Shown here: positions 1 to 52,109 of the stretch, one piece after another
How the letters are laid out: every line of letters begins with the position of its first letter
Numbering within the stretch: the first letter of the stretch is position 1
Source: Candidatus Uhrbacteria bacterium
Lineage (GTDB): Bacteria > Patescibacteriota > Patescibacteriia > UBA9934
Direction of reading: 5' to 3'
Assembly: GCA_943359345.1 (NCBI GenBank)
Contig: CALRHE010000001.1
Span: forward strand, 67,995-120,103
Length of the DNA stretch: 52,109 nucleotides
The notes under the pieces: generated by a model
The model's database searches: none
What the model was told of the DNA's origin: nothing
What the model saw: the letters and a program-made list of their open reading frames with translations, nothing else
Program-made: the position numbers and the translations under genes

Positions 1-408
1 GACTTCGAACTCCTCGAAGACTTTGAGGGTGGTTTGAAATTGACGGGACCAGAAGTAAAATCTGTGCGGGCTGGCAATACCAGCTTAACCGGAGCTTTTC
101 TGACCTTCCAGAAGGGCGAGCTCTACCTGAAGAATGCTCATATTGGACATTATGCCCCGGCTGGCAAGGATCAACCCGAGAATACCCGGCTCGACCGTAA
201 GGTCCTGGTACACAAACGCGAGCTTAATCGCTTGCGTGCCAAACACGAGGCCGAACGATTGACAATTGTGCCAATTTCTCTGTATACTTCGCGCGGTTTC
301 GTGAAACTCGGCTTTGCCCTGGCAAGGGGTAAAAAGAAGCATGAGAAGCGCGAGACTCTCAAACAGCGTGACCTTGATCGTGAGATCAGAACACGTATGA
401 AAGAGTAA
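1..408 (+). CDS. smpB: SsrA-binding protein SmpB (5'-truncated by window)
   Basis: Frame is open from base 1 (DFELLEDFEGGLKLTGPEVKSVR...). It has the SmpB motifs LTIVPISLY and LARGKKKHEKRE, and tmRNA follows directly. Confidence 0.97.
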   Translation, partial: DFELLEDFEGGLKLTGPEVKSVRAGNTSLTGAFLTFQKGELYLKNAHIGHYAPAGKDQPENTRLDRKVLVHKRELNRLRAKHEAERLTIVPISLYTSRGFVKLGFALARGKKKHEKRETLKQRDLDREIRTRMKE

Positions 409-411
409 TTT

Positions 412-799
412 GGGCTCGCCGGGTTTCGACGTCAGCTCAAGCAATGTACGATCAAGCCGAAGTGGCACCGCACTCCGTTATCAAGTGGTGCAAATCAATA
501 CCCGCCAACGTATTTGAAAAGGCTAAGAATGCTTTCCGCACTCTCGCCTTCTCTCCGGTTCTCGCTTAATAGCGACTTAACCCGCTCCGTCTGTAATGTC
601 TCCTAGCAGACTCGAGTGTCATAATCAGGAAACTTGGTGTACGATCTCCGTCTTCGTACGCGACACTGGCGACGGAATCGCAAAGTGATATTTTTGTCAC
701 GCTTATAGTCATTTTGCGTAATCAAGCGTGAATGAGCTTGGAAGTTCTCGTCATTAGGCGACTGTGCGCACGGGAGTTCAACTCTCCCCGGGTCCACCA
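412..799 (+). ncRNA. ssrA: tmRNA (one-piece)
   Basis: 5' GGGCTCG...TTCGAC and 3' GGGAGTTCAACTCTCCCCGGGTCCACCA. The acceptor stem has the G3:U70 Ala identity pair and an encoded CCA. It lies 3 nt after the smpB stop. Confidence 0.95.
504..569 (+). other. tmRNA tag reading frame ANVFEKAKNAFRTLAFSPVLA*
   Basis: GCC resume codon after AATACCC, hydrophobic ...VLA C-terminus, tandem stops TAA TAG. Confidence 0.8.
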
Positions 800-809
800 A
801 CTCGCTTAC

Positions 810-917
810 CGGACTGACTCCCGTTCAGGCTCCCCTCGGGGACCTCGGGATCGCCTTCACTTTCGTCAGTCCGCCGCTCGCCTTAGCCTCCCCTTCACAT
901 TCATTCAGGGTCGGCTA
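810..917. repeat. Two imperfect palindromes (REP-like) downstream of tmRNA
   Basis: CGGACTGAC(810-818)/GTCAGTCCG(865-873) and TAGCC(884-888)...GGCTA(913-917), the latter enclosing CCCCTTCACATTCATTCAGGG. Confidence 0.55.
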
Positions 918-984
918 CTGGCTCGTAAAAAAGTTCAACGACTTTAAGCTTTCAATTGTAAACTAAAATTTTAACCCCATCGTC

Positions 985-1542
985 ATGCGCATACATAGAC
1001 ATCGCCGCTTTCAGAAACCAAAATTCTCAGCTCCCGAATACAACGCCAACGGGCGGATTATTGCGGCTGAGGTCCGTTTGATTGATGAAAATGGTGTAAC
1101 TCTAGGCGTTATGGCCAAAGAAGCTGCTGTGGCTCTGGCTGCTGAACGCGGCCTGGACATCATCGAGGTTTCACCAAAAGCTGTACCTCCCGTGTGTAAG
1201 CTTGGTGATTACGGCCAATTTAAATACCAGAAAGAAAAGGAAGCTCGTAAACAGCGCGCCCAATCAAAAGAAGTCGAAATTAAAGGTATCCGTCTAACGC
1301 CCCGCATTGGTATTGGTGACCTTGATATTCGCGTGGCTCAAGCTAAAAAATTCTTTGAACAAGGAGATAAGGTTAAAGCCGAAATGATTTTGCGCGGCCG
1401 CGAAAAAGCCCACGCCGATGTGGCTAATGCCGTTTTCCATCAATTCGTGGCTAAACTTCAGGAGCACTACCCGATTAAGATTGAACAACCTCTCAAGAAC
1501 CAAGAAGGCCGTATGAACATGATTCTAGCTCGGCAGACATAG
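985..1542 (+). CDS. infC: Translation initiation factor IF-3
   Basis: EVRLIDENG, PPVCKLGDYGQFKY and GDKVKAEMILRGRE motifs; infC-rpmI-rplT synteny. Confidence 0.97.
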   Translation: MRIHRHRRFQKPKFSAPEYNANGRIIAAEVRLIDENGVTLGVMAKEAAVALAAERGLDIIEVSPKAVPPVCKLGDYGQFKYQKEKEARKQRAQSKEVEIKGIRLTPRIGIGDLDIRVAQAKKFFEQGDKVKAEMILRGREKAHADVANAVFHQFVAKLQEHYPIKIEQPLKNQEGRMNMILARQT

Positions 1543-1623
1543 TAGACCGTAGACAGTTTTACAGTAAACAAATTTGTAAGGGTTTCTCACAACTATCTAC
1601 CGTCTACTATCTACTGTATACTG
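1539..1623. repeat. Heptamer-period inverted repeat (GTAGACM / ACTRTCT units)
   Basis: ATAGTAGACCGTAGACAGTT(1539-1558) matches AACTATCTACCGTCTACTAT(1591-1610) as an 18/20 IR; the 7-nt periodicity continues to 1623. Confidence 0.8.
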
Positions 1624-1629
1624 CACAAC

Positions 1630-1658
1630 TTGACCTTCCACTAAGATTAGGATACTCT
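1630..1658 (+). promoter_or_regulatory. Putative sigma70 promoter for rpmI-rplT
   Basis: TTGACC-17 nt-TACTCT. Confidence 0.6.
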
Positions 1659-1682
1659 TCCCCCGACTTTTCTCTAGTAAAT

Positions 1683-1883
1683 ATGGCCATGAAGACCCAC
1701 AAAGCTACTGCCAAGCGCGTGCGTATCACGCGTACCGGCAAAGTCCTGAAGCGCAAAGCTGGCCAGGATCACTTCAATTCCCGCGAATCGGGGAACGTTA
1801 CTCGCAACAAGCGCACAGATCTTCAGATGCCAAAAACTCTGCAAAAGACCATCAAGTCATTACTCCCCTACCATAAAGCCTAG
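1683..1883 (+). CDS. rpmI: 50S ribosomal protein L35
   Basis: MKTHKATAKRVRITRTGKVLKRKAGQDH. Confidence 0.96.
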   Translation: MAMKTHKATAKRVRITRTGKVLKRKAGQDHFNSRESGNVTRNKRTDLQMPKTLQKTIKSLLPYHKA

Positions 1884-1885
1884 GT

Positions 1886-2233
1886 ATGCCTCGAGTTAAA
1901 CGCGGAACACAACACGTCAAGCGCCGTAAGAGTCTTTTGAAGCGCGTTAAGGGCTTCAAGTGGGGTCGTAAGAGCAAAATTCGCTTGGCCCGACCGGCCA
2001 TGCTTAAAGCTGGTCAGTATGCTTTTCGTGATCGCCGCGCCAAAAAGCGCACCTTCCGCAACCTCTGGACCCTTAAAATCAACGCTGCTGTCCGGACTTA
2101 CGGCTTGACCTATTCCAGGTTCATTAACATGCTCAAACAGGCCAATATCGTTCTAGACCGCAAAATCTTGGCCCAAATCGCTGAAAAGCAACCAGCAATC
2201 TTTGGAAAAATCGTGGCCGCGCTCAAAGCCTAA
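1886..2233 (+). CDS. rplT: 50S ribosomal protein L20
   Basis: MPRVKRG...YAFRDRRAKKRTFRNLW...LDRKILAQIA. Confidence 0.98.
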   Translation: MPRVKRGTQHVKRRKSLLKRVKGFKWGRKSKIRLARPAMLKAGQYAFRDRRAKKRTFRNLWTLKINAAVRTYGLTYSRFINMLKQANIVLDRKILAQIAEKQPAIFGKIVAALKA

Positions 2234-2242
2234 ACTCTTTAC

Positions 2243-2271
2243 CAAAAAACCGCTAAAAAGGCGGTTTTTTG
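2243..2271 (+). terminator. Rho-independent terminator after rplT
   Basis: CAAAAAACCGC-TAAAAAG-GCGGTTTTTTG. Confidence 0.85.
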
Positions 2272-2288
2272 TTTTATTGACTTTTAGG

Positions 2289-2317
2289 TTGACATTTTCA
2301 GCTATTTTTGCTATTCT
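2289..2317 (+). promoter_or_regulatory. Strong putative sigma70 promoter for the high-GC islet
   Basis: TTGACA-17 nt-TATTCT with an extended -10 TGn. Confidence 0.75.
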
Positions 2318-2417
2318 GCTTGGTCGTTAGCAGTGGTAATAGTTACCACTCGCCGGCGAGCAATTGACCTGTCGGCTGGTACAACCCTCACCGACTCAAC
2401 GAGAAACAGGAGGAAAG

Positions 2418-2993
2418 ATGACCCGCAGTATTTTTGCCGCCGCCGCGGCCGTGACTTTCATCGCGAGTGCGGTGGTCATCGGCTGGTTCATGCCCAGCCA
2501 GATGGCCGGTTGTTCGCCCCCGGCGGAGGCGCCCACGGCCAATGTCCTGGGCGACGGTAACCAGACGTGGTTGGCCTGCCCGCCCAAGAATTACCACACC
2601 GGAGACGAGGCCTACTCCTTCTCCACGCTGCCGACCCCAGGGTCGGTGGTGGGCACCGAGAAGTTCATGGTCTGGGGACTGCACTCGAAGGCAGAGTGCG
2701 TCACCCTGGGAAACAACCTCGAGCGTACCGACGCCTTCGTGCGCGACGGCCGCTGCTGGATCGAACAGGAGACGGACAACACGTTGTGTCAGATCGCGCA
2801 GAATGATCTGCGCATCGTACACACCTGTGTCGACGGTGCCGGGCAGCCGGTACCGCGCGACGCCGTCACCAACCGCCTGAACACCAAGCGCCAGGCCGTG
2901 CCTGGCCACCCCGGAGTAGACAGTCGCTGCGTGGTCGGCATCACCGACCACGGCTGCGAGCCGAAGCCGGTTGCCGTCGCCAACAACCCCTGA
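2418..2993 (+). CDS. Secreted or lipoprotein-like Cys-rich hypothetical protein (191 aa)
   Basis: AGGAGG SD 4 nt before ATG 2418. Hydrophobic N-terminus ending in MAGC, 8 Cys, GC-rich codon usage. Confidence 0.75.
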   Translation: MTRSIFAAAAAVTFIASAVVIGWFMPSQMAGCSPPAEAPTANVLGDGNQTWLACPPKNYHTGDEAYSFSTLPTPGSVVGTEKFMVWGLHSKAECVTLGNNLERTDAFVRDGRCWIEQETDNTLCQIAQNDLRIVHTCVDGAGQPVPRDAVTNRLNTKRQAVPGHPGVDSRCVVGITDHGCEPKPVAVANNP

Positions 2994-2998
2994 CCCGT

Positions 2999-3052
2999 CG
3001 AGGCCAAGGTGACCGATCTTCCCCTAGTGGAAGTGACGTCGCCCTGGCCTCG
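2999..3052. repeat. Structured hairpin element, copy A
   Basis: CGAGGCCAAGGTGAC...GTCGCCCTGGCCTCG outer stem with inner CTTCC/GGAAG; similar to 3504-3562. Confidence 0.8.
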
Positions 3053-3071
3053 CCTCATTTCTGGAGAACAC

Positions 3072-3461
3072 GTGAGAACCACACTCGTCATCGAAAGTCA
3101 CGACCTGGCGCGCGAGACCTTCGTGCGCATCATCGGCAAGCTCGATGAGCATGAACTTTCCGCTGGAGCCGCGACCATCGAGGAAGCTGAAAGCTTGCTC
3201 GTAACTCGCCGAGACATCGGTCTGGTGCTGAGCGAAGTCCGTTTCCCTGACGGCCGCAGCCACGACCTTCACGCCCGTCTGGCACACCGGCTCTCGCTGG
3301 ATAGAGTCCACTGGGTGGCCATGTCAACGGACTGGGAGGATGAGCTCGTCCAACCGGCCCGAGCCTACTACCAGGCTGCCGGCGTGCCGATGGTCGAAAA
3401 GAAAGACCTGAAGCCCCTAGCCCTGCTCGCCCTCGTGCGAGAGCACATGCCACGGGTGTAA
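3072..3461 (+). CDS. Single-domain atypical response-regulator receiver (CheY-like) protein
   Basis: GGAG SD before GTG 3072. TLVIESH..., ATIEEA, IGLVLSEVRFPDG, VAMST and VEKK match the receiver fold, but the phosphoacceptor position is E. Confidence 0.7.
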   Translation: MRTTLVIESHDLARETFVRIIGKLDEHELSAGAATIEEAESLLVTRRDIGLVLSEVRFPDGRSHDLHARLAHRLSLDRVHWVAMSTDWEDELVQPARAYYQAAGVPMVEKKDLKPLALLALVREHMPRV

Positions 3462-3503
3462 GGCACCAGACCTGGACCGCCGCGTCACACACCTTGCACC
3501 CCT

Positions 3504-3562
3504 CGAGGCCAGAGCAACCGAGCCACCTCTCAGGTGGAACCACTCGCGTCGCTCTGGCCTCG
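3504..3562. repeat. Structured hairpin element, copy B
   Basis: CGAGGCCAGAGC/GCTCTGGCCTCG perfect 12-bp outer stem, inner CGAG/CTCG and CCACCT/AGGTGG. Confidence 0.8.
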
Positions 3563-3600
3563 TTCTATTTATCAGGCCTTTTATTTACTCACGGCGAGTC

Positions 3601-3629
3601 TTGCCAGTTTTTAAAATACTTGCTACTCT
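3601..3629 (+). promoter_or_regulatory. Putative sigma70 promoter upstream of structured element and tRNA-Asp
   Basis: TTGCCA-17 nt-TACTCT with TGn extension. Confidence 0.65.
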
Positions 3630-3669
3630 AGGCCCGCTCAGAGAGTGACATTAAATCACAATCCCCTTC

Positions 3670-3794
3670 CTGGATTAGATTTATTTGAGACTGGTTCTAG
3701 GCGCGGGACAGGCGAAACCGAACGTATGTAACCATACGGTGAGGTTGAAACAGGGACCCGCAACAACGAAACAGGCCAAATAAATTCAATCCAG
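3670..3794 (+). other. Long imperfect hairpin (candidate ncRNA or MITE-like element) in the tRNA-Asp leader
   Basis: Nested pairings CTGGATT/AATCCAG, TTTATTTG/CAAATAAA, GCGGG/CCCGC and CGTATG-TAAC-CATACG. Confidence 0.6.
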
Positions 3795-3800
3795 CTGTAA

Positions 3801-3877
3801 GGGGCGGTAGCTCAACTGGTTAGAGCGCTGCCCTGTCACGGCAGAGGTTGCGAGTTCGAGCCTCGTCCGCCCCGCCA
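3801..3877 (+). tRNA. tRNA-Asp(GTC)
   Basis: Cloverleaf GGGGCGG...CTGCC-CTGTCAC-GGCAG...GTTCGAG...CCGCCCCGCCA. Confidence 0.98.
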
Positions 3878-3908
3878 CATAAAAGCGACCCACGTGGTCG
3901 CTTTTATG
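3878..3908 (+). terminator. Terminator hairpin after tRNA-Asp
   Basis: CATAAAAGCGACC-CACGT-GGTCGCTTTTATG perfect 13-bp stem. Confidence 0.8.
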
Positions 3909-3923
3909 CTACTATAAAGCCAT

Positions 3924-4268
3924 ATGGAAAAATCTTTTCGCCTTTTTCTAATAATGTTTTTTGTAGGAATAATTCTTGCCACGGCAATGAATATGACAAC
4001 AGTGCGAGGTGAGGCGGTTGGCCCCGATGGATCATTACTCATTAAAGGTTTTCCTTTTGAAGCAGGAACTCGATTTTATGATTCCACTAACAGGAGTAAT
4101 CCCTTTTTTGTCGTAAGCTCCTACGGAGCCCTTGCGGGCAATACGATTGTTAGCTTTCTTCTCGTATTTGGAGCCGTTGGTAATTTTTACTTCTTCCGCG
4201 AAATCCGCAAAAAGTTGGACCCACATGCCTCAAAATCGCCCAAATGGAAGTCATCAAAAAGCCCTTGA
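3924..4268 (+). CDS. Hypothetical membrane protein (2 predicted TM segments)
   Basis: 114-aa ATG ORF with two hydrophobic stretches; AT-richer than the flanking genes. Confidence 0.65.
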   Translation: MEKSFRLFLIMFFVGIILATAMNMTTVRGEAVGPDGSLLIKGFPFEAGTRFYDSTNRSNPFFVVSSYGALAGNTIVSFLLVFGAVGNFYFFREIRKKLDPHASKSPKWKSSKSP

Positions 4269-5520
4269 AACACCCCTACAAATTTGGCACTGAACCCATG
4301 CGTCCCGCCACGATTCTATGAGAAGAGGACTTTCAGCAAAACTGGAAGTTTTCTTGTTATAATTTACAAATGCATTGGTTCCCACCGGCTGAAGATCAAG
4401 AATTTGGGTAGCGAGGATGTCGAAGGGCTTTTTGTAATGCCATTCAAGGTTTCCATCAAATAGCCGCAGGTTCCAACCGATGCTCCGGAGAATCTGCTTC
4501 TTCTCGGAGATATCCACATCTGGATCAGCGAATCGAGTAAAAGCATGGTGAGCTTTATCAAAGAACGTCTCAGCGTCTAGCAACCAATGACGGGTCGAGC
4601 TTCCTCCGTCTTTGATTTTCTGTTCGATATGGGCCTTCTCGTTTAAGAGTTCATTCTTTTTGGCAATATAGTCTTCCTTGGTAACAGTTTCGCTCAGGTG
4701 TGCATCCAATAGGTTAGCTAACTTTTTATCAAGCAAGCTTAAATCCCGACCCCACTGTTCAACATGGCTTCCCTGCTTTTCAAGTTGAGAAGCGAAGTGC
4801 AGTTTGATAAGTTTCTTACACAGTTCCCAAACTCGCTCATCGATATACACGGCTTGAAGCTTCTCGTGAACCTGAATGTCTATCTCTGCTGGCTTAAGGG
4901 GCTTTTGACCGCACGTTCCACGGCGCTTACTACATGTGTAATATTCATATTCTTTTCCGCTCAGCTTCTTCTTTCTCACCCCAACAATTGAACAACCGCA
5001 TTCAGCACATTGAATAAGCCCTCGATAAACAAAGTCATGTTTTACCAACATTGGATGCGATTTGCCAGACAGGTAACTTTGTATGTCAGAAAATTCCCGT
5101 GACGTAATGATAGGGTCATGAACTCCAGAAAAAAGTTCATGCTCATAACGCATCTGTCCGCTGTAGAAAGGATTTTTCAGTATCCGTTCGATCATGCTAA
5201 TTGAGTATTTTCCCTTAAAACGCGGGCTTTTTATACCTAAATGATTCATGTACTGTGCACTCTGTTTCAGCGTCCTAGGCTCAACCAAATACCAATCAAA
5301 GAAAGAACGTATAAGCGGCGCAATAAGGGGATCCTTTTCCACGCGTCTGAGCGATCTCCCCAAAGTTATCAACGATGTTTGCTTTTCATGATCATAAAAC
5401 TTGCCCGCAATTTTACCGTCGGCATCAATATTCAAGTAGCCTATCGGCGTCATTCCCACCCACTCGCCTTTAAGAAGTTTTGAGCGTACATCGCGTCGCA
5501 CAAAGCCGGAGGTATCAAGC
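4254..5520 (-). pseudogene. Large serine recombinase remnant (recombinase + Zn-ribbon + coiled coil; catalytic N-terminal domain missing)
   Basis: GEWVGMTPIGY, ILKNPFYSG, GVHDPII, YRGLIQCAECGC...YYTCSKRRGTC. In-frame TAA just upstream (NE*SLDTSGFVRRD), and no YxRxS resolvase domain seen upstream. Confidence 0.85.
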
Positions 5521-5726
5521 GATTATTCATTTTGACAACTCCTCAACAGCCACGGACTTTGTTGAAAAGTACGGAGAGGATATTTCGAATGTCTTGTACA
5601 TCAACGATGATGCAATGGCGGTCATCCAGGCAGCAGGAATATCCCTGTCGCCCAATGGCTCTGTTAATGAGGTTCCCCGTACAGCAGGTTTCAACGGAAC
5701 AACCAAAACGGTTCTGAGAGGGACCA

Positions 5727-5757
5727 CAAAACGCGTTCCAAATAGGAGCGCGTTTTG
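5727..5757. terminator. Hairpin / possible terminator at the edge of the recombinase remnant
   Basis: CAAAACGCGTTCC-AAATA-GGAGCGCGTTTTG. Confidence 0.55.
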
Positions 5758-5820
5758 CTATACTTAAGACGGTATGTTGACGGCGTATATCCTTAAAAGC
5801 TTACTCACCAAACATAGTGT

Positions 5821-6312
5821 ATGAAAAATCCTTGGTCATGGTTAGGACTTATTTTAGGCTCAGGGGTGATAATTTTTTTGCTCTGGATATTGTTGCCCTT
5901 TGTAGTTAACCGTACCAGTCATGACGTATCGCCGCTTGTGCCAACTTCAACTGGCAACATTCCAGTCCTGCCAGACCCGAGTTTAATGCCGCCAGAGTTA
6001 ATAAAAACTGGATTATTCAAAACGCGGGCCCACGACACCAGCGGTTTAGCGCAGTTGATTGAAACTAACTCGGGTGCGCTGCTCAGACTGGAAGATCTGA
6101 ATACGCTGAATGGCCCTGATCTGCGCGTTTACTTGGCAACAGACGAAACCGCCAGCGAGAGTCTTGATCTAGGTCCACTGAAAGCGAATCGTGGAGATAT
6201 GAACTACGTTATTCCGGACGACACAGATCTAAATAAGTATCCTTACGTACTCATCTGGTGCCGGGCCTTCAGCGTCCTCTTTGGAAGCGCTGAGCTTGAA
6301 GCCCAGAATTAG
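5821..6312 (+). CDS. Membrane-anchored DM13 domain protein
   Basis: N-terminal TM; AHDTSG, NGPDLRVYLA, LGPLKANRGDMNY and VLIWCRAFSVLFGSAEL are typical DM13 motifs. Confidence 0.9.
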   Translation: MKNPWSWLGLILGSGVIIFLLWILLPFVVNRTSHDVSPLVPTSTGNIPVLPDPSLMPPELIKTGLFKTRAHDTSGLAQLIETNSGALLRLEDLNTLNGPDLRVYLATDETASESLDLGPLKANRGDMNYVIPDDTDLNKYPYVLIWCRAFSVLFGSAELEAQN

Positions 6313-6400
6313 CAACTATCCCCAGCCTCAGGCACAAAGCGTGGAACCCCACTAGGGTGGTGCTATGCTGTAGTCACCTAAATTATTAATCATCACTTTT

Positions 6401-6625
6401 ATGATGATGTCACCAGGTCTGTGCGGCGGTCACAAATTAGCATGGGTACTCGTATTTATTGGTGCGATTAACTGGGGCTTGATTGGTTTCTTTGAGTATA
6501 ATTTGGTCAATGCCATTTTGAGCAGCGCACCTACCATTGAGCGCGTAGTTTACGCCCTCGTAGGTTTGTCAGCGATCTTCTCGCTCTTCTGCGCCAAGTG
6601 CTCGATGTGTAAGACATCAAAATAA
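6401..6625 (+). CDS. DUF378 (YuzA-like) small membrane protein
   Basis: LVFIGAINWGLIGFFEYNLV...RVVYALVGLSAI. Confidence 0.9.
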   Translation: MMMSPGLCGGHKLAWVLVFIGAINWGLIGFFEYNLVNAILSSAPTIERVVYALVGLSAIFSLFCAKCSMCKTSK

Positions 6626-6641
6626 TCAGTTCCAACGACAC

Positions 6642-6663
6642 AACCGACCCGGTTGGGTCGGTT
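6642..6663. terminator. Hairpin terminator between convergent genes
   Basis: AACCGACCC-GGTT-GGGTCGGTT followed by T's. Confidence 0.75.
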
Positions 6664-6666
6664 TTG

Positions 6667-7437
6667 TTATTTAGGCTGAATTACGATGACGTTGGGTACG
6701 GGCCCGGCGCTGTCCAAGATTTCTACAAAACTACCTGTCTCAACTGCTATACCAGTTGACGGACCACCATCAAGATTTATAACGTCGTACCAATTGACAT
6801 CGATCTCCTGCAAGATCTGCATCAGCTCAAACAAACTGACATCATCTTTCCAAACTACACCAACATATACCTGACCAGCTTCATCAGTACCAATAAACGT
6901 TCGTCGCGCCAACAAGCCACTATCTTCTTGAATAGACTCCCTACCCTGCTTAAGTAAAAATGGGTAGCTCTGTCCGGCCTCGGTCACGCCAGTTTTAGAA
7001 AAATGCTCAAGCCCGGTGTCCAGAATATCAAACTCAGGCGCTAAACGAATCACACCAGATTTATCAAGATCAAACTCTTGGGCATGTAAGGCCTGACCCT
7101 GGGTAATCAATAACCCAGCCGAGGTTTGATCTTCAAGAAAATAGAAACCATTAATCACTACCCGTTCGCCAACCAGCTGGCTAGACCAGGTGGCGACTCT
7201 GTGCGGCTCAGCCTGGGCTGCGATTGAAAAATCGAAAGCCTCGGGATCCAGAGCATACACCAAGACGTTGATGTCATCGCTTGAAACAAACTCCAGGCGC
7301 TGCAGATTTTTTCCCACTACCCCCCAACGAGCTACGTACCATGGACTATAGGGTGAACGAACAGCCAGACTCCAACCCGCAAAGCCTAGGCCCAGGAGCA
7401 CCACCGTAAACGCCAACAGCCTGGCAGACAAACGCAT
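6667..7437 (-). CDS. Phosphodiester glycosidase (NAGPA/DUF2233) family protein
   Basis: VINGFYF, ARRTFIG and INLDGGPST motifs; N-terminal TM; ATG 7437 lies just after the pyk stop. Confidence 0.85.
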   Translation of the reverse strand: MRLSARLLAFTVVLLGLGFAGWSLAVRSPYSPWYVARWGVVGKNLQRLEFVSSDDINVLVYALDPEAFDFSIAAQAEPHRVATWSSQLVGERVVINGFYFLEDQTSAGLLITQGQALHAQEFDLDKSGVIRLAPEFDILDTGLEHFSKTGVTEAGQSYPFLLKQGRESIQEDSGLLARRTFIGTDEAGQVYVGVVWKDDVSLFELMQILQEIDVNWYDVINLDGGPSTGIAVETGSFVEILDSAGPVPNVIVIQPK

Positions 7438-7438
7438 A

Positions 7439-8848
7439 CTAAACCGGTACGACAGACAGCGTGACGCCACCTTTAATGCCAGGGGTGACAAAGGCTACAT
7501 TTTGACCTGAACGTAAATGCAAGTGGCGCCGTAACTCAGTCTTCATTCTAGGCACAAAAGTACCTGCATGATCATCAGTAATAACTGGCACCAAACCTGC
7601 ATGCATCACAGCCTGACGAGCCGCCGCAGAATCTGGCACAGCCACCAGGATGGGTATGTCCATCCGGAACATGTTCAAGAAGCCAATATCTGAGCCTAAT
7701 GACAAGGTGGTCACGACAGCATGGATGAGGTCACGTCTAGCCATGACCGACACAGCATGAGCTAAAGCTGAAGCCAAACAATTGATCACGCTGGTATCTT
7801 CCGGCAAACGATCAAAGCGGGAAGCCTCAGCCTCGCGAATTACTGATGCCATTGCTTGTACGGTGGTAGCCGGATAACGACCAACAGCCGACTCGGCTGA
7901 CAGCATAACAGCATCGGCGTGATCAAAAACAGCGTTGGCAACATCAGAAACTTCGGCTCGGGTAGCTCGGGGGTGGCTGCGCATACTCTCAAGCATCTGA
8001 GTGGCCACGATCACCGGTCTACTGGCTAGTCGACAGCGTTCAACCACATCTTTTTGCACGACTGGCACATCCTCAAAGGGAATTTCAATCCCCAGATCGC
8101 CACGACCAAGCATAATGCCATCAGCAGCCGCGATAATTTCATCAATCCGCTCGAGTGCAGCTTTACGTTCCACCTTAGCCATTATAAGCGGGGGTCGAAC
8201 ACCAAATTTAATAGCTTGTTTGCGGATCAGTTGGCGCAGATGAAGCAAAACTTCTGGGCCAGTCACAAATGACAAACATATCCAATCAACACCCTGTGAA
8301 ACACCAAAGATCAGATCCTGTTGATCTTTGGGTGTCAGGCTTGAAAAACTAATTTTAGAGTCTGGTAAATTGATGCCCTTATGGGAAGTTAACTGGCCAC
8401 CGACCTTCACAACTGCGTGCACCGTGCGCCCGCGCACTCGGAGTACCTCTAACTCAAGATAACCGTCATCAAGCAAGATACGATCACCCGTTTTTACAGC
8501 CTGGTGCAAACCCGCATACGCCACCGGCAACGGTCCGCCGTGTTTATAGTCTTTAGCTGAGGCCGACAAGGTGATTGTCATACCCTCATGAAGCTCTAGA
8601 CCCCGATCTGGAAACTTACCCACGCGAATTTTGGGACCTTGTAAATCCTGTAAAATTGCTACGATGCTCGAGGTTTTTCTGGCAGCTGCCCGGATAGACT
8701 TAATCAGTACGGCGTGCTCTGCATGGGTACCGTGAGAAAAATTAAGTCTAGCTACATCCATGCCGGCCGTCATCATACGCCCCAAAACAGTGGTCGAGCT
8801 TGAAGCCGGACCAATGGTGCAAACTATGCGTGTACGCGCAGACTCCAT
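7439..8848 (-). CDS. pyk: Pyruvate kinase
   Basis: RTRIVCTIGPAS, ARLNFSHG, DLQGPKIR, GRGDLG, ATQMLESM, PRATRAEVSDVANA. Confidence 0.97.
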   Translation of the reverse strand: MESARTRIVCTIGPASSSTTVLGRMMTAGMDVARLNFSHGTHAEHAVLIKSIRAAARKTSSIVAILQDLQGPKIRVGKFPDRGLELHEGMTITLSASAKDYKHGGPLPVAYAGLHQAVKTGDRILLDDGYLELEVLRVRGRTVHAVVKVGGQLTSHKGINLPDSKISFSSLTPKDQQDLIFGVSQGVDWICLSFVTGPEVLLHLRQLIRKQAIKFGVRPPLIMAKVERKAALERIDEIIAAADGIMLGRGDLGIEIPFEDVPVVQKDVVERCRLASRPVIVATQMLESMRSHPRATRAEVSDVANAVFDHADAVMLSAESAVGRYPATTVQAMASVIREAEASRFDRLPEDTSVINCLASALAHAVSVMARRDLIHAVVTTLSLGSDIGFLNMFRMDIPILVAVPDSAAARQAVMHAGLVPVITDDHAGTFVPRMKTELRRHLHLRSGQNVAFVTPGIKGGVTLSVVPV

Positions 8849-8868
8849 AGTGCTAGCATTATAGCAAG

Positions 8869-8982
8869 AGATATTACAAAATTAGATATTAGCAGTCTTT
8901 AGAGAAGTAGATATTAGACACTGACGGAGCGGATCTAATGACTAATTACTAATAGCTGCTAATATCTAATTTTGTAATAACT
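8869..8982. repeat. 114-bp palindromic (MITE-like) element, copy 1
   Basis: Perfect 24-bp IR TATTACAAAATTAGATATTAGCAG (8872-8895 / 8956-8979); near-identical to 10904-11017. Confidence 0.92.
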
Positions 8983-8986
8983 AAAG

Positions 8987-9448
8987 CTATTTCGTCTTCT
9001 TTAGGCTTTTCAATTCTTTCTCAAACCGGTTAACATCCTCAAATGAGAGGTACACCGATGCAAAACGGATATAAGCAACTTTATCAAAAGTCTTGAGATG
9101 TTTCATAACAATATCACCAACTTCAAGAGTGGTGATCTCTCCGCCGCGCACCTTTTGGATATCACGTTCAAGATTGTGCACGATGTTCTGAAGCTCAGTG
9201 TCAGTATATGGACGTTTTTCTAATGATCGTTTCAAACCAACCACTAGTTTTTCTCTAGAATAAGCCTCGCGCTTGCCGTTACGCTTAACCACCGTAACAT
9301 CTAAAAGTTCCATTTCTTCAACGGTTGAAAACCTGAACACACAGCGCTGGCGCTCACACTCTCGACGTCTACGGACCGACATGCCATCTGCACCCAAACG
9401 AGAGTCGACCACGCGTGTAGATTTGTAATTACATACCGGACATCTCAT
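8987..9448 (-). CDS. nrdR: Transcriptional repressor NrdR
   Basis: MRCPVC...VVDSR...RRRREC...RFSTVE, ATP cone, DKVAYIRFASVY. Confidence 0.97.
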   Translation of the reverse strand: MRCPVCNYKSTRVVDSRLGADGMSVRRRRECERQRCVFRFSTVEEMELLDVTVVKRNGKREAYSREKLVVGLKRSLEKRPYTDTELQNIVHNLERDIQKVRGGEITTLEVGDIVMKHLKTFDKVAYIRFASVYLSFEDVNRFEKELKSLKKTK

Positions 9449-9546
9449 ACGTATTCATCACTGGCCTCACATCATCGCTTATCACTAATACTATTTACAC
9501 AGACAGTAGGAATCATTCACAGATTTTACGCAGATGTGATGGTTGA

Positions 9547-10797
9547 TTAAATCATCTTACGGCGAATAAAAGCAGGAATCCCAATCTCACTATCGTCTTC
9601 TGGGGCTGGGGCTGCAACTATCGGCGTCTGGAGTGGTGATCTTTGTTCTCCAAGATTATCTCTGGCGGCCACCGGCATAGCATCCACTGGTCGCTTACTG
9701 AACGGAAAATCTGTACCCGGGGTAGTTGGAATATTGCTTGAGCGAGCAGGCACCTCAGCTGGTCGTGCTAAGGCTGAGCTAGGTTTCCAAGAGCGCGATT
9801 GAATTTCAACCTCACCACCCAAGCTTGGAGCACGACGATGATCGCGATTATCAAAACCCGTTGCTACTACAGTAATGCGAATCTCGTCACCCATGTTTTC
9901 ATCCAGAATCAGTCCGAAAATCACCTTAGCGTCGTCATCGGCAGCTCCGGTAATCACCTTAGCTGCTTCCTGGACCTCGTACATAGACACGTTGGCATTA
10001 CCGGCTACGGTAAACAAGATGCCCTTGGCCCCGTCTATCGAGATTTCAAGTAATGGACTTGCGATTGCATGCTTGGCAGCCTCAACAGCGCGATTATCTC
10101 CTGCAGCCGTTCCAATACCCATGAGGGCTGATCCTGCATTCTGCATGATAGCCTTTACGTCGGCAAAATCGACGTTAATCTGACCCGGAACTGTGATCAT
10201 CTCAGCAATACCCTGCACCCCCTGACGCAGGACGTCATCTATAATTCTAAACGACTCAGCCACCGTAGTTTTCTTATCAATAATCTGTAAAACACGATCA
10301 TTGGGTATAGTAATAATCGTATCAACGTGTTGAGCCAGTTCTGCATGGGCGTCTTCAGCGATCCGGCGACGCTGAGCGCCCTCGAAACCGAACGGTTTAG
10401 TGACAACAGCAACTGTCAGCGCTCCGGCTTCCTTGGCAATTTTAGCTATCTCCGGGATAGCACCACTACCGGTACCACCGCCTAGGCCGGCTGTCAGAAA
10501 TACCATGTCAGTCCCCGCTAAAACATTTCGCAGTTCATTAGCATTTTCCTCAACGGACCGTCTGCCCATTTCAGGATTCATACCCGCACCCAAGCCTCGA
10601 GTCACAGTCTTACCGACTGGAATCTTGTTTACTGCCAAATTGATATGCAAAGCCTGGGCATCAGTGTTCACGGCCACAAATTCAATACCACGCAGTTTTT
10701 CCTGAATCATGCGATTAATTGCAGATCCACCACCGCCACCAATGCCAATAACCTTTATTTTGGCAGTTGTTTCTATCTCTGGCTTAATCTCTGCCAT
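9547..10797 (-). CDS. ftsZ: Cell division protein FtsZ
   Basis: IKVIGIGGGG, GLGGGTGSG, INVDFADV and C-terminal IPAFIRRK. Start taken at ATG 10797. Confidence 0.98.
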   Translation of the reverse strand: MAEIKPEIETTAKIKVIGIGGGGGSAINRMIQEKLRGIEFVAVNTDAQALHINLAVNKIPVGKTVTRGLGAGMNPEMGRRSVEENANELRNVLAGTDMVFLTAGLGGGTGSGAIPEIAKIAKEAGALTVAVVTKPFGFEGAQRRRIAEDAHAELAQHVDTIITIPNDRVLQIIDKKTTVAESFRIIDDVLRQGVQGIAEMITVPGQINVDFADVKAIMQNAGSALMGIGTAAGDNRAVEAAKHAIASPLLEISIDGAKGILFTVAGNANVSMYEVQEAAKVITGAADDDAKVIFGLILDENMGDEIRITVVATGFDNRDHRRAPSLGGEVEIQSRSWKPSSALARPAEVPARSSNIPTTPGTDFPFSKRPVDAMPVAARDNLGEQRSPLQTPIVAAPAPEDDSEIGIPAFIRRKMI

Positions 10798-10903
10798 AGG
10801 CTGAGTACAAGTATTGTTCAATAACTACACCTACCGAATACCTTTTGTGTACTACCCTATCTTATCGTGAAAAGCACCGTCAACACAAGGCGGGGATAAG
10901 CTT

Positions 10904-11017
10904 AGTTATTACAAAATTAGATATTAGCAGTAATTAGAGAAATAGATATTAGACCGTGACGGAGCGGATCTAATGACTAATTACTAATAGCTGCTAATAT
11001 CTAATTTTGTAATAACT
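10904..11017. repeat. 114-bp palindromic (MITE-like) element, copy 2
   Basis: Perfect 27-bp IR AGTTATTACAAAATTAGATATTAGCAG (10904-10930 / 10991-11017); the core TGACGGAGCGGATCTAATGACTAATTACTAATAG is shared with copy 1. Confidence 0.92.
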
Positions 11018-11029
11018 GATCCCTGCTAC

Positions 11030-12289
11030 CTAGGGTATGAGTGACTTCATCCATTTCCGCATTTGCTCGGCTACCTTATCAACGCTCTTAAATTTAAAGA
11101 AATTTCCAAAGTTAAACTTATAACCGTGTAGCTCACGGATACCGTGACCCCAGGCAGCTAAGCCGATGGCGGTAGCAAAGGCCGGATCATGGGCCTCATC
11201 GATCACGCTAGTGATACCGATCGGGGTCCCAACTGCACAAGGTAGACGCAGAACACGTTTAGCCACGTCGATCGAGCCTTCCAGCTTCATGGCGCCACCT
11301 GTAAACAGGACGCCGACCGGCAGCATGCCTGAGCGATCAACCTTACGCAGCTCGCCATCGATAGCCTCAAAAATCTCCTCCATACGGGCCTCAATAATTT
11401 CAGCCAAAAATCTGCATTTTACGACCTCGTCTGTCTCAGCCCCAAAATCTCGCAAAGCAAATTGGTGTTTACGATCAACGATATCAGGCACAGCCTTGCC
11501 ATAAGCCAGTTTTACTTTTTCAGCCACTTCTATAGAGGTTCTAAGTCCAATGGCAATATCATTAGTCACGTGATCACCACCAATCGGCAAAACCGCGGTA
11601 TGTAATAAATCACCCTCCTCAAACACTGCCATTGAGGTGGTGGCTGAACCTATATTCACGACACACACACCCAAATCACGCTGGCGTTGGGTGAGGACTG
11701 CCTCGGCCATGCCAAGCGGCGCATACACAAGATCATCTATATCTAATCCGGTCCGATACACGCTCTTAGTCAGATTTTTAATGTGCGAAGATAAGGCCTC
11801 AATAATCACGGCGTCGACCTCGAGTCGGATGCCGTTCATACCAATTGGATCCTTAACACCCCTCTGGCCATCAACCGTAAAGCTCTTTGGGATAACGTGC
11901 AAAATGTCGTAATTCGAGGGTGTAGCAACTGTGCGAGCAGCTTCCATGGCTCGCTCAACATCGTCCTCTTCAATTTCAGCCTGGGGCCGAGACACACCCA
12001 CTACCCCACGACTCTCCTGAATCACAATACTCTGGCCGGCAATGGCTACCCAAGCGGTATTTAGAGCGATCCCGGTCATGCGCTCAGCTTTTTCTAGAGC
12101 CTTAGATACCGCTGAAACCGCATCTTCCATGCTAGAGACAGCACCTTTATGCATACCTCCAGACGGTGAAGCCACGGCGCCAATCACATGAAGACGGGCT
12201 GAGCCGTCTTCGCCAGCGCTAGCTTTGCACACAGCAACACGAATGGTGGAAGAACCAATATCTAGCCCTGTGATGATCTGGTCGGACAT
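11030..12289 (-). CDS. ftsA: Cell division protein FtsA
   Basis: GLDIGSSTI, VKDPIGMNGIRLE, GGDHVTNDIAIGL, AEKVK, LFTGGA and an amphipathic C-terminus. Confidence 0.97.
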   Translation of the reverse strand: MSDQIITGLDIGSSTIRVAVCKASAGEDGSARLHVIGAVASPSGGMHKGAVSSMEDAVSAVSKALEKAERMTGIALNTAWVAIAGQSIVIQESRGVVGVSRPQAEIEEDDVERAMEAARTVATPSNYDILHVIPKSFTVDGQRGVKDPIGMNGIRLEVDAVIIEALSSHIKNLTKSVYRTGLDIDDLVYAPLGMAEAVLTQRQRDLGVCVVNIGSATTSMAVFEEGDLLHTAVLPIGGDHVTNDIAIGLRTSIEVAEKVKLAYGKAVPDIVDRKHQFALRDFGAETDEVVKCRFLAEIIEARMEEIFEAIDGELRKVDRSGMLPVGVLFTGGAMKLEGSIDVAKRVLRLPCAVGTPIGITSVIDEAHDPAFATAIGLAAWGHGIRELHGYKFNFGNFFKFKSVDKVAEQMRKWMKSLIP

Positions 12290-12308
12290 ACAAAATACTC
12301 AAGCGCCT

Positions 12309-12704
12309 TTAGCGTCCTCCACTAAACTCAAGTATAGCATAAATGAGGTTATAAACATGCGGGTAAAAAATCATGATCCCAACCGCACCAGCAGTCAGCG
12401 CAGTCAAAAAAACTGCTCCGGCCATCATATCTTTTATGTCTCGTACCATGCTACTCAAGCGTGGTTGAACAGCATCGGCAAAACGTTCCATAATGCTATT
12501 CAAGATTTCGAGCACCATCACCGCTGAACACAAAAGGAGTACCAGTATGCGCTCCCATGTATACAGGGGTAAAAGCATGGACAAACAAAAAACGACTATC
12601 GAGATAAATATCTGAAACCTAAAACTTTGTTCAGCTCTAGCTACTTCAAAAATCCCGCGCGCGGCGTGCTTAAGGCTACGCCAGAACAATCTGATAGGGC
12701 TCAT
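12309..12704 (-). CDS. dgkA: Prokaryotic diacylglycerol/undecaprenol kinase family
   Basis: EQSFRFQ, LEILNSIMERFAD, IKDMMAGAV; 3 TM; follows ybeY. Confidence 0.9.
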   Translation of the reverse strand: MSPIRLFWRSLKHAARGIFEVARAEQSFRFQIFISIVVFCLSMLLPLYTWERILVLLLCSAVMVLEILNSIMERFADAVQPRLSSMVRDIKDMMAGAVFLTALTAGAVGIMIFYPHVYNLIYAILEFSGGR

Positions 12705-13126
12705 AAAATTTTAGCCACAATGGCATCTTGAAGTGAAAACATGGTATCGGCAGCGCTGGCCTGCTCGTGATCATATCCCATCAGGTGCAGAATACCGTGA
12801 ACCAACAGATCAGCCAACTCAAGTTCAAGGTCGCCGTTTTCGGCTTGCCGTTTAGCTTGAGGATAGGAAATCAGCACATCACCCAGCTGACCGCTCAAAG
12901 CACGTTCCCCGGCCGCGAAAGACAAAACATCCGTCACCTTGTCCTGGCCACGATACATACGGTTTAAGCGGCGTATTTCAGTGTCAGTCACAAAGTTCAC
13001 ACTCACACTCCCATCAGACTGCCCGGGTACATGTTTGGCCAAGGCTTGGGACAATTTAGCCAAACGCAGACGGGTCAAGCGCTCCGCTCTGGGAACCTCA
13101 TCTTGATGAATATCAAAACTGATCAT
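12701..13126 (-). CDS. ybeY: rRNA maturation endoribonuclease YbeY
   Basis: LNRMYRGQDKVTDVLSF, LGDVLI, HGILHLMGYDH. Confidence 0.96.
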   Translation of the reverse strand: MISFDIHQDEVPRAERLTRLRLAKLSQALAKHVPGQSDGSVSVNFVTDTEIRRLNRMYRGQDKVTDVLSFAAGERALSGQLGDVLISYPQAKRQAENGDLELELADLLVHGILHLMGYDHEQASAADTMFSLQDAIVAKIL

Positions 13127-14079
13127 GGTACAAGCTTAAAACTATTTGCCATCATTTTAAAAGTTTGTAGAAATTCAATATTCTGAGCATCCACCAAATC
13201 GTAAATCAGCGTATACACACGTGTACCGGCATCCAAATACATGACGCGCTCGTCAGGCCCAATCAAAGCCTGGTAACCCTCTTTAGTGAGAGTTGGCTGT
13301 AAACGGTTAAGCGCCACCTCGCCTACCTGCTCCGTATACCAATCCCCGAGCGTCTGCTCAGCCGCTTTGTCCTGCCACAAGACGTTAACGCCAGCCCCAG
13401 TGGTTGACCTAAAACTAACGCGCTGCGAAGCTGGTGTGCTGGTGGGATTCCAAGTGGTGGGATAAAATATTGTGAACGGTAAGTCCAGACTTTCAAGCAC
13501 GCGGACCGCACCCGTATCCAGCAAAGTTGAGGGTGCTAAACCACGCGGATCAAATCTATGAAAAACTTCGTTGCCGTCTAAATAGGTATCCCCATCAGAA
13601 TCCGGATTACGAAAATCAGTACCGTACAACAGCTCTTCAACATTAGTTAAGCCATCACTATCAGTGTCAACGCCAGAAACTGGCTTGGCTGGTTCCGGTT
13701 CAGGCACTGGCACCTGTGGTTCAGGCTCAATAACCTCTTCAGACGGGGTATCCACTACCTCTGGAGTCCTGAGCAGGCCTTGCGAATACGCCCAGGCCAG
13801 AGCCGCGACAACCAGCAAAATTATTATCAATAAAGCAATAATCACTACGCCGAGTTTTGAACGCTTAGGCACGGCTGGTGATAAGACCTTGGGTGGTTGA
13901 ACTGGGGGCTGGGCTACAGGCTTTGGAAGCGCGACAACTTTAGCTGGCTCCAGCTTGACTTCACGGTCATAAAACTCCTTGGGCAGCGTGTGTATGACGA
14001 TATCCGAATGAGCCGTATCCGGTTTGGGAACGGCGGGCCTGTCTGGGGTTGGAGTTATGGCCTGTCTGTCCTCAAACAT
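13123..14079 (-). CDS. Membrane-anchored protein with DxDxDG (bacterial TSP3-like) repeats and PsbP-like C-terminal domain
   Basis: Pro-rich N-terminus, one TM, DTDSDGL..EE..YGTD..NPDSDGD repeats, and a C-terminal F.I.YP..W...MANSFK domain. Confidence 0.8.
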   Translation of the reverse strand: MFEDRQAITPTPDRPAVPKPDTAHSDIVIHTLPKEFYDREVKLEPAKVVALPKPVAQPPVQPPKVLSPAVPKRSKLGVVIIALLIIILLVVAALAWAYSQGLLRTPEVVDTPSEEVIEPEPQVPVPEPEPAKPVSGVDTDSDGLTNVEELLYGTDFRNPDSDGDTYLDGNEVFHRFDPRGLAPSTLLDTGAVRVLESLDLPFTIFYPTTWNPTSTPASQRVSFRSTTGAGVNVLWQDKAAEQTLGDWYTEQVGEVALNRLQPTLTKEGYQALIGPDERVMYLDAGTRVYTLIYDLVDAQNIEFLQTFKMMANSFKLVP

Positions 14080-14101
14080 GTTCCTCCATGTAACTGTTGA
14101 C

Positions 14102-14126
14102 GGACGGGGCCGAGCCCCGCCCCTAC
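14102..14126 (-). repeat. GTAG-type REP element
   Basis: Minus strand reads GTAG-GGGCGGGGC-TCG-GCCCCGTCC (GTAG foot plus GC palindrome). Confidence 0.75.
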
Positions 14127-14132
14127 AGTGAT

Positions 14133-14750
14133 TTAATTATTTGGCAGCTCTAAAATTTTACCAGGACCATTAGGATTATACCCTGAACGAACTTCTTGAC
14201 CGTCAGCGAAGCTGTCTCCATCAGTGTCGGCCCGAAGTGGATCCGTGCCATAAACCTGAACCTCTTCCCTGTCTCCGAGTAGGTCGCTGTCAGTGTCTGG
14301 CTTAGACACGCTGGTGCCGGCCGCTTGCTCTTGATCATTGTTCAAACCATCGCCATCAGTATCAATAACAATCTCGACTTCGGGTACAGATACCTGAGCG
14401 TCGTCGTCTGGACCTTTGCCGTCAGGTTCATCAACCTTAGCATCAATATCAGCTTGAGTTGTGTCATCACCGTCAGCCAGTGTTTGCTTATCCACTGGAT
14501 TCATAAGTCTAAAAGCCAAGTAGGCCGCTAGACCCATAGCCAAAAAGGCAATCACAACAATCACAACCGTTTTCCACACATGCCCTCCAGAGCCCAGATC
14601 TTTATCTTGAATAATCTGGGGATTACTTGGGGGTGGTGTTGACAGACTAGGCGCTGGGCTTGCTGGAGTCCCAATCCCTGCCACCGGCAAATTGGCTGGT
14701 GGCTCTACGCCTTCAAAGATATCTTGTGGCTGCTGTTTGCTGTCAAACAT
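14133..14750 (-). CDS. Membrane-anchored protein with DxDxDG (bacterial TSP3-like) repeats
   Basis: Pro-rich N-terminus, one TM, DTDGDGL/DTDSDLL/DTDGDSF repeats ending GYNPNG. Confidence 0.8.
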   Translation of the reverse strand: MFDSKQQPQDIFEGVEPPANLPVAGIGTPASPAPSLSTPPPSNPQIIQDKDLGSGGHVWKTVVIVVIAFLAMGLAAYLAFRLMNPVDKQTLADGDDTTQADIDAKVDEPDGKGPDDDAQVSVPEVEIVIDTDGDGLNNDQEQAAGTSVSKPDTDSDLLGDREEVQVYGTDPLRADTDGDSFADGQEVRSGYNPNGPGKILELPNN

Positions 14751-14755
14751 AGAAG

Positions 14756-15646
14756 TTATTTAAGAGGATCGTAACCGCTCTCCACCTCAGTCCCATCGCT
14801 AAATCCGTCGCCATCGGTATCAGCCTTGGTTGGATCAGTTGTATATACATGTACCTCATCCCCATCAGTAAGTCCATCGGCGTCGGTATCAGTTACGTTG
14901 TCTGATGTCCCAAAGACCCTTTCATCCAAAACTACCAAACCATCGATATCCATGTCAGCCTGGTCTTGTGCCTGCTTACAAGCGTAAGCCTCACTCTCGT
15001 TTAGCACCTCACAAGCCTCCGGCGACCCACTGGCCACGGCCTCCGCCAGCTGTTCGGCCTGATCGCACGCAGCTTGATCGATGCCTGCCTCGGCACACTT
15101 ACCGACCGCCACGATCGCAGCCTCAACCTGAGTTTCACACGCGGCTCGAGTCGTGGTTCCTGTAATAGCAGCACACTTAGTCAAACTCATCTCTGCCTGA
15201 GCTTGGAGCAAATACGGGGTATCAGCACAAGCCGCCCGCTCTGGGCCAGACAAAACGTCACAAACTAGTGGATCAACTTTATCAATAGCTATGAGAGACA
15301 CACAATCACTCAAGCCTTCGCCCACGAGCACCTGACAAGCCTCAACTAAGCCTAAACGTCTGGCCGCGTCAGCCCTAGCCAGCTCTAGACACAGCGTATC
15401 AACCGCCTCACAGTCTGCTCCAAGCTGTGATTCAATGGCGTCAACCTGGCTCATAAGGTCTACATCCTGCTTGGCGAGTTTACGATTTTTAAGAACATTT
15501 TGCGCGGCTACAGCTGAAAACACTAGTGCCAAAACACCCAAAACAATCAATCCCAGAGACTGCCAAACGCGCTTATGCTTCCACCATGGATCAGATGGAG
15601 GTATGGGCGAAGGGTCATAATACTGATAATTCTGAAAGTCTTGCAT
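14756..15646 (-). CDS. Membrane-anchored protein with Cys-paired helical repeats and DxDxDG repeats
   Basis: TM near N-terminus, repeated C-x(8-10)-C units, C-terminal DTDADGL/DTDGDGF repeats. Confidence 0.8.
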   Translation of the reverse strand: MQDFQNYQYYDPSPIPPSDPWWKHKRVWQSLGLIVLGVLALVFSAVAAQNVLKNRKLAKQDVDLMSQVDAIESQLGADCEAVDTLCLELARADAARRLGLVEACQVLVGEGLSDCVSLIAIDKVDPLVCDVLSGPERAACADTPYLLQAQAEMSLTKCAAITGTTTRAACETQVEAAIVAVGKCAEAGIDQAACDQAEQLAEAVASGSPEACEVLNESEAYACKQAQDQADMDIDGLVVLDERVFGTSDNVTDTDADGLTDGDEVHVYTTDPTKADTDGDGFSDGTEVESGYDPLK

Positions 15647-15649
15647 ACA

Positions 15650-18600
15650 TTACGGCGCGCAATAATTTAGCTGCACGTTGCTGACTTCAACCATGCCGAT
15701 ACCTGGGAACGAAATGCGGATCGGTACTTGTTGTTCAAAAACATCATCGCACACAAAATTATCTGGCCACGGCAGGAGCACATTCTCACCCTGTTCAATA
15801 AAGCCCGTGGTCTGCACCACGTCACCGTCGTTCTCGGACACAATGGTCACCGCGATCTCGACAATCGAGTCAACAATTTGATCGTACATCTCAGCCATTT
15901 CTTCGTCGGTGTCACCATTGTAAGCGTAATCAAGTCCATTAAAAGTGCTCGTCTCTCGCGGGGTGCCTGCTCTCGGCACAGTCTCAAACTCTTTCTCGTT
16001 GGTAGCAAAGCTATCCTCTCCTGTGCCGTCAGCATTATTGTAACTATTTGACGACCAGTTCTTCATGTTTTCAATCCAAGAGCCGGTGTTACTCAAGTTC
16101 GCCGTATATAACTCATAGCCAGCGGTATCTGGTATGTAGCTGTCAAAATCTTCAGCAATCTCAATTGGATCTAATGACACGATATCATCATCGGGAGCAG
16201 CGTAATTGGAATCGTCAGTTACTTCACCGTCAGACAACAGAATGGCAATGTAACGAGCGTTATCTCCAAGCGAACTGTCAGCAATATCGTCAAACATTTC
16301 TTTGGTTTCTAGCAAAGCCTCATAGGTAAATGTACCGTGACCGTCGACACCCGCTGACAAGGGATCAAACGTAAGAGCATAGGTGTAGGCCGTCAAATCA
16401 TCTTCGCCATCTGGACCCACAAAGTCAAAGGGCTCAGGACCAAAGAAAGTGCCCTCAAGCGAGGACGAGGAATCGTTGCAATAATCGCCAAAGTTGGCCG
16501 AGCTGCAGAGAATGTCATTGTTGACACCCAGTACATTACAAACAGTTTCAGGGTGATAGAAACACGTGCCCCCTACCAAGCCACGATAACCAATGGCGCC
16601 AATCTGTACATCGTCACCGAGCTTGTCATACAGCTCCTCGGCCGCGGCTGCGATGGCATCTTTTGCTACCTCAAGTCGGTTGTCTTCGCCGGCCTCGGGT
16701 AAGTCATTACTGCCAACTTCCCACTGCATGGTATAGGACAAATCGGTCACAAACAGCACATAGGTGGTTGGTAACTCGACCTCATCCAAAGACACACTAG
16801 CTGTGAGCGAGGTAGCAACACTGCAGGCTGGTACTGTCAGGGTGGCGGCGTTAGGCAACTCAGAGGTTAAATCCTCGCTATAACTGAAGAATTCAGCTAC
16901 CTCAGAAGCATCAGCACCGGGCTGATTAGTGGTCATCTGGAGCGGCACCGAGGCGTAGGTGAACGGACAAGTGCTATTACATGATTGATTGCAGCCTGGC
17001 ATGACACAAGTACCTGTTCCGCATTCGCTCGACGATAGACATGACGTACCGTTATTTTCTAGTCCGCCTCCGTTACATACGCCTACGCTCTCACACGTGT
17101 AGCTGTCTTGAATTTGACCCAAAACCGTGCAAGTACCATCAATAGTGCTGGTCGCAAAGTCATACCAGACTGGTAGGATGCTGTTGGCATCGCAATACTC
17201 ACCACCATTAATCTCGCCATCACCACAAAACTCTCCCGAAGTGACTTCATAACGACAAGCGAGCGAACAAGCCGTACAAGTTGAACCGTAAGCCGAATCG
17301 CAACCGGTCCCGTTATCTAAACCTTCGTCACACTGCTCTTCCCCCACGTATACGTAACTATCACCACAAACATTAACCTTGCACTGATCTGTGCAGGAGT
17401 CGGTACCCTCAATGTTGCCGTCATCGCACTCCTCGCCCGGATCAATAGCTCCGTCACCGCAACTACCAATTTCAGTACATTCAATATCAAACCAATCACT
17501 CTCAAAGTAATCGCAACTAGCACCCGCGTCGTCGTCGCAAGCCATCACACGCGTACTGCCTAGCGTACAAGCTACCCGATTACCCACACCGTTGCCGCCA
17601 CACACACCACCGTTACAGTCAGTATCGGAGGTACATGGCAGGTTTGCATAGCCAGCTGGAGAGGTATTAGCACACAACTTACCGTCCCAGGTGGCGTCAA
17701 CGCCGTCACACGTTTCACTCGAATCGATAGTGCCGTCGCCACAATAAGCGGCCGGTCCAGCACAGTCCCAGGCGCAAGTAGCGTTCGGGCTATCCGCGTA
17801 CACACCATTTACGTCAGCACAACTACCAGCCCCTGCCCCGTAAGCGCGTGAGTCCGCAAAGCTCATGAGAACACTCAAGCCACAGTCACAAACTTCGCCG
17901 CCGGCAAGCTTACCGTCGCCGCAATAAAAGGCCGTGTAATAAGAACAGTCATTACCACAGAACCCGTAAGTCCCATTTAATGAACCGTCATCACAATCTT
18001 CGCCGGCTTCATTATTTATTTGGATAATGCCGTCACCACAAGTTACGACTATACAGGTAGCTGAGCTGTCATCTGCATAGTTATCACAACTACTGTTACA
18101 AATCTGGCTTGAAGTCCCGGCTAAACCTTCAGGCGTGGTGCATGGTGCCGCGCTACCGCCAAGTTGGCCTAACTCACACACCTCAGCACCCCCCACTACA
18201 CCATCACCACAGCTAGTCGACAAACCGTAAATGCTCGTGCCATCGCAGAAGGCCGTAGCTTCAAAACCATTGGCTGCGGCACTCGAATTTCCGATGCTAA
18301 TGGTCACGCCATCAAGGTTATCGTCTTCGATTGGATTGACCCATGTCCCGGTGGCGTACTCAAGATCGGCATACAAGTAAGCTTGAGTGTCACCAACCGC
18401 TTTGTAATGGTAGGCGTGCGAATTAACTGGACACACGTACGTACCGGTAAGCTCGTTGACACACGTTTCAGCGTCATAAGCCTCATATCCGCTACCACCG
18501 CAAGCCACATAGTCATTGATGGGATCAGCAGATAAAGTCGTGCTGAGCGCGCCGCCTAGAATGCTATTCCAAGATTCCCAGATGCTCGAAGTCAAAGACC

Positions 18601-21600
18601 TGACAAAAGTTCCAGACGGCAGGCTTGGCACTACACCGTTAAGAGTTTTGTAGTCAATGAGAGCGCTGCGAGCGTCTGTTAGGTCAGTCAACCGACGCGT
18701 ATCACGCCGCAAATATTCACTTGGCGAGGCGCATGCAACCTCTGTCTCCACACACATAGTCACGTTGTCGACGTTAACCGCAAAAGCAAAGTTATCAACT
18801 ATCTGGTTGTAAATGTTAATAGTGTCATCGCTAGCACCGGCGTTATATGACAAAGCATAAACATTTGCGTACAGGTCGCCAGTAGCCGTCTGGTTGGGAG
18901 CCACCACATATGTAGTCCGACCGTCCTGTGCAGCCAAATAACCGTCAACTTCAGTTTGCGATACTTCGCCAGTAAAACCTTGAGACTCGTACCAGGCTTC
19001 AGGACTCAAATAGTCTTGATTGCTGACAACACGAATACCAATCGCGTCCGAGCTACCGGAAACCTCAAACAAGTACTCTTTAATAACGTTAGCTGACTCT
19101 GTAATCAGCGGACGCACCACAATTACCTCAGGCAAATCATCCTGCGGGCCAGCTTCAGCTTGGTCGCGACAATACAGGGTTGAAAAATTCATCCAACCTG
19201 AACCTTCTTCTGCTCCCAGATCACCATCAGCAGTGTCGCTCCAGGGTAGTTGGCTAAAATCTCCCGGCCAAGGATTTTCACACAGGAACGCCAAGACCGG
19301 AGCCGAGCCTGTAACTGTGTCTGCAGTCGGTAAATTAGTGACATTGTCCTCCACGGCTGCGGTTGCGATAACTGCATCCTCGCCATTTTCTCCAACCGCT
19401 GTCACAGTCGCGATCTCAGACCCAACTTCTGATTGTTCAACTGCAAATATCTGCGTCCCCTGCTCAGTCTCCCAGTTAGTCCAAGTCCAGGAATACACGC
19501 CTTCAATCGAATCAATGGCCTGTGGAATACCACCAGAACGTGATTCGGCCGTGGCCACAAATGTGTGTTGCTCTTCACCAGTAGCAAAGACATATGGTGA
19601 CTCAGTGTAAGTATCGGTAACCGTAACTGTATCCAGAGAGCAAATCTCAGGCCCAACCGTAAAACCCTGGAAGGTTGAACCATTCACACCCACCCCAAGA
19701 TCAGTCGTCACGCCGCCAGTCAGGCCATCAGTAACGTCATCGTCACCCTCAACAACCAGCTCATAACTACCGTTAGCTACCAGCAAAGCGTCTAGATGCA
19801 TTTGTACCTTGTAAGTACCGTCACCAAGCGCTGTTTGACCAAAAGAACTAATCGGTGCCACGCAGTCACCTGGTGCAGCGTTAACCTGATTACCGGTCAT
19901 TAACCACACGAGCTTATTCCATAATTTCAAGATTGGATTGCGCGGCTCAAGGGCTAGGGTTGTGTGATCGTCAGGACAAATACCGTCAGCCGTGCTAGAC
20001 AAATCCAGACGGGCATACATGCGCGGCTTACCAAGCGTAGCCCCATTCTGAGCAGCCTCATATTCAAAACTACTGAGATCCATCTCCTCAGTAAAAATTG
20101 CATACACAGCCGCGTTTTGACAGACAGCTTCACCATTAGGGAACAAGGTCAAGGTTGGACGCTCCAGACAACAATTATTGGTGCCTACACCATAAGCTGC
20201 CGGATCAGTACAGTCTTGATCTGTTTCAGCCGCACATAATAAGGACAAGGTAGCAGCAGTAGTCAGACCAGATTCAGCCTCAGTGACTTCGATAGTGGCT
20301 ACAGCTTGCTGTGTGCTTGGATCAACTTCAAACACAGCCTCGTTAGACACTGAGGCCACCTGGATTGGGTCAAGCTTACCGTCACCTGTAACCCCCGATT
20401 CGCAAGTTGCTAATTCACCTGTACCCGTCAGACCATCACCGCAGAAAGATGGGGTGGCATACAAACTTGAGGAACCCTCAAGTAAACAATCAGCCGAACA
20501 ACCATCACCGTTTAAGCTATTGCCATCATCACAAGCCTCACCGTATTCAATCCCGTTAAGGCCACAGCTACTGCCGTAAGTCACGGATGATCCTTCCCAC
20601 AAACAACTAGCGGAACACCCGTCGCCATCAGTTACATTGCCATCTTCACACTCTTCGGTAGGTAGCTCAATTGAACCATCATTACATACGGCCCCGCCTA
20701 TTTCAGACAGTGTTGGCGAGCCCTCCCACAAACATTCATTTGAACACCCATCGCCCCGGGCGGCGTTACCATCGTCACACTCTTCTCCCGCCAAAGCTGT
20801 GGGGCTGGTAACGGCCACATCACTATTACCGCAACTAACCCCAATCGCAGCCGCTCCCTCAGATAAACACCCGGCCGAACAACCATCACCATCAAGCAAA
20901 TTACCGTCATCACAATCTTCACCTGTGCCGTCAGGGGCGCGGTTAACTAGATTGTCACCACAGCCTGGAGCCTCGCTGGCCTCACGCAAGCAGCTGGCCG
21001 AACAACCATCACCATTAGCTACATTGCCATCTTCACACTCCTCACTGTAATCAATAACTCCGTCACCACAAATCGCCGTTTGTGGCCAACTCCCAGCTGC
21101 GGTACATGAAGCCGAGCAACCAGCTGAGATATCACTTAAATTAGTGTCAACCAAACCAACTTCCCAGACAGCTACACGGGTGGCAGGATTATTATCCACG
21201 TCTTCATCAGCAATCGGATCGGTCCAACCCCAGTTATAGTTGAAACCGTTCAAACGTTGGCCGGAAACCGAACATGAGTCAGCCTCGCCATAAGCTTCAC
21301 CGGTAAAGGTTTGCTGCGCACCCACTGTAGCCACGGTCACCTCAGACGGCGACAAAGTCAGTCTATCAATAGCACACACTGAAGCGTCCTCGCGCACGCG
21401 GAAAGTCCAAGAGTAGTCGCCAGCGTAATTGGTACGCGTTAAAGCTACCCCACTCGTACTGGTAATCGCTCCATCAACAATCACCCTGTAAAACTTAAGC
21501 GGGATCAAATCCACAGAATTAAAAGCAAAACCGGTGCAGCTGGCATCAGCGTCATAGGTACAAGTGACCGTAGTGCCTGCCACGCTTTGTAAGTTCGAAC

Positions 21601-24600
21601 ACAGTTCATTATCGCAAACGTACAGCTGAATGGCGCCAGCGGCCTCAAGACTATTTTTCTCCATGGCTGTATTAAAGCTCGCGCCCACCTCAGCATTCAC
21701 GCAAGCCTCAGTACAGGTAGGCCAAGAGTTGGTAATGTAGGGGTCTGAAAAATTAACCGTCAACGCAGCCTGTGCTTGCAAGCCGCTGTCAGTTTCTGTG
21801 ACAATTACTTCCGTCTCACCTTCAGCTAGGGCTCCAATGAAGGCACACAAACTGTCACCGGCCGTACAGGTTGCGTCATAACCGTCTTCACTTGGAATAT
21901 CAACCACGCGCGCATAGCTTGGGTCCACCGACCAACTCCAATGAAAGTCAGGATTTTGCAAAACAGTACAACCATTAATCGGCACGGCCGTAAAAGCTTG
22001 TGTACCGTTCAATTCACGAATAGTGGCTGCGTCAGGCGTAATGACAACATTTTCAAGCTGACACAAGCTGGCGTCGGCACGCGTGGTAAAGGTCCAAACA
22101 CTTGGATTAGCCAGAGGTACACCTTCACTAGATAAAATCGACTCAAACGCAGTGACCTGATAAACCGTACTAATCTTCAAGCTTGTGGCTGGATAAAAGA
22201 GTACGTTAGTTGAGGTTGTCAGGTACTCACCGGCCACGGGGCTGGTTTGATCGCAGGGATTATTGCCGCTACCCAAACACTCTTCAAGCACAAGGTTATT
22301 TAAAGTGGCTTCGTTCATGGGCAACGTGAAGTCCACAAACACTGCAGCGTTCACACACACGCCAGGGCCGTTGTCGAAATCATCATTCGGAACACCTGAC
22401 ACAGCCGTATCTGAGCACTCAAAAACTATTTCCGGTGCAGTTGGTATCAGACCACTCGAAAAACTCCAGGCGTAAGCAGCTAGTTCACCCGCCGCTGACA
22501 CAACTCCGTCAGCTGAGACTTCAAGATTAGTAGAATTACTGGCAGTGCCCGCGGAGTTACTTGCTAGCACCGCACCGGTCATAGCACCGTCTGGCACCAC
22601 CACACTAATCTCAGCCTCTGACCAAGATTGGATATCACCAATTACAGCTGGGGTGAAGGTTACGCTGCCTTGGCTGTCACCAAAATTATCTCCATACAGC
22701 GTGACCGCATCCCCGGCCACGGCCTGGGCCGGATCAATTGCACATAAACCAGGGGTCGGAGATTCATCCGTCAGTGTAAAGGTCGAAGGGTTGGATTCAT
22801 TGCCATTGGCCACTAAAATCAAGTTGTATGATCCTAATTCGCCAAGTCCTTTAGGCACAATCACAATCACCTCTTGGTATGACCAAAAATCATCGGCACA
22901 GGCGGCTGGGAAACTGTCTGTGTCAGCCAAAACTCGCTCACCCGAGGCCTGGTCCTCAAACCACACCGTACCCACACCACTACCAAAGTTGGTTCCGGAT
23001 AACGTTATATATTGACCCTCACCACCAGAACTCGGGGTTAGGCTAGAGATAAACGGCACAGCGGCAACCTGCGAGGTTACCGTAAAAGCAATCGCGTTCG
23101 AGACGATGCTGTCCACACTTATCGCTACACCATATTGTCCGTCACTCATCGACGGCACCGTGACCTCGGCCGCAGTGGCTGACCAACTGTTATAGCTACC
23201 GGCCTCAAGGGTGTCGAAAGTGATTATCGAGGAGCCGCGCTCGTCTCCAAAACTCACGCCCGTAATCGTCACCGCGTCGTTAATCGCACCGACACTAGGA
23301 TCGATGTCACACAAGCCCGGATGATTAACGTCGTTAACATCAAAATCAGCGATTAAGAGGCCGTTATCATCAAAGGTTGATTCGACCCCACCCGTGGCCG
23401 TGGTCACGGTAATCGGTCCATCAACTGCGCCCTCAGGTACTACAACAATGATCTGGGTATTGCTCCAGGCGTCAGTACAGCTAGCCAGTTCAGCCGTGAT
23501 GGTGCCGGCAGCACTCGTAAACAAAACCGTACCTGCCAGACTGCCGAAATTCTCTCCTTGGATAGTTACCCAGGTGCCGGGTGCACCATCCGGTGGCGTA
23601 ATCGATTCGATCACGGGCAACGAGGTACAAATACCGCCTTCACACATGCCGCTTGAACACTCGTCGTTGGCGTTACATGACGAGCCATCACAGGCGCCAC
23701 AATAATCTGGGCTGGCACTGTCGCCGCCACAGTCTGGACCAGTCTCAAGTCCATCCGTGACACCGTTGAAACAGGTAGGCGGCCGCATCTCAACCGTGAT
23801 CGAATCTTCATCAGCATTACCAGCGATGTCAATGACAGTGGCCGTTAATTTATACGAGCTACCGTTCAATAACCCAGCCGTATCCCACACGCTATTGATC
23901 AAGACATTGGTCAAATCTTCACCACTGGCCGGAACTGAATCAAAAATCAAATCGCTAACGGCAAAATCAGCTACTGAAACTTGAGCATCGTCGGTGGCAC
24001 TCACCTGGACATCTACCAACGACTCACTCGGGACTCCGGCTCCGTCATCTGGCAACTCCATGTGAGCCACTGGGTCTTCAGTATCTATAAGCGTACCGGT
24101 CGTGAAGGCTGAAGCACATAAGCTGTTTGCACATGACAACACTGTGCCCATCGAACTCTTGACATCAGTATTGACTGTCACGTTTACGAGAGCATTCTCA
24201 TCAAAACAGCCGCGGTCGGAATCTGGGTCTGGACACGGCGTGGCTGGTACAAAAGATACCCGGCTACCACTCACAGTCAGCTCACCTGGAATTTCAACTC
24301 CCCCGTTATCGTAAATAAACTTAATATTCTCGCTTGTAACCGTGCTAGCATCAAGGGTTTTACTAAAGGTAATCTGGGGTACAACGTTGCGAATCAACAC
24401 CTGTCCCGCTGGTTTGTGCAAGGTGATAGAAAAGACACTGGCTGAGCCACCGCCTAAACCGCCGTCAGCCACGTCATCAAAACTTGATCCACCTGCGTCG
24501 TCGCTCGTGGCGTTTATGAGAGCTTCGAGCACCAGCTGAGTAATCCCGAACGAGGCCAAAATTATAAACAGGCCCACACCGGCGTTGATAATCAAACGCT

Positions 24601-24892
24601 TGGCGCGCGTAACTCTGTCTTCATTCCCGCCAGCAGTCATCCACAAAAAGCCGCCATAAATGAGGATGATCATGGCGATCATGCCGAGGATACCTAGGCC
24701 CCCCCGAATAATCTTAGCTACGATGATGGTCGGATCTTGCGCACTCAAACCCGCCGCTGTACCCACCGTATCCAGACCTTCAACGCTCACGTCAGCTGAC
24801 TGTGCCAGCAGCTCCGGCGCCGCAACGCTAAACGCGAGCGTCAGGGCAAGCGCTAGAGCCAAGAAAATTTGTGTAAAAACTGACGATTTCAT
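15650..24892 (-). CDS. Giant (3080 aa) multidomain surface protein: VirB2-like pilin, Ig-like, IPT/TIG, myxobacterial Cys-rich repeats, PsbP-like, pilin-like, vWA
   Basis: Uninterrupted ORF. Signal peptide plus YGGFLWMTAGG..VTRAK..IINA pilin motif; P..G..G..VTI.G.NFG...W...I.V.VP IPT repeats; CGDG..EECDDGN..GDGCS..C repeats; VLFVTDLSYT...LLSDG vWA. Confidence 0.9.
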   Translation of the reverse strand: MKSSVFTQIFLALALALTLAFSVAAPELLAQSADVSVEGLDTVGTAAGLSAQDPTIIVAKIIRGGLGILGMIAMIILIYGGFLWMTAGGNEDRVTRAKRLIINAGVGLFIILASFGITQLVLEALINATSDDAGGSSFDDVADGGLGGGSASVFSITLHKPAGQVLIRNVVPQITFSKTLDASTVTSENIKFIYDNGGVEIPGELTVSGSRVSFVPATPCPDPDSDRGCFDENALVNVTVNTDVKSSMGTVLSCANSLCASAFTTGTLIDTEDPVAHMELPDDGAGVPSESLVDVQVSATDDAQVSVADFAVSDLIFDSVPASGEDLTNVLINSVWDTAGLLNGSSYKLTATVIDIAGNADEDSITVEMRPPTCFNGVTDGLETGPDCGGDSASPDYCGACDGSSCNANDECSSGMCEGGICTSLPVIESITPPDGAPGTWVTIQGENFGSLAGTVLFTSAAGTITAELASCTDAWSNTQIIVVVPEGAVDGPITVTTATGGVESTFDDNGLLIADFDVNDVNHPGLCDIDPSVGAINDAVTITGVSFGDERGSSIITFDTLEAGSYNSWSATAAEVTVPSMSDGQYGVAISVDSIVSNAIAFTVTSQVAAVPFISSLTPSSGGEGQYITLSGTNFGSGVGTVWFEDQASGERVLADTDSFPAACADDFWSYQEVIVIVPKGLGELGSYNLILVANGNESNPSTFTLTDESPTPGLCAIDPAQAVAGDAVTLYGDNFGDSQGSVTFTPAVIGDIQSWSEAEISVVVPDGAMTGAVLASNSAGTASNSTNLEVSADGVVSAAGELAAYAWSFSSGLIPTAPEIVFECSDTAVSGVPNDDFDNGPGVCVNAAVFVDFTLPMNEATLNNLVLEECLGSGNNPCDQTSPVAGEYLTTSTNVLFYPATSLKISTVYQVTAFESILSSEGVPLANPSVWTFTTRADASLCQLENVVITPDAATIRELNGTQAFTAVPINGCTVLQNPDFHWSWSVDPSYARVVDIPSEDGYDATCTAGDSLCAFIGALAEGETEVIVTETDSGLQAQAALTVNFSDPYITNSWPTCTEACVNAEVGASFNTAMEKNSLEAAGAIQLYVCDNELCSNLQSVAGTTVTCTYDADASCTGFAFNSVDLIPLKFYRVIVDGAITSTSGVALTRTNYAGDYSWTFRVREDASVCAIDRLTLSPSEVTVATVGAQQTFTGEAYGEADSCSVSGQRLNGFNYNWGWTDPIADEDVDNNPATRVAVWEVGLVDTNLSDISAGCSASCTAAGSWPQTAICGDGVIDYSEECEDGNVANGDGCSASCLREASEAPGCGDNLVNRAPDGTGEDCDDGNLLDGDGCSAGCLSEGAAAIGVSCGNSDVAVTSPTALAGEECDDGNAARGDGCSNECLWEGSPTLSEIGGAVCNDGSIELPTEECEDGNVTDGDGCSASCLWEGSSVTYGSSCGLNGIEYGEACDDGNSLNGDGCSADCLLEGSSSLYATPSFCGDGLTGTGELATCESGVTGDGKLDPIQVASVSNEAVFEVDPSTQQAVATIEVTEAESGLTTAATLSLLCAAETDQDCTDPAAYGVGTNNCCLERPTLTLFPNGEAVCQNAAVYAIFTEEMDLSSFEYEAAQNGATLGKPRMYARLDLSSTADGICPDDHTTLALEPRNPILKLWNKLVWLMTGNQVNAAPGDCVAPISSFGQTALGDGTYKVQMHLDALLVANGSYELVVEGDDDVTDGLTGGVTTDLGVGVNGSTFQGFTVGPEICSLDTVTVTDTYTESPYVFATGEEQHTFVATAESRSGGIPQAIDSIEGVYSWTWTNWETEQGTQIFAVEQSEVGSEIATVTAVGENGEDAVIATAAVEDNVTNLPTADTVTGSAPVLAFLCENPWPGDFSQLPWSDTADGDLGAEEGSGWMNFSTLYCRDQAEAGPQDDLPEVIVVRPLITESANVIKEYLFEVSGSSDAIGIRVVSNQDYLSPEAWYESQGFTGEVSQTEVDGYLAAQDGRTTYVVAPNQTATGDLYANVYALSYNAGASDDTINIYNQIVDNFAFAVNVDNVTMCVETEVACASPSEYLRRDTRRLTDLTDARSALIDYKTLNGVVPSLPSGTFVRSLTSSIWESWNSILGGALSTTLSADPINDYVACGGSGYEAYDAETCVNELTGTYVCPVNSHAYHYKAVGDTQAYLYADLEYATGTWVNPIEDDNLDGVTISIGNSSAAANGFEATAFCDGTSIYGLSTSCGDGVVGGAEVCELGQLGGSAAPCTTPEGLAGTSSQICNSSCDNYADDSSATCIVVTCGDGIIQINNEAGEDCDDGSLNGTYGFCGNDCSYYTAFYCGDGKLAGGEVCDCGLSVLMSFADSRAYGAGAGSCADVNGVYADSPNATCAWDCAGPAAYCGDGTIDSSETCDGVDATWDGKLCANTSPAGYANLPCTSDTDCNGGVCGGNGVGNRVACTLGSTRVMACDDDAGASCDYFESDWFDIECTEIGSCGDGAIDPGEECDDGNIEGTDSCTDQCKVNVCGDSYVYVGEEQCDEGLDNGTGCDSAYGSTCTACSLACRYEVTSGEFCGDGEINGGEYCDANSILPVWYDFATSTIDGTCTVLGQIQDSYTCESVGVCNGGGLENNGTSCLSSSECGTGTCVMPGCNQSCNSTCPFTYASVPLQMTTNQPGADASEVAEFFSYSEDLTSELPNAATLTVPACSVATSLTASVSLDEVELPTTYVLFVTDLSYTMQWEVGSNDLPEAGEDNRLEVAKDAIAAAAEELYDKLGDDVQIGAIGYRGLVGGTCFYHPETVCNVLGVNNDILCSSANFGDYCNDSSSSLEGTFFGPEPFDFVGPDGEDDLTAYTYALTFDPLSAGVDGHGTFTYEALLETKEMFDDIADSSLGDNARYIAILLSDGEVTDDSNYAAPDDDIVSLDPIEIAEDFDSYIPDTAGYELYTANLSNTGSWIENMKNWSSNSYNNADGTGEDSFATNEKEFETVPRAGTPRETSTFNGLDYAYNGDTDEEMAEMYDQIVDSIVEIAVTIVSENDGDVVQTTGFIEQGENVLLPWPDNFVCDDVFEQQVPIRISFPGIGMVEVSNVQLNYCAP

Positions 24893-24901
24893 GTGCCAAG
24901 A

Positions 24902-26689
24902 TTAGAACAGCGCGCAGGCCGTGGCCTGGGCTTGACCGTTACAGCAATACGGAACGTTCTCAGTCACGCCACATAGCCCACCAACTGCATCCGGTCCTTG
25001 GGCTGGCAGATAGCAGTTCTGATACTGGTTACGCACACCTTGAGAAACGTTAATGCCGTAGACGTAGGTTTTGCCGTCAATCGATTCGAGCAAGACGCCA
25101 TGTGGTATGGTCACGAATGATTTGACCGGAAGCATGGTGTCATCAGTCACCTCAAGTCCATCAAGCGTGAGACTATTCACGTCAAAGCGATACCACTGCT
25201 CATGACTCTCACCACTTGTGACCTCAGTATTAGTGAGGGTGATGTTGTCAGACGTTACGCTCGAGCTCAACAGAATATCACTAAAAATCATGGTCACATC
25301 CTGGTCCAAAGCTACGTTTTCAGCTGCAATATCTGGCGAGATGGCCTCGATGGAACTGCCCAACAAATAAATCTCGTCCGTAGTTGTAAATTCCCAGGTG
25401 TAATTATCCCCAGCTACACCGTCATCATTACCATCAAGCGAGTTAGCGGCCATATCCACAACGCCGTCGTACGGAAAGGCCTGCGCCTGGGGTGGCGTGG
25501 CCCCCACCGTAGCGGCTTTCACGGTCGTATTGATGGCTTGTCCGCCCGGCAAACAATAAATGGTTTCGCCGCACGAGTTAGTGCCGCAATTTACATCAGA
25601 CTGAAAAGTGACCGACTTGTAACCATTAGAAATGGTGTAGGTGCCAGCTGTTGGGACTAGAGTAACCCCCAAGACCTGAAGATTAGTAAACCCACTGTCT
25701 GACAGACGAATACCGCTGACAGTTGTGGGATCCATCGGTTCATCAAAAGTCACTTGCACGGTGATATTCTTAGCGTATGCGCCGCCAGCGACAGGAGTAA
25801 CCGACACAATGGCTGGCGGATCAAGATCAAGATTGACGCCCGTAATAAATGACCACTCATAACCACCACTGTAGCTGCCTGTAAAAATCTTTTGACCGTT
25901 CACATCTTCAAGATCATTCTCAAGAAAAACTGTATATGACACGTCTTCTGTAGCTGAACCTAAATACTCAACCGGATTAAACACAAAAGTGCGGAGATCG
26001 TCCGTGAAGTAAACATCTACATTAGTCAGGGCCTCGCTCTCACCGTTAGCTGAGGCGTAAATCTTAATGTTATCTGTCTTAATGGCAGTGGCCTGAATAT
26101 CATCACTTACATCGAGGGGGGTGCCACTATCGTCATAACCCTCAATCAAAGATTCAATTAACATCTGGTTACGGAAGGTTACGTTGATATTGGTGTTGCG
26201 GGCCACATCTGTTTGATCACGCCAAGGGTAATGATCCTGCACCGCACCAGCCCCAAGCGAGCCTGAAAAAGCCGGGATAGTCACTGATCCATTACCACCG
26301 TCATCGTTGTCGGCACCCGTGGCGTCCAACAGGGCGTTGATAATAAAGGCCGTAATTCCGTAAGCGAACAAGATAATCACTAAGCCAACCACGGCGTTAA
26401 TCAACATTTTCTTGGCGCGGGCTACTTGCTTGTCATCACCACCGGCCGTCATCCACAAAAAACCCGAGTAGATGAAAATAATCAAAAAGATAATCCCAAG
26501 CAGTCCCAGGAAAACTTTAATGATGTTGCCGATGACGCTGGTTAGATCAGAATTGCCGAGCGAAGTTTGACTAGCTGTAACTGCGAGCTCGTCTGTTTGT
26601 GCTAGTACCGGCAAACCAACCAACAAGAACAACGCTAAGAGGAGCGTCGAAAATAGAAATATTTTAGCTCGAGATAACACAAACTTCAC
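24902..26689 (-). CDS. VirB2-like pilin fused to Ig-like (Big_5-type) domains
   Basis: YSGFLWMTAGGDDKQVARAKKMLINAVVG pilin motif; VARNTNINVTF and VQVTFDEPMDPTTV Ig-like motifs; GTG start. Confidence 0.85.
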   Translation of the reverse strand: MKFVLSRAKIFLFSTLLLALFLLVGLPVLAQTDELAVTASQTSLGNSDLTSVIGNIIKVFLGLLGIIFLIIFIYSGFLWMTAGGDDKQVARAKKMLINAVVGLVIILFAYGITAFIINALLDATGADNDDGGNGSVTIPAFSGSLGAGAVQDHYPWRDQTDVARNTNINVTFRNQMLIESLIEGYDDSGTPLDVSDDIQATAIKTDNIKIYASANGESEALTNVDVYFTDDLRTFVFNPVEYLGSATEDVSYTVFLENDLEDVNGQKIFTGSYSGGYEWSFITGVNLDLDPPAIVSVTPVAGGAYAKNITVQVTFDEPMDPTTVSGIRLSDSGFTNLQVLGVTLVPTAGTYTISNGYKSVTFQSDVNCGTNSCGETIYCLPGGQAINTTVKAATVGATPPQAQAFPYDGVVDMAANSLDGNDDGVAGDNYTWEFTTTDEIYLLGSSIEAISPDIAAENVALDQDVTMIFSDILLSSSVTSDNITLTNTEVTSGESHEQWYRFDVNSLTLDGLEVTDDTMLPVKSFVTIPHGVLLESIDGKTYVYGINVSQGVRNQYQNCYLPAQGPDAVGGLCGVTENVPYCCNGQAQATACALF

Positions 26690-26714
26690 TCCTGTATTTT
26701 ACACTAAAAAATGC

Positions 26715-27803
26715 CTAACTTTTACCCGGTGTGGGGACAAGGCGACTCGTAATCAAACGACGCAGCTGATCAAGCCCAACTTTAGTCAGGGCTGAGACAT
26801 AAGCTGCGGCTGGCTCATGAGCCAGCTCAGCCTCTAAATCATCAAGTTTATTGAACACCTGGATGCGTGGCCTATCACCCAAGCCAAGCTCTAACAAAAT
26901 ATCCTCGACCACTTTAATCTTCATGTCAGTCTTAGGATCAGTAGCGTCAATCACGTGTAAGATTAGATCAGCGTGAATGGCCTCAGACAAAGTTGAACGA
27001 AAGGCTTGAACCAGTTCCGGCGGCAAACCCTGAATAAATCCAATCGTGTCAGACAACAAAACCGAGGTCTTGAGCTCAGGTAAATACAGCTCTCCAATTC
27101 TAGTCTCTAAGGTTGCAAATAGCTTGTCATCCGCATACTCGCGCCGTTTGGTCAGTGCGTTCAAGAGTGATGTCTTACCAGCGTTGGTATAACCCACCAA
27201 AGCCACGGTTTTAAACTTGTTACGAACACGATTTTTCCTTTGCTCAACATGCTGGCTTTCATAAGCCTCAAGCTTAGTCAGAATCCGCCGCTCCTGCTCA
27301 CGTAAATGGCGCTTCATGACTTCAGTGTTACCTTCACCGGCACCACCACGCGTGCCCGTACCACCCCGTTGGCGTCCAAGCTGAGCACCTAAGTTATAAA
27401 TACGCGGCCCCATGTGACGCAAGCGGGCCAGCTCTATTTGCAGCTTAGCTTCCGCACTCGTGGCATGCTTATCAAAAATATGCAAAATCAAATCTATCCG
27501 ATCCCAAACTTTTATTTTTGCGGGCGCCAAAACCTCTTCAAGATTGAAAATCTGTCCTGGTTTTAAAAGCTCATTCACCACGAGCACGTTGGCCTGATGT
27601 AACGGTTGGGTGTCGATAATCTCTTTGATCTTACCCTTACCAACAAAAGTAGCGTAATCGGGCTTAGCCCGACGCTGAATAGTCTTAACCACGGCCAGAC
27701 CACCGTACGTACGTGTCAGGTCGGCCAACTCAGCCATCCGGTCCTCGGCGGCTTGTTTAGATGTGGCGTAATGGATCACGTCAGCAAGAACGGCGCGTAG
27801 CAT
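26715..27803 (-). CDS. hflX: GTPase HflX
   Basis: VGKGK, LILHIFDKHA, KLQIELA, GYTNAGKTS, LFATL, DTIGF, NKLD. Confidence 0.97.
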   Translation of the reverse strand: MLRAVLADVIHYATSKQAAEDRMAELADLTRTYGGLAVVKTIQRRAKPDYATFVGKGKIKEIIDTQPLHQANVLVVNELLKPGQIFNLEEVLAPAKIKVWDRIDLILHIFDKHATSAEAKLQIELARLRHMGPRIYNLGAQLGRQRGGTGTRGGAGEGNTEVMKRHLREQERRILTKLEAYESQHVEQRKNRVRNKFKTVALVGYTNAGKTSLLNALTKRREYADDKLFATLETRIGELYLPELKTSVLLSDTIGFIQGLPPELVQAFRSTLSEAIHADLILHVIDATDPKTDMKIKVVEDILLELGLGDRPRIQVFNKLDDLEAELAHEPAAAYVSALTKVGLDQLRRLITSRLVPTPGKS

Positions 27804-27809
27804 GGACAA

Positions 27810-28256
27810 TTAGGCAACTAAAAGTTTATCTAGCAGAGCCTTAATCCTGGAGCCATCAGCCTGGCCTTTGAGCTCGTTAGCCAGTACTCCCATCACCTTA
27901 CCCGCCTGAGCGGCCTCGGTGACACCAAGCTCTTGCAACTTAGCCCGCACGCGTAGCTCGAGCTCTTCGTCGCTCATTTGAGCAGGTAGGTACCGAGCGA
28001 GTATCTCAAGTTCACGCCGAGCTTTAGTAGCTAGATCTTCACGAGCATTTTGAACGAAACTCTCCAGCGAGTCAGCTATTTTTTTAGCGTCAGCCTTAAT
28101 CACAGCCACTACATCAGCCTCAGCCAAATCCTTACCTACTGCTAGCGCCTTGTTGCGAATTGAAGTTATAGTCATGCGCAAAATGTCCAGGGTGTTGCTG
28201 TCCCTAGCCTTCATAGCCGCCTTCATGTCTTCGTTCAACTGCTTTTCAAGTTCCAT
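27810..28256 (-). CDS. yqeY: GatB/YqeY domain protein
   Basis: DMKAAMKARD...ELEILARYLPAQMS...GKVMG...GQADG; downstream of rpsU. Confidence 0.93.
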   Translation of the reverse strand: MELEKQLNEDMKAAMKARDSNTLDILRMTITSIRNKALAVGKDLAEADVVAVIKADAKKIADSLESFVQNAREDLATKARRELEILARYLPAQMSDEELELRVRAKLQELGVTEAAQAGKVMGVLANELKGQADGSRIKALLDKLLVA

Positions 28257-28279
28257 ATATAAGTATGTATTTCAAGATC

Positions 28280-28308
28280 AGAGTAACAGAAGATTATCTT
28301 AACATCAA
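28280..28308 (-). promoter_or_regulatory. Putative sigma70 promoter for the yqeY-hflX-pilin/adhesin run
   Basis: Minus strand TTGATG-17 nt-TACTCT with TGn extension. Confidence 0.55.
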
Positions 28309-28322
28309 TGACTTTTATTTTT

Positions 28323-28450
28323 ATTAACACAGATTAGTGAAGAACAATTACAGATTTTACACAGATTGTGAATAAACGAAAAACGAGCTGCTAGGCTCGT
28401 TTTTCATATCTGTTTAATCTGTCATCACTGAGTCACTAATCTGTGTTAAT
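28323..28450. repeat. ACAGAT/ATCTGT-unit long inverted repeat enclosing a terminator hairpin
   Basis: Perfect 18-bp IR ATTAACACAGATTAGTGA (28323-28340 / 28433-28450) with further ACAGAT units inside. Confidence 0.85.
28378..28405 (-). terminator. Rho-independent terminator downstream of rpsU
   Basis: GAAAAACGAGC-TGCTAG-GCTCGTTTTTC. Confidence 0.75.
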
Positions 28451-28471
28451 CAACAGATGAGGTTTCAGATT

Positions 28472-28726
28472 TTAATTTCTCTTTTTAGTAGCGCGCAAAT
28501 CTTCCTCGCGCACTTTACCGGTTTTAAGCATGTATTCACGTCGTTCGCCCATGTCCTTACGGCGCACGGCGCTTTCATGGAGCTTATTCTTATTCGGCTT
28601 CTTGGTAAAGAAACGTCCAGACCGAACGTCCAGAGGCTTACCACTTTGCTGAATACGACGAGTAAAGCGTCGGAATAACGCTTCAAAACTCTCACCTTTC
28701 TTTCTTTTTACTTCAATATCAGACAC
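28472..28726 (-). CDS. rpsU: 30S ribosomal protein S21
   Basis: IEVKRKKGESFEALFRRF...FFTKKP; strong SD AAAGGAGGGTGA upstream of the GTG; rpsU-yqeY synteny. Confidence 0.88.
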   Translation of the reverse strand: MSDIEVKRKKGESFEALFRRFTRRIQQSGKPLDVRSGRFFTKKPNKNKLHESAVRRKDMGERREYMLKTGKVREEDLRATKKRN

Positions 28727-28805
28727 AAAATATATTTCACCCTCCTTTCAGGGTGCCAGGATGGTAACACAGCTCAAAACACCTGTAAAGCCAGGAGGGC
28801 CCTAT

Positions 28806-28833
28806 CAAAAACCGCCAGTTTAGGCGGTTTTTG
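28806..28833 (-). terminator. Terminator hairpin overlapping the stop of the 88-aa ORF
   Basis: CAAAAACCGCC-AGTTTA-GGCGGTTTTTG. Confidence 0.75.
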
Positions 28834-29086
28834 TCTCGAGCCTACTCAAACGCTGTTCGTGATCATCGAACTTCGGTTTCACCATTTCTTCCAGAGTATC
28901 GTGTACACCCTCGAGAATACGATTTTCCATGGTCTCAAGCTTCCTATCTGTACGGACCTCTGAAGCCTTAATCTCTTGACGCAGGATATCAGTCTGAATA
29001 CGCAGCCGATCATCGATCGAGGTGTCGACAGCTTCCTTGAAGACCTTCAGTTCTTCTTTCAAGATTTCTCTGGTCAATTGCTCCAT
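28820..29086 (-). CDS. Small coiled-coil hypothetical protein
   Basis: 88-aa charged heptad-like ORF ending DHEQRLSRLE; 17 nt after the hisS stop. Confidence 0.7.
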   Translation of the reverse strand: MEQLTREILKEELKVFKEAVDTSIDDRLRIQTDILRQEIKASEVRTDRKLETMENRILEGVHDTLEEMVKPKFDDHEQRLSRLETKTA

Positions 29087-29103
29087 ACACCATCAACTAT
29101 ACA

Positions 29104-30450
29104 CTATTCCTTCTGCTTTTTCTTGTTGTCCTGCAAACGTTTGGCAACGATGCCGACTACCTTCTCAACGTCCACAATTTCCTGGGCGCCGGCTTCCATG
29201 TCACGAATAATAATCGTGCCGTCCAGCACCTCTTTCTGACCAAGAATAATAGCAATCGAGGCTTGCATTTTATCGGCGATCTCAAGCTGAGCTTTAAGAT
29301 TGCCCTTGGCAAAGGCTTCGGCTACGTTCAAGTCTGACTGACGTAACTTTTCAAAGATCTTCAAACCCTTGCGCCGAGCGGCTTCACCCAACTGACAGAA
29401 AAACACATCCGCTACGCGCCGACTATCAGGCATGGCGTTAGCTGTCTTCATGGCCAACAGAATCCGCTCGATACCAAGTGCGGCTCCCACAGCACCCGTA
29501 GCCTCGCGGCCACCCAGGAGTGGGATCAAGCCGTCATAACGACCACCACCACCAAGTGCTAGCTGACTGCCGTTTTCACCAATCGGATTAGTCGACACCA
29601 GTTCAAACACAGTCTTGGTGTAATAATCTAAACCACGCACCAAAAATGGATTGAGCGTATATGGCACTTCGGCTTCGTCCAAATATTCAAGCACCTTCAT
29701 GAAGTGCTGTTTAGTTTCGTCATCCAAATATTCAATCAGTTGCGGTGCCCCGGCCTTTAGCTCTTCCATGCCAGCTTCTTTAGAGTCGAGCAAGCGTAAA
29801 GGATTACGTTGCAAGCGCTTCAAATCAGTCTCATTCAACTTCTTAGCGTGACCCTTGAAGTATTTGGCCAGGTCTGAGGTGTACGACTTACGAATGGCTG
29901 CCGTGCCCAAAGAATTGATTTGGACTATGGTCTCAACACCTAGATCCTTACAGAAATTGTAAGCCATCAGAATAATCTGTGCGTCCAGCACGGAATCATC
30001 TGAACCCATGGCTTCAAGGCCCAATTGCCAGAATTGACGATAACGACCAGCTTGGGGGCGTTCATGACGAAAGAAAGGCTCAAGGTACCAAAGTTTGACT
30101 GGCTGGGGCTGGTTCAACATGCCGTGCTCAATGTAAGCCCTGGCCACCGAGGCTGTGCCCTCTGGTCGCAAAGTCATTTTGACCCCACCCTGATCAACAA
30201 ACGTAAACATCTCCTTTTCAACAATATCCGTGTCCTTACCAATACTCCGCTCGAAAACTGAAGTAGCTTCCAGGGCCGGCAAACGAATCCTGCCAAAACC
30301 GTAGGCTTGCGTAAGCTTACGGGCGACATCGTCTATTTTGTCCCAGGCTGCCTGCTCATCAGGCAAAATATCCCTAAAACCGCGAAGTGTCTCTAAAGTT
30401 CTCAACTTTTTAGCTGACTTTGTGGGCTCTACCTTAGGCTTTACGGACAT
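29104..30450 (-). CDS. hisS: Histidine--tRNA ligase
   Basis: RGFRDILP, LRPEGTA, FRHERPQAGRYRQFWQ, LVRGLDYY, GGGGRYDGL, ALGIERI. Confidence 0.98.
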   Translation of the reverse strand: MSVKPKVEPTKSAKKLRTLETLRGFRDILPDEQAAWDKIDDVARKLTQAYGFGRIRLPALEATSVFERSIGKDTDIVEKEMFTFVDQGGVKMTLRPEGTASVARAYIEHGMLNQPQPVKLWYLEPFFRHERPQAGRYRQFWQLGLEAMGSDDSVLDAQIILMAYNFCKDLGVETIVQINSLGTAAIRKSYTSDLAKYFKGHAKKLNETDLKRLQRNPLRLLDSKEAGMEELKAGAPQLIEYLDDETKQHFMKVLEYLDEAEVPYTLNPFLVRGLDYYTKTVFELVSTNPIGENGSQLALGGGGRYDGLIPLLGGREATGAVGAALGIERILLAMKTANAMPDSRRVADVFFCQLGEAARRKGLKIFEKLRQSDLNVAEAFAKGNLKAQLEIADKMQASIAIILGQKEVLDGTIIIRDMEAGAQEIVDVEKVVGIVAKRLQDNKKKQKE

Positions 30451-30536
30451 AGCTAAAACACAATTAGTTGGCAACTTGATACCTTAAAATCCAGAATTAA
30501 GCAACCCTGAGAGCTGTTTGAGGCAAAATCTCAAGG

Positions 30537-31157
30537 CTACTCATTGTATTCTGGGAGTGGAAACGAGCCAATTTTTTCGAGCGGTAAACCGCGGATCCAG
30601 ACTCGACCAATCAAATTTTCCTCAGGCACCGGACCAAAAGCCCGGCTATCAAAACTGGCATCTCGGTTGTCGCCCATTAGATAGTACTCGTCCTCACCTA
30701 AGGTTTCACTATCACGACCAGGCGTGTAGTCATCTATATAGTCTTCCGTCAACACAAAACCGTTAGGATTGTCTGCATTATAAATGGTGATCTTGCCATC
30801 ATTAACCTCGACCTCCTCGCCTGGTAAACCGATCATGCGCTTAATATAAAATTGCTTTTCCTCGCCTGATGGCGGATGAAAAACTACAATTTCTCCCCGC
30901 TCTGGCTGTCTGAAATGAAAGCTGAGCTCATCAATGATCAGGTACTCCCCATCCTCAAAGTTTGGCTCCATGGAAACACCCGCCACCACAAATGGCTGGA
31001 CTAAAAAATAGCGGACTGGCAAAATAATCGCTAAAGCCAGGGCGGCAATTTGTACAATTTCAACAACAAAGGTGGCTACCGCTCCCAAGGTTGGACCAAA
31101 CCAACGCACGAACGACGAGGTAGTCGAGGTGCGAGTCTTACGACGAAAAAAAGCCAT
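30537..31157 (-). CDS. lepB: Signal peptidase I
   Basis: GVSMEP (Ser), YIKRMIGLPG (Lys), GDNRDASFDSR. Confidence 0.96.
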   Translation of the reverse strand: MAFFRRKTRTSTTSSFVRWFGPTLGAVATFVVEIVQIAALALAIILPVRYFLVQPFVVAGVSMEPNFEDGEYLIIDELSFHFRQPERGEIVVFHPPSGEEKQFYIKRMIGLPGEEVEVNDGKITIYNADNPNGFVLTEDYIDDYTPGRDSETLGEDEYYLMGDNRDASFDSRAFGPVPEENLIGRVWIRGLPLEKIGSFPLPEYNE

Positions 31158-31214
31158 AGATGCTCAGTATCTTACCACGCCCCCAGGTACCCGTCTACGT
31201 TATACAGGCTGAAC

Positions 31215-33656
31215 TTACAGGCTCGGCAAGCTTGAGGGTGGTTCTACACCCTCAAGTGGTACTTCAGGTGCAATCGGGCCGGGATCAGCTGGCGCCTCGC
31301 CACCAGCTTCAAGGTTAGCAATTGCGTCTTTTACCACCTGGTCGTCTGGATTCAGTCTTGCAACCCGCTTAAGCAGCGTGAGCGCAGTTTCGGTATCGCC
31401 TGCTTGTGAATGCAAGGCAGCCAAGTACCACATGGCATTACTATAATCAGGGTAAATTTCCAAAATACGTTCTAGTTCAGCTTCAGCCTCAGTGCTACGT
31501 TCCATTTTGAGATAAATAATTGCTAGCTGGAAACCAAGCCCGACATCGTTAGGCTGAACTTGAGTTAATGCTTGCAGGCGCTCTGCGGCACCTTCAAGAT
31601 TACCCTGGCGTTCATAGGTAGCCGCTAAATAATAATGCGCGGGAGCGTAATCTGGTTTAAGTTGAATGGCCTTTTCAAAATTTTCAGCAGCCAGACGAAG
31701 ATTTTCAATTTCGTTAGTGGCAGCCGTAGCTTTAATTTCAGTCTCAACGTCTGCAAGCCCCTGTAAGTCTTCGGCGCGATCAGCCACCGCCAAGTAGACA
31801 CGCCCAAGATCGGTCTGGTAAGCAGGGTTGTTTGGCTCGATGACCAAAGCCTGAACATACATATTGGCCGCATAATTCTGAGCGTTCTGGATGAAGGGCA
31901 TGAGTTCACGATAAATCGAACCGCTAATGGCCCAGTTCACACTGTCAAACTCACCCAAAGCCGTTGCTTGCCTGGCCGCCCGAATAGACGCATCTGCCAA
32001 ACTAGCTAGACGCTGCTTATCTGCAGTACCAAAATCTTGATCAGCCAGTGCTTCGTTTAGCACCACTCCGGCTTGCGCTAAATAGGCCGTAGCCAGATTA
32101 CGCATGAACACAGCGTTCGAACCATCACGCTGGACAACCTTAATCATCTGATCCACCAAGATCTCGGCCGTGGCCCCCTGGCTACTCAGACGTGCAGCCT
32201 TAGCAAAAGCGATTTCAGCCGAATGTCGGGAAGCTAAGGCAAACATCGTCAGTAAACCAACGACTACAAATACCACTAGTCCGCTCGTAACACACAGAGC
32301 CGTACGCGGCGCCTGACTAAAATCTAGCTGGCGCACTTGGCGCACTGACTGAGCCACTAAAAGCCCACTCAAACCCCAGACCAAAATCACGAGCGACATG
32401 TTAAGCGGTGTCAATAACTGTACAGCTAAGAGTGATACCCAACCAGCTAAGAGCGCGTAATTCAAGCGCCAAGCTGGTTGTTGACGCCCAGCTATAATCC
32501 TACCAAAACTAATCGCAGTCACCACGACTAACAGCCCGAGCCAACTGGCTAAGCCCAACACGCCGTTCGTGGCTAAGAGCGTGAGGGGATGCATCTGGGC
32601 TCGATCAAAAGGTGTATTCCAAAAAATCGTGTTATTGACAGCCACCGGTCTAAAATGAGCGTAGTCAAGATCAAAACTGCCTGGCCCTGAACCGAACAGC
32701 AAGCTCTGAAGATTTTGCTGTACCGTCTGATTAGCTATGTCCCAACTAGCGTTAGTGGACGGGGACACCACCACCGGCACCTTTAAATTAAGCGGCGTTT
32801 TTATCAATAAAAATATACTCGCAATTGCAAACAAAACTATGGGTAGAGTAAAACGACGCAGGCTTGGGAAGTGACTAGCCTCTAAGTACGCCAAGAACAT
32901 CAGGGCCGCTAAACCAAACATGAAGGCAGCCCAGAGTGTCCAAAAATCAATCGCGACCAATAAGAGTACGGTCACAAAACACACAAAACCAATAAGTAAG
33001 CGTGTAAAAATTCCGCTTGTCCCAACAGGAATAAGCGAACTCTCATCGTCACTGTCTACCAACACAAAACCCAACCCCACCACACACACCGGGATTAACC
33101 AAGCTACAAAAGCATTAATATTCCCAATGCTGTTAAAACCAATCGTCTGGGTGAAAGCAAACGGAATAAAATGCACTCCAATGATGGAAAATAAACTAAA
33201 CAAACCTATAACGCCGGCGGATATCATAAGCGCCAGCAATGACCGGCGCGCCAATCCGCTGTCGCCAGACTGCATGAGTGTATAAAACAGGCTGACACCG
33301 CAAGCTGCAGTTAAAAAACTAACATACTCCTGACCGCCATAGCCTAACCAAGATTCCAATCCGGCCACAGACAATGAGGCGGACATTAAGAGCGCAATTA
33401 GCATCAAGATGGGCAGCAGGTTAAGCAGCCAGCCACCACGCAGATTGATACGACGCTCAATCACCATGCTGCCTAGTAATCCAGTAGTTGCCAGCAACAC
33501 CAACACCACCATGACCAACTGTTTATTCATTTCCAAGGCTTCAGTTGTAAAGGGGGCAAAAACCAGAGGCAACAAAAAAAACACTGCCAGAATACTCCAA
33601 TGCGTCAGCGCTCGGAGCGGCTTTAAGAGCTTTTCAAAAGATACCTGGCTAGACAT
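31215..33656 (-). CDS. Multi-TM O-antigen-ligase-like protein with C-terminal TPR repeats
   Basis: About 12 TM segments, LLFGSGPGSF loop and LLATNGVLG; TPR motifs (AIQLKPDYAPAHYYLA, PDYSNAMWYLA). Confidence 0.8.
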   Translation of the reverse strand: MSSQVSFEKLLKPLRALTHWSILAVFFLLPLVFAPFTTEALEMNKQLVMVVLVLLATTGLLGSMVIERRINLRGGWLLNLLPILMLIALLMSASLSVAGLESWLGYGGQEYVSFLTAACGVSLFYTLMQSGDSGLARRSLLALMISAGVIGLFSLFSIIGVHFIPFAFTQTIGFNSIGNINAFVAWLIPVCVVGLGFVLVDSDDESSLIPVGTSGIFTRLLIGFVCFVTVLLLVAIDFWTLWAAFMFGLAALMFLAYLEASHFPSLRRFTLPIVLFAIASIFLLIKTPLNLKVPVVVSPSTNASWDIANQTVQQNLQSLLFGSGPGSFDLDYAHFRPVAVNNTIFWNTPFDRAQMHPLTLLATNGVLGLASWLGLLVVVTAISFGRIIAGRQQPAWRLNYALLAGWVSLLAVQLLTPLNMSLVILVWGLSGLLVAQSVRQVRQLDFSQAPRTALCVTSGLVVFVVVGLLTMFALASRHSAEIAFAKAARLSSQGATAEILVDQMIKVVQRDGSNAVFMRNLATAYLAQAGVVLNEALADQDFGTADKQRLASLADASIRAARQATALGEFDSVNWAISGSIYRELMPFIQNAQNYAANMYVQALVIEPNNPAYQTDLGRVYLAVADRAEDLQGLADVETEIKATAATNEIENLRLAAENFEKAIQLKPDYAPAHYYLAATYERQGNLEGAAERLQALTQVQPNDVGLGFQLAIIYLKMERSTEAEAELERILEIYPDYSNAMWYLAALHSQAGDTETALTLLKRVARLNPDDQVVKDAIANLEAGGEAPADPGPIAPEVPLEGVEPPSSLPSL

Positions 33657-33745
33657 AAATGCTTTAACGGTTGCAAAAATAATAGCATGGCCAATCCAGC
33701 CTTGGCGAATACCTATCTTTAGGCTATACTCAAAATATTTTTATT

Positions 33746-35284
33746 ATGCAGGATCCTGACTCAGTTGATTTCCTAAAACCCCACCATGACCTCCCTGCTC
33801 AGAGCCTGAGTGGGGCGAATCTGGCTGCAGCCAAAACCCCTGCCCCTATTCGGGCTCGTCCGCTCAAAGGCCGTATTTCTAGACGCACAAAATTAGCCTT
33901 TTTTGGTCTGGCTATTCTGATGGCTGGTAGCTACTTGCTAGCCACGGGCATTACCTCAACCGCCTCAAGTGAACCCCAAGATAATTTGTCTTTTTTGGCC
34001 TCACTCAAACGTTTAGTGGTGTCGGGCGACAAAATGGTCTCCGGTCAAGACACAGACCGTGTCAATTTTCTTTTGCTCGGCGTGGGCGGCAGTGGTCACG
34101 ATGGTGCGGAGTTAACCGACAGCATTATCCTGGGGAGTTTAAAGCCCTCAACCAAAGAGGTGGGTTTGATTTCCATCCCGCGTGACCTGAACGTCTACTT
34201 GGACGATTATGGTTATCGCAAAATCAATAACGTCAACGCTTTTGCCGAATCGGAAAAACATGGGAGTGGCCCCGAGGCCACAGCCAAGGTAGTAACAGAG
34301 ATCCTGGGTGAAGATGTGCATTACACGGTCAAGGTGGACTTTGGTGGCTTTGCAGACATTATCAACACTCTGGGTGGGATCGATGTGTACGTTGAAGACT
34401 CGTTCACGGATCCTGCTTATCCGCTTGATGATGATCTTGGGAGCGTGGAAACCATCAGCTTCACACAGGGCTGGACGCATATGAACGGAGCAACGGCTCT
34501 CAAATTTGCCCGCTCTCGTCATGGGTCAAACGGTGAAGGCTCAGATTTTGCACGCGCCGCTCGTCAACAAAAAATCCTCTTAGCCGTTAAAGACAAGGCC
34601 TTGTCACTGGGTGTGCTTTTAAATCCCGCTAAACTCAGCCGCATCCTCGGCACCGTTCAAGACAACGTCAATACCAATCTCACGCTCTGGGAAATGATGC
34701 GCTTCATCAAGTACATTCCCGATATTTCAAGTAACAATATCGCCATGCACGTGCTCGACAATCGTAGCGGTCTGCTCTATGACGCTAACTATAATGGCGC
34801 CTATGTACTTCTCCCATACGAAGAAGATTGGAGCGAACTCCACGCGCTGGCCAATAATATCTTCCAAAAATCACCCAATGATCCAAGCTTTACAACTGCC
34901 AAGCCAGCAACCACATCGTCCTTAAATGTCACCGTCGAAATCCAAAATGGGACTGGCACAACTGGACTGGCCTCACAAACCGCTCAACTGCTTGAAGGCT
35001 CGGGCTTTAAGGTGGTAACCGTTGGTAACGCTCTTAATCGAGAGTCAGCCAAAACGATTATTTATGATCTGACCGATGGTCAAAAAGATCAGGAGCTAGC
35101 TGCACTTAAGGACTACTTATCGGCCGAGGTGTATATGTCGACCAAGGGCTACCTGGCGGCTGACGATGTGGTCCCAGATGAGGTCCTGGCGGGCACACCT
35201 GGAGTCGAGCTTGTGACCAGTACCACAGACATTGACTTTTTGATAATTTTAGGCCAAGATTCAACAAATCTCGTGCTCCGCTAA
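33746..35284 (+). CDS. LCP (LytR-CpsA-Psr) family protein with LytR_C domain
   Basis: NFLLLG, LTDSI, ISIPRD, FARSRH, SDFARAARQQ; C-terminal VEIQNGTGTTGLA...IILGQD. Confidence 0.93.
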   Translation: MQDPDSVDFLKPHHDLPAQSLSGANLAAAKTPAPIRARPLKGRISRRTKLAFFGLAILMAGSYLLATGITSTASSEPQDNLSFLASLKRLVVSGDKMVSGQDTDRVNFLLLGVGGSGHDGAELTDSIILGSLKPSTKEVGLISIPRDLNVYLDDYGYRKINNVNAFAESEKHGSGPEATAKVVTEILGEDVHYTVKVDFGGFADIINTLGGIDVYVEDSFTDPAYPLDDDLGSVETISFTQGWTHMNGATALKFARSRHGSNGEGSDFARAARQQKILLAVKDKALSLGVLLNPAKLSRILGTVQDNVNTNLTLWEMMRFIKYIPDISSNNIAMHVLDNRSGLLYDANYNGAYVLLPYEEDWSELHALANNIFQKSPNDPSFTTAKPATTSSLNVTVEIQNGTGTTGLASQTAQLLEGSGFKVVTVGNALNRESAKTIIYDLTDGQKDQELAALKDYLSAEVYMSTKGYLAADDVVPDEVLAGTPGVELVTSTTDIDFLIILGQDSTNLVLR

Positions 35285-35304
35285 GTCGAGAAGGTCGGCG
35301 TTTT

Positions 35305-36675
35305 ATGCAAACTGCCCCAAAAGCCGTGCTTATCGGCCGAACTAACGTCGGCAAGTCTTCGCTTTTCAACAAAATGATTGAAGAGCAAAAGTCACTTGTA
35401 TCAGAGGTTGCTGGCACCACCCGCGACCGTTTTGAGGCTGACTGTATCTGGCGCGGCAAGATTATCCGCATGGTAGACACGGGTGGGCTTGACGTCGACC
35501 AAAGCCACGAAATCGAAAAAAACGTGGTTGAGCAAGCCAACATCGCTATTGAACAAGCTGACATTATTTTGTTCTTGGTGGATGTTAATGTCGGACCCAT
35601 GGCTGACGATCTTGAGATTGCGCGCCGGCTGCTTAAAAGTGGCAAGCCCGTAATCGCAGTTGGCAACAAAGCCGACAACGCCATGCTGCGACGTCGTGCC
35701 AGTGGTGATGACTGGAAGTCCTGGCCGCTCAATCGTCCTTTTGCTATTAGCGCCAAACAAGGTGTTGGCGTTGGAGATTTATTGGATGAAATCACTAACA
35801 CGCTTATCAAAGCTGGTAAGCCGCCGGCTGACGTGGCCGAGATTCTCCCCATGCGCATTTGTGTGCTTGGCGAACCCAACGTCGGCAAGTCGACCCTCCT
35901 GAACGCAGTTCTCGGTGAGAAGCGTTTTATTACCGCCAACGTGCCTCACACCACGCGCGAACCCAACGACGCACTTGTAGAACATAATGACCAGACCTAT
36001 AAATTTATTGATACCGCTGGCGTACGTAAGCAGGCTGCTAGGCGCAACTCCGGGACCACTTTGGAAAAAATCGGGGCTGAAAAAACTTTGGACATGGTCG
36101 CTAAAGCTGACGTGGCTTTGTTTGTACTTGATATTACCAAAGAGATCAGCACTCAAGAACGTCATCTAGCTGGGGTTCTTCAAGACTCTAAGGTGAGTGT
36201 CATCATCATTGCCAACAAGTGGGACCTGATCCCGAATAAAACCACCACCAGTGTCAACGACTACGAAAAGATTATTCGTGGTTTCTTGCCACAACTCAAA
36301 TACGCACCAATTTTGTTTACCTCTGCACTGACGGGTAAACGAGCACAGGATATTTTTGACCTGATCGCTACCGTTTTCCAAACCCGCTTTACTCAACTCT
36401 CAGATGACGAAGCTAAGCAATTCATGAGCAAAGCTATCGTGCGCCACAAACCGACACGGGGTAAAGGTGTAAAAAGCCCTAAAATCGTGTCTTTCCGTCA
36501 GTCACACATTAATCCTCCGGTCTTTGCTCTGTCAGTGAACTTGTCACGGACTGATTCATTAGCCACAGCCTACGTCCGTTTCCTGGAAAATATTCTCCGT
36601 GAACAGTACGACTTCACGGGCACGCCAATCCGGATTAAAATTGAAGTTGACCGTAAGTCTCACACCACGTACTAA
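35305..36675 (+). CDS. der: Ribosome biogenesis GTPase Der (EngA)
   Basis: Two G domains (GRTNVGKS...GTTRD...DTGG...NKAD; GEPNVGKS...DTAG...NKWD) and KH-like C-terminus FTGTPI. Confidence 0.98.
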   Translation: MQTAPKAVLIGRTNVGKSSLFNKMIEEQKSLVSEVAGTTRDRFEADCIWRGKIIRMVDTGGLDVDQSHEIEKNVVEQANIAIEQADIILFLVDVNVGPMADDLEIARRLLKSGKPVIAVGNKADNAMLRRRASGDDWKSWPLNRPFAISAKQGVGVGDLLDEITNTLIKAGKPPADVAEILPMRICVLGEPNVGKSTLLNAVLGEKRFITANVPHTTREPNDALVEHNDQTYKFIDTAGVRKQAARRNSGTTLEKIGAEKTLDMVAKADVALFVLDITKEISTQERHLAGVLQDSKVSVIIIANKWDLIPNKTTTSVNDYEKIIRGFLPQLKYAPILFTSALTGKRAQDIFDLIATVFQTRFTQLSDDEAKQFMSKAIVRHKPTRGKGVKSPKIVSFRQSHINPPVFALSVNLSRTDSLATAYVRFLENILREQYDFTGTPIRIKIEVDRKSHTTY

Positions 36676-36685
36676 TTGATAACGT

Positions 36686-37246
36686 ATGAGTTTGTTGATT
36701 GTGGGACTAGGCAACCCAGGTAAGGAATATACAGGCACACGCCACAACACCGGTTTTCTGGCGGTCGAGGCCCTGGCTGCAGCTCTTCAAGAAAAATGGA
36801 AGCTAGACAAAGCTGCCAAGGCCGAAGTTATTGAAACACGTTATTTTGATACCAAAATTATCCTAGCTAAGCCCCAGACGTACATGAATCTATCCGGCCA
36901 GAGCGTGGCCAGCTTAATGACGACTTTTAATGTGACAGTCGAGGATGTTTGGATTGTGTCTGATGACGTGGCTCTCCCACTTGGTACTCTACGCATTCGT
37001 ACAGGCGGGAGTGCCGGCGGACACAATGGTCTAAAATCGGTCATCGAACAACTCGGCAGCGAAAACTGTGTGCGTTTCCGGCTTGGCGTCAACGAACCCC
37101 CAGCCAAGCTGCCGCTTGAAAATTACGTGCTCCAGAAATTTTCCAAGAGCGAGCTGAAAACGCTCGGAAAAGTCATCGAAAAAACTCGTGAGCTCATTTT
37201 GAAAAGTATCGCCGAGGGGGTTGCTGATACTTCAGTGACTGCCTAA
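36686..37246 (+). CDS. pth: Peptidyl-tRNA hydrolase
   Basis: LIVGLGNPG, TRHNTGF, KPQTYMNLSG, GGHNGLKS. Confidence 0.98.
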   Translation: MSLLIVGLGNPGKEYTGTRHNTGFLAVEALAAALQEKWKLDKAAKAEVIETRYFDTKIILAKPQTYMNLSGQSVASLMTTFNVTVEDVWIVSDDVALPLGTLRIRTGGSAGGHNGLKSVIEQLGSENCVRFRLGVNEPPAKLPLENYVLQKFSKSELKTLGKVIEKTRELILKSIAEGVADTSVTA

Positions 37247-37314
37247 CCTGATGCTTATAGAAATACGGGCCGGATAAATACACCCTTCTAGTTACTGGTA
37301 CCTCTAATCAATGT

Positions 37315-37355
37315 AATATTTTTCAAACGCGACACTGTCGCGTTTGAAAAATATT
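37315..37355. repeat. Perfect 41-bp palindrome upstream of dprA
   Basis: AATATTTTTCAAACGCGACA-C-TGTCGCGTTTGAAAAATATT (20-bp arms, 1-nt centre). Confidence 0.95.
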
Positions 37356-37406
37356 GACCAATGTTTATAGGCCTAAAATAGACTCAGGTTCAGGTAAACT
37401 TCCGCC

Positions 37407-38489
37407 ATGACTTCAGCTTACGCCATCGCCTTAAGCCACTTCGCACCCTTTGGGTCACGCACATACTTGCGCTTGTTTGAGTATTTTAAAAACTACGAGG
37501 CTATCTGGCAGGCCACGGCCGATGAGCTACGTTCGCTTATGATCAGCGAGAAGACTGTTGCACAGTTCTTAGAGTGGCGGCAAAAAACCAATCCCCAAGC
37601 ACTTGTCGATCACATTACCAAGCTTGGTCTCGACACTATCGACCGTGACGATCAACGCTTTCCAGCCGCACTCAAAACTATTTTTGACCCGCCAATCATT
37701 CTTTATGTCCAAGGTCAGCTGCCACAAACCGATCAAATGATCGGCATTGTCGGCTCGCGTGATGCTACTCAGTACGGGCTGCGAACCGCCAAACAGTTTT
37801 CAAGCGAGCTCACACGAGCTGGTCTCATCGTAGTCAGCGGCTTAGCGCGTGGCATCGATGTGCAAGCACACGCCGGCGCCATGTCAGCCGGCGGCAAGAC
37901 GATCGCAGTCTTAGCCCACGGACACGCCGAGCTTAAAGGCTCGAAACGTGAATTCGGTTCCAAGATCATTGAGCAAGGTGGTGCCATCATCAGCGAACAA
38001 CCACCGCACCTGGTAGCTTTAAACTTCCACTTCCCGATTCGTAACCGCATTATTGCGGGCCTATCTCGTGGCGTCGTGATTGTCGAAGCCGAACTACCGT
38101 CAGGTACATTGCACACGGCTCAGGCCGCCTTGAACGCTGATCGTGAGGTCTTTGCTATCCCCGGCCCGATCGACTCGCCAACATCGGTCGGAACCAACAA
38201 ACTCATTCAAGATGGGGCCCAAGTGGCTATGTCGGTCAACGACGTTTTAATCGGTCTTGGATTACCCGCCCAAAAACCACTAGAACCAGTTCTGGCGCCC
38301 AAGGTAGCCCCACCGCCAGGCTCGCCCGAAGAAGCAGCTCTACTGCCCCATCTGTCTGTTCATCCGATGCACGTCGACGACCTGTCCCGAGCCAGCGGGT
38401 TGGCGACCTCAACTGTTCTAGGAACATTGACGATTCTTGAAATCCATGGCAAGGTCCGCCACTTAGGCAACATGTATTACAGCTTGTAG
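37407..38489 (+). CDS. dprA: DNA-processing protein DprA
   Basis: IVGSR, VSGLARGID, FPIRNRIIAGLS, VFAIPG and a C-terminal winged helix. Confidence 0.97.
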   Translation: MTSAYAIALSHFAPFGSRTYLRLFEYFKNYEAIWQATADELRSLMISEKTVAQFLEWRQKTNPQALVDHITKLGLDTIDRDDQRFPAALKTIFDPPIILYVQGQLPQTDQMIGIVGSRDATQYGLRTAKQFSSELTRAGLIVVSGLARGIDVQAHAGAMSAGGKTIAVLAHGHAELKGSKREFGSKIIEQGGAIISEQPPHLVALNFHFPIRNRIIAGLSRGVVIVEAELPSGTLHTAQAALNADREVFAIPGPIDSPTSVGTNKLIQDGAQVAMSVNDVLIGLGLPAQKPLEPVLAPKVAPPPGSPEEAALLPHLSVHPMHVDDLSRASGLATSTVLGTLTILEIHGKVRHLGNMYYSL

Positions 38490-38491
38490 CT

Positions 38492-39745
38492 ATGTTTGAG
38501 CGTTACCACGCCGCTAACAAAAAACTCTTGTCGCTCATGAATATTGAGCAAGTTTGGAAGCATACTTCCAAGGCTACGCTCGAGGCTTCCCTGAAACGCG
38601 TACGTCAGCTCTTGCATCGCCTTGGTAATCCCGAACAAGCCATGAAATTCGTGCACGTTACTGGCACAAGCGGCAAAGGTAGCGTGACTTACATCATGCA
38701 CGAAATCTTACGCCGCAGTGGCGAGAAGGTTGCCAGCTACAGTTCGCCGCATACCACTAGCTATCTTGAACGTTTCCGCATTGATGACAAGCTCGCCCAT
38801 CCCGACGCCCTAGCCGCGGCCATCGAGGTCGTGATCGACGCGCATGAGCAACACGTGCTGGCTGGCCACGAGGCTCTGACAATGTTTGAGTTAAATGCCT
38901 GTACCGCCTTGCTCTTGTTCCAGCGTGCAGGCATTGATTGGTGCGTGCTTGAAGTCGGCATGGGAGGCCGTTACGATGCCACCAACGTCATCCCCTCCCC
39001 GGTCGTGGCCATCATTACTAATATCAATCTTGATCACACCGATTTCTTGGGACCGACCAAAATCCACATCGCCAAAGAAAAAGCCGGTATTATCAAGCCG
39101 GGTTGTTTGGTCGTCACTGGCGAAACCGCAGTTGGCCCACTTAAAGTCATTCGCGCTGAAGCTAGGAAGTGTAAAACTCCCCTGCTCGTCATCCCAAATG
39201 AAACTGGTGACCATCTCGAACATAATGCCGACATCTGTCGCGCGGCCGGGTTACTGATAGGTATGTCACCGCTTGTCATTGAATTAGCCATTGAGAATAC
39301 TCCACCACTACCCTGTCGCTTAGAAGTTATTCAAGAGCACCCGCGTGTCATACTAGATGGCGCCCACAACGTGGCTAAAATGCAAGCCACTATCGCTCAC
39401 GTCAAGCGTATGCGTAAGGGTAAGGTGCATGTTATTTTTGGATGCAAAGGCACCAAAGATGCCGCCTCCATAGCTAAAGAACTTACTCAAGTGGCTGACA
39501 GTGTTCGAGCCACCCGTTTCACGGAAGGCCACGGCGCTCCCGTCAATCCGCTGCAAGTTCTCAAGCTCTTCCCCAATAAACTCCAAGTGAGAGCTTATCT
39601 TTTCCCGCACGATGCTCTGACGGATGCACTCAAGGTAGCCAAAAAATCTGATACCATTCTCATCACTGGTTCGCTGTATTTGGCTGGCGAGTTACGCACG
39701 CACTGGCGCTCTGAAAAACAAATTTTGAAAGCACGAAAAAGTTGA
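38492..39745 (+). CDS. folC: Folylpolyglutamate synthase/dihydrofolate synthase family
   Basis: VHVTGTSGKGS, SPH, LEVGMGGRYDATN, IAKEKAGIIK, LDGAHN, TGSLYL. Confidence 0.93.
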   Translation: MFERYHAANKKLLSLMNIEQVWKHTSKATLEASLKRVRQLLHRLGNPEQAMKFVHVTGTSGKGSVTYIMHEILRRSGEKVASYSSPHTTSYLERFRIDDKLAHPDALAAAIEVVIDAHEQHVLAGHEALTMFELNACTALLLFQRAGIDWCVLEVGMGGRYDATNVIPSPVVAIITNINLDHTDFLGPTKIHIAKEKAGIIKPGCLVVTGETAVGPLKVIRAEARKCKTPLLVIPNETGDHLEHNADICRAAGLLIGMSPLVIELAIENTPPLPCRLEVIQEHPRVILDGAHNVAKMQATIAHVKRMRKGKVHVIFGCKGTKDAASIAKELTQVADSVRATRFTEGHGAPVNPLQVLKLFPNKLQVRAYLFPHDALTDALKVAKKSDTILITGSLYLAGELRTHWRSEKQILKARKS

Positions 39746-39746
39746 T

Positions 39747-42017
39747 ATGACCAAACTTTTGATTGTCGAGTCTCCGACAAAAGCCAAAACCATTACCAAA
39801 TTCTTAGGCCGCGACTACAAAGTCATGTCCTCTTTTGGTCATATCCGAGACCTACCTAAAAAGAAGACAGGCGTTGATGTTAACAATGGCTTTGAGCCCA
39901 CCTACGAAGTCTCACCAGATAAAAAAGCCAAAGTCAAAGAACTCAAAGACGCCGCCAAGAAAGTTGATGAGATCTACCTCGCCACCGACGAAGACCGCGA
40001 AGGTGAGGCGATTGCTTGGCACATCGCTGCGGTTTTGGGCATGGACGACAAAACTGCCAAGCGGATTACTTTTCATGAAATTACCAAGAGTGCTATTGAG
40101 CATGCCCTAACCAACTCGCGCACCATTGATCACAAACTCGTCGACGCTCAACAAGCTCGTCGCATCCTTGATCGTCTCGTAGGTTATGAGCTGTCGCCAC
40201 TTTTGTGGCGTAAAGTTGCTCGCGGTCTTTCGGCTGGTCGCGTGCAGTCAGTAGCGGTGCGGCTGGTGGTCGAGCGCGAGCGCGAACGTTTGGCTTTCAA
40301 ATCTGAAGAGTACTGGAGCATTGAAGCTGATTTCAAACAGACCGGAGCTGTTTTTCCTGGAAAACTTTTCGCTATCGGTGATAAGAAAGTAGATAAACTC
40401 GACATCAAAAACGAGGCGGCAGCCAAAGCTATCGTTGAGGCTGTCAGTGACGCAGACTTTGTAGTGAAAGATATCGAAACCAAAGAGGCCTCACGCAAGC
40501 CGCCCACCCCACTTACGACCTCAAGCTTGCAACAGGAAGCTTACAACCGCCTGGGCATGAGTGCCAAGCAGACCATGACCCTAGCTCAGCGCCTGTACGA
40601 AACCGGTCAGATCACCTACATGCGTACTGACTCGATGAACCTAGCTGAGCAGTTCACAACCGCTACCCAGGCCTATTTAAAGGCTAACTTTGGCTCAGAA
40701 TATGCCACTGGCACAGTCGTTTATAAAACCGGTAAAAAAGGTGCTCAAGAAGCTCACGAAGCTATCCGCCCCACCGATGTAACCGCTGAGCCAGAGTCAC
40801 TCAAGGCCACGCTCGAACCAGGTGAGTGGAAGCTCTACAACCTTATCTGGAGTCGCACCGTGGCCTCCCAAATGCCGAACGCCAAGATGCGCCGCACCGC
40901 TATCGACCTTGAGGGCAACCAACACACTTTCCGCGCCAACGGCAGCACACTCGTGTTCCCAGGCTTCATGAAAGTCTGGCAAGCCGCTGAAGATAAAATA
41001 CTACCCGAGCTTAAAATTGGCGAGACTCTTGGCAAACCTGTAGAAGTTAGGCCTGAGCAACATTTTACCGAACCGGCGGCTCGTTACTCTGACGCCACCT
41101 TGATTAAGGCACTAGAGGAATACGGCATTGGTCGACCTTCCACGTACGCACCAACCCTAACCACGGTGATCGACCGCGGCTACGTGATTCGTGATGACAA
41201 CAAAAAGCTTTTCCCGTCTGATACCGCTTTCATTGTTACCGATCTACTCAAGGAGCACTTCCCCAACATTGTCGATTACGACTTCACGGCCAACATGGAG
41301 AAACAATTCGATGGTATCGCCGAAGGCGAACACGAATGGCGCAAAGTCATGGCCGATTTCTACACACCTTTCCATGAACTAATTGTCTCCAAGGGTGCCG
41401 ACCTATCACGCGCTGACGTCATGAAAGAACGCGAGCTAGGTACCGATCCCAAAACCGGACTAAAAATTATCGTGCGGACTGGGCGCTTTGGCCCTTATGT
41501 CCAGGTTGGCGAAGCTACTGACGAAAACCCTAAACCCCCACGAGCTTCACTAAACAAGAATCAGCTCATGGATACCTTAACGGTCGCCGATGCTTTAAAA
41601 CTTCTGATCTTCCCTCGTACTCTCGGTAAGCTCGAAAATGGTGATGACCTGATTGTTAACAAAGGTCCATTCGGTCCGTATATGAAGTCCGGCGCTGTCA
41701 ATGTGACTTTGCCACCAGACATCGACCCATCTGAAGTAACTTTCGACCAAGCTAAAAACTTGTTTGTAGAAGGCGCCGAAAAGAAAAAGCAGATGATGGC
41801 CCCGCTCCTTGAGCTCGGTGAAGATCCAGAAACGAAAACTCCACTCCTGGTAAAATCCGGTCGCTATGGCGCTTATGTCACGGATGGAAAAACCAATGCC
41901 ACTGTGCCCAAGGACCAAGATCCAACCACTGTCACCCGTGAGCAAGCCATTGACATGCTCATCAAAAAACGTAAATCCCCCAAGCGCGCCTGGAAAGGCA
42001 AAAAGAAAGAGGCCTAG
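39747..42017 (+). CDS. topA: DNA topoisomerase I (C-terminal non-zinc repeats)
   Basis: IVESPTK, ATDEDREGE, SAGRVQS, ITYMRTDS, QEAHEAIRPT, GIGRPSTY; three GRFGPY-type repeats. Confidence 0.98.
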   Translation: MTKLLIVESPTKAKTITKFLGRDYKVMSSFGHIRDLPKKKTGVDVNNGFEPTYEVSPDKKAKVKELKDAAKKVDEIYLATDEDREGEAIAWHIAAVLGMDDKTAKRITFHEITKSAIEHALTNSRTIDHKLVDAQQARRILDRLVGYELSPLLWRKVARGLSAGRVQSVAVRLVVERERERLAFKSEEYWSIEADFKQTGAVFPGKLFAIGDKKVDKLDIKNEAAAKAIVEAVSDADFVVKDIETKEASRKPPTPLTTSSLQQEAYNRLGMSAKQTMTLAQRLYETGQITYMRTDSMNLAEQFTTATQAYLKANFGSEYATGTVVYKTGKKGAQEAHEAIRPTDVTAEPESLKATLEPGEWKLYNLIWSRTVASQMPNAKMRRTAIDLEGNQHTFRANGSTLVFPGFMKVWQAAEDKILPELKIGETLGKPVEVRPEQHFTEPAARYSDATLIKALEEYGIGRPSTYAPTLTTVIDRGYVIRDDNKKLFPSDTAFIVTDLLKEHFPNIVDYDFTANMEKQFDGIAEGEHEWRKVMADFYTPFHELIVSKGADLSRADVMKERELGTDPKTGLKIIVRTGRFGPYVQVGEATDENPKPPRASLNKNQLMDTLTVADALKLLIFPRTLGKLENGDDLIVNKGPFGPYMKSGAVNVTLPPDIDPSEVTFDQAKNLFVEGAEKKKQMMAPLLELGEDPETKTPLLVKSGRYGAYVTDGKTNATVPKDQDPTTVTREQAIDMLIKKRKSPKRAWKGKKKEA

Positions 42018-42028
42018 CCCCTTTCAGA

Positions 42029-45000
42029 CTACTTACTCTGGGCTGGAGCAGCACTCGTAAAGCCCTCGGCTTCGAGCTCTGCCATGGACAGCTTGTGGCC
42101 ATCGACCACGGCTGACATGTGCCACTCGCCGTCAACAAACTCAGGGAACAAATTCAATTTATCAGCAGCTTCAGAGGTCAACCAACGACGCATTTGACCT
42201 TCATTTTGAGCTATTTGCACGGCTAAACGCTTAGCAAATAACTCCGCACTCAAGTCACTATCACTATCAAATCCGTAAGCTTCGGGATTATTTTGAATGA
42301 CTCGTTTCAAAACATAGGTTATGCCTTCGCGCTGCCCTCCACCCATAACTCTTGAACCAACCGGAATCTCACCTTGAAAGCGCACCCCGCTTGTTGGCGC
42401 TTCTGGTAGGTCAACCTGATCCGGAGTAGCCACTCCAAACCACTTATCGTGTACCTGAGCTGCGTAGGTTTTGACATTTGCCAAGGCTCGTTCAAGAAGT
42501 TCATCTACATCTAGCATTTCTGCCCCCTGCCTGAGCATATCTCCCCCAGCCGCGACCGCCGTCCCACCCAAACCGGCATAGCGAATAAGTGTACCTATGG
42601 CCTGACGCTTATCCCGAATAGAGCTACTCGGGTGTATTTTTTGCCACAATTCGGTAAAACCTTCTTTAATCACCTTAGCTACTGTCACCTCTGACTTCCT
42701 CTCACCCCGAGCTTCAGCTTGTTTAGCCAGACGATAACGCTCAACCACAGCCTGCAAGCTATAAGCCGATCCTCTGGCTAAGTGCAATCCGGCCAGCGCC
42801 ACCCCGGCCCCAGACGCAGCTGCCGTTGCGCTAGCTACCACGAGCGATGAATTCACGGCCTCCCGCATCACCTTGCCACCTGAAACTTTACTAATCAGGT
42901 GAGCATCTAGCATGACCTTGGCCTCGGCCGCCTCGGCTACGGCTTTATCCATCGCCTCCTTGAAGCGCTCTGCGTATTCAGCTTCAACATCGGAGCCATG
43001 AGACCCAAAATTGGACAAAACCGTTTCTAGCTTTTGTGCTAGCAAAGTTTTTAGTTCTGGTGTTAAACGACGAAGGTTTTTAATCTCTGCCAATAAATTT
43101 TGCTGGCGTTCACGCAGATTCTCTAAGCGGACTTCTAATAAGTTACCAGTGACGGGATTGCGCACCCCGTACACGTCCTGTCGAGCTCGGACAGCCTCAA
43201 GAATGACCCGCTGAAAATCTTTACTATCTAGGTGAGCGGCAACCGACTGGGTAGACCAACGCAACAAATCTGGCACCAGTGCAGCTCCCCAAGTGCTAGC
43301 CAGACCGCCAGCTACTCCAGCTGTGACCTGCAACAATTTTTCAGACTTGCCAGCTTCAAGCCGGCCCTCAAGCTCGCGCGGAGATAATTCACCTAAAATC
43401 TCTTCCTTATACACTCTGCTCCAACCATTGCGAATGTAGTCAGCCGCTCTAGCCCAGGTAGCTGCAACGCCAGCTAACATGCCTCGTCTTGGTTCAATAG
43501 CTGGTTGTGCGGAATCGGTCTGTGGCCGCACTGCTGCTGCAGTAGTTCTAGGTTTGCGCACTCGCTTAGTCTTAGGCCGAACTACGGACTCAACTTCCTC
43601 ATGCTCTGATTCCGAATCCAATTCAAAACGAATACTTTCTAATGAGGCTGCGTAGCGCTTAAGATCTTCCTCTATTGCTTGAGCCCTAACCCGAGACAAG
43701 CCTAGATCAAATCCGGCCTGGTGATCAGCCTTAAGCACGTCTAAAACTTCAGTTAGTTTAGCCGCCGCGTTACTGAGCGAGGCCTGCAAAAAATCAACAT
43801 TTGGCACGTCTACATTCAACTGATCACGAATCTCGAGCAGGCCCTGCTCAAGCTCCGTCAGTTTAGCCTGAATATCAAGGTTAATCGGCTCTAAATCAGA
43901 AGTGCTAAGTTCGACCGGACTACTCTTAATTTTTCGAATACGCCCAAGCAAGCGCCGTCGCTCCCGGCGACCATCACTAACACCTACCTCAAGACGTACT
44001 TTGTCTAACTTAGACAGTCTGCCTTGATCAAAGGCTAGTTTTAGGCGTTTAGTCTCGGCCTCCAAAGCCTGCAAAGCGGTTTCAAGCTTAGCCGGAGCTA
44101 GCTCACTCAGGGCTGCATCAGTGTCTGAATCAATCAAAACCTGAGCTTCTCCCAACACACTGATCCAACCCGCGGCCGCTTGTTCGGCCAGGTCGGCCTC
44201 CGAACGCTTATCCGGCAATCCCAACGCCTCATCGCTCGGCCCCGAGCTTGAGTTAGCTAGTTTGGCCAGGGCACGCTCGCGTCGACTCATCACCGACGCA
44301 GATTCGACTTGAGCTTGAGCAGGCACCGGTACAGGCGCTAACGATTCAGCCCGGACCCTATCTCTAGCCGCAATCTCTAACTTCACCTTTACCAATTCTT
44401 GGGTGTCTGTACTCGGAGCTTCGTTAGGATCTACTCCACCGACAGTATCAAGTTGTTTTTGACGTTCAACCAGTCGCTCGAAAGCTCTTTGCTGACGTGC
44501 CAACGTTTTAATGCGCTTAAAAAATTCTTTCTGTCGCGCCGGCAAGACTGCCGCATACACATCCTCCAATTTGAATCTATCAAAACCAACCGTACACTCA
44601 ACAATCATGCGTTCTCGCACGTCTTCGGTTAAAGGTTTATTTCTAAAACCAGGTTGCCAAACATCTGCATTAGCCGTCAAGCTATCTAAACCTGATTTGA
44701 GCTGCTCGCTTAAACTATCAAGACTGTCTTGCACCTCCTCTTGTGTAAGTGTCTTATAGACTTCTGGTATGGCCGCATGATCTTGACTATCAGGAACAGA
44801 TAACGGCTGCCCTGGCGTCACCTCAGCTGAGGTCAATAACTTTTCAAAATGGTCGGCCAGATCGTACATAGCCTTATCGGGCTGGGCTCCTGCCAATTTT
44901 GGGTCAATCTCTGGTGCGCGTGGTTTAGCCTTAAAACTTCGCAGGTTTTCTGACGGTAGCAACTGCAACTTAGCCTCAATGTCAGCCCTAAGTGCTTTAG

Positions 45001-45334
45001 CCGCCGCTGCTAACTTATTACCAGCTCTGACCTTGTCGGTCATTGGTAGTAACGAATCACTAAGCGAGCTCAGCTCTACTCTTGAATCAGTCGTGGCCAA
45101 AGTTGCTTTAGCGACCTCCAGGGTAGCGGCATAACCTGCGCGTAGCTCGGCCCGTGCATCTGGTAATGTTGGTACCACCTCAGCAGACCCTGCTGCCGTG
45201 GGCTCAGCAGATTTATAGTTACGGGCTGCATCACGTTGCCTGATTTGCTCAGCAGCAGCCGCCAACACATCACTAAAACCAACACCCGAGCCAGAGCCTT
45301 GATTACCTTGTTTTCGATCACGCTTAGCTACCAT
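42029..45334 (-). CDS. Large (~1100 aa) helical/coiled-coil hypothetical protein with Gly/Ala-rich hydrophobic segments
   Basis: 3.3-kb open frame; ATG 45334 lies 4 nt after the stop of the upstream ORF; no recognisable catalytic motif. Confidence 0.8.
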   Translation of the reverse strand: MVAKRDRKQGNQGSGSGVGFSDVLAAAAEQIRQRDAARNYKSAEPTAAGSAEVVPTLPDARAELRAGYAATLEVAKATLATTDSRVELSSLSDSLLPMTDKVRAGNKLAAAAKALRADIEAKLQLLPSENLRSFKAKPRAPEIDPKLAGAQPDKAMYDLADHFEKLLTSAEVTPGQPLSVPDSQDHAAIPEVYKTLTQEEVQDSLDSLSEQLKSGLDSLTANADVWQPGFRNKPLTEDVRERMIVECTVGFDRFKLEDVYAAVLPARQKEFFKRIKTLARQQRAFERLVERQKQLDTVGGVDPNEAPSTDTQELVKVKLEIAARDRVRAESLAPVPVPAQAQVESASVMSRRERALAKLANSSSGPSDEALGLPDKRSEADLAEQAAAGWISVLGEAQVLIDSDTDAALSELAPAKLETALQALEAETKRLKLAFDQGRLSKLDKVRLEVGVSDGRRERRRLLGRIRKIKSSPVELSTSDLEPINLDIQAKLTELEQGLLEIRDQLNVDVPNVDFLQASLSNAAAKLTEVLDVLKADHQAGFDLGLSRVRAQAIEEDLKRYAASLESIRFELDSESEHEEVESVVRPKTKRVRKPRTTAAAVRPQTDSAQPAIEPRRGMLAGVAATWARAADYIRNGWSRVYKEEILGELSPRELEGRLEAGKSEKLLQVTAGVAGGLASTWGAALVPDLLRWSTQSVAAHLDSKDFQRVILEAVRARQDVYGVRNPVTGNLLEVRLENLRERQQNLLAEIKNLRRLTPELKTLLAQKLETVLSNFGSHGSDVEAEYAERFKEAMDKAVAEAAEAKVMLDAHLISKVSGGKVMREAVNSSLVVASATAAASGAGVALAGLHLARGSAYSLQAVVERYRLAKQAEARGERKSEVTVAKVIKEGFTELWQKIHPSSSIRDKRQAIGTLIRYAGLGGTAVAAGGDMLRQGAEMLDVDELLERALANVKTYAAQVHDKWFGVATPDQVDLPEAPTSGVRFQGEIPVGSRVMGGGQREGITYVLKRVIQNNPEAYGFDSDSDLSAELFAKRLAVQIAQNEGQMRRWLTSEAADKLNLFPEFVDGEWHMSAVVDGHKLSMAELEAEGFTSAAPAQSK

Positions 45335-45338
45335 AAGC

Positions 45339-45638
45339 TTAGCCGTTGGCTTCAAGAGTTGCCTGCACCTCAGCCATAATTTGATCAGCTTCGGTTTCTA
45401 GAGCCGCCATAGACAAATCGCGCTGGTGACGTGCGGCCCTAATTGAAATATTCAAGTCCTCAAGTTCATGAGTTGACTGAGCAGTCATGTCAGCCCGCAG
45501 CACAGCGTCAAACTTTTTGAGTTGCTCCAGACTCATGTCTGGAATCAAAACCGCCCAAGCCTGTTTTTCAGCAACCGAAAAATGAGACGCCGCCAGCATT
45601 TCAGCTAAATGTTGTCCGTACGCACGCGCATCATCCAT
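45339..45638 (-). CDS. Small helical hypothetical protein (99 aa)
   Basis: ATG ORF divergent from rel and abutting the large ORF. Confidence 0.7.
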   Translation of the reverse strand: MDDARAYGQHLAEMLAASHFSVAEKQAWAVLIPDMSLEQLKKFDAVLRADMTAQSTHELEDLNISIRAARHQRDLSMAALETEADQIMAEVQATLEANG

Positions 45639-45735
45639 AACTGCTGTATATTGTACTACAATCTGTGCTCATTCTGGTCCTTGGTTGTCCCCCTTTACGA
45701 ACGCGTGCGACAGCGGTATGTTTTATAGTACCTGT

Positions 45736-47211
45736 ATGTCTGTTGAGTTTGATAAGTTTCGAGAAGTTCTCGATAGTCGCTATTCTCAAGACGACATCGC
45801 GCTCATAGAGCGTGCTTTTGAGTTCGCAAAAACTGCTCATGACGGTCAGTTCCGCGTGACCGGCGAGCCTTATTTTGCTCACTCAGCAGCCGTAGCCGCT
45901 AAGCTGGCCGATCTCAAACTCCCGAGTGCAGTCATTGTCGCCGGGGTCCTACATGACGTTCCAGAAGATACTAGTAAGACCTTACAAGATGTCATTGATG
46001 AGTTCGGTGATGATATCGCCAGCATGGTTGGCGCCGTCACCAAGCTGGGTAAAGTTAAGTACCGGGGTGAGGACAGGTACGCTGAAAATCTGCGTAAAAT
46101 GTTCGTGGCCATGGCCCAAGACGTACGGGTGATTTTCATCAAATTCGCAGACCGCATGCACAACATGGAAACGCTCTACGCGCTTGAAGAAAAAAAGCGT
46201 ATTCGGATCGCTAAAGAAGTCTTGGAAATCTACGCTCCGATTGCAAACCGTCTGGGCATGGGCGAATATCGGGGTTTGTTTGAAGACTACGCCTTTAAAT
46301 ATTTACAACCCAAGGAATACAGCTGGACCCAACATTTACTTGAGGAAAGAGTTAAAAAATTTGGGCCAGCCATGGAACGAGCAATAAAAAGCGTAGATTT
46401 TGAATTGCGTAAAAATGGTGTTCAAGGTGTAGAGCTACACGGACGCGTCAAACATTGCTACAGCCTGCACCGCAAACTTTTGCGTTATAAAAGTGATATC
46501 AGCAAAGTTTATGACATTGTAGCCTTGCGCATTTTGGTTAAGGATATTCCAGCCTGCTACGGCGCGCTTGGCGTTTTACACGGTCTGTACACCCCTTTGC
46601 CTGGCCGCATCAAGGATTACATTGCTCAACCTAAACCAAACGGTTATCAGTCGCTCCACACTTCAGTCTTTGATGAACAAGGTTCAGTGCTTGAGTTCCA
46701 AATCCGTACTCATCAGATGCATGAAGAGAATGAATACGGTGTGGCAGCCCATTGGCGCTATAAAGAAAAAGGCACAGCCCCTAATGAACGTCAGGTGCGC
46801 TGGATGGAAGAATTGGCTCTGATCCAAAAAGAACTGTCTACCTCTGACTTCATGCAACACCTGAACGAGCTTAAGCTCGACATGTTCAGCGACCGTATCT
46901 TTGTGTTCACTCCGCGCGGTGATGTCATCGACCTACCAGAACACTCAACGCCCATAGACCTAGCCTATGCCATCCACTCAGAAATCGGCAATAAAGCCGT
47001 GCAGACACGCATTAATGGCGAGATCGCTAGTTTGGACACCCCACTTAAATCAGGTGACTTATGTGAAATTATTGTGGATCGTAATCGCAAACTCCCCAAT
47101 GAAGATTGGCTCGGTTTTATAAAAACCCGTCACGCCAGGGAAAAAATCAAAGACGCGCTCAGAGGTAGCAAACCTGGTCTGTGGTCATCACTTATGAAGC
47201 ACGTCCGGTGA
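45736..47211 (+). CDS. relA: Bifunctional (p)ppGpp synthetase/hydrolase Rel, ending shortly after the TGS domain
   Basis: HDGQFR.TGEPY, LHDVPED, ADRMHNM, RIKDYIAQPKPNGYQSLH, EFQIRT, IFVFTP.G...AYAIHSEIG. Confidence 0.95.
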   Translation: MSVEFDKFREVLDSRYSQDDIALIERAFEFAKTAHDGQFRVTGEPYFAHSAAVAAKLADLKLPSAVIVAGVLHDVPEDTSKTLQDVIDEFGDDIASMVGAVTKLGKVKYRGEDRYAENLRKMFVAMAQDVRVIFIKFADRMHNMETLYALEEKKRIRIAKEVLEIYAPIANRLGMGEYRGLFEDYAFKYLQPKEYSWTQHLLEERVKKFGPAMERAIKSVDFELRKNGVQGVELHGRVKHCYSLHRKLLRYKSDISKVYDIVALRILVKDIPACYGALGVLHGLYTPLPGRIKDYIAQPKPNGYQSLHTSVFDEQGSVLEFQIRTHQMHEENEYGVAAHWRYKEKGTAPNERQVRWMEELALIQKELSTSDFMQHLNELKLDMFSDRIFVFTPRGDVIDLPEHSTPIDLAYAIHSEIGNKAVQTRINGEIASLDTPLKSGDLCEIIVDRNRKLPNEDWLGFIKTRHAREKIKDALRGSKPGLWSSLMKHVR

Positions 47212-48157
47212 ATCGATCAACCAGTTCTTTAAGGTCTTCACGCGAATAAAAATGTACGATCACCCGACCAGTCCCACCCTGCATTTCAATCACAACCTTG
47301 GTACCAAGTTTTTCTCTGAGCTCACCCTCTAAAGCGGCCAAATTAGGGTCCTTGCCAGCACTCGCCTTGCGGCTTTTAGCTCCAGCTTTAGCCTCGGCTT
47401 CACGCACTGTCATCTTGCCTGTCAGCATCTGATTGTAAATTTCACGTCGTCGACTAGGCACCGGCTCAGCCAGTAAGGTCCTGGCATGACTGCGTGAAAT
47501 CCGACCCTGAGCCAAAGCCTCAAGCATGTCTTTTTCAAGCTCCAACAGGCGTAAGGCGTTGGTGATTGTAGATCGAGCCTTGCCCACGCGTCCGGCTATG
47601 TCTTCCTGAAGCAAGCCGAACTGCTCAATCAGCACCTGATAAGCCTTAGCCTCTTCAACTGGATTCAAGTCCTGACGTTGAATGTTTTCAATCAAGGCCA
47701 GCTCGAGCTTCTCTTGCTCATCAGCTCTGGGCCTAACAATGATAGGGATTTTTTCAAGACCGAGTGCTCTTGAGGCACGCAAACGGCGTTCACCGGCGAT
47801 CAATTCGTATTTGCCTTTACCAGCCTCAATAGCCACCAGCGGTTGCAAGATGCCATGCTCAAGAATGCTGGCCTTCAAATCTGATAAAGCTTCGTCATCA
47901 AACTGAGTACGAGGTTGTTGGCTGTTGGCTTTAATATCACTCGGCGACACGTAACGAATTTTTAAATCACCTTCACCACTATCGATCGGTTCAGGGCTGA
48001 AGCTCGATGACTCAGCCGACTGATACGGCTCCGCAACCACAATAGGCGTAGCCACAGCAACCTGGGCCGAGACCGAACTCAAGACTGGTACCGACCCCGA
48101 ACCAGGACCAATCAATGATCCCAAGCCTCTCCCAAGCCCCCCCTTTGGTTTTGACAT
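47192..48157 (-). CDS. parB: Chromosome partitioning protein ParB
   Basis: GLGRGLGSLI, QPR..F, GILQPL, AGERRLRA, ALIENIQRQDLNPVEEA and an HTH. Confidence 0.97.
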   Translation of the reverse strand: MSKPKGGLGRGLGSLIGPGSGSVPVLSSVSAQVAVATPIVVAEPYQSAESSSFSPEPIDSGEGDLKIRYVSPSDIKANSQQPRTQFDDEALSDLKASILEHGILQPLVAIEAGKGKYELIAGERRLRASRALGLEKIPIIVRPRADEQEKLELALIENIQRQDLNPVEEAKAYQVLIEQFGLLQEDIAGRVGKARSTITNALRLLELEKDMLEALAQGRISRSHARTLLAEPVPSRRREIYNQMLTGKMTVREAEAKAGAKSRKASAGKDPNLAALEGELREKLGTKVVIEMQGGTGRVIVHFYSREDLKELVDRFTGRAS

Positions 48158-48170
48158 AATGCTTACCTTA

Positions 48171-48941
48171 CTAGGTTTGAGCCTGCTCTCGCTCCAGAAA
48201 CTCTCGTGCCAACCGTTCGTAGGCCCTAGCCGCCTTAGAAGCGGGATCGTAATGAAGAATCGACTTACCAAAGCTAGGTGCCTCGGCCAGACGCACGCTT
48301 CTAGGAATGACCGAACGGAAAATCTTGCCTGGAAAATGTTTATACAGCTCTTGCAAGACTTGATTTGAAAGATTGGTTCGTGGATCGAACATAGTTATCA
48401 CTGCGCCCATGATAGCAAGCTCTGGCTTCAAATGCTCGCGCACCAAGTTTACTGTCTGCATAAGCTGGCCCAAACCCTCTAAGGCATAGTACTCAGCCTG
48501 CACCGGCACCAGCACGCTGTCACTGGCTACCAAGCCGTTGATAGTCAGCAAGCCAAGTGACGGCGGGTTGTCTATAATGATGTAATCGTAATCATTACGC
48601 ACTGACAATAAGGCCTGTTCAAGCTTTCGCTCACGGTTAAACTCGTTTACTAGCTCTACCTGAGCACCAGCCAAATTGGGGCTACCAGGCAAAATCGACA
48701 AACCAGCGTGGGCTGAGGACAAAATATACTCTTTGGTGTTCTCAACATTTGATAAAGCTTCATACGTTCCTGGCAACTCGTTAATGTCATGACCAAAACC
48801 GCTCGAAGCATTACCTTGCGGATCCAGATCAACTAATAATACATATTTCCCGTAGTGGGCCAAATATGCCGCCAAATTCATGGAGGTCGTGGTTTTACCC
48901 ACCCCCCCTTTCTGGTTCACCACCGAGACAATGTGTGCCAT
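48171..48941 (-). CDS. parA: Chromosome partitioning ATPase ParA/Soj
   Basis: NQKGGVGKTTT, DLDPQGNAS, IDNPPSLG, VQAEYYALEG, LAEAPSFG. Confidence 0.97.
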   Translation of the reverse strand: MAHIVSVVNQKGGVGKTTTSMNLAAYLAHYGKYVLLVDLDPQGNASSGFGHDINELPGTYEALSNVENTKEYILSSAHAGLSILPGSPNLAGAQVELVNEFNRERKLEQALLSVRNDYDYIIIDNPPSLGLLTINGLVASDSVLVPVQAEYYALEGLGQLMQTVNLVREHLKPELAIMGAVITMFDPRTNLSNQVLQELYKHFPGKIFRSVIPRSVRLAEAPSFGKSILHYDPASKAARAYERLAREFLEREQAQT

Positions 48942-49044
48942 ATTCGATGCAAAGTTTACCATATTCACATTCATCTACCAGTTCACTATAAACAGCTTGA
49001 GAACTTGAAAACTTTGGCTGGTTCTGCTAATATTCCTGCCGTGC

Positions 49045-49130
49045 GCCGGGGTGGCGGAATGGTATACGCGACGGACTCAAAATCCGTTTCTCGCAAGAGA
49101 TTGAGGGTTCGAGTCCCTCTCCCGGTACCA
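49045..49130 (+). tRNA. tRNA-Leu(CAA)
   Basis: GCCGGGG...ACGGA-CTCAAAA-TCCGT, long variable arm, GGTTCGAGTCC, encoded CCA. Confidence 0.96.
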
Positions 49131-49192
49131 GAGACCTCATACAATATCAGGATACTGCGCTGCGGTACCCCAAATATTTTATGAGATCTCTG
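49129..49192. repeat. Long imperfect hairpin directly 3' of tRNA-Leu
   Basis: CAGAGACCTCATACAATAT / ATATTTTATGAGATCTCTG (17/19 IR) with an inner GC stem. Confidence 0.7.
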
Positions 49193-49308
49193 TAACGCAC
49201 ATAAGAAACCTATTGAGTTCGTCGGATACTAGGAGTGAACAAGTAGACAAAATGACGCAAAGACGACCTACTAAGTAAGTGGCGAAACTTGGGCAGGTCG
49301 GCTGTTAC

Positions 49309-49384
49309 GGCTGGGTAGCTCAGTCGGTAGAGCACAGGACTCATAAGCCTGTTGTCGCGGGTTCGATCCCCGCCCCAGCTACCA
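49309..49384 (+). tRNA. tRNA-Met(CAT), probably elongator (Ile2 not excluded)
   Basis: GGCTGGG...CAGGA-CTCATAA-GCCTG...GGTTCGATCC...CCCAGCTACCA; no initiator hallmarks. Confidence 0.9.
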
Positions 49385-49415
49385 AAAAAGTCTTGGCTTA
49401 GGCCAGGCCTTTTTT
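49384..49415 (+). terminator. Terminator after tRNA-Met
   Basis: AAAAAAGTCTTGGC-TTAG-GCCAGGCCTTTTTT. Confidence 0.7.
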
Positions 49416-49430
49416 ATATAGTCATAAAGC

Positions 49431-49459
49431 TTGACCAACATCACAAAAACGTGTATTCT
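49431..49459 (+). promoter_or_regulatory. Putative sigma70 promoter for tRNA-fMet
   Basis: TTGACC-17 nt-TATTCT. Confidence 0.65.
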
Positions 49460-49487
49460 TGCGTCGCCTGAATACAGGCATAAATAT

Positions 49488-49564
49488 CGCGGGGTAGAGC
49501 AGCCAGGCAGCTCGTCGGGCTCATAACCCGAAGGTCGTCGGTTCAAATCCGACCCCCGCAACCA
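49488..49564 (+). tRNA. Initiator tRNA-fMet(CAT)
   Basis: CGCGGGG start with C1:A72 mismatch, three G:C pairs in the anticodon stem (GGG-CTCATAA-CCC), encoded CCA. Confidence 0.97.
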
Positions 49565-49595
49565 AAAACATCCCGTCTAAGGCGGGATGTTTTTG
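49563..49595 (+). terminator. Terminator after tRNA-fMet
   Basis: CAAAAACATCCCGTC-TAA-GGCGGGATGTTTTTG. Confidence 0.85.
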
Positions 49596-49624
49596 TCCTG
49601 AGCGAGCGTAGCGAGTCTAAGGAC
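49595..49624. repeat. Short REP-like imperfect palindrome
   Basis: GTCCT-GAGCGAGCGTAGCGAGTCTA-AGGAC. Confidence 0.45.
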
Positions 49625-49664
49625 CTATCGAATAACACCATCCATGCTATTATTTACAAACTTT

Positions 49665-50141
49665 ATGACAACTACTACACACACCGCTATCGGGGTACTA
49701 ATTGGGACGGCGGTTGGTAACCCTATTCTTGGCTTTGGACTGGGGTTTATCTCCCACTACCTAGTTGACATTATCCCTCATGGAGACATGCACATGCGGG
49801 ATAGTAATAACCTAGTGAACAAAAAAAATGAGCGCCAGTCTCATGTCTTTGTAATTATAGATGTCGCCCTCGGCATTACACTTTTAAACATTCTCGGAAC
49901 GGTTCTGTCAGACGACGTAACCCGCAGCACGGTTTACGCCGCTAGTATCTTTGGCAGTGTGCTGCCAGATGCCATGGTGGGCGTGAATGACCTCGTAAAA
50001 TCAAAACTCGGACGCCTCCACACTCGCTTTCACTTCCATTTTCACGACCTTTTGTGCCGTAAACATGGTGACTCAAAGCTGCGCTATTCACTTGCAGCCC
50101 AAGCGATTTTTATAGTTGGTGTCGTCTATTTTTTAAGTTAA
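49665..50141 (+). CDS. Membrane protein, putative metal-dependent hydrolase-like
   Basis: HTAIG, SHYLVDIIPHGD, VLPD and FHFHFHD His/Asp motifs set among TM segments. Confidence 0.7.
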   Translation: MTTTTHTAIGVLIGTAVGNPILGFGLGFISHYLVDIIPHGDMHMRDSNNLVNKKNERQSHVFVIIDVALGITLLNILGTVLSDDVTRSTVYAASIFGSVLPDAMVGVNDLVKSKLGRLHTRFHFHFHDLLCRKHGDSKLRYSLAAQAIFIVGVVYFLS

Positions 50142-50147
50142 CCCCTC

Positions 50148-50248
50148 ACGGCGGGTAAACGGCGGATAACCCTCCCGCCGTAGTCTGTCGAGAGTACCGA
50201 CTCAGAAGTTCCCTCCTCACTTCAGCCTCGACAAACTTTAAGGCGGGA
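50148..50248. repeat. Nested GC-rich palindromes between convergent genes
   Basis: ACGGCGGG/CCCGCCGT, TGTCGAG/CTCGACA and TCCCGCC/GGCGGGA. Confidence 0.6.
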
Positions 50249-50291
50249 AAAGGTTTATTTCGAAGGTGTTGGGGGCCGATAGGCTGAAAAC

Positions 50292-50783
50292 CTATAAAAC
50301 AGCCCCGCCTGCGAGCGTAAGGATTAAAACAAAGGTCGCACCGCCAAGCATACCCAAGAGAATGCCTAGGGCGGCTTGTTTAAAGGGAATTTTTAAGGCC
50401 ACAGCTGCAAAACTGGCGGTCCAAACTCCCGTCAGCGGGAATGGGATAACCAAAAACATAAATAAAGCCAAAGCGCCATACTTGGCGTAACGGTCTTTTA
50501 GTTTAAATTCAGCTCTGGCAATCGCCATATCAAGTGGACGCAACAAGCTCGGAAAATATTTCTCGATCAATTCGTGAGCCAGCTCAAGGCCCAAATAGAC
50601 TGGAAAGAAAATCAAGGTCGCTCCAACCACTGCCAAGACGAAAACCAAGGCTGGGGGCAATTGGTATTCATGGATTCCGAATGGGATAGATAATTGGTAT
50701 TCAGTAATCGGGATGGCGGACAACAAAATAACCCGCATCCAAGCGGGTACCCCCTCTAAGGCAGAAATGATGGCATCTGTCAT
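50292..50783 (-). CDS. Small multi-drug export family (COG2426-like) membrane protein
   Basis: LSAIPITE..SIPFG and ALFMFLVIPFPLTGVWTA motifs. Confidence 0.88.
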   Translation of the reverse strand: MTDAIISALEGVPAWMRVILLSAIPITEYQLSIPFGIHEYQLPPALVFVLAVVGATLIFFPVYLGLELAHELIEKYFPSLLRPLDMAIARAEFKLKDRYAKYGALALFMFLVIPFPLTGVWTASFAAVALKIPFKQAALGILLGMLGGATFVLILTLAGGAVL

Positions 50784-51751
50784 AGGGTTGGCCACTCAAA
50801 AGTTTTAAACGCCCAACCAGCTAGATCTATGGCATCTTCAAAACGCGCCTCAATCTCATCAGCACCCAGGACCACGATGTAGACCTCATTGCCCTCATGA
50901 ACGACAGCCGCAGCCAAACAGTAACCGGCCTCCGGAATATAGCCTGTTTTGCCAGCCGTCACCTGATAATCGCCAGAGTTCAGTGGCGAGGTCAACAACA
51001 GATTGGTGGACGGAATCGAAGCCACTCGACCACTCGACTGCTGTACGCTCAAAGTGGCATCGGTCATAAACTGAGCTATTTCAGGATGCTGCTTAGCTTC
51101 AGCTAAAAGTACTGATAGCTCACCTACGGTCGAGACATTGTTCACCGATAATCCACTCGGATCTTCAAAACGACTGTCTAGCATACCTAACTCAATAGCC
51201 TTAGTGTTCATGCGAGCAACAAACTCCTCAGTCGTTAAGCCCGAGTGGCGGACCAAGGCCCGAGTGGCGGTATTGTCAGAGCCAACCATACTAGCGCCAA
51301 GCACATCTTCAAGCCGCAAGGGGTCGTTGTAATACAAATAAACGCGTCCCGTTCCAGCAAAATCCTCAGGTGTCACCGACACGTAGGCCTCAAGATTGGG
51401 ATCTGTTTCAAGGAAAACCAGGGCAGCCATGAGTTTTGAAATACTTCCAATCGGACGAACTTCATTTGGATTTTTTGAAAATAAGCTAGTGCCGCTCTCA
51501 GCATCAATAACAATCACACTCTGCGCAGAAGTCACCACCCCAAAAGACTGAAGATCAACCTTCTTGGGCGGTGGCGCAGCCTTATCCTTGGCCATGGGAA
51601 GCGTGGCCGTTGGTCCGTAAACTAAACTTGAAATCACGGTGTCATTAGCTATCTCAACCCCTGCCTGAAGCTCTAAAACAGCACCGTCGATCGGGAAAAA
51701 ATTCACGACGCTGGCAGCAAACAAAAGATTGGATAACACCTTAACAATCAT
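50780..51751 (-). CDS. D-alanyl-D-alanine carboxypeptidase/endopeptidase (peptidase S11)
   Basis: SxxK (GSISKL), SDN, MNTKA..LGM..F.DPSGL, KTGY..EAGYCL. Confidence 0.92.
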   Translation of the reverse strand: MIVKVLSNLLFAASVVNFFPIDGAVLELQAGVEIANDTVISSLVYGPTATLPMAKDKAAPPPKKVDLQSFGVVTSAQSVIVIDAESGTSLFSKNPNEVRPIGSISKLMAALVFLETDPNLEAYVSVTPEDFAGTGRVYLYYNDPLRLEDVLGASMVGSDNTATRALVRHSGLTTEEFVARMNTKAIELGMLDSRFEDPSGLSVNNVSTVGELSVLLAEAKQHPEIAQFMTDATLSVQQSSGRVASIPSTNLLLTSPLNSGDYQVTAGKTGYIPEAGYCLAAAVVHEGNEVYIVVLGADEIEARFEDAIDLAGWAFKTFEWPTL

Positions 51752-52109
51752 ACCTCCTTTGAAGTTTCAGACATGACAGCAGATAATAGCTTATCTATGT
51801 GAGCATTGGCGTGGAGGGTGGCGTAATCTGGAAGCTCGTCTTTCGAGTGGAGCCCAAGGAAACGTAACGTATCAGGAGACAGGCTGTACACCGGTTGCAT
51901 ACGTTGGGCGTCGTCGCTTTCTTCGACCAGCCCTCGCATCAGTAGGTTACGCAAAATCAAACTACAGTTTACACCACGGATAGCCTCGATCTCAGGTTTA
52001 GTGACCGGCCCACGATATGCAATAATGGTCAGCGCCTCAAGCGACGGCCGTGTGAGCTCCGGAGCCAGCTCGTCTTTAGCAATTTTACTCACCGTTTCTG
52101 CACAGGCCG
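51748..52109 (-). CDS. scpB: Segregation and condensation protein B (5'-truncated by window)
   Basis: SLEALTIIAYRGPVTKPEIEAIRGV...LLMRGLV...FLGL..KDELP; the frame stays open to the window end. Confidence 0.93.
   Translation of the reverse strand, partial: ACAETVSKIAKDELAPELTRPSLEALTIIAYRGPVTKPEIEAIRGVNCSLILRNLLMRGLVEESDDAQRMQPVYSLSPDTLRFLGLHSKDELPDYATLHANAHIDKLLSAVMSETSKEV

Follow-up and report, generated by a model that had tools for sequence, protein, structure and literature searches.

A candidate fibrillar adhesin of a Candidatus Uhrbacteria-like cell: a giant protein with a VirB2-like membrane hairpin, an internal type IV pilin-like domain and a C-terminal vWA domain

Giant fibrillar adhesins such as SiiE of Salmonella and the RTX adhesins comprise an anchor, a long Ig-like stalk and a distal binding head. 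They depend on type I secretion, are held at the outer membrane and contain calcium-stiffened BIg repeats. The tip adhesins of sortase pili, e.g. PitA (7w6b) and SpaC (6m3y), carry a vWA domain with beta-strand regions on both sides. Type IV pilins are defined by a class III signal and a hydrophobic alpha1-N. Both features occur in PilB of Streptococcus sanguinis (7b7p), which is polymerised into type IV pili and joins a pilin-type head through a linker to a vWA domain with an adhesion MIDAS, according to the available sections of PMC8179133; these sections also name RrgA among the sortase-pilus tip adhesins. For Patescibacteria, VirB2-like pilins and arrays of 2-11 pilin genes are described in the available sections of PMC12102498, and essential pilins of the Southlakia T4SS cluster in those of PMC10633639. 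The VirB2 proteins in these sections of the two papers are small, multi-thousand-residue fusions are not mentioned there, and the reported arrays are located near virB4.

The window, i.e. the complete stretch of 52,109 nucleotides analysed here, contains a single ORF at 15650-24892 on the minus strand, which begins with ATG and encodes 3080 aa. The initial annotation had described this reading frame, and both the ORF check and the orthologues indicate that it is real and conserved. The deduced protein has a mass of 319.5 kDa, a pI of 4.05 and 126 Cys, and a hydropathy scan confined its hydrophobic segments to the first 128 residues. A search of 41 relatives detected the module in 35, mostly in frames of about 3,060-3,610 aa. 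The survey across Patescibacteria that had been proposed at the outset was run and detected it in all 17 sampled genomes of the class versus three of 284 in the remaining phylum. A recent chimera was rejected because orthologues occur throughout the class. A literature search turned up no description of this architecture or of an internal pilin-like head.

The giant protein is best explained as a disulfide-rich, acidic fibrillar adhesin of a Candidatus Uhrbacteria-like (Patescibacteria) cell, with a rough probability of 0.6. Given the hairpin at its root, the vWA domain at its end and a pilin-like head without a polymerising helix, it is probably a host-attachment fibre and not a pilus subunit; the surface location, the host and the ligand are presumed. 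In the proposed mechanism, Sec export and signal cleavage would leave the hairpin held in the cytoplasmic membrane with its basic loop inside, and the remaining roughly 2,950 residues would extend from the cell to form a stalk. The distal vWA domain may then bind a ligand of the host or partner cell via Mg2+ or Mn2+ in its MIDAS. The pilin-like head could link the stalk structurally to a tip cassette that can be exchanged, and the upstream 595-aa protein together with three downstream membrane proteins probably acts with the giant protein. The succession of anchor, long Ig-like stalk and distal binding head resembles SiiE and the RTX adhesins. In contrast to these, the giant protein would be Sec-dependent and anchored in the cytoplasmic membrane, and it is rich in disulfide repeats. 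As the family is present in every sampled genome of one class, it provides a testable candidate for an attachment device in Patescibacteria outside the cultivated Saccharibacteria.

Table 1 Features of the giant protein and its neighbour genes (positions refer to the window)
Feature	Residues	Window positions	Strand	Basis
Upstream partner: 595-aa protein with paralogous VirB2-like anchor and Big_5		24902..26689	-	T4SS_pilin (40.6 bits), Big_5, TrbC
Sec-type signal peptide (ending ...LLAQ, followed by S)	1 to about 30	24803..24892	-	Sequence reading; hydrophobic 19-mer peak 3-31
VirB2/TrbC-like two-helix membrane hairpin	about 55-127	24512..24730	-	PF18895, hydropathy
First Ig-like (Big_5-type) region	about 150-372	23777..24445	-	Sequence reading; borders approximate
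Small Cys knot before TIG units	374-422		-	
Four IPT/TIG units	about 425-795	22508..23620	-	Pfam TIG; borders from ...GxxVTIxGxNFG... pattern
Ig-like/Big_5 stalk region	about 800-1270	21083..22495	-	Big_5 at 842-937; remainder suggested by repeat-like sequence
Five myxo-type Cys-rich acidic repeats (CGDG..EECDDGN..GDGCS..C)	1275-1470	20483..21070	-	TIGR02232, DUF4215
Stalk region without family match	1471-1867	19292..20482	-	Pfam
Highly conserved module (second half: initially 'PsbP-like unit')	1868-2046	18755..19291	-	Orthologue alignment
Type IV pilin head-like domain without alpha1-N	2047-2216	18245..18754	-	Motif, model, profile comparison
Second Cys-rich repeat region	2217-2645	16958..18244	-	DUF4215 match
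C-terminal adhesion head: vWA and beta-strand regions 2652-2706 and 3013-3078	2650-3080	15653..16945	-	Profile, model
Three downstream single-pass membrane proteins (296, 205 and 318 aa)		13123..15646	-	Pfam, sequence reading

The N-terminus bears the signal peptide and the VirB2/TrbC-like hairpin that the initial annotation had placed there. The signal peptide is kept in the N-termini of all 21 orthologues and is probably cleaved between LLAQ and S. Hydropathy peaks were located at residues 3-31, 55-89 and 97-128, and the two hairpin helices are joined by the basic loop NEDRVTRAKR. The family T4SS_pilin (PF18895, cut-off 26.6) matched residues 67-120 (24533-24694) with 28.4 bits in the whole protein, the N-terminal 170 aa alone with 32.5 bits, and 21/21 orthologue N-termini; the match to NCBIfam NF045849 was under the cut-off (26 vs 40). 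A gene for a 595-aa protein adjoins the giant gene in 20/20 orthologous loci, and its anchor and the hairpin of the giant protein share 47% identity over 102 aa. The three downstream genes follow in the same order in 20/20 loci, as does the five-gene block as a whole. Pfam detected TSP3_bac in the 296- and 205-aa proteins and none in the 318-aa protein, for which sequence reading revealed DxDxDG-like motifs.

Membership in PF18895 above the curated cut-off raises the possibility that the giant protein belongs to a T4SS-type (VirB2-like) pilus, as subunit, tip or decoration; its hairpin would co-polymerise with small VirB2-like pilins and the ectodomain would be displayed on the filament. The genome encodes a T4SS cluster on contig C8 with a VirB4-like ATPase, PrgI and an M23 peptidase, as well as four PF18895 proteins in all. 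The VirB4-like gene was detected with PF19044 and PF12846; a search with PF03135 gave no match in the genome, which is attributable to that model. Furthermore, the giant gene and the adjoining 595-aa gene make up a tandem of two PF18895 genes, as in the arrays of 2-11 genes in the available sections of PMC12102498; those of PMC10633639 describe essential pilins for the Southlakia T4SS cluster. However, VirB2 proteins are small, polymerising and encoded with virB4, whereas the protein described here has 3,080 residues and its gene is located on contig C1, not beside virB4 in this assembly. An extension of 2,950 residues per subunit would be hard to fit into a helical packing. Another PF18895 domain of this genome is joined to a cell-wall hydrolase domain (Peptidase_M15_4), consistent with a general use as membrane anchor. 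A T4SS-pilus subunit is improbable, and the membrane-anchored fibre remains our preferred reading. For annotation this means that a PF18895 hairpin can head multi-thousand-residue proteins in these genomes and need not mark a small pilin.

The region following the hairpin has the composition of a long stalk, and its repeat families agree with those named in the initial annotation. Pfam identified Big_5 in three stretches, with the best match at residues 842-937, and TIG in four stretches (E 9.8e-22, 77.2 vs a cut-off of 20.9), the best of which covers residues 530-604. The five myxobacterial-type repeats contain GDGCS at residues 1294, 1335, 1380, 1423 and 1462. Across the whole protein, the NCBIfam model TIGR02232 (myxo_disulf_rpt) matched seven stretches with 119.1 bits versus 20.8, and the Pfam model DUF4215 six stretches with 53.3 versus a cut-off of 27. 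Residues 1471-1867 matched no Pfam family at E values up to 0.1. Further Cys repeats follow the pilin-like segment, as had been noted, with CGDG at residues 2228, 2285, 2324, 2384, 2478 and 2556.

Residues 1868-2046 constitute a module with 50% mean column identity over 21 orthologues (alignment A4). The initial annotation had assigned a PsbP-like unit to its second half (~18780-19050; residues about 1948-2038), an assignment that none of our searches supported: the module had no Pfam match at E values up to 0.1, its profile found nothing better than E 0.33 in the PDB, with a Kelch protein as best match, and an Atlas search with the window segment and the stand-alone protein P0009 reached at most 0.85 to unnamed clusters, in a comparison of features and not of structures. 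The second half (DAIGxRV...) and the pilin-like head are also found together in stand-alone proteins as well as in one split gene.

The domain behind this module had been proposed to be a type IV pilin-like head lacking the N-terminal prepilin helix. Its model shows a long helix (RDxxRLxDL...Y...NG), followed after a loop by a short helix and a small beta-sheet. The characteristic segment RRDTRRL...NGVVP...LSADP starts at residue 2062 (window position 18707), with LSADP at residue 2120, and is kept in 21/21 orthologues. In a structure search without Foldseek against 48,161 chains, 16 of the top 18 rows were titled pilins or pseudopilins. These pilin matches share one register, in which about residue 13 of the model corresponds to about residue 25 of the pilins, and in a second structural examination nine of nine entries were pilins. 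Foldseek retrieved no match to the head model below E 0.8. In profile comparisons with hhalign, the head aligned to 35 prepilins, chosen by their N_methyl match, with 65.8% probability and E 5.7e-5 over 29 columns. This alignment covers the helix only and has the same register as the structure matches, just past alpha1-N; the neighbouring module as control reached 0.1%. Another hhalign comparison, with three pilins (95%), was discarded: these pilins had been selected with the head profile, so that the test was circular. The likeness of the head to pilins appears to be more than chance; the structural and profile similarities behind it are moderate.

A head unrelated to type IV pilins is a possibility on the unlikely side; in that case the pairing of a long amphipathic helix with a small sheet would be a widespread one and the RDxxRxxD pattern convergent. 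It accords with the restriction of the sequence likeness to the helix: after removal of the helix, the sheet part matched pilins with a probability of only 1.3%, and Pfam detected no pilin family in the 21 head sequences, where only Cys-rich families such as WAP matched, in the insertion. A single-sequence phmmer search of the head against the PDB returned nothing useful, and no sequence match was found there. The common register of the structure matches, the low value of the neighbouring-module control and the outcome of the second examination argue against convergence. So do the small non-giant proteins matched by the head profile in 301 genomes, all three of which were true prepilins with the N-terminus GFT(L/I)IELL. 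The domain forms 1,319 representative clusters at 50% identity and has no Pfam model.

The second part of the claim, the missing prepilin helix, held up well. The sequence ahead of the head helix is polar and contains Cys, with a maximal 19-residue hydropathy of 0.92, and the class III signal peptide (IPR012902 / PF07963) is lacking in this internal domain. Among the 150 best family representatives, none had a prepilin start or motif in the first 60 residues. In the genome under study (97.8% completeness), we found no T2SSF/PilC, N_methyl prepilin, T2SSG or prepilin motif; one PilB-type ATPase is present. Twelve of 40 relatives likewise yielded neither PilC nor prepilins, and the head module was found in 10 of these. 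Five of these genomes (G001, G002, G006, G012 and G014) are 98-100% complete, assembled in 2 to 30 contigs, and retain the giant protein together with the head. Since alpha1-N is absent and the head is kept where PilC and prepilins were not found, the head cannot work as a polymerising pilin. It would rather derive from the globular domain of a pilin and have lost the capacity to polymerise. If the homology holds, a pilin module has been re-used outside any type IV filament.

If the head docked to a type IV pilus, for instance in a minor-pilin tip complex like that of PilY1, the giant protein would be a pilus-borne adhesin. Such pili are common in Patescibacteria, a PilB-type ATPase is encoded in this genome, and the module order resembles that of S. 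sanguinis PilB in the available sections of PMC8179133; the orthologue profile of the C-terminal region also matched 7b7p at 2.8e-4. In the giant protein, however, the head is located 2,046 residues inside the chain, has no alpha1-N and is separated from the vWA domain by about 430 residues of Cys repeats. The protein possesses its own membrane anchor and, in contrast to S. sanguinis PilB, is encoded by genomes in which neither PilC nor prepilins were detected. Docking of this kind is therefore highly improbable. More generally, the absence of a class III signal, alpha1-N and prepilin starts and the failure to find PilC and prepilins render anchoring on a type IV pilus unlikely. Of the membrane- or pilus-anchored attachment tether suggested initially, we retain the membrane tether as the best, if indirect, reading, and the notion that one polypeptide joins parts of two pilus systems applies to domain ancestry only.

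The C-terminal region was assigned to a vWA domain with a MIDAS, in agreement with the initial annotation (~15870-16770). Its modelled core spans residues about 2709-3011 (window positions 15860-16768) and includes the motifs DLSYT (residue 2717) and LLSDG (residue 2885). The MIDAS residues are D2717, S2719, T2721, T2854 and D2888; all but T2721 lie in invariant columns of 21 sequences, and the fifth position, T2721 here, is Ser in most orthologues. The orthologue profile matched the vWA domain of collagen VI (3.1e-14), PTMP1 (5.3e-13), PitA (1.7e-10) and many integrin I domains in the PDB. An AF2 model of the region had a pLDDT of 76.9 and a pTM of 0.79. With the C-terminal 431 residues, Foldseek returned 305 matches at E values up to 0.001 with vWA-bearing proteins on top, PitA being the best (1.2e-10) and SpaC following with 2e-7. 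Pfam recognized VWA_2 in 17/21 orthologues and VWA in 15/21 (PF00092 / PF13519 test). The copy in the window had no Pfam vWA match at E values up to 0.01, and phmmer found no match to it in the PDB; the assignment is not visible in this single sequence and becomes clear once the orthologue profile, the structural model and the MIDAS columns are considered. The beta-strand regions on both sides of the vWA core, which may form one sandwich, are shared with PitA and SpaC. The giant protein differs from these sortase-pilus adhesins in its N-terminal hairpin anchor and its low sequence identity of 11%; it ends with ...VQLNYCAP and has neither LPXTG nor a terminal hydrophobic tail.

Domains of the vWA type also act in self-assembly and matrix binding, and the best sequence matches were collagen VI and the mussel protein PTMP1. 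Moreover, the downstream genes encode TSP3-type calcium-binding repeats typical of matrix proteins, and no host is known for the organism. Instead of binding other cells, the giant protein could scaffold the envelope, contribute to a matrix or to self-aggregation, or act as a mechanosensor at the surface of its own cell. Bacterial pilus tip adhesins nevertheless ranked first among the structural matches, and the tips differ between lineages: sequence reading revealed no vWA domain in genome G277, and a rough regex count located the motif DxSx[ST]M in the last 500 residues of 59 out of 110 giant representatives. A variable tip would fit partner-specific recognition better than a housekeeping scaffold, and we regard these readings other than an attachment fibre as very unlikely.

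In two lineages the giant gene is split inside the conserved unit formed by the second half of the module and the pilin-like head, and the second of the resulting genes encodes a signal peptide of its own. In one family, the split is located exactly after the pilin-like helix in four genomes, with the next gene starting with a signal peptide; the other lineage is split between two conserved stretches of the module preceding the head. An assembly or frameshift artefact was rejected, because 4/4 genomes of the family share the split, the signal peptides are proper and, in two of these four genomes, the genes are separated by 4 bases or share a single base. In addition, stand-alone proteins of 274 and 308 residues with Sec signals carry the second half of the module and the head.

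Both split types, the stand-alone units, the varying tips and the retention of the head without PilC and prepilins are leads to a tentative and rather doubtful proposal. The second half of the module and the pilin-derived head might constitute a fold-complementation connector, by which a separately secreted tip cassette, consisting of head, Cys repeats and binding domain, snaps onto the membrane-anchored stalk. In the course of evolution, a VirB2-anchored stalk would have taken up a modular, vWA-tipped minor pilin that had lost its alpha1-N, and the resulting fibre would replace the type IV pilus as attachment device where the latter was lost. The head sits where the gene naturally splits in some lineages, which, if the homology holds, would point to a modular exchange of binding tips. 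For the split form in genome G058, the helix tail of gene 1 and the head start of gene 2 were modelled as a complex without controls and yielded values of 0.39, 0.10 and 0.01, compared to a mark of 0.32, which weighs neither for nor against the proposal. Among the sequencing runs listed there was no RNA run, which likewise speaks in neither direction on expression; the 15 DNA runs listed originate from lake or freshwater metagenomes of six studies.

Best supported for the product of the giant gene, a protein of 319.5 kDa with a pI of 4.05 and 126 cysteines encoded in one open frame with an ATG start, is the reading as a Sec-exported, hairpin-anchored fibrillar adhesin. The distal MIDAS-bearing vWA domain would bind a ligand on the partner cell and the pilin-derived head would act as a structural junction. 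No description of this architecture was found in the literature; passages of published work cover modular pilins carrying vWA modules (PMC8179133) and, in general terms, giant surface proteins of CPR bacteria (PMC8080830). The coordinates of the features are compiled in the table.

Features of the giant protein, its gene neighbourhood and related loci of the same genome (G000). Residue numbers refer to the giant protein; C8 and C9 are contigs, L041 to L043 loci.
Feature	Location	Strand	Remarks
Giant gene	window 24892 down to 15650	-	3,080 codons
T4SS_pilin (PF18895)	residues 67-120		Pfam
GDGCS repeats	residues 1294-1462		five
Conserved module	residues 1868-2046
Pilin-like head	residues 2047-2216
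Additional CGDG repeats	residues 2228-2556
C-terminal model	residues 2650-3080		AlphaFold2
vWA domain	window 15653-16945	-
Downstream membrane proteins	window 13123-15646	-	three in tandem, single-pass
Signal peptidase I gene	window 30537-31157
813-aa protein	window 31215-33656	-	C-terminal TPR repeats
1,108-aa ORF	window 42029-45355	-
T4SS-like cluster	C8, L041:1824-11039	+
PF18895-Peptidase_M15_4 fusion	C8, L042:5520-6809	-	430 aa
PilB-type T2SSE ATPase	C9, L043:11694-13514	+	607 aa, MshEN domain

The signal peptide and VirB2-like hairpin proposed in the initial annotation were recovered at the N-terminus, where a signal peptide is followed by two hydrophobic helices with a basic loop between them. 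The T4SS_pilin family matched this region with 28.4 bits (cut-off 26.6) and was likewise found in the N-termini of all 21 orthologues. Hydropathy analysis confined the hydrophobic segments to the first 128 residues, and the positive-inside rule, applied to the hairpin and its basic loop, would place the remaining ~2,950 residues outside the cell. The proposed Ig-like, TIG and cysteine-rich units were also present, with three Big_5, four TIG and six DUF4215 stretches in Pfam. NCBIfam reported seven stretches of TIGR02232, a Cys-rich acidic repeat of the myxo type (119 bits), and the GDGCS and later CGDG repeats were located in the sequence.

The main rival reading regards the giant protein as a subunit or the tip of a VirB2-type pilus. 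The genome, assembled to 732 kb in 24 contigs with an estimated completeness of 97.8%, does encode a T4SS-like cluster. It contains an M23 peptidase, a PrgI-family protein, proteins of 891, 545 and 232 aa, the first two of which have no Pfam family, and a 644-aa VirB4-like ATPase that was missed by PF03135. Pilins of the Southlakia T4SS cluster are reported to be essential, as are several adhesins (PMC10633639). The VirB2-like pilins described for Patescibacteria occur in arrays of 2-11 genes and are treated as small (PMC12102498), whereas the PF18895 hairpin here heads a protein of 3,080 residues; the passages of neither article mention giant fusions. Four PF18895 proteins were found in the genome. 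One of them joins the hairpin to the cell-wall hydrolase domain Peptidase_M15_4, suggesting that the VirB2-like hairpin is a general anchor in this organism; its gene adjoins that of a DsbA-like thioredoxin. The 595-aa protein encoded upstream of the giant gene combines PF18895 with Big_5; its anchor and that of the giant protein share 47% identity over 102 residues.

Searched with a query of 346 residues (1870-2215), 35 of 41 relatives showed a match, for the most part within open frames some 3,060 to 3,610 residues long; the other six, which gave none, have a completeness of 66-95% and comprise 50-180 contigs. Twenty full orthologues were retrieved, all of them intact. A profile built from the pilin-like segment had matches in all 17 sampled genomes of the class (the own genome, one of the order and 15 of the class) versus 3 of 284 from the remaining phylum. 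The 595-aa gene upstream and the genes for membrane proteins of 296, 205 and 318 aa downstream were kept in 20/20 loci. According to Pfam, the 296- and 205-aa proteins carry TSP3_bac repeats, and all three downstream proteins may serve the fibre as calcium-binding partners. Many public records with this Uhrbacteria-type gene (L066, L067, L069 and others) are titled 'uncultured Gammaproteobacteria bacterium', which look like mislabels.

The terminal vWA domain with a MIDAS-like motif, claimed initially from the window alone, was settled by the orthologue alignment. Invariant D, S, T and DG columns occupy the MIDAS positions (D2717, S2719, T2854 and D2888), and the fifth position is T2721 in the giant protein and serine in most orthologues. 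The C-terminal orthologue profile matched collagen VI vWA (3.1e-14), mussel PTMP1 (5.3e-13) and PitA (1.7e-10); further matches were numerous integrin I domains and, in the Streptococcus sanguinis pilin PilB, its vWA module (2.8e-4). The C-terminal model (pLDDT 76.9, pTM 0.79) contains a vWA core flanked on either side by beta-strand regions; its best Foldseek matches were PitA (1.2e-10) and SpaC (2e-7), tip adhesins of sortase pili. Unlike these closest structural matches, the giant protein lacks an LPXTG signal and ends in NYCAP. In Pfam, 17 of 21 orthologues matched VWA_2 and 15 of 21 VWA, although the window's own sequence remained below all vWA models; a phmmer search of its C-terminal region against the PDB returned nothing. 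The window's own domain carries long cysteine-containing insertions between the MIDAS elements.

The RRDTRRL segment, initially likened to the head of type IV pilins, is part of the pilin-like head, and its motif is kept in 21/21 orthologues. The motifs follow in the order RDxxRLxD, tyrosine, NG, VPxLxSGTFVR, SxWxSW and DPLN. The predicted structure (pLDDT 72, pTM 0.70) combines three strands with two helices, one of 29 residues and one short. When 48,161 chains were searched by structure without Foldseek, entries with type IV pilin or pseudopilin titles filled 16 of the 18 best-ranked rows and 'putative PilM' proteins the remaining two, all in one register with model residue ~13 on pilin residue ~25, the start of alpha1-C; the Z values did not exceed 4.8, a level that can reflect a common arrangement. 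Alignment by hhalign with 35 prepilins of relatives, chosen solely on their N_methyl match, gave a probability of 65.8% and an E-value of 5.7e-5 over 29 columns, with the helix falling immediately behind the pilins' hydrophobic alpha1-N; the neighbouring module, taken as control, reached 0.1%. The head profile matched only three small proteins in 301 genomes, all true prepilins with GFT(L/I)IELL N-termini. Against a relationship to pilins, the head without its helix reached 1.3% in comparison with them, Foldseek returned no match of the head model below E 0.8, none of the 21 head members matched a Pfam pilin family, and PDB sequence searches retrieved no pilin. We estimate the odds of true homology between this head and those of type IV pilins at roughly two in three. 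The head family comprises 1,319 representatives at E <=0.001 and 1,027 at E <=1e-10; eight close matches have no Pfam domain on record.

The head is unable to function as a pilin. Its helix is preceded by polar, cysteine-containing sequence that lacks a hydrophobic stretch, and among the 150 best family representatives none starts with a prepilin motif and 110 have at least 2,000 residues. In the 97.8% complete own genome, T2SSF, N_methyl, T2SSG and the prepilin motif were not found; its single PilB-type ATPase gene is flanked by one for an RNA methyltransferase and by an unassigned 330-aa gene that follows FtsH. PilC and prepilins were each found in 28 of 41 relatives, largely the same genomes. 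Neither was found in 12 relatives, among them G001, G002, G006, G012 and G014, whose assemblies comprise 2 to 30 contigs and reach 98-100% completeness. As 10 of these 12 still carry the head module, the head is independent of type IV pili, and docking of the giant protein to such pili is unlikely.

For the adhesin, a junction role of the head is suggested by split and stand-alone forms. All four sampled genomes of one family (G058, G231, G110 and G197; L111-L114) have the giant gene cut exactly after the pilin-like helix, and the downstream product starts with a separate signal peptide that immediately precedes the PxLKEGTYL...WPSW segment; the gene pair overlaps by one base in one genome and is separated by four bases in another. 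In genome G277 (L063), the gene is divided within the module that precedes the head, with the EYLF-type segment on one side of the break and the DAIGxRV-type segment on the other, and the downstream protein of 834 aa has a signal peptide, a head with canonical NGTYP and no vWA domain discernible by sequence reading. Two proteins of 274 (P0009) and 308 residues (P0004), encoded on contigs 54.7 and 17.9 kb long, comprise nothing but a signal peptide, the DAIGxRV half of the module and the head. Half-module and head may therefore join the stalk to a tip that can be exchanged. The module itself is the most conserved aligned part of the protein (mean column identity 50%); sequence searches related it neither to PsbP, as had been proposed for part of it, nor to anything else. 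The two lineages differ in their split points within the conserved junction unit, and both times the downstream gene gained a signal peptide.
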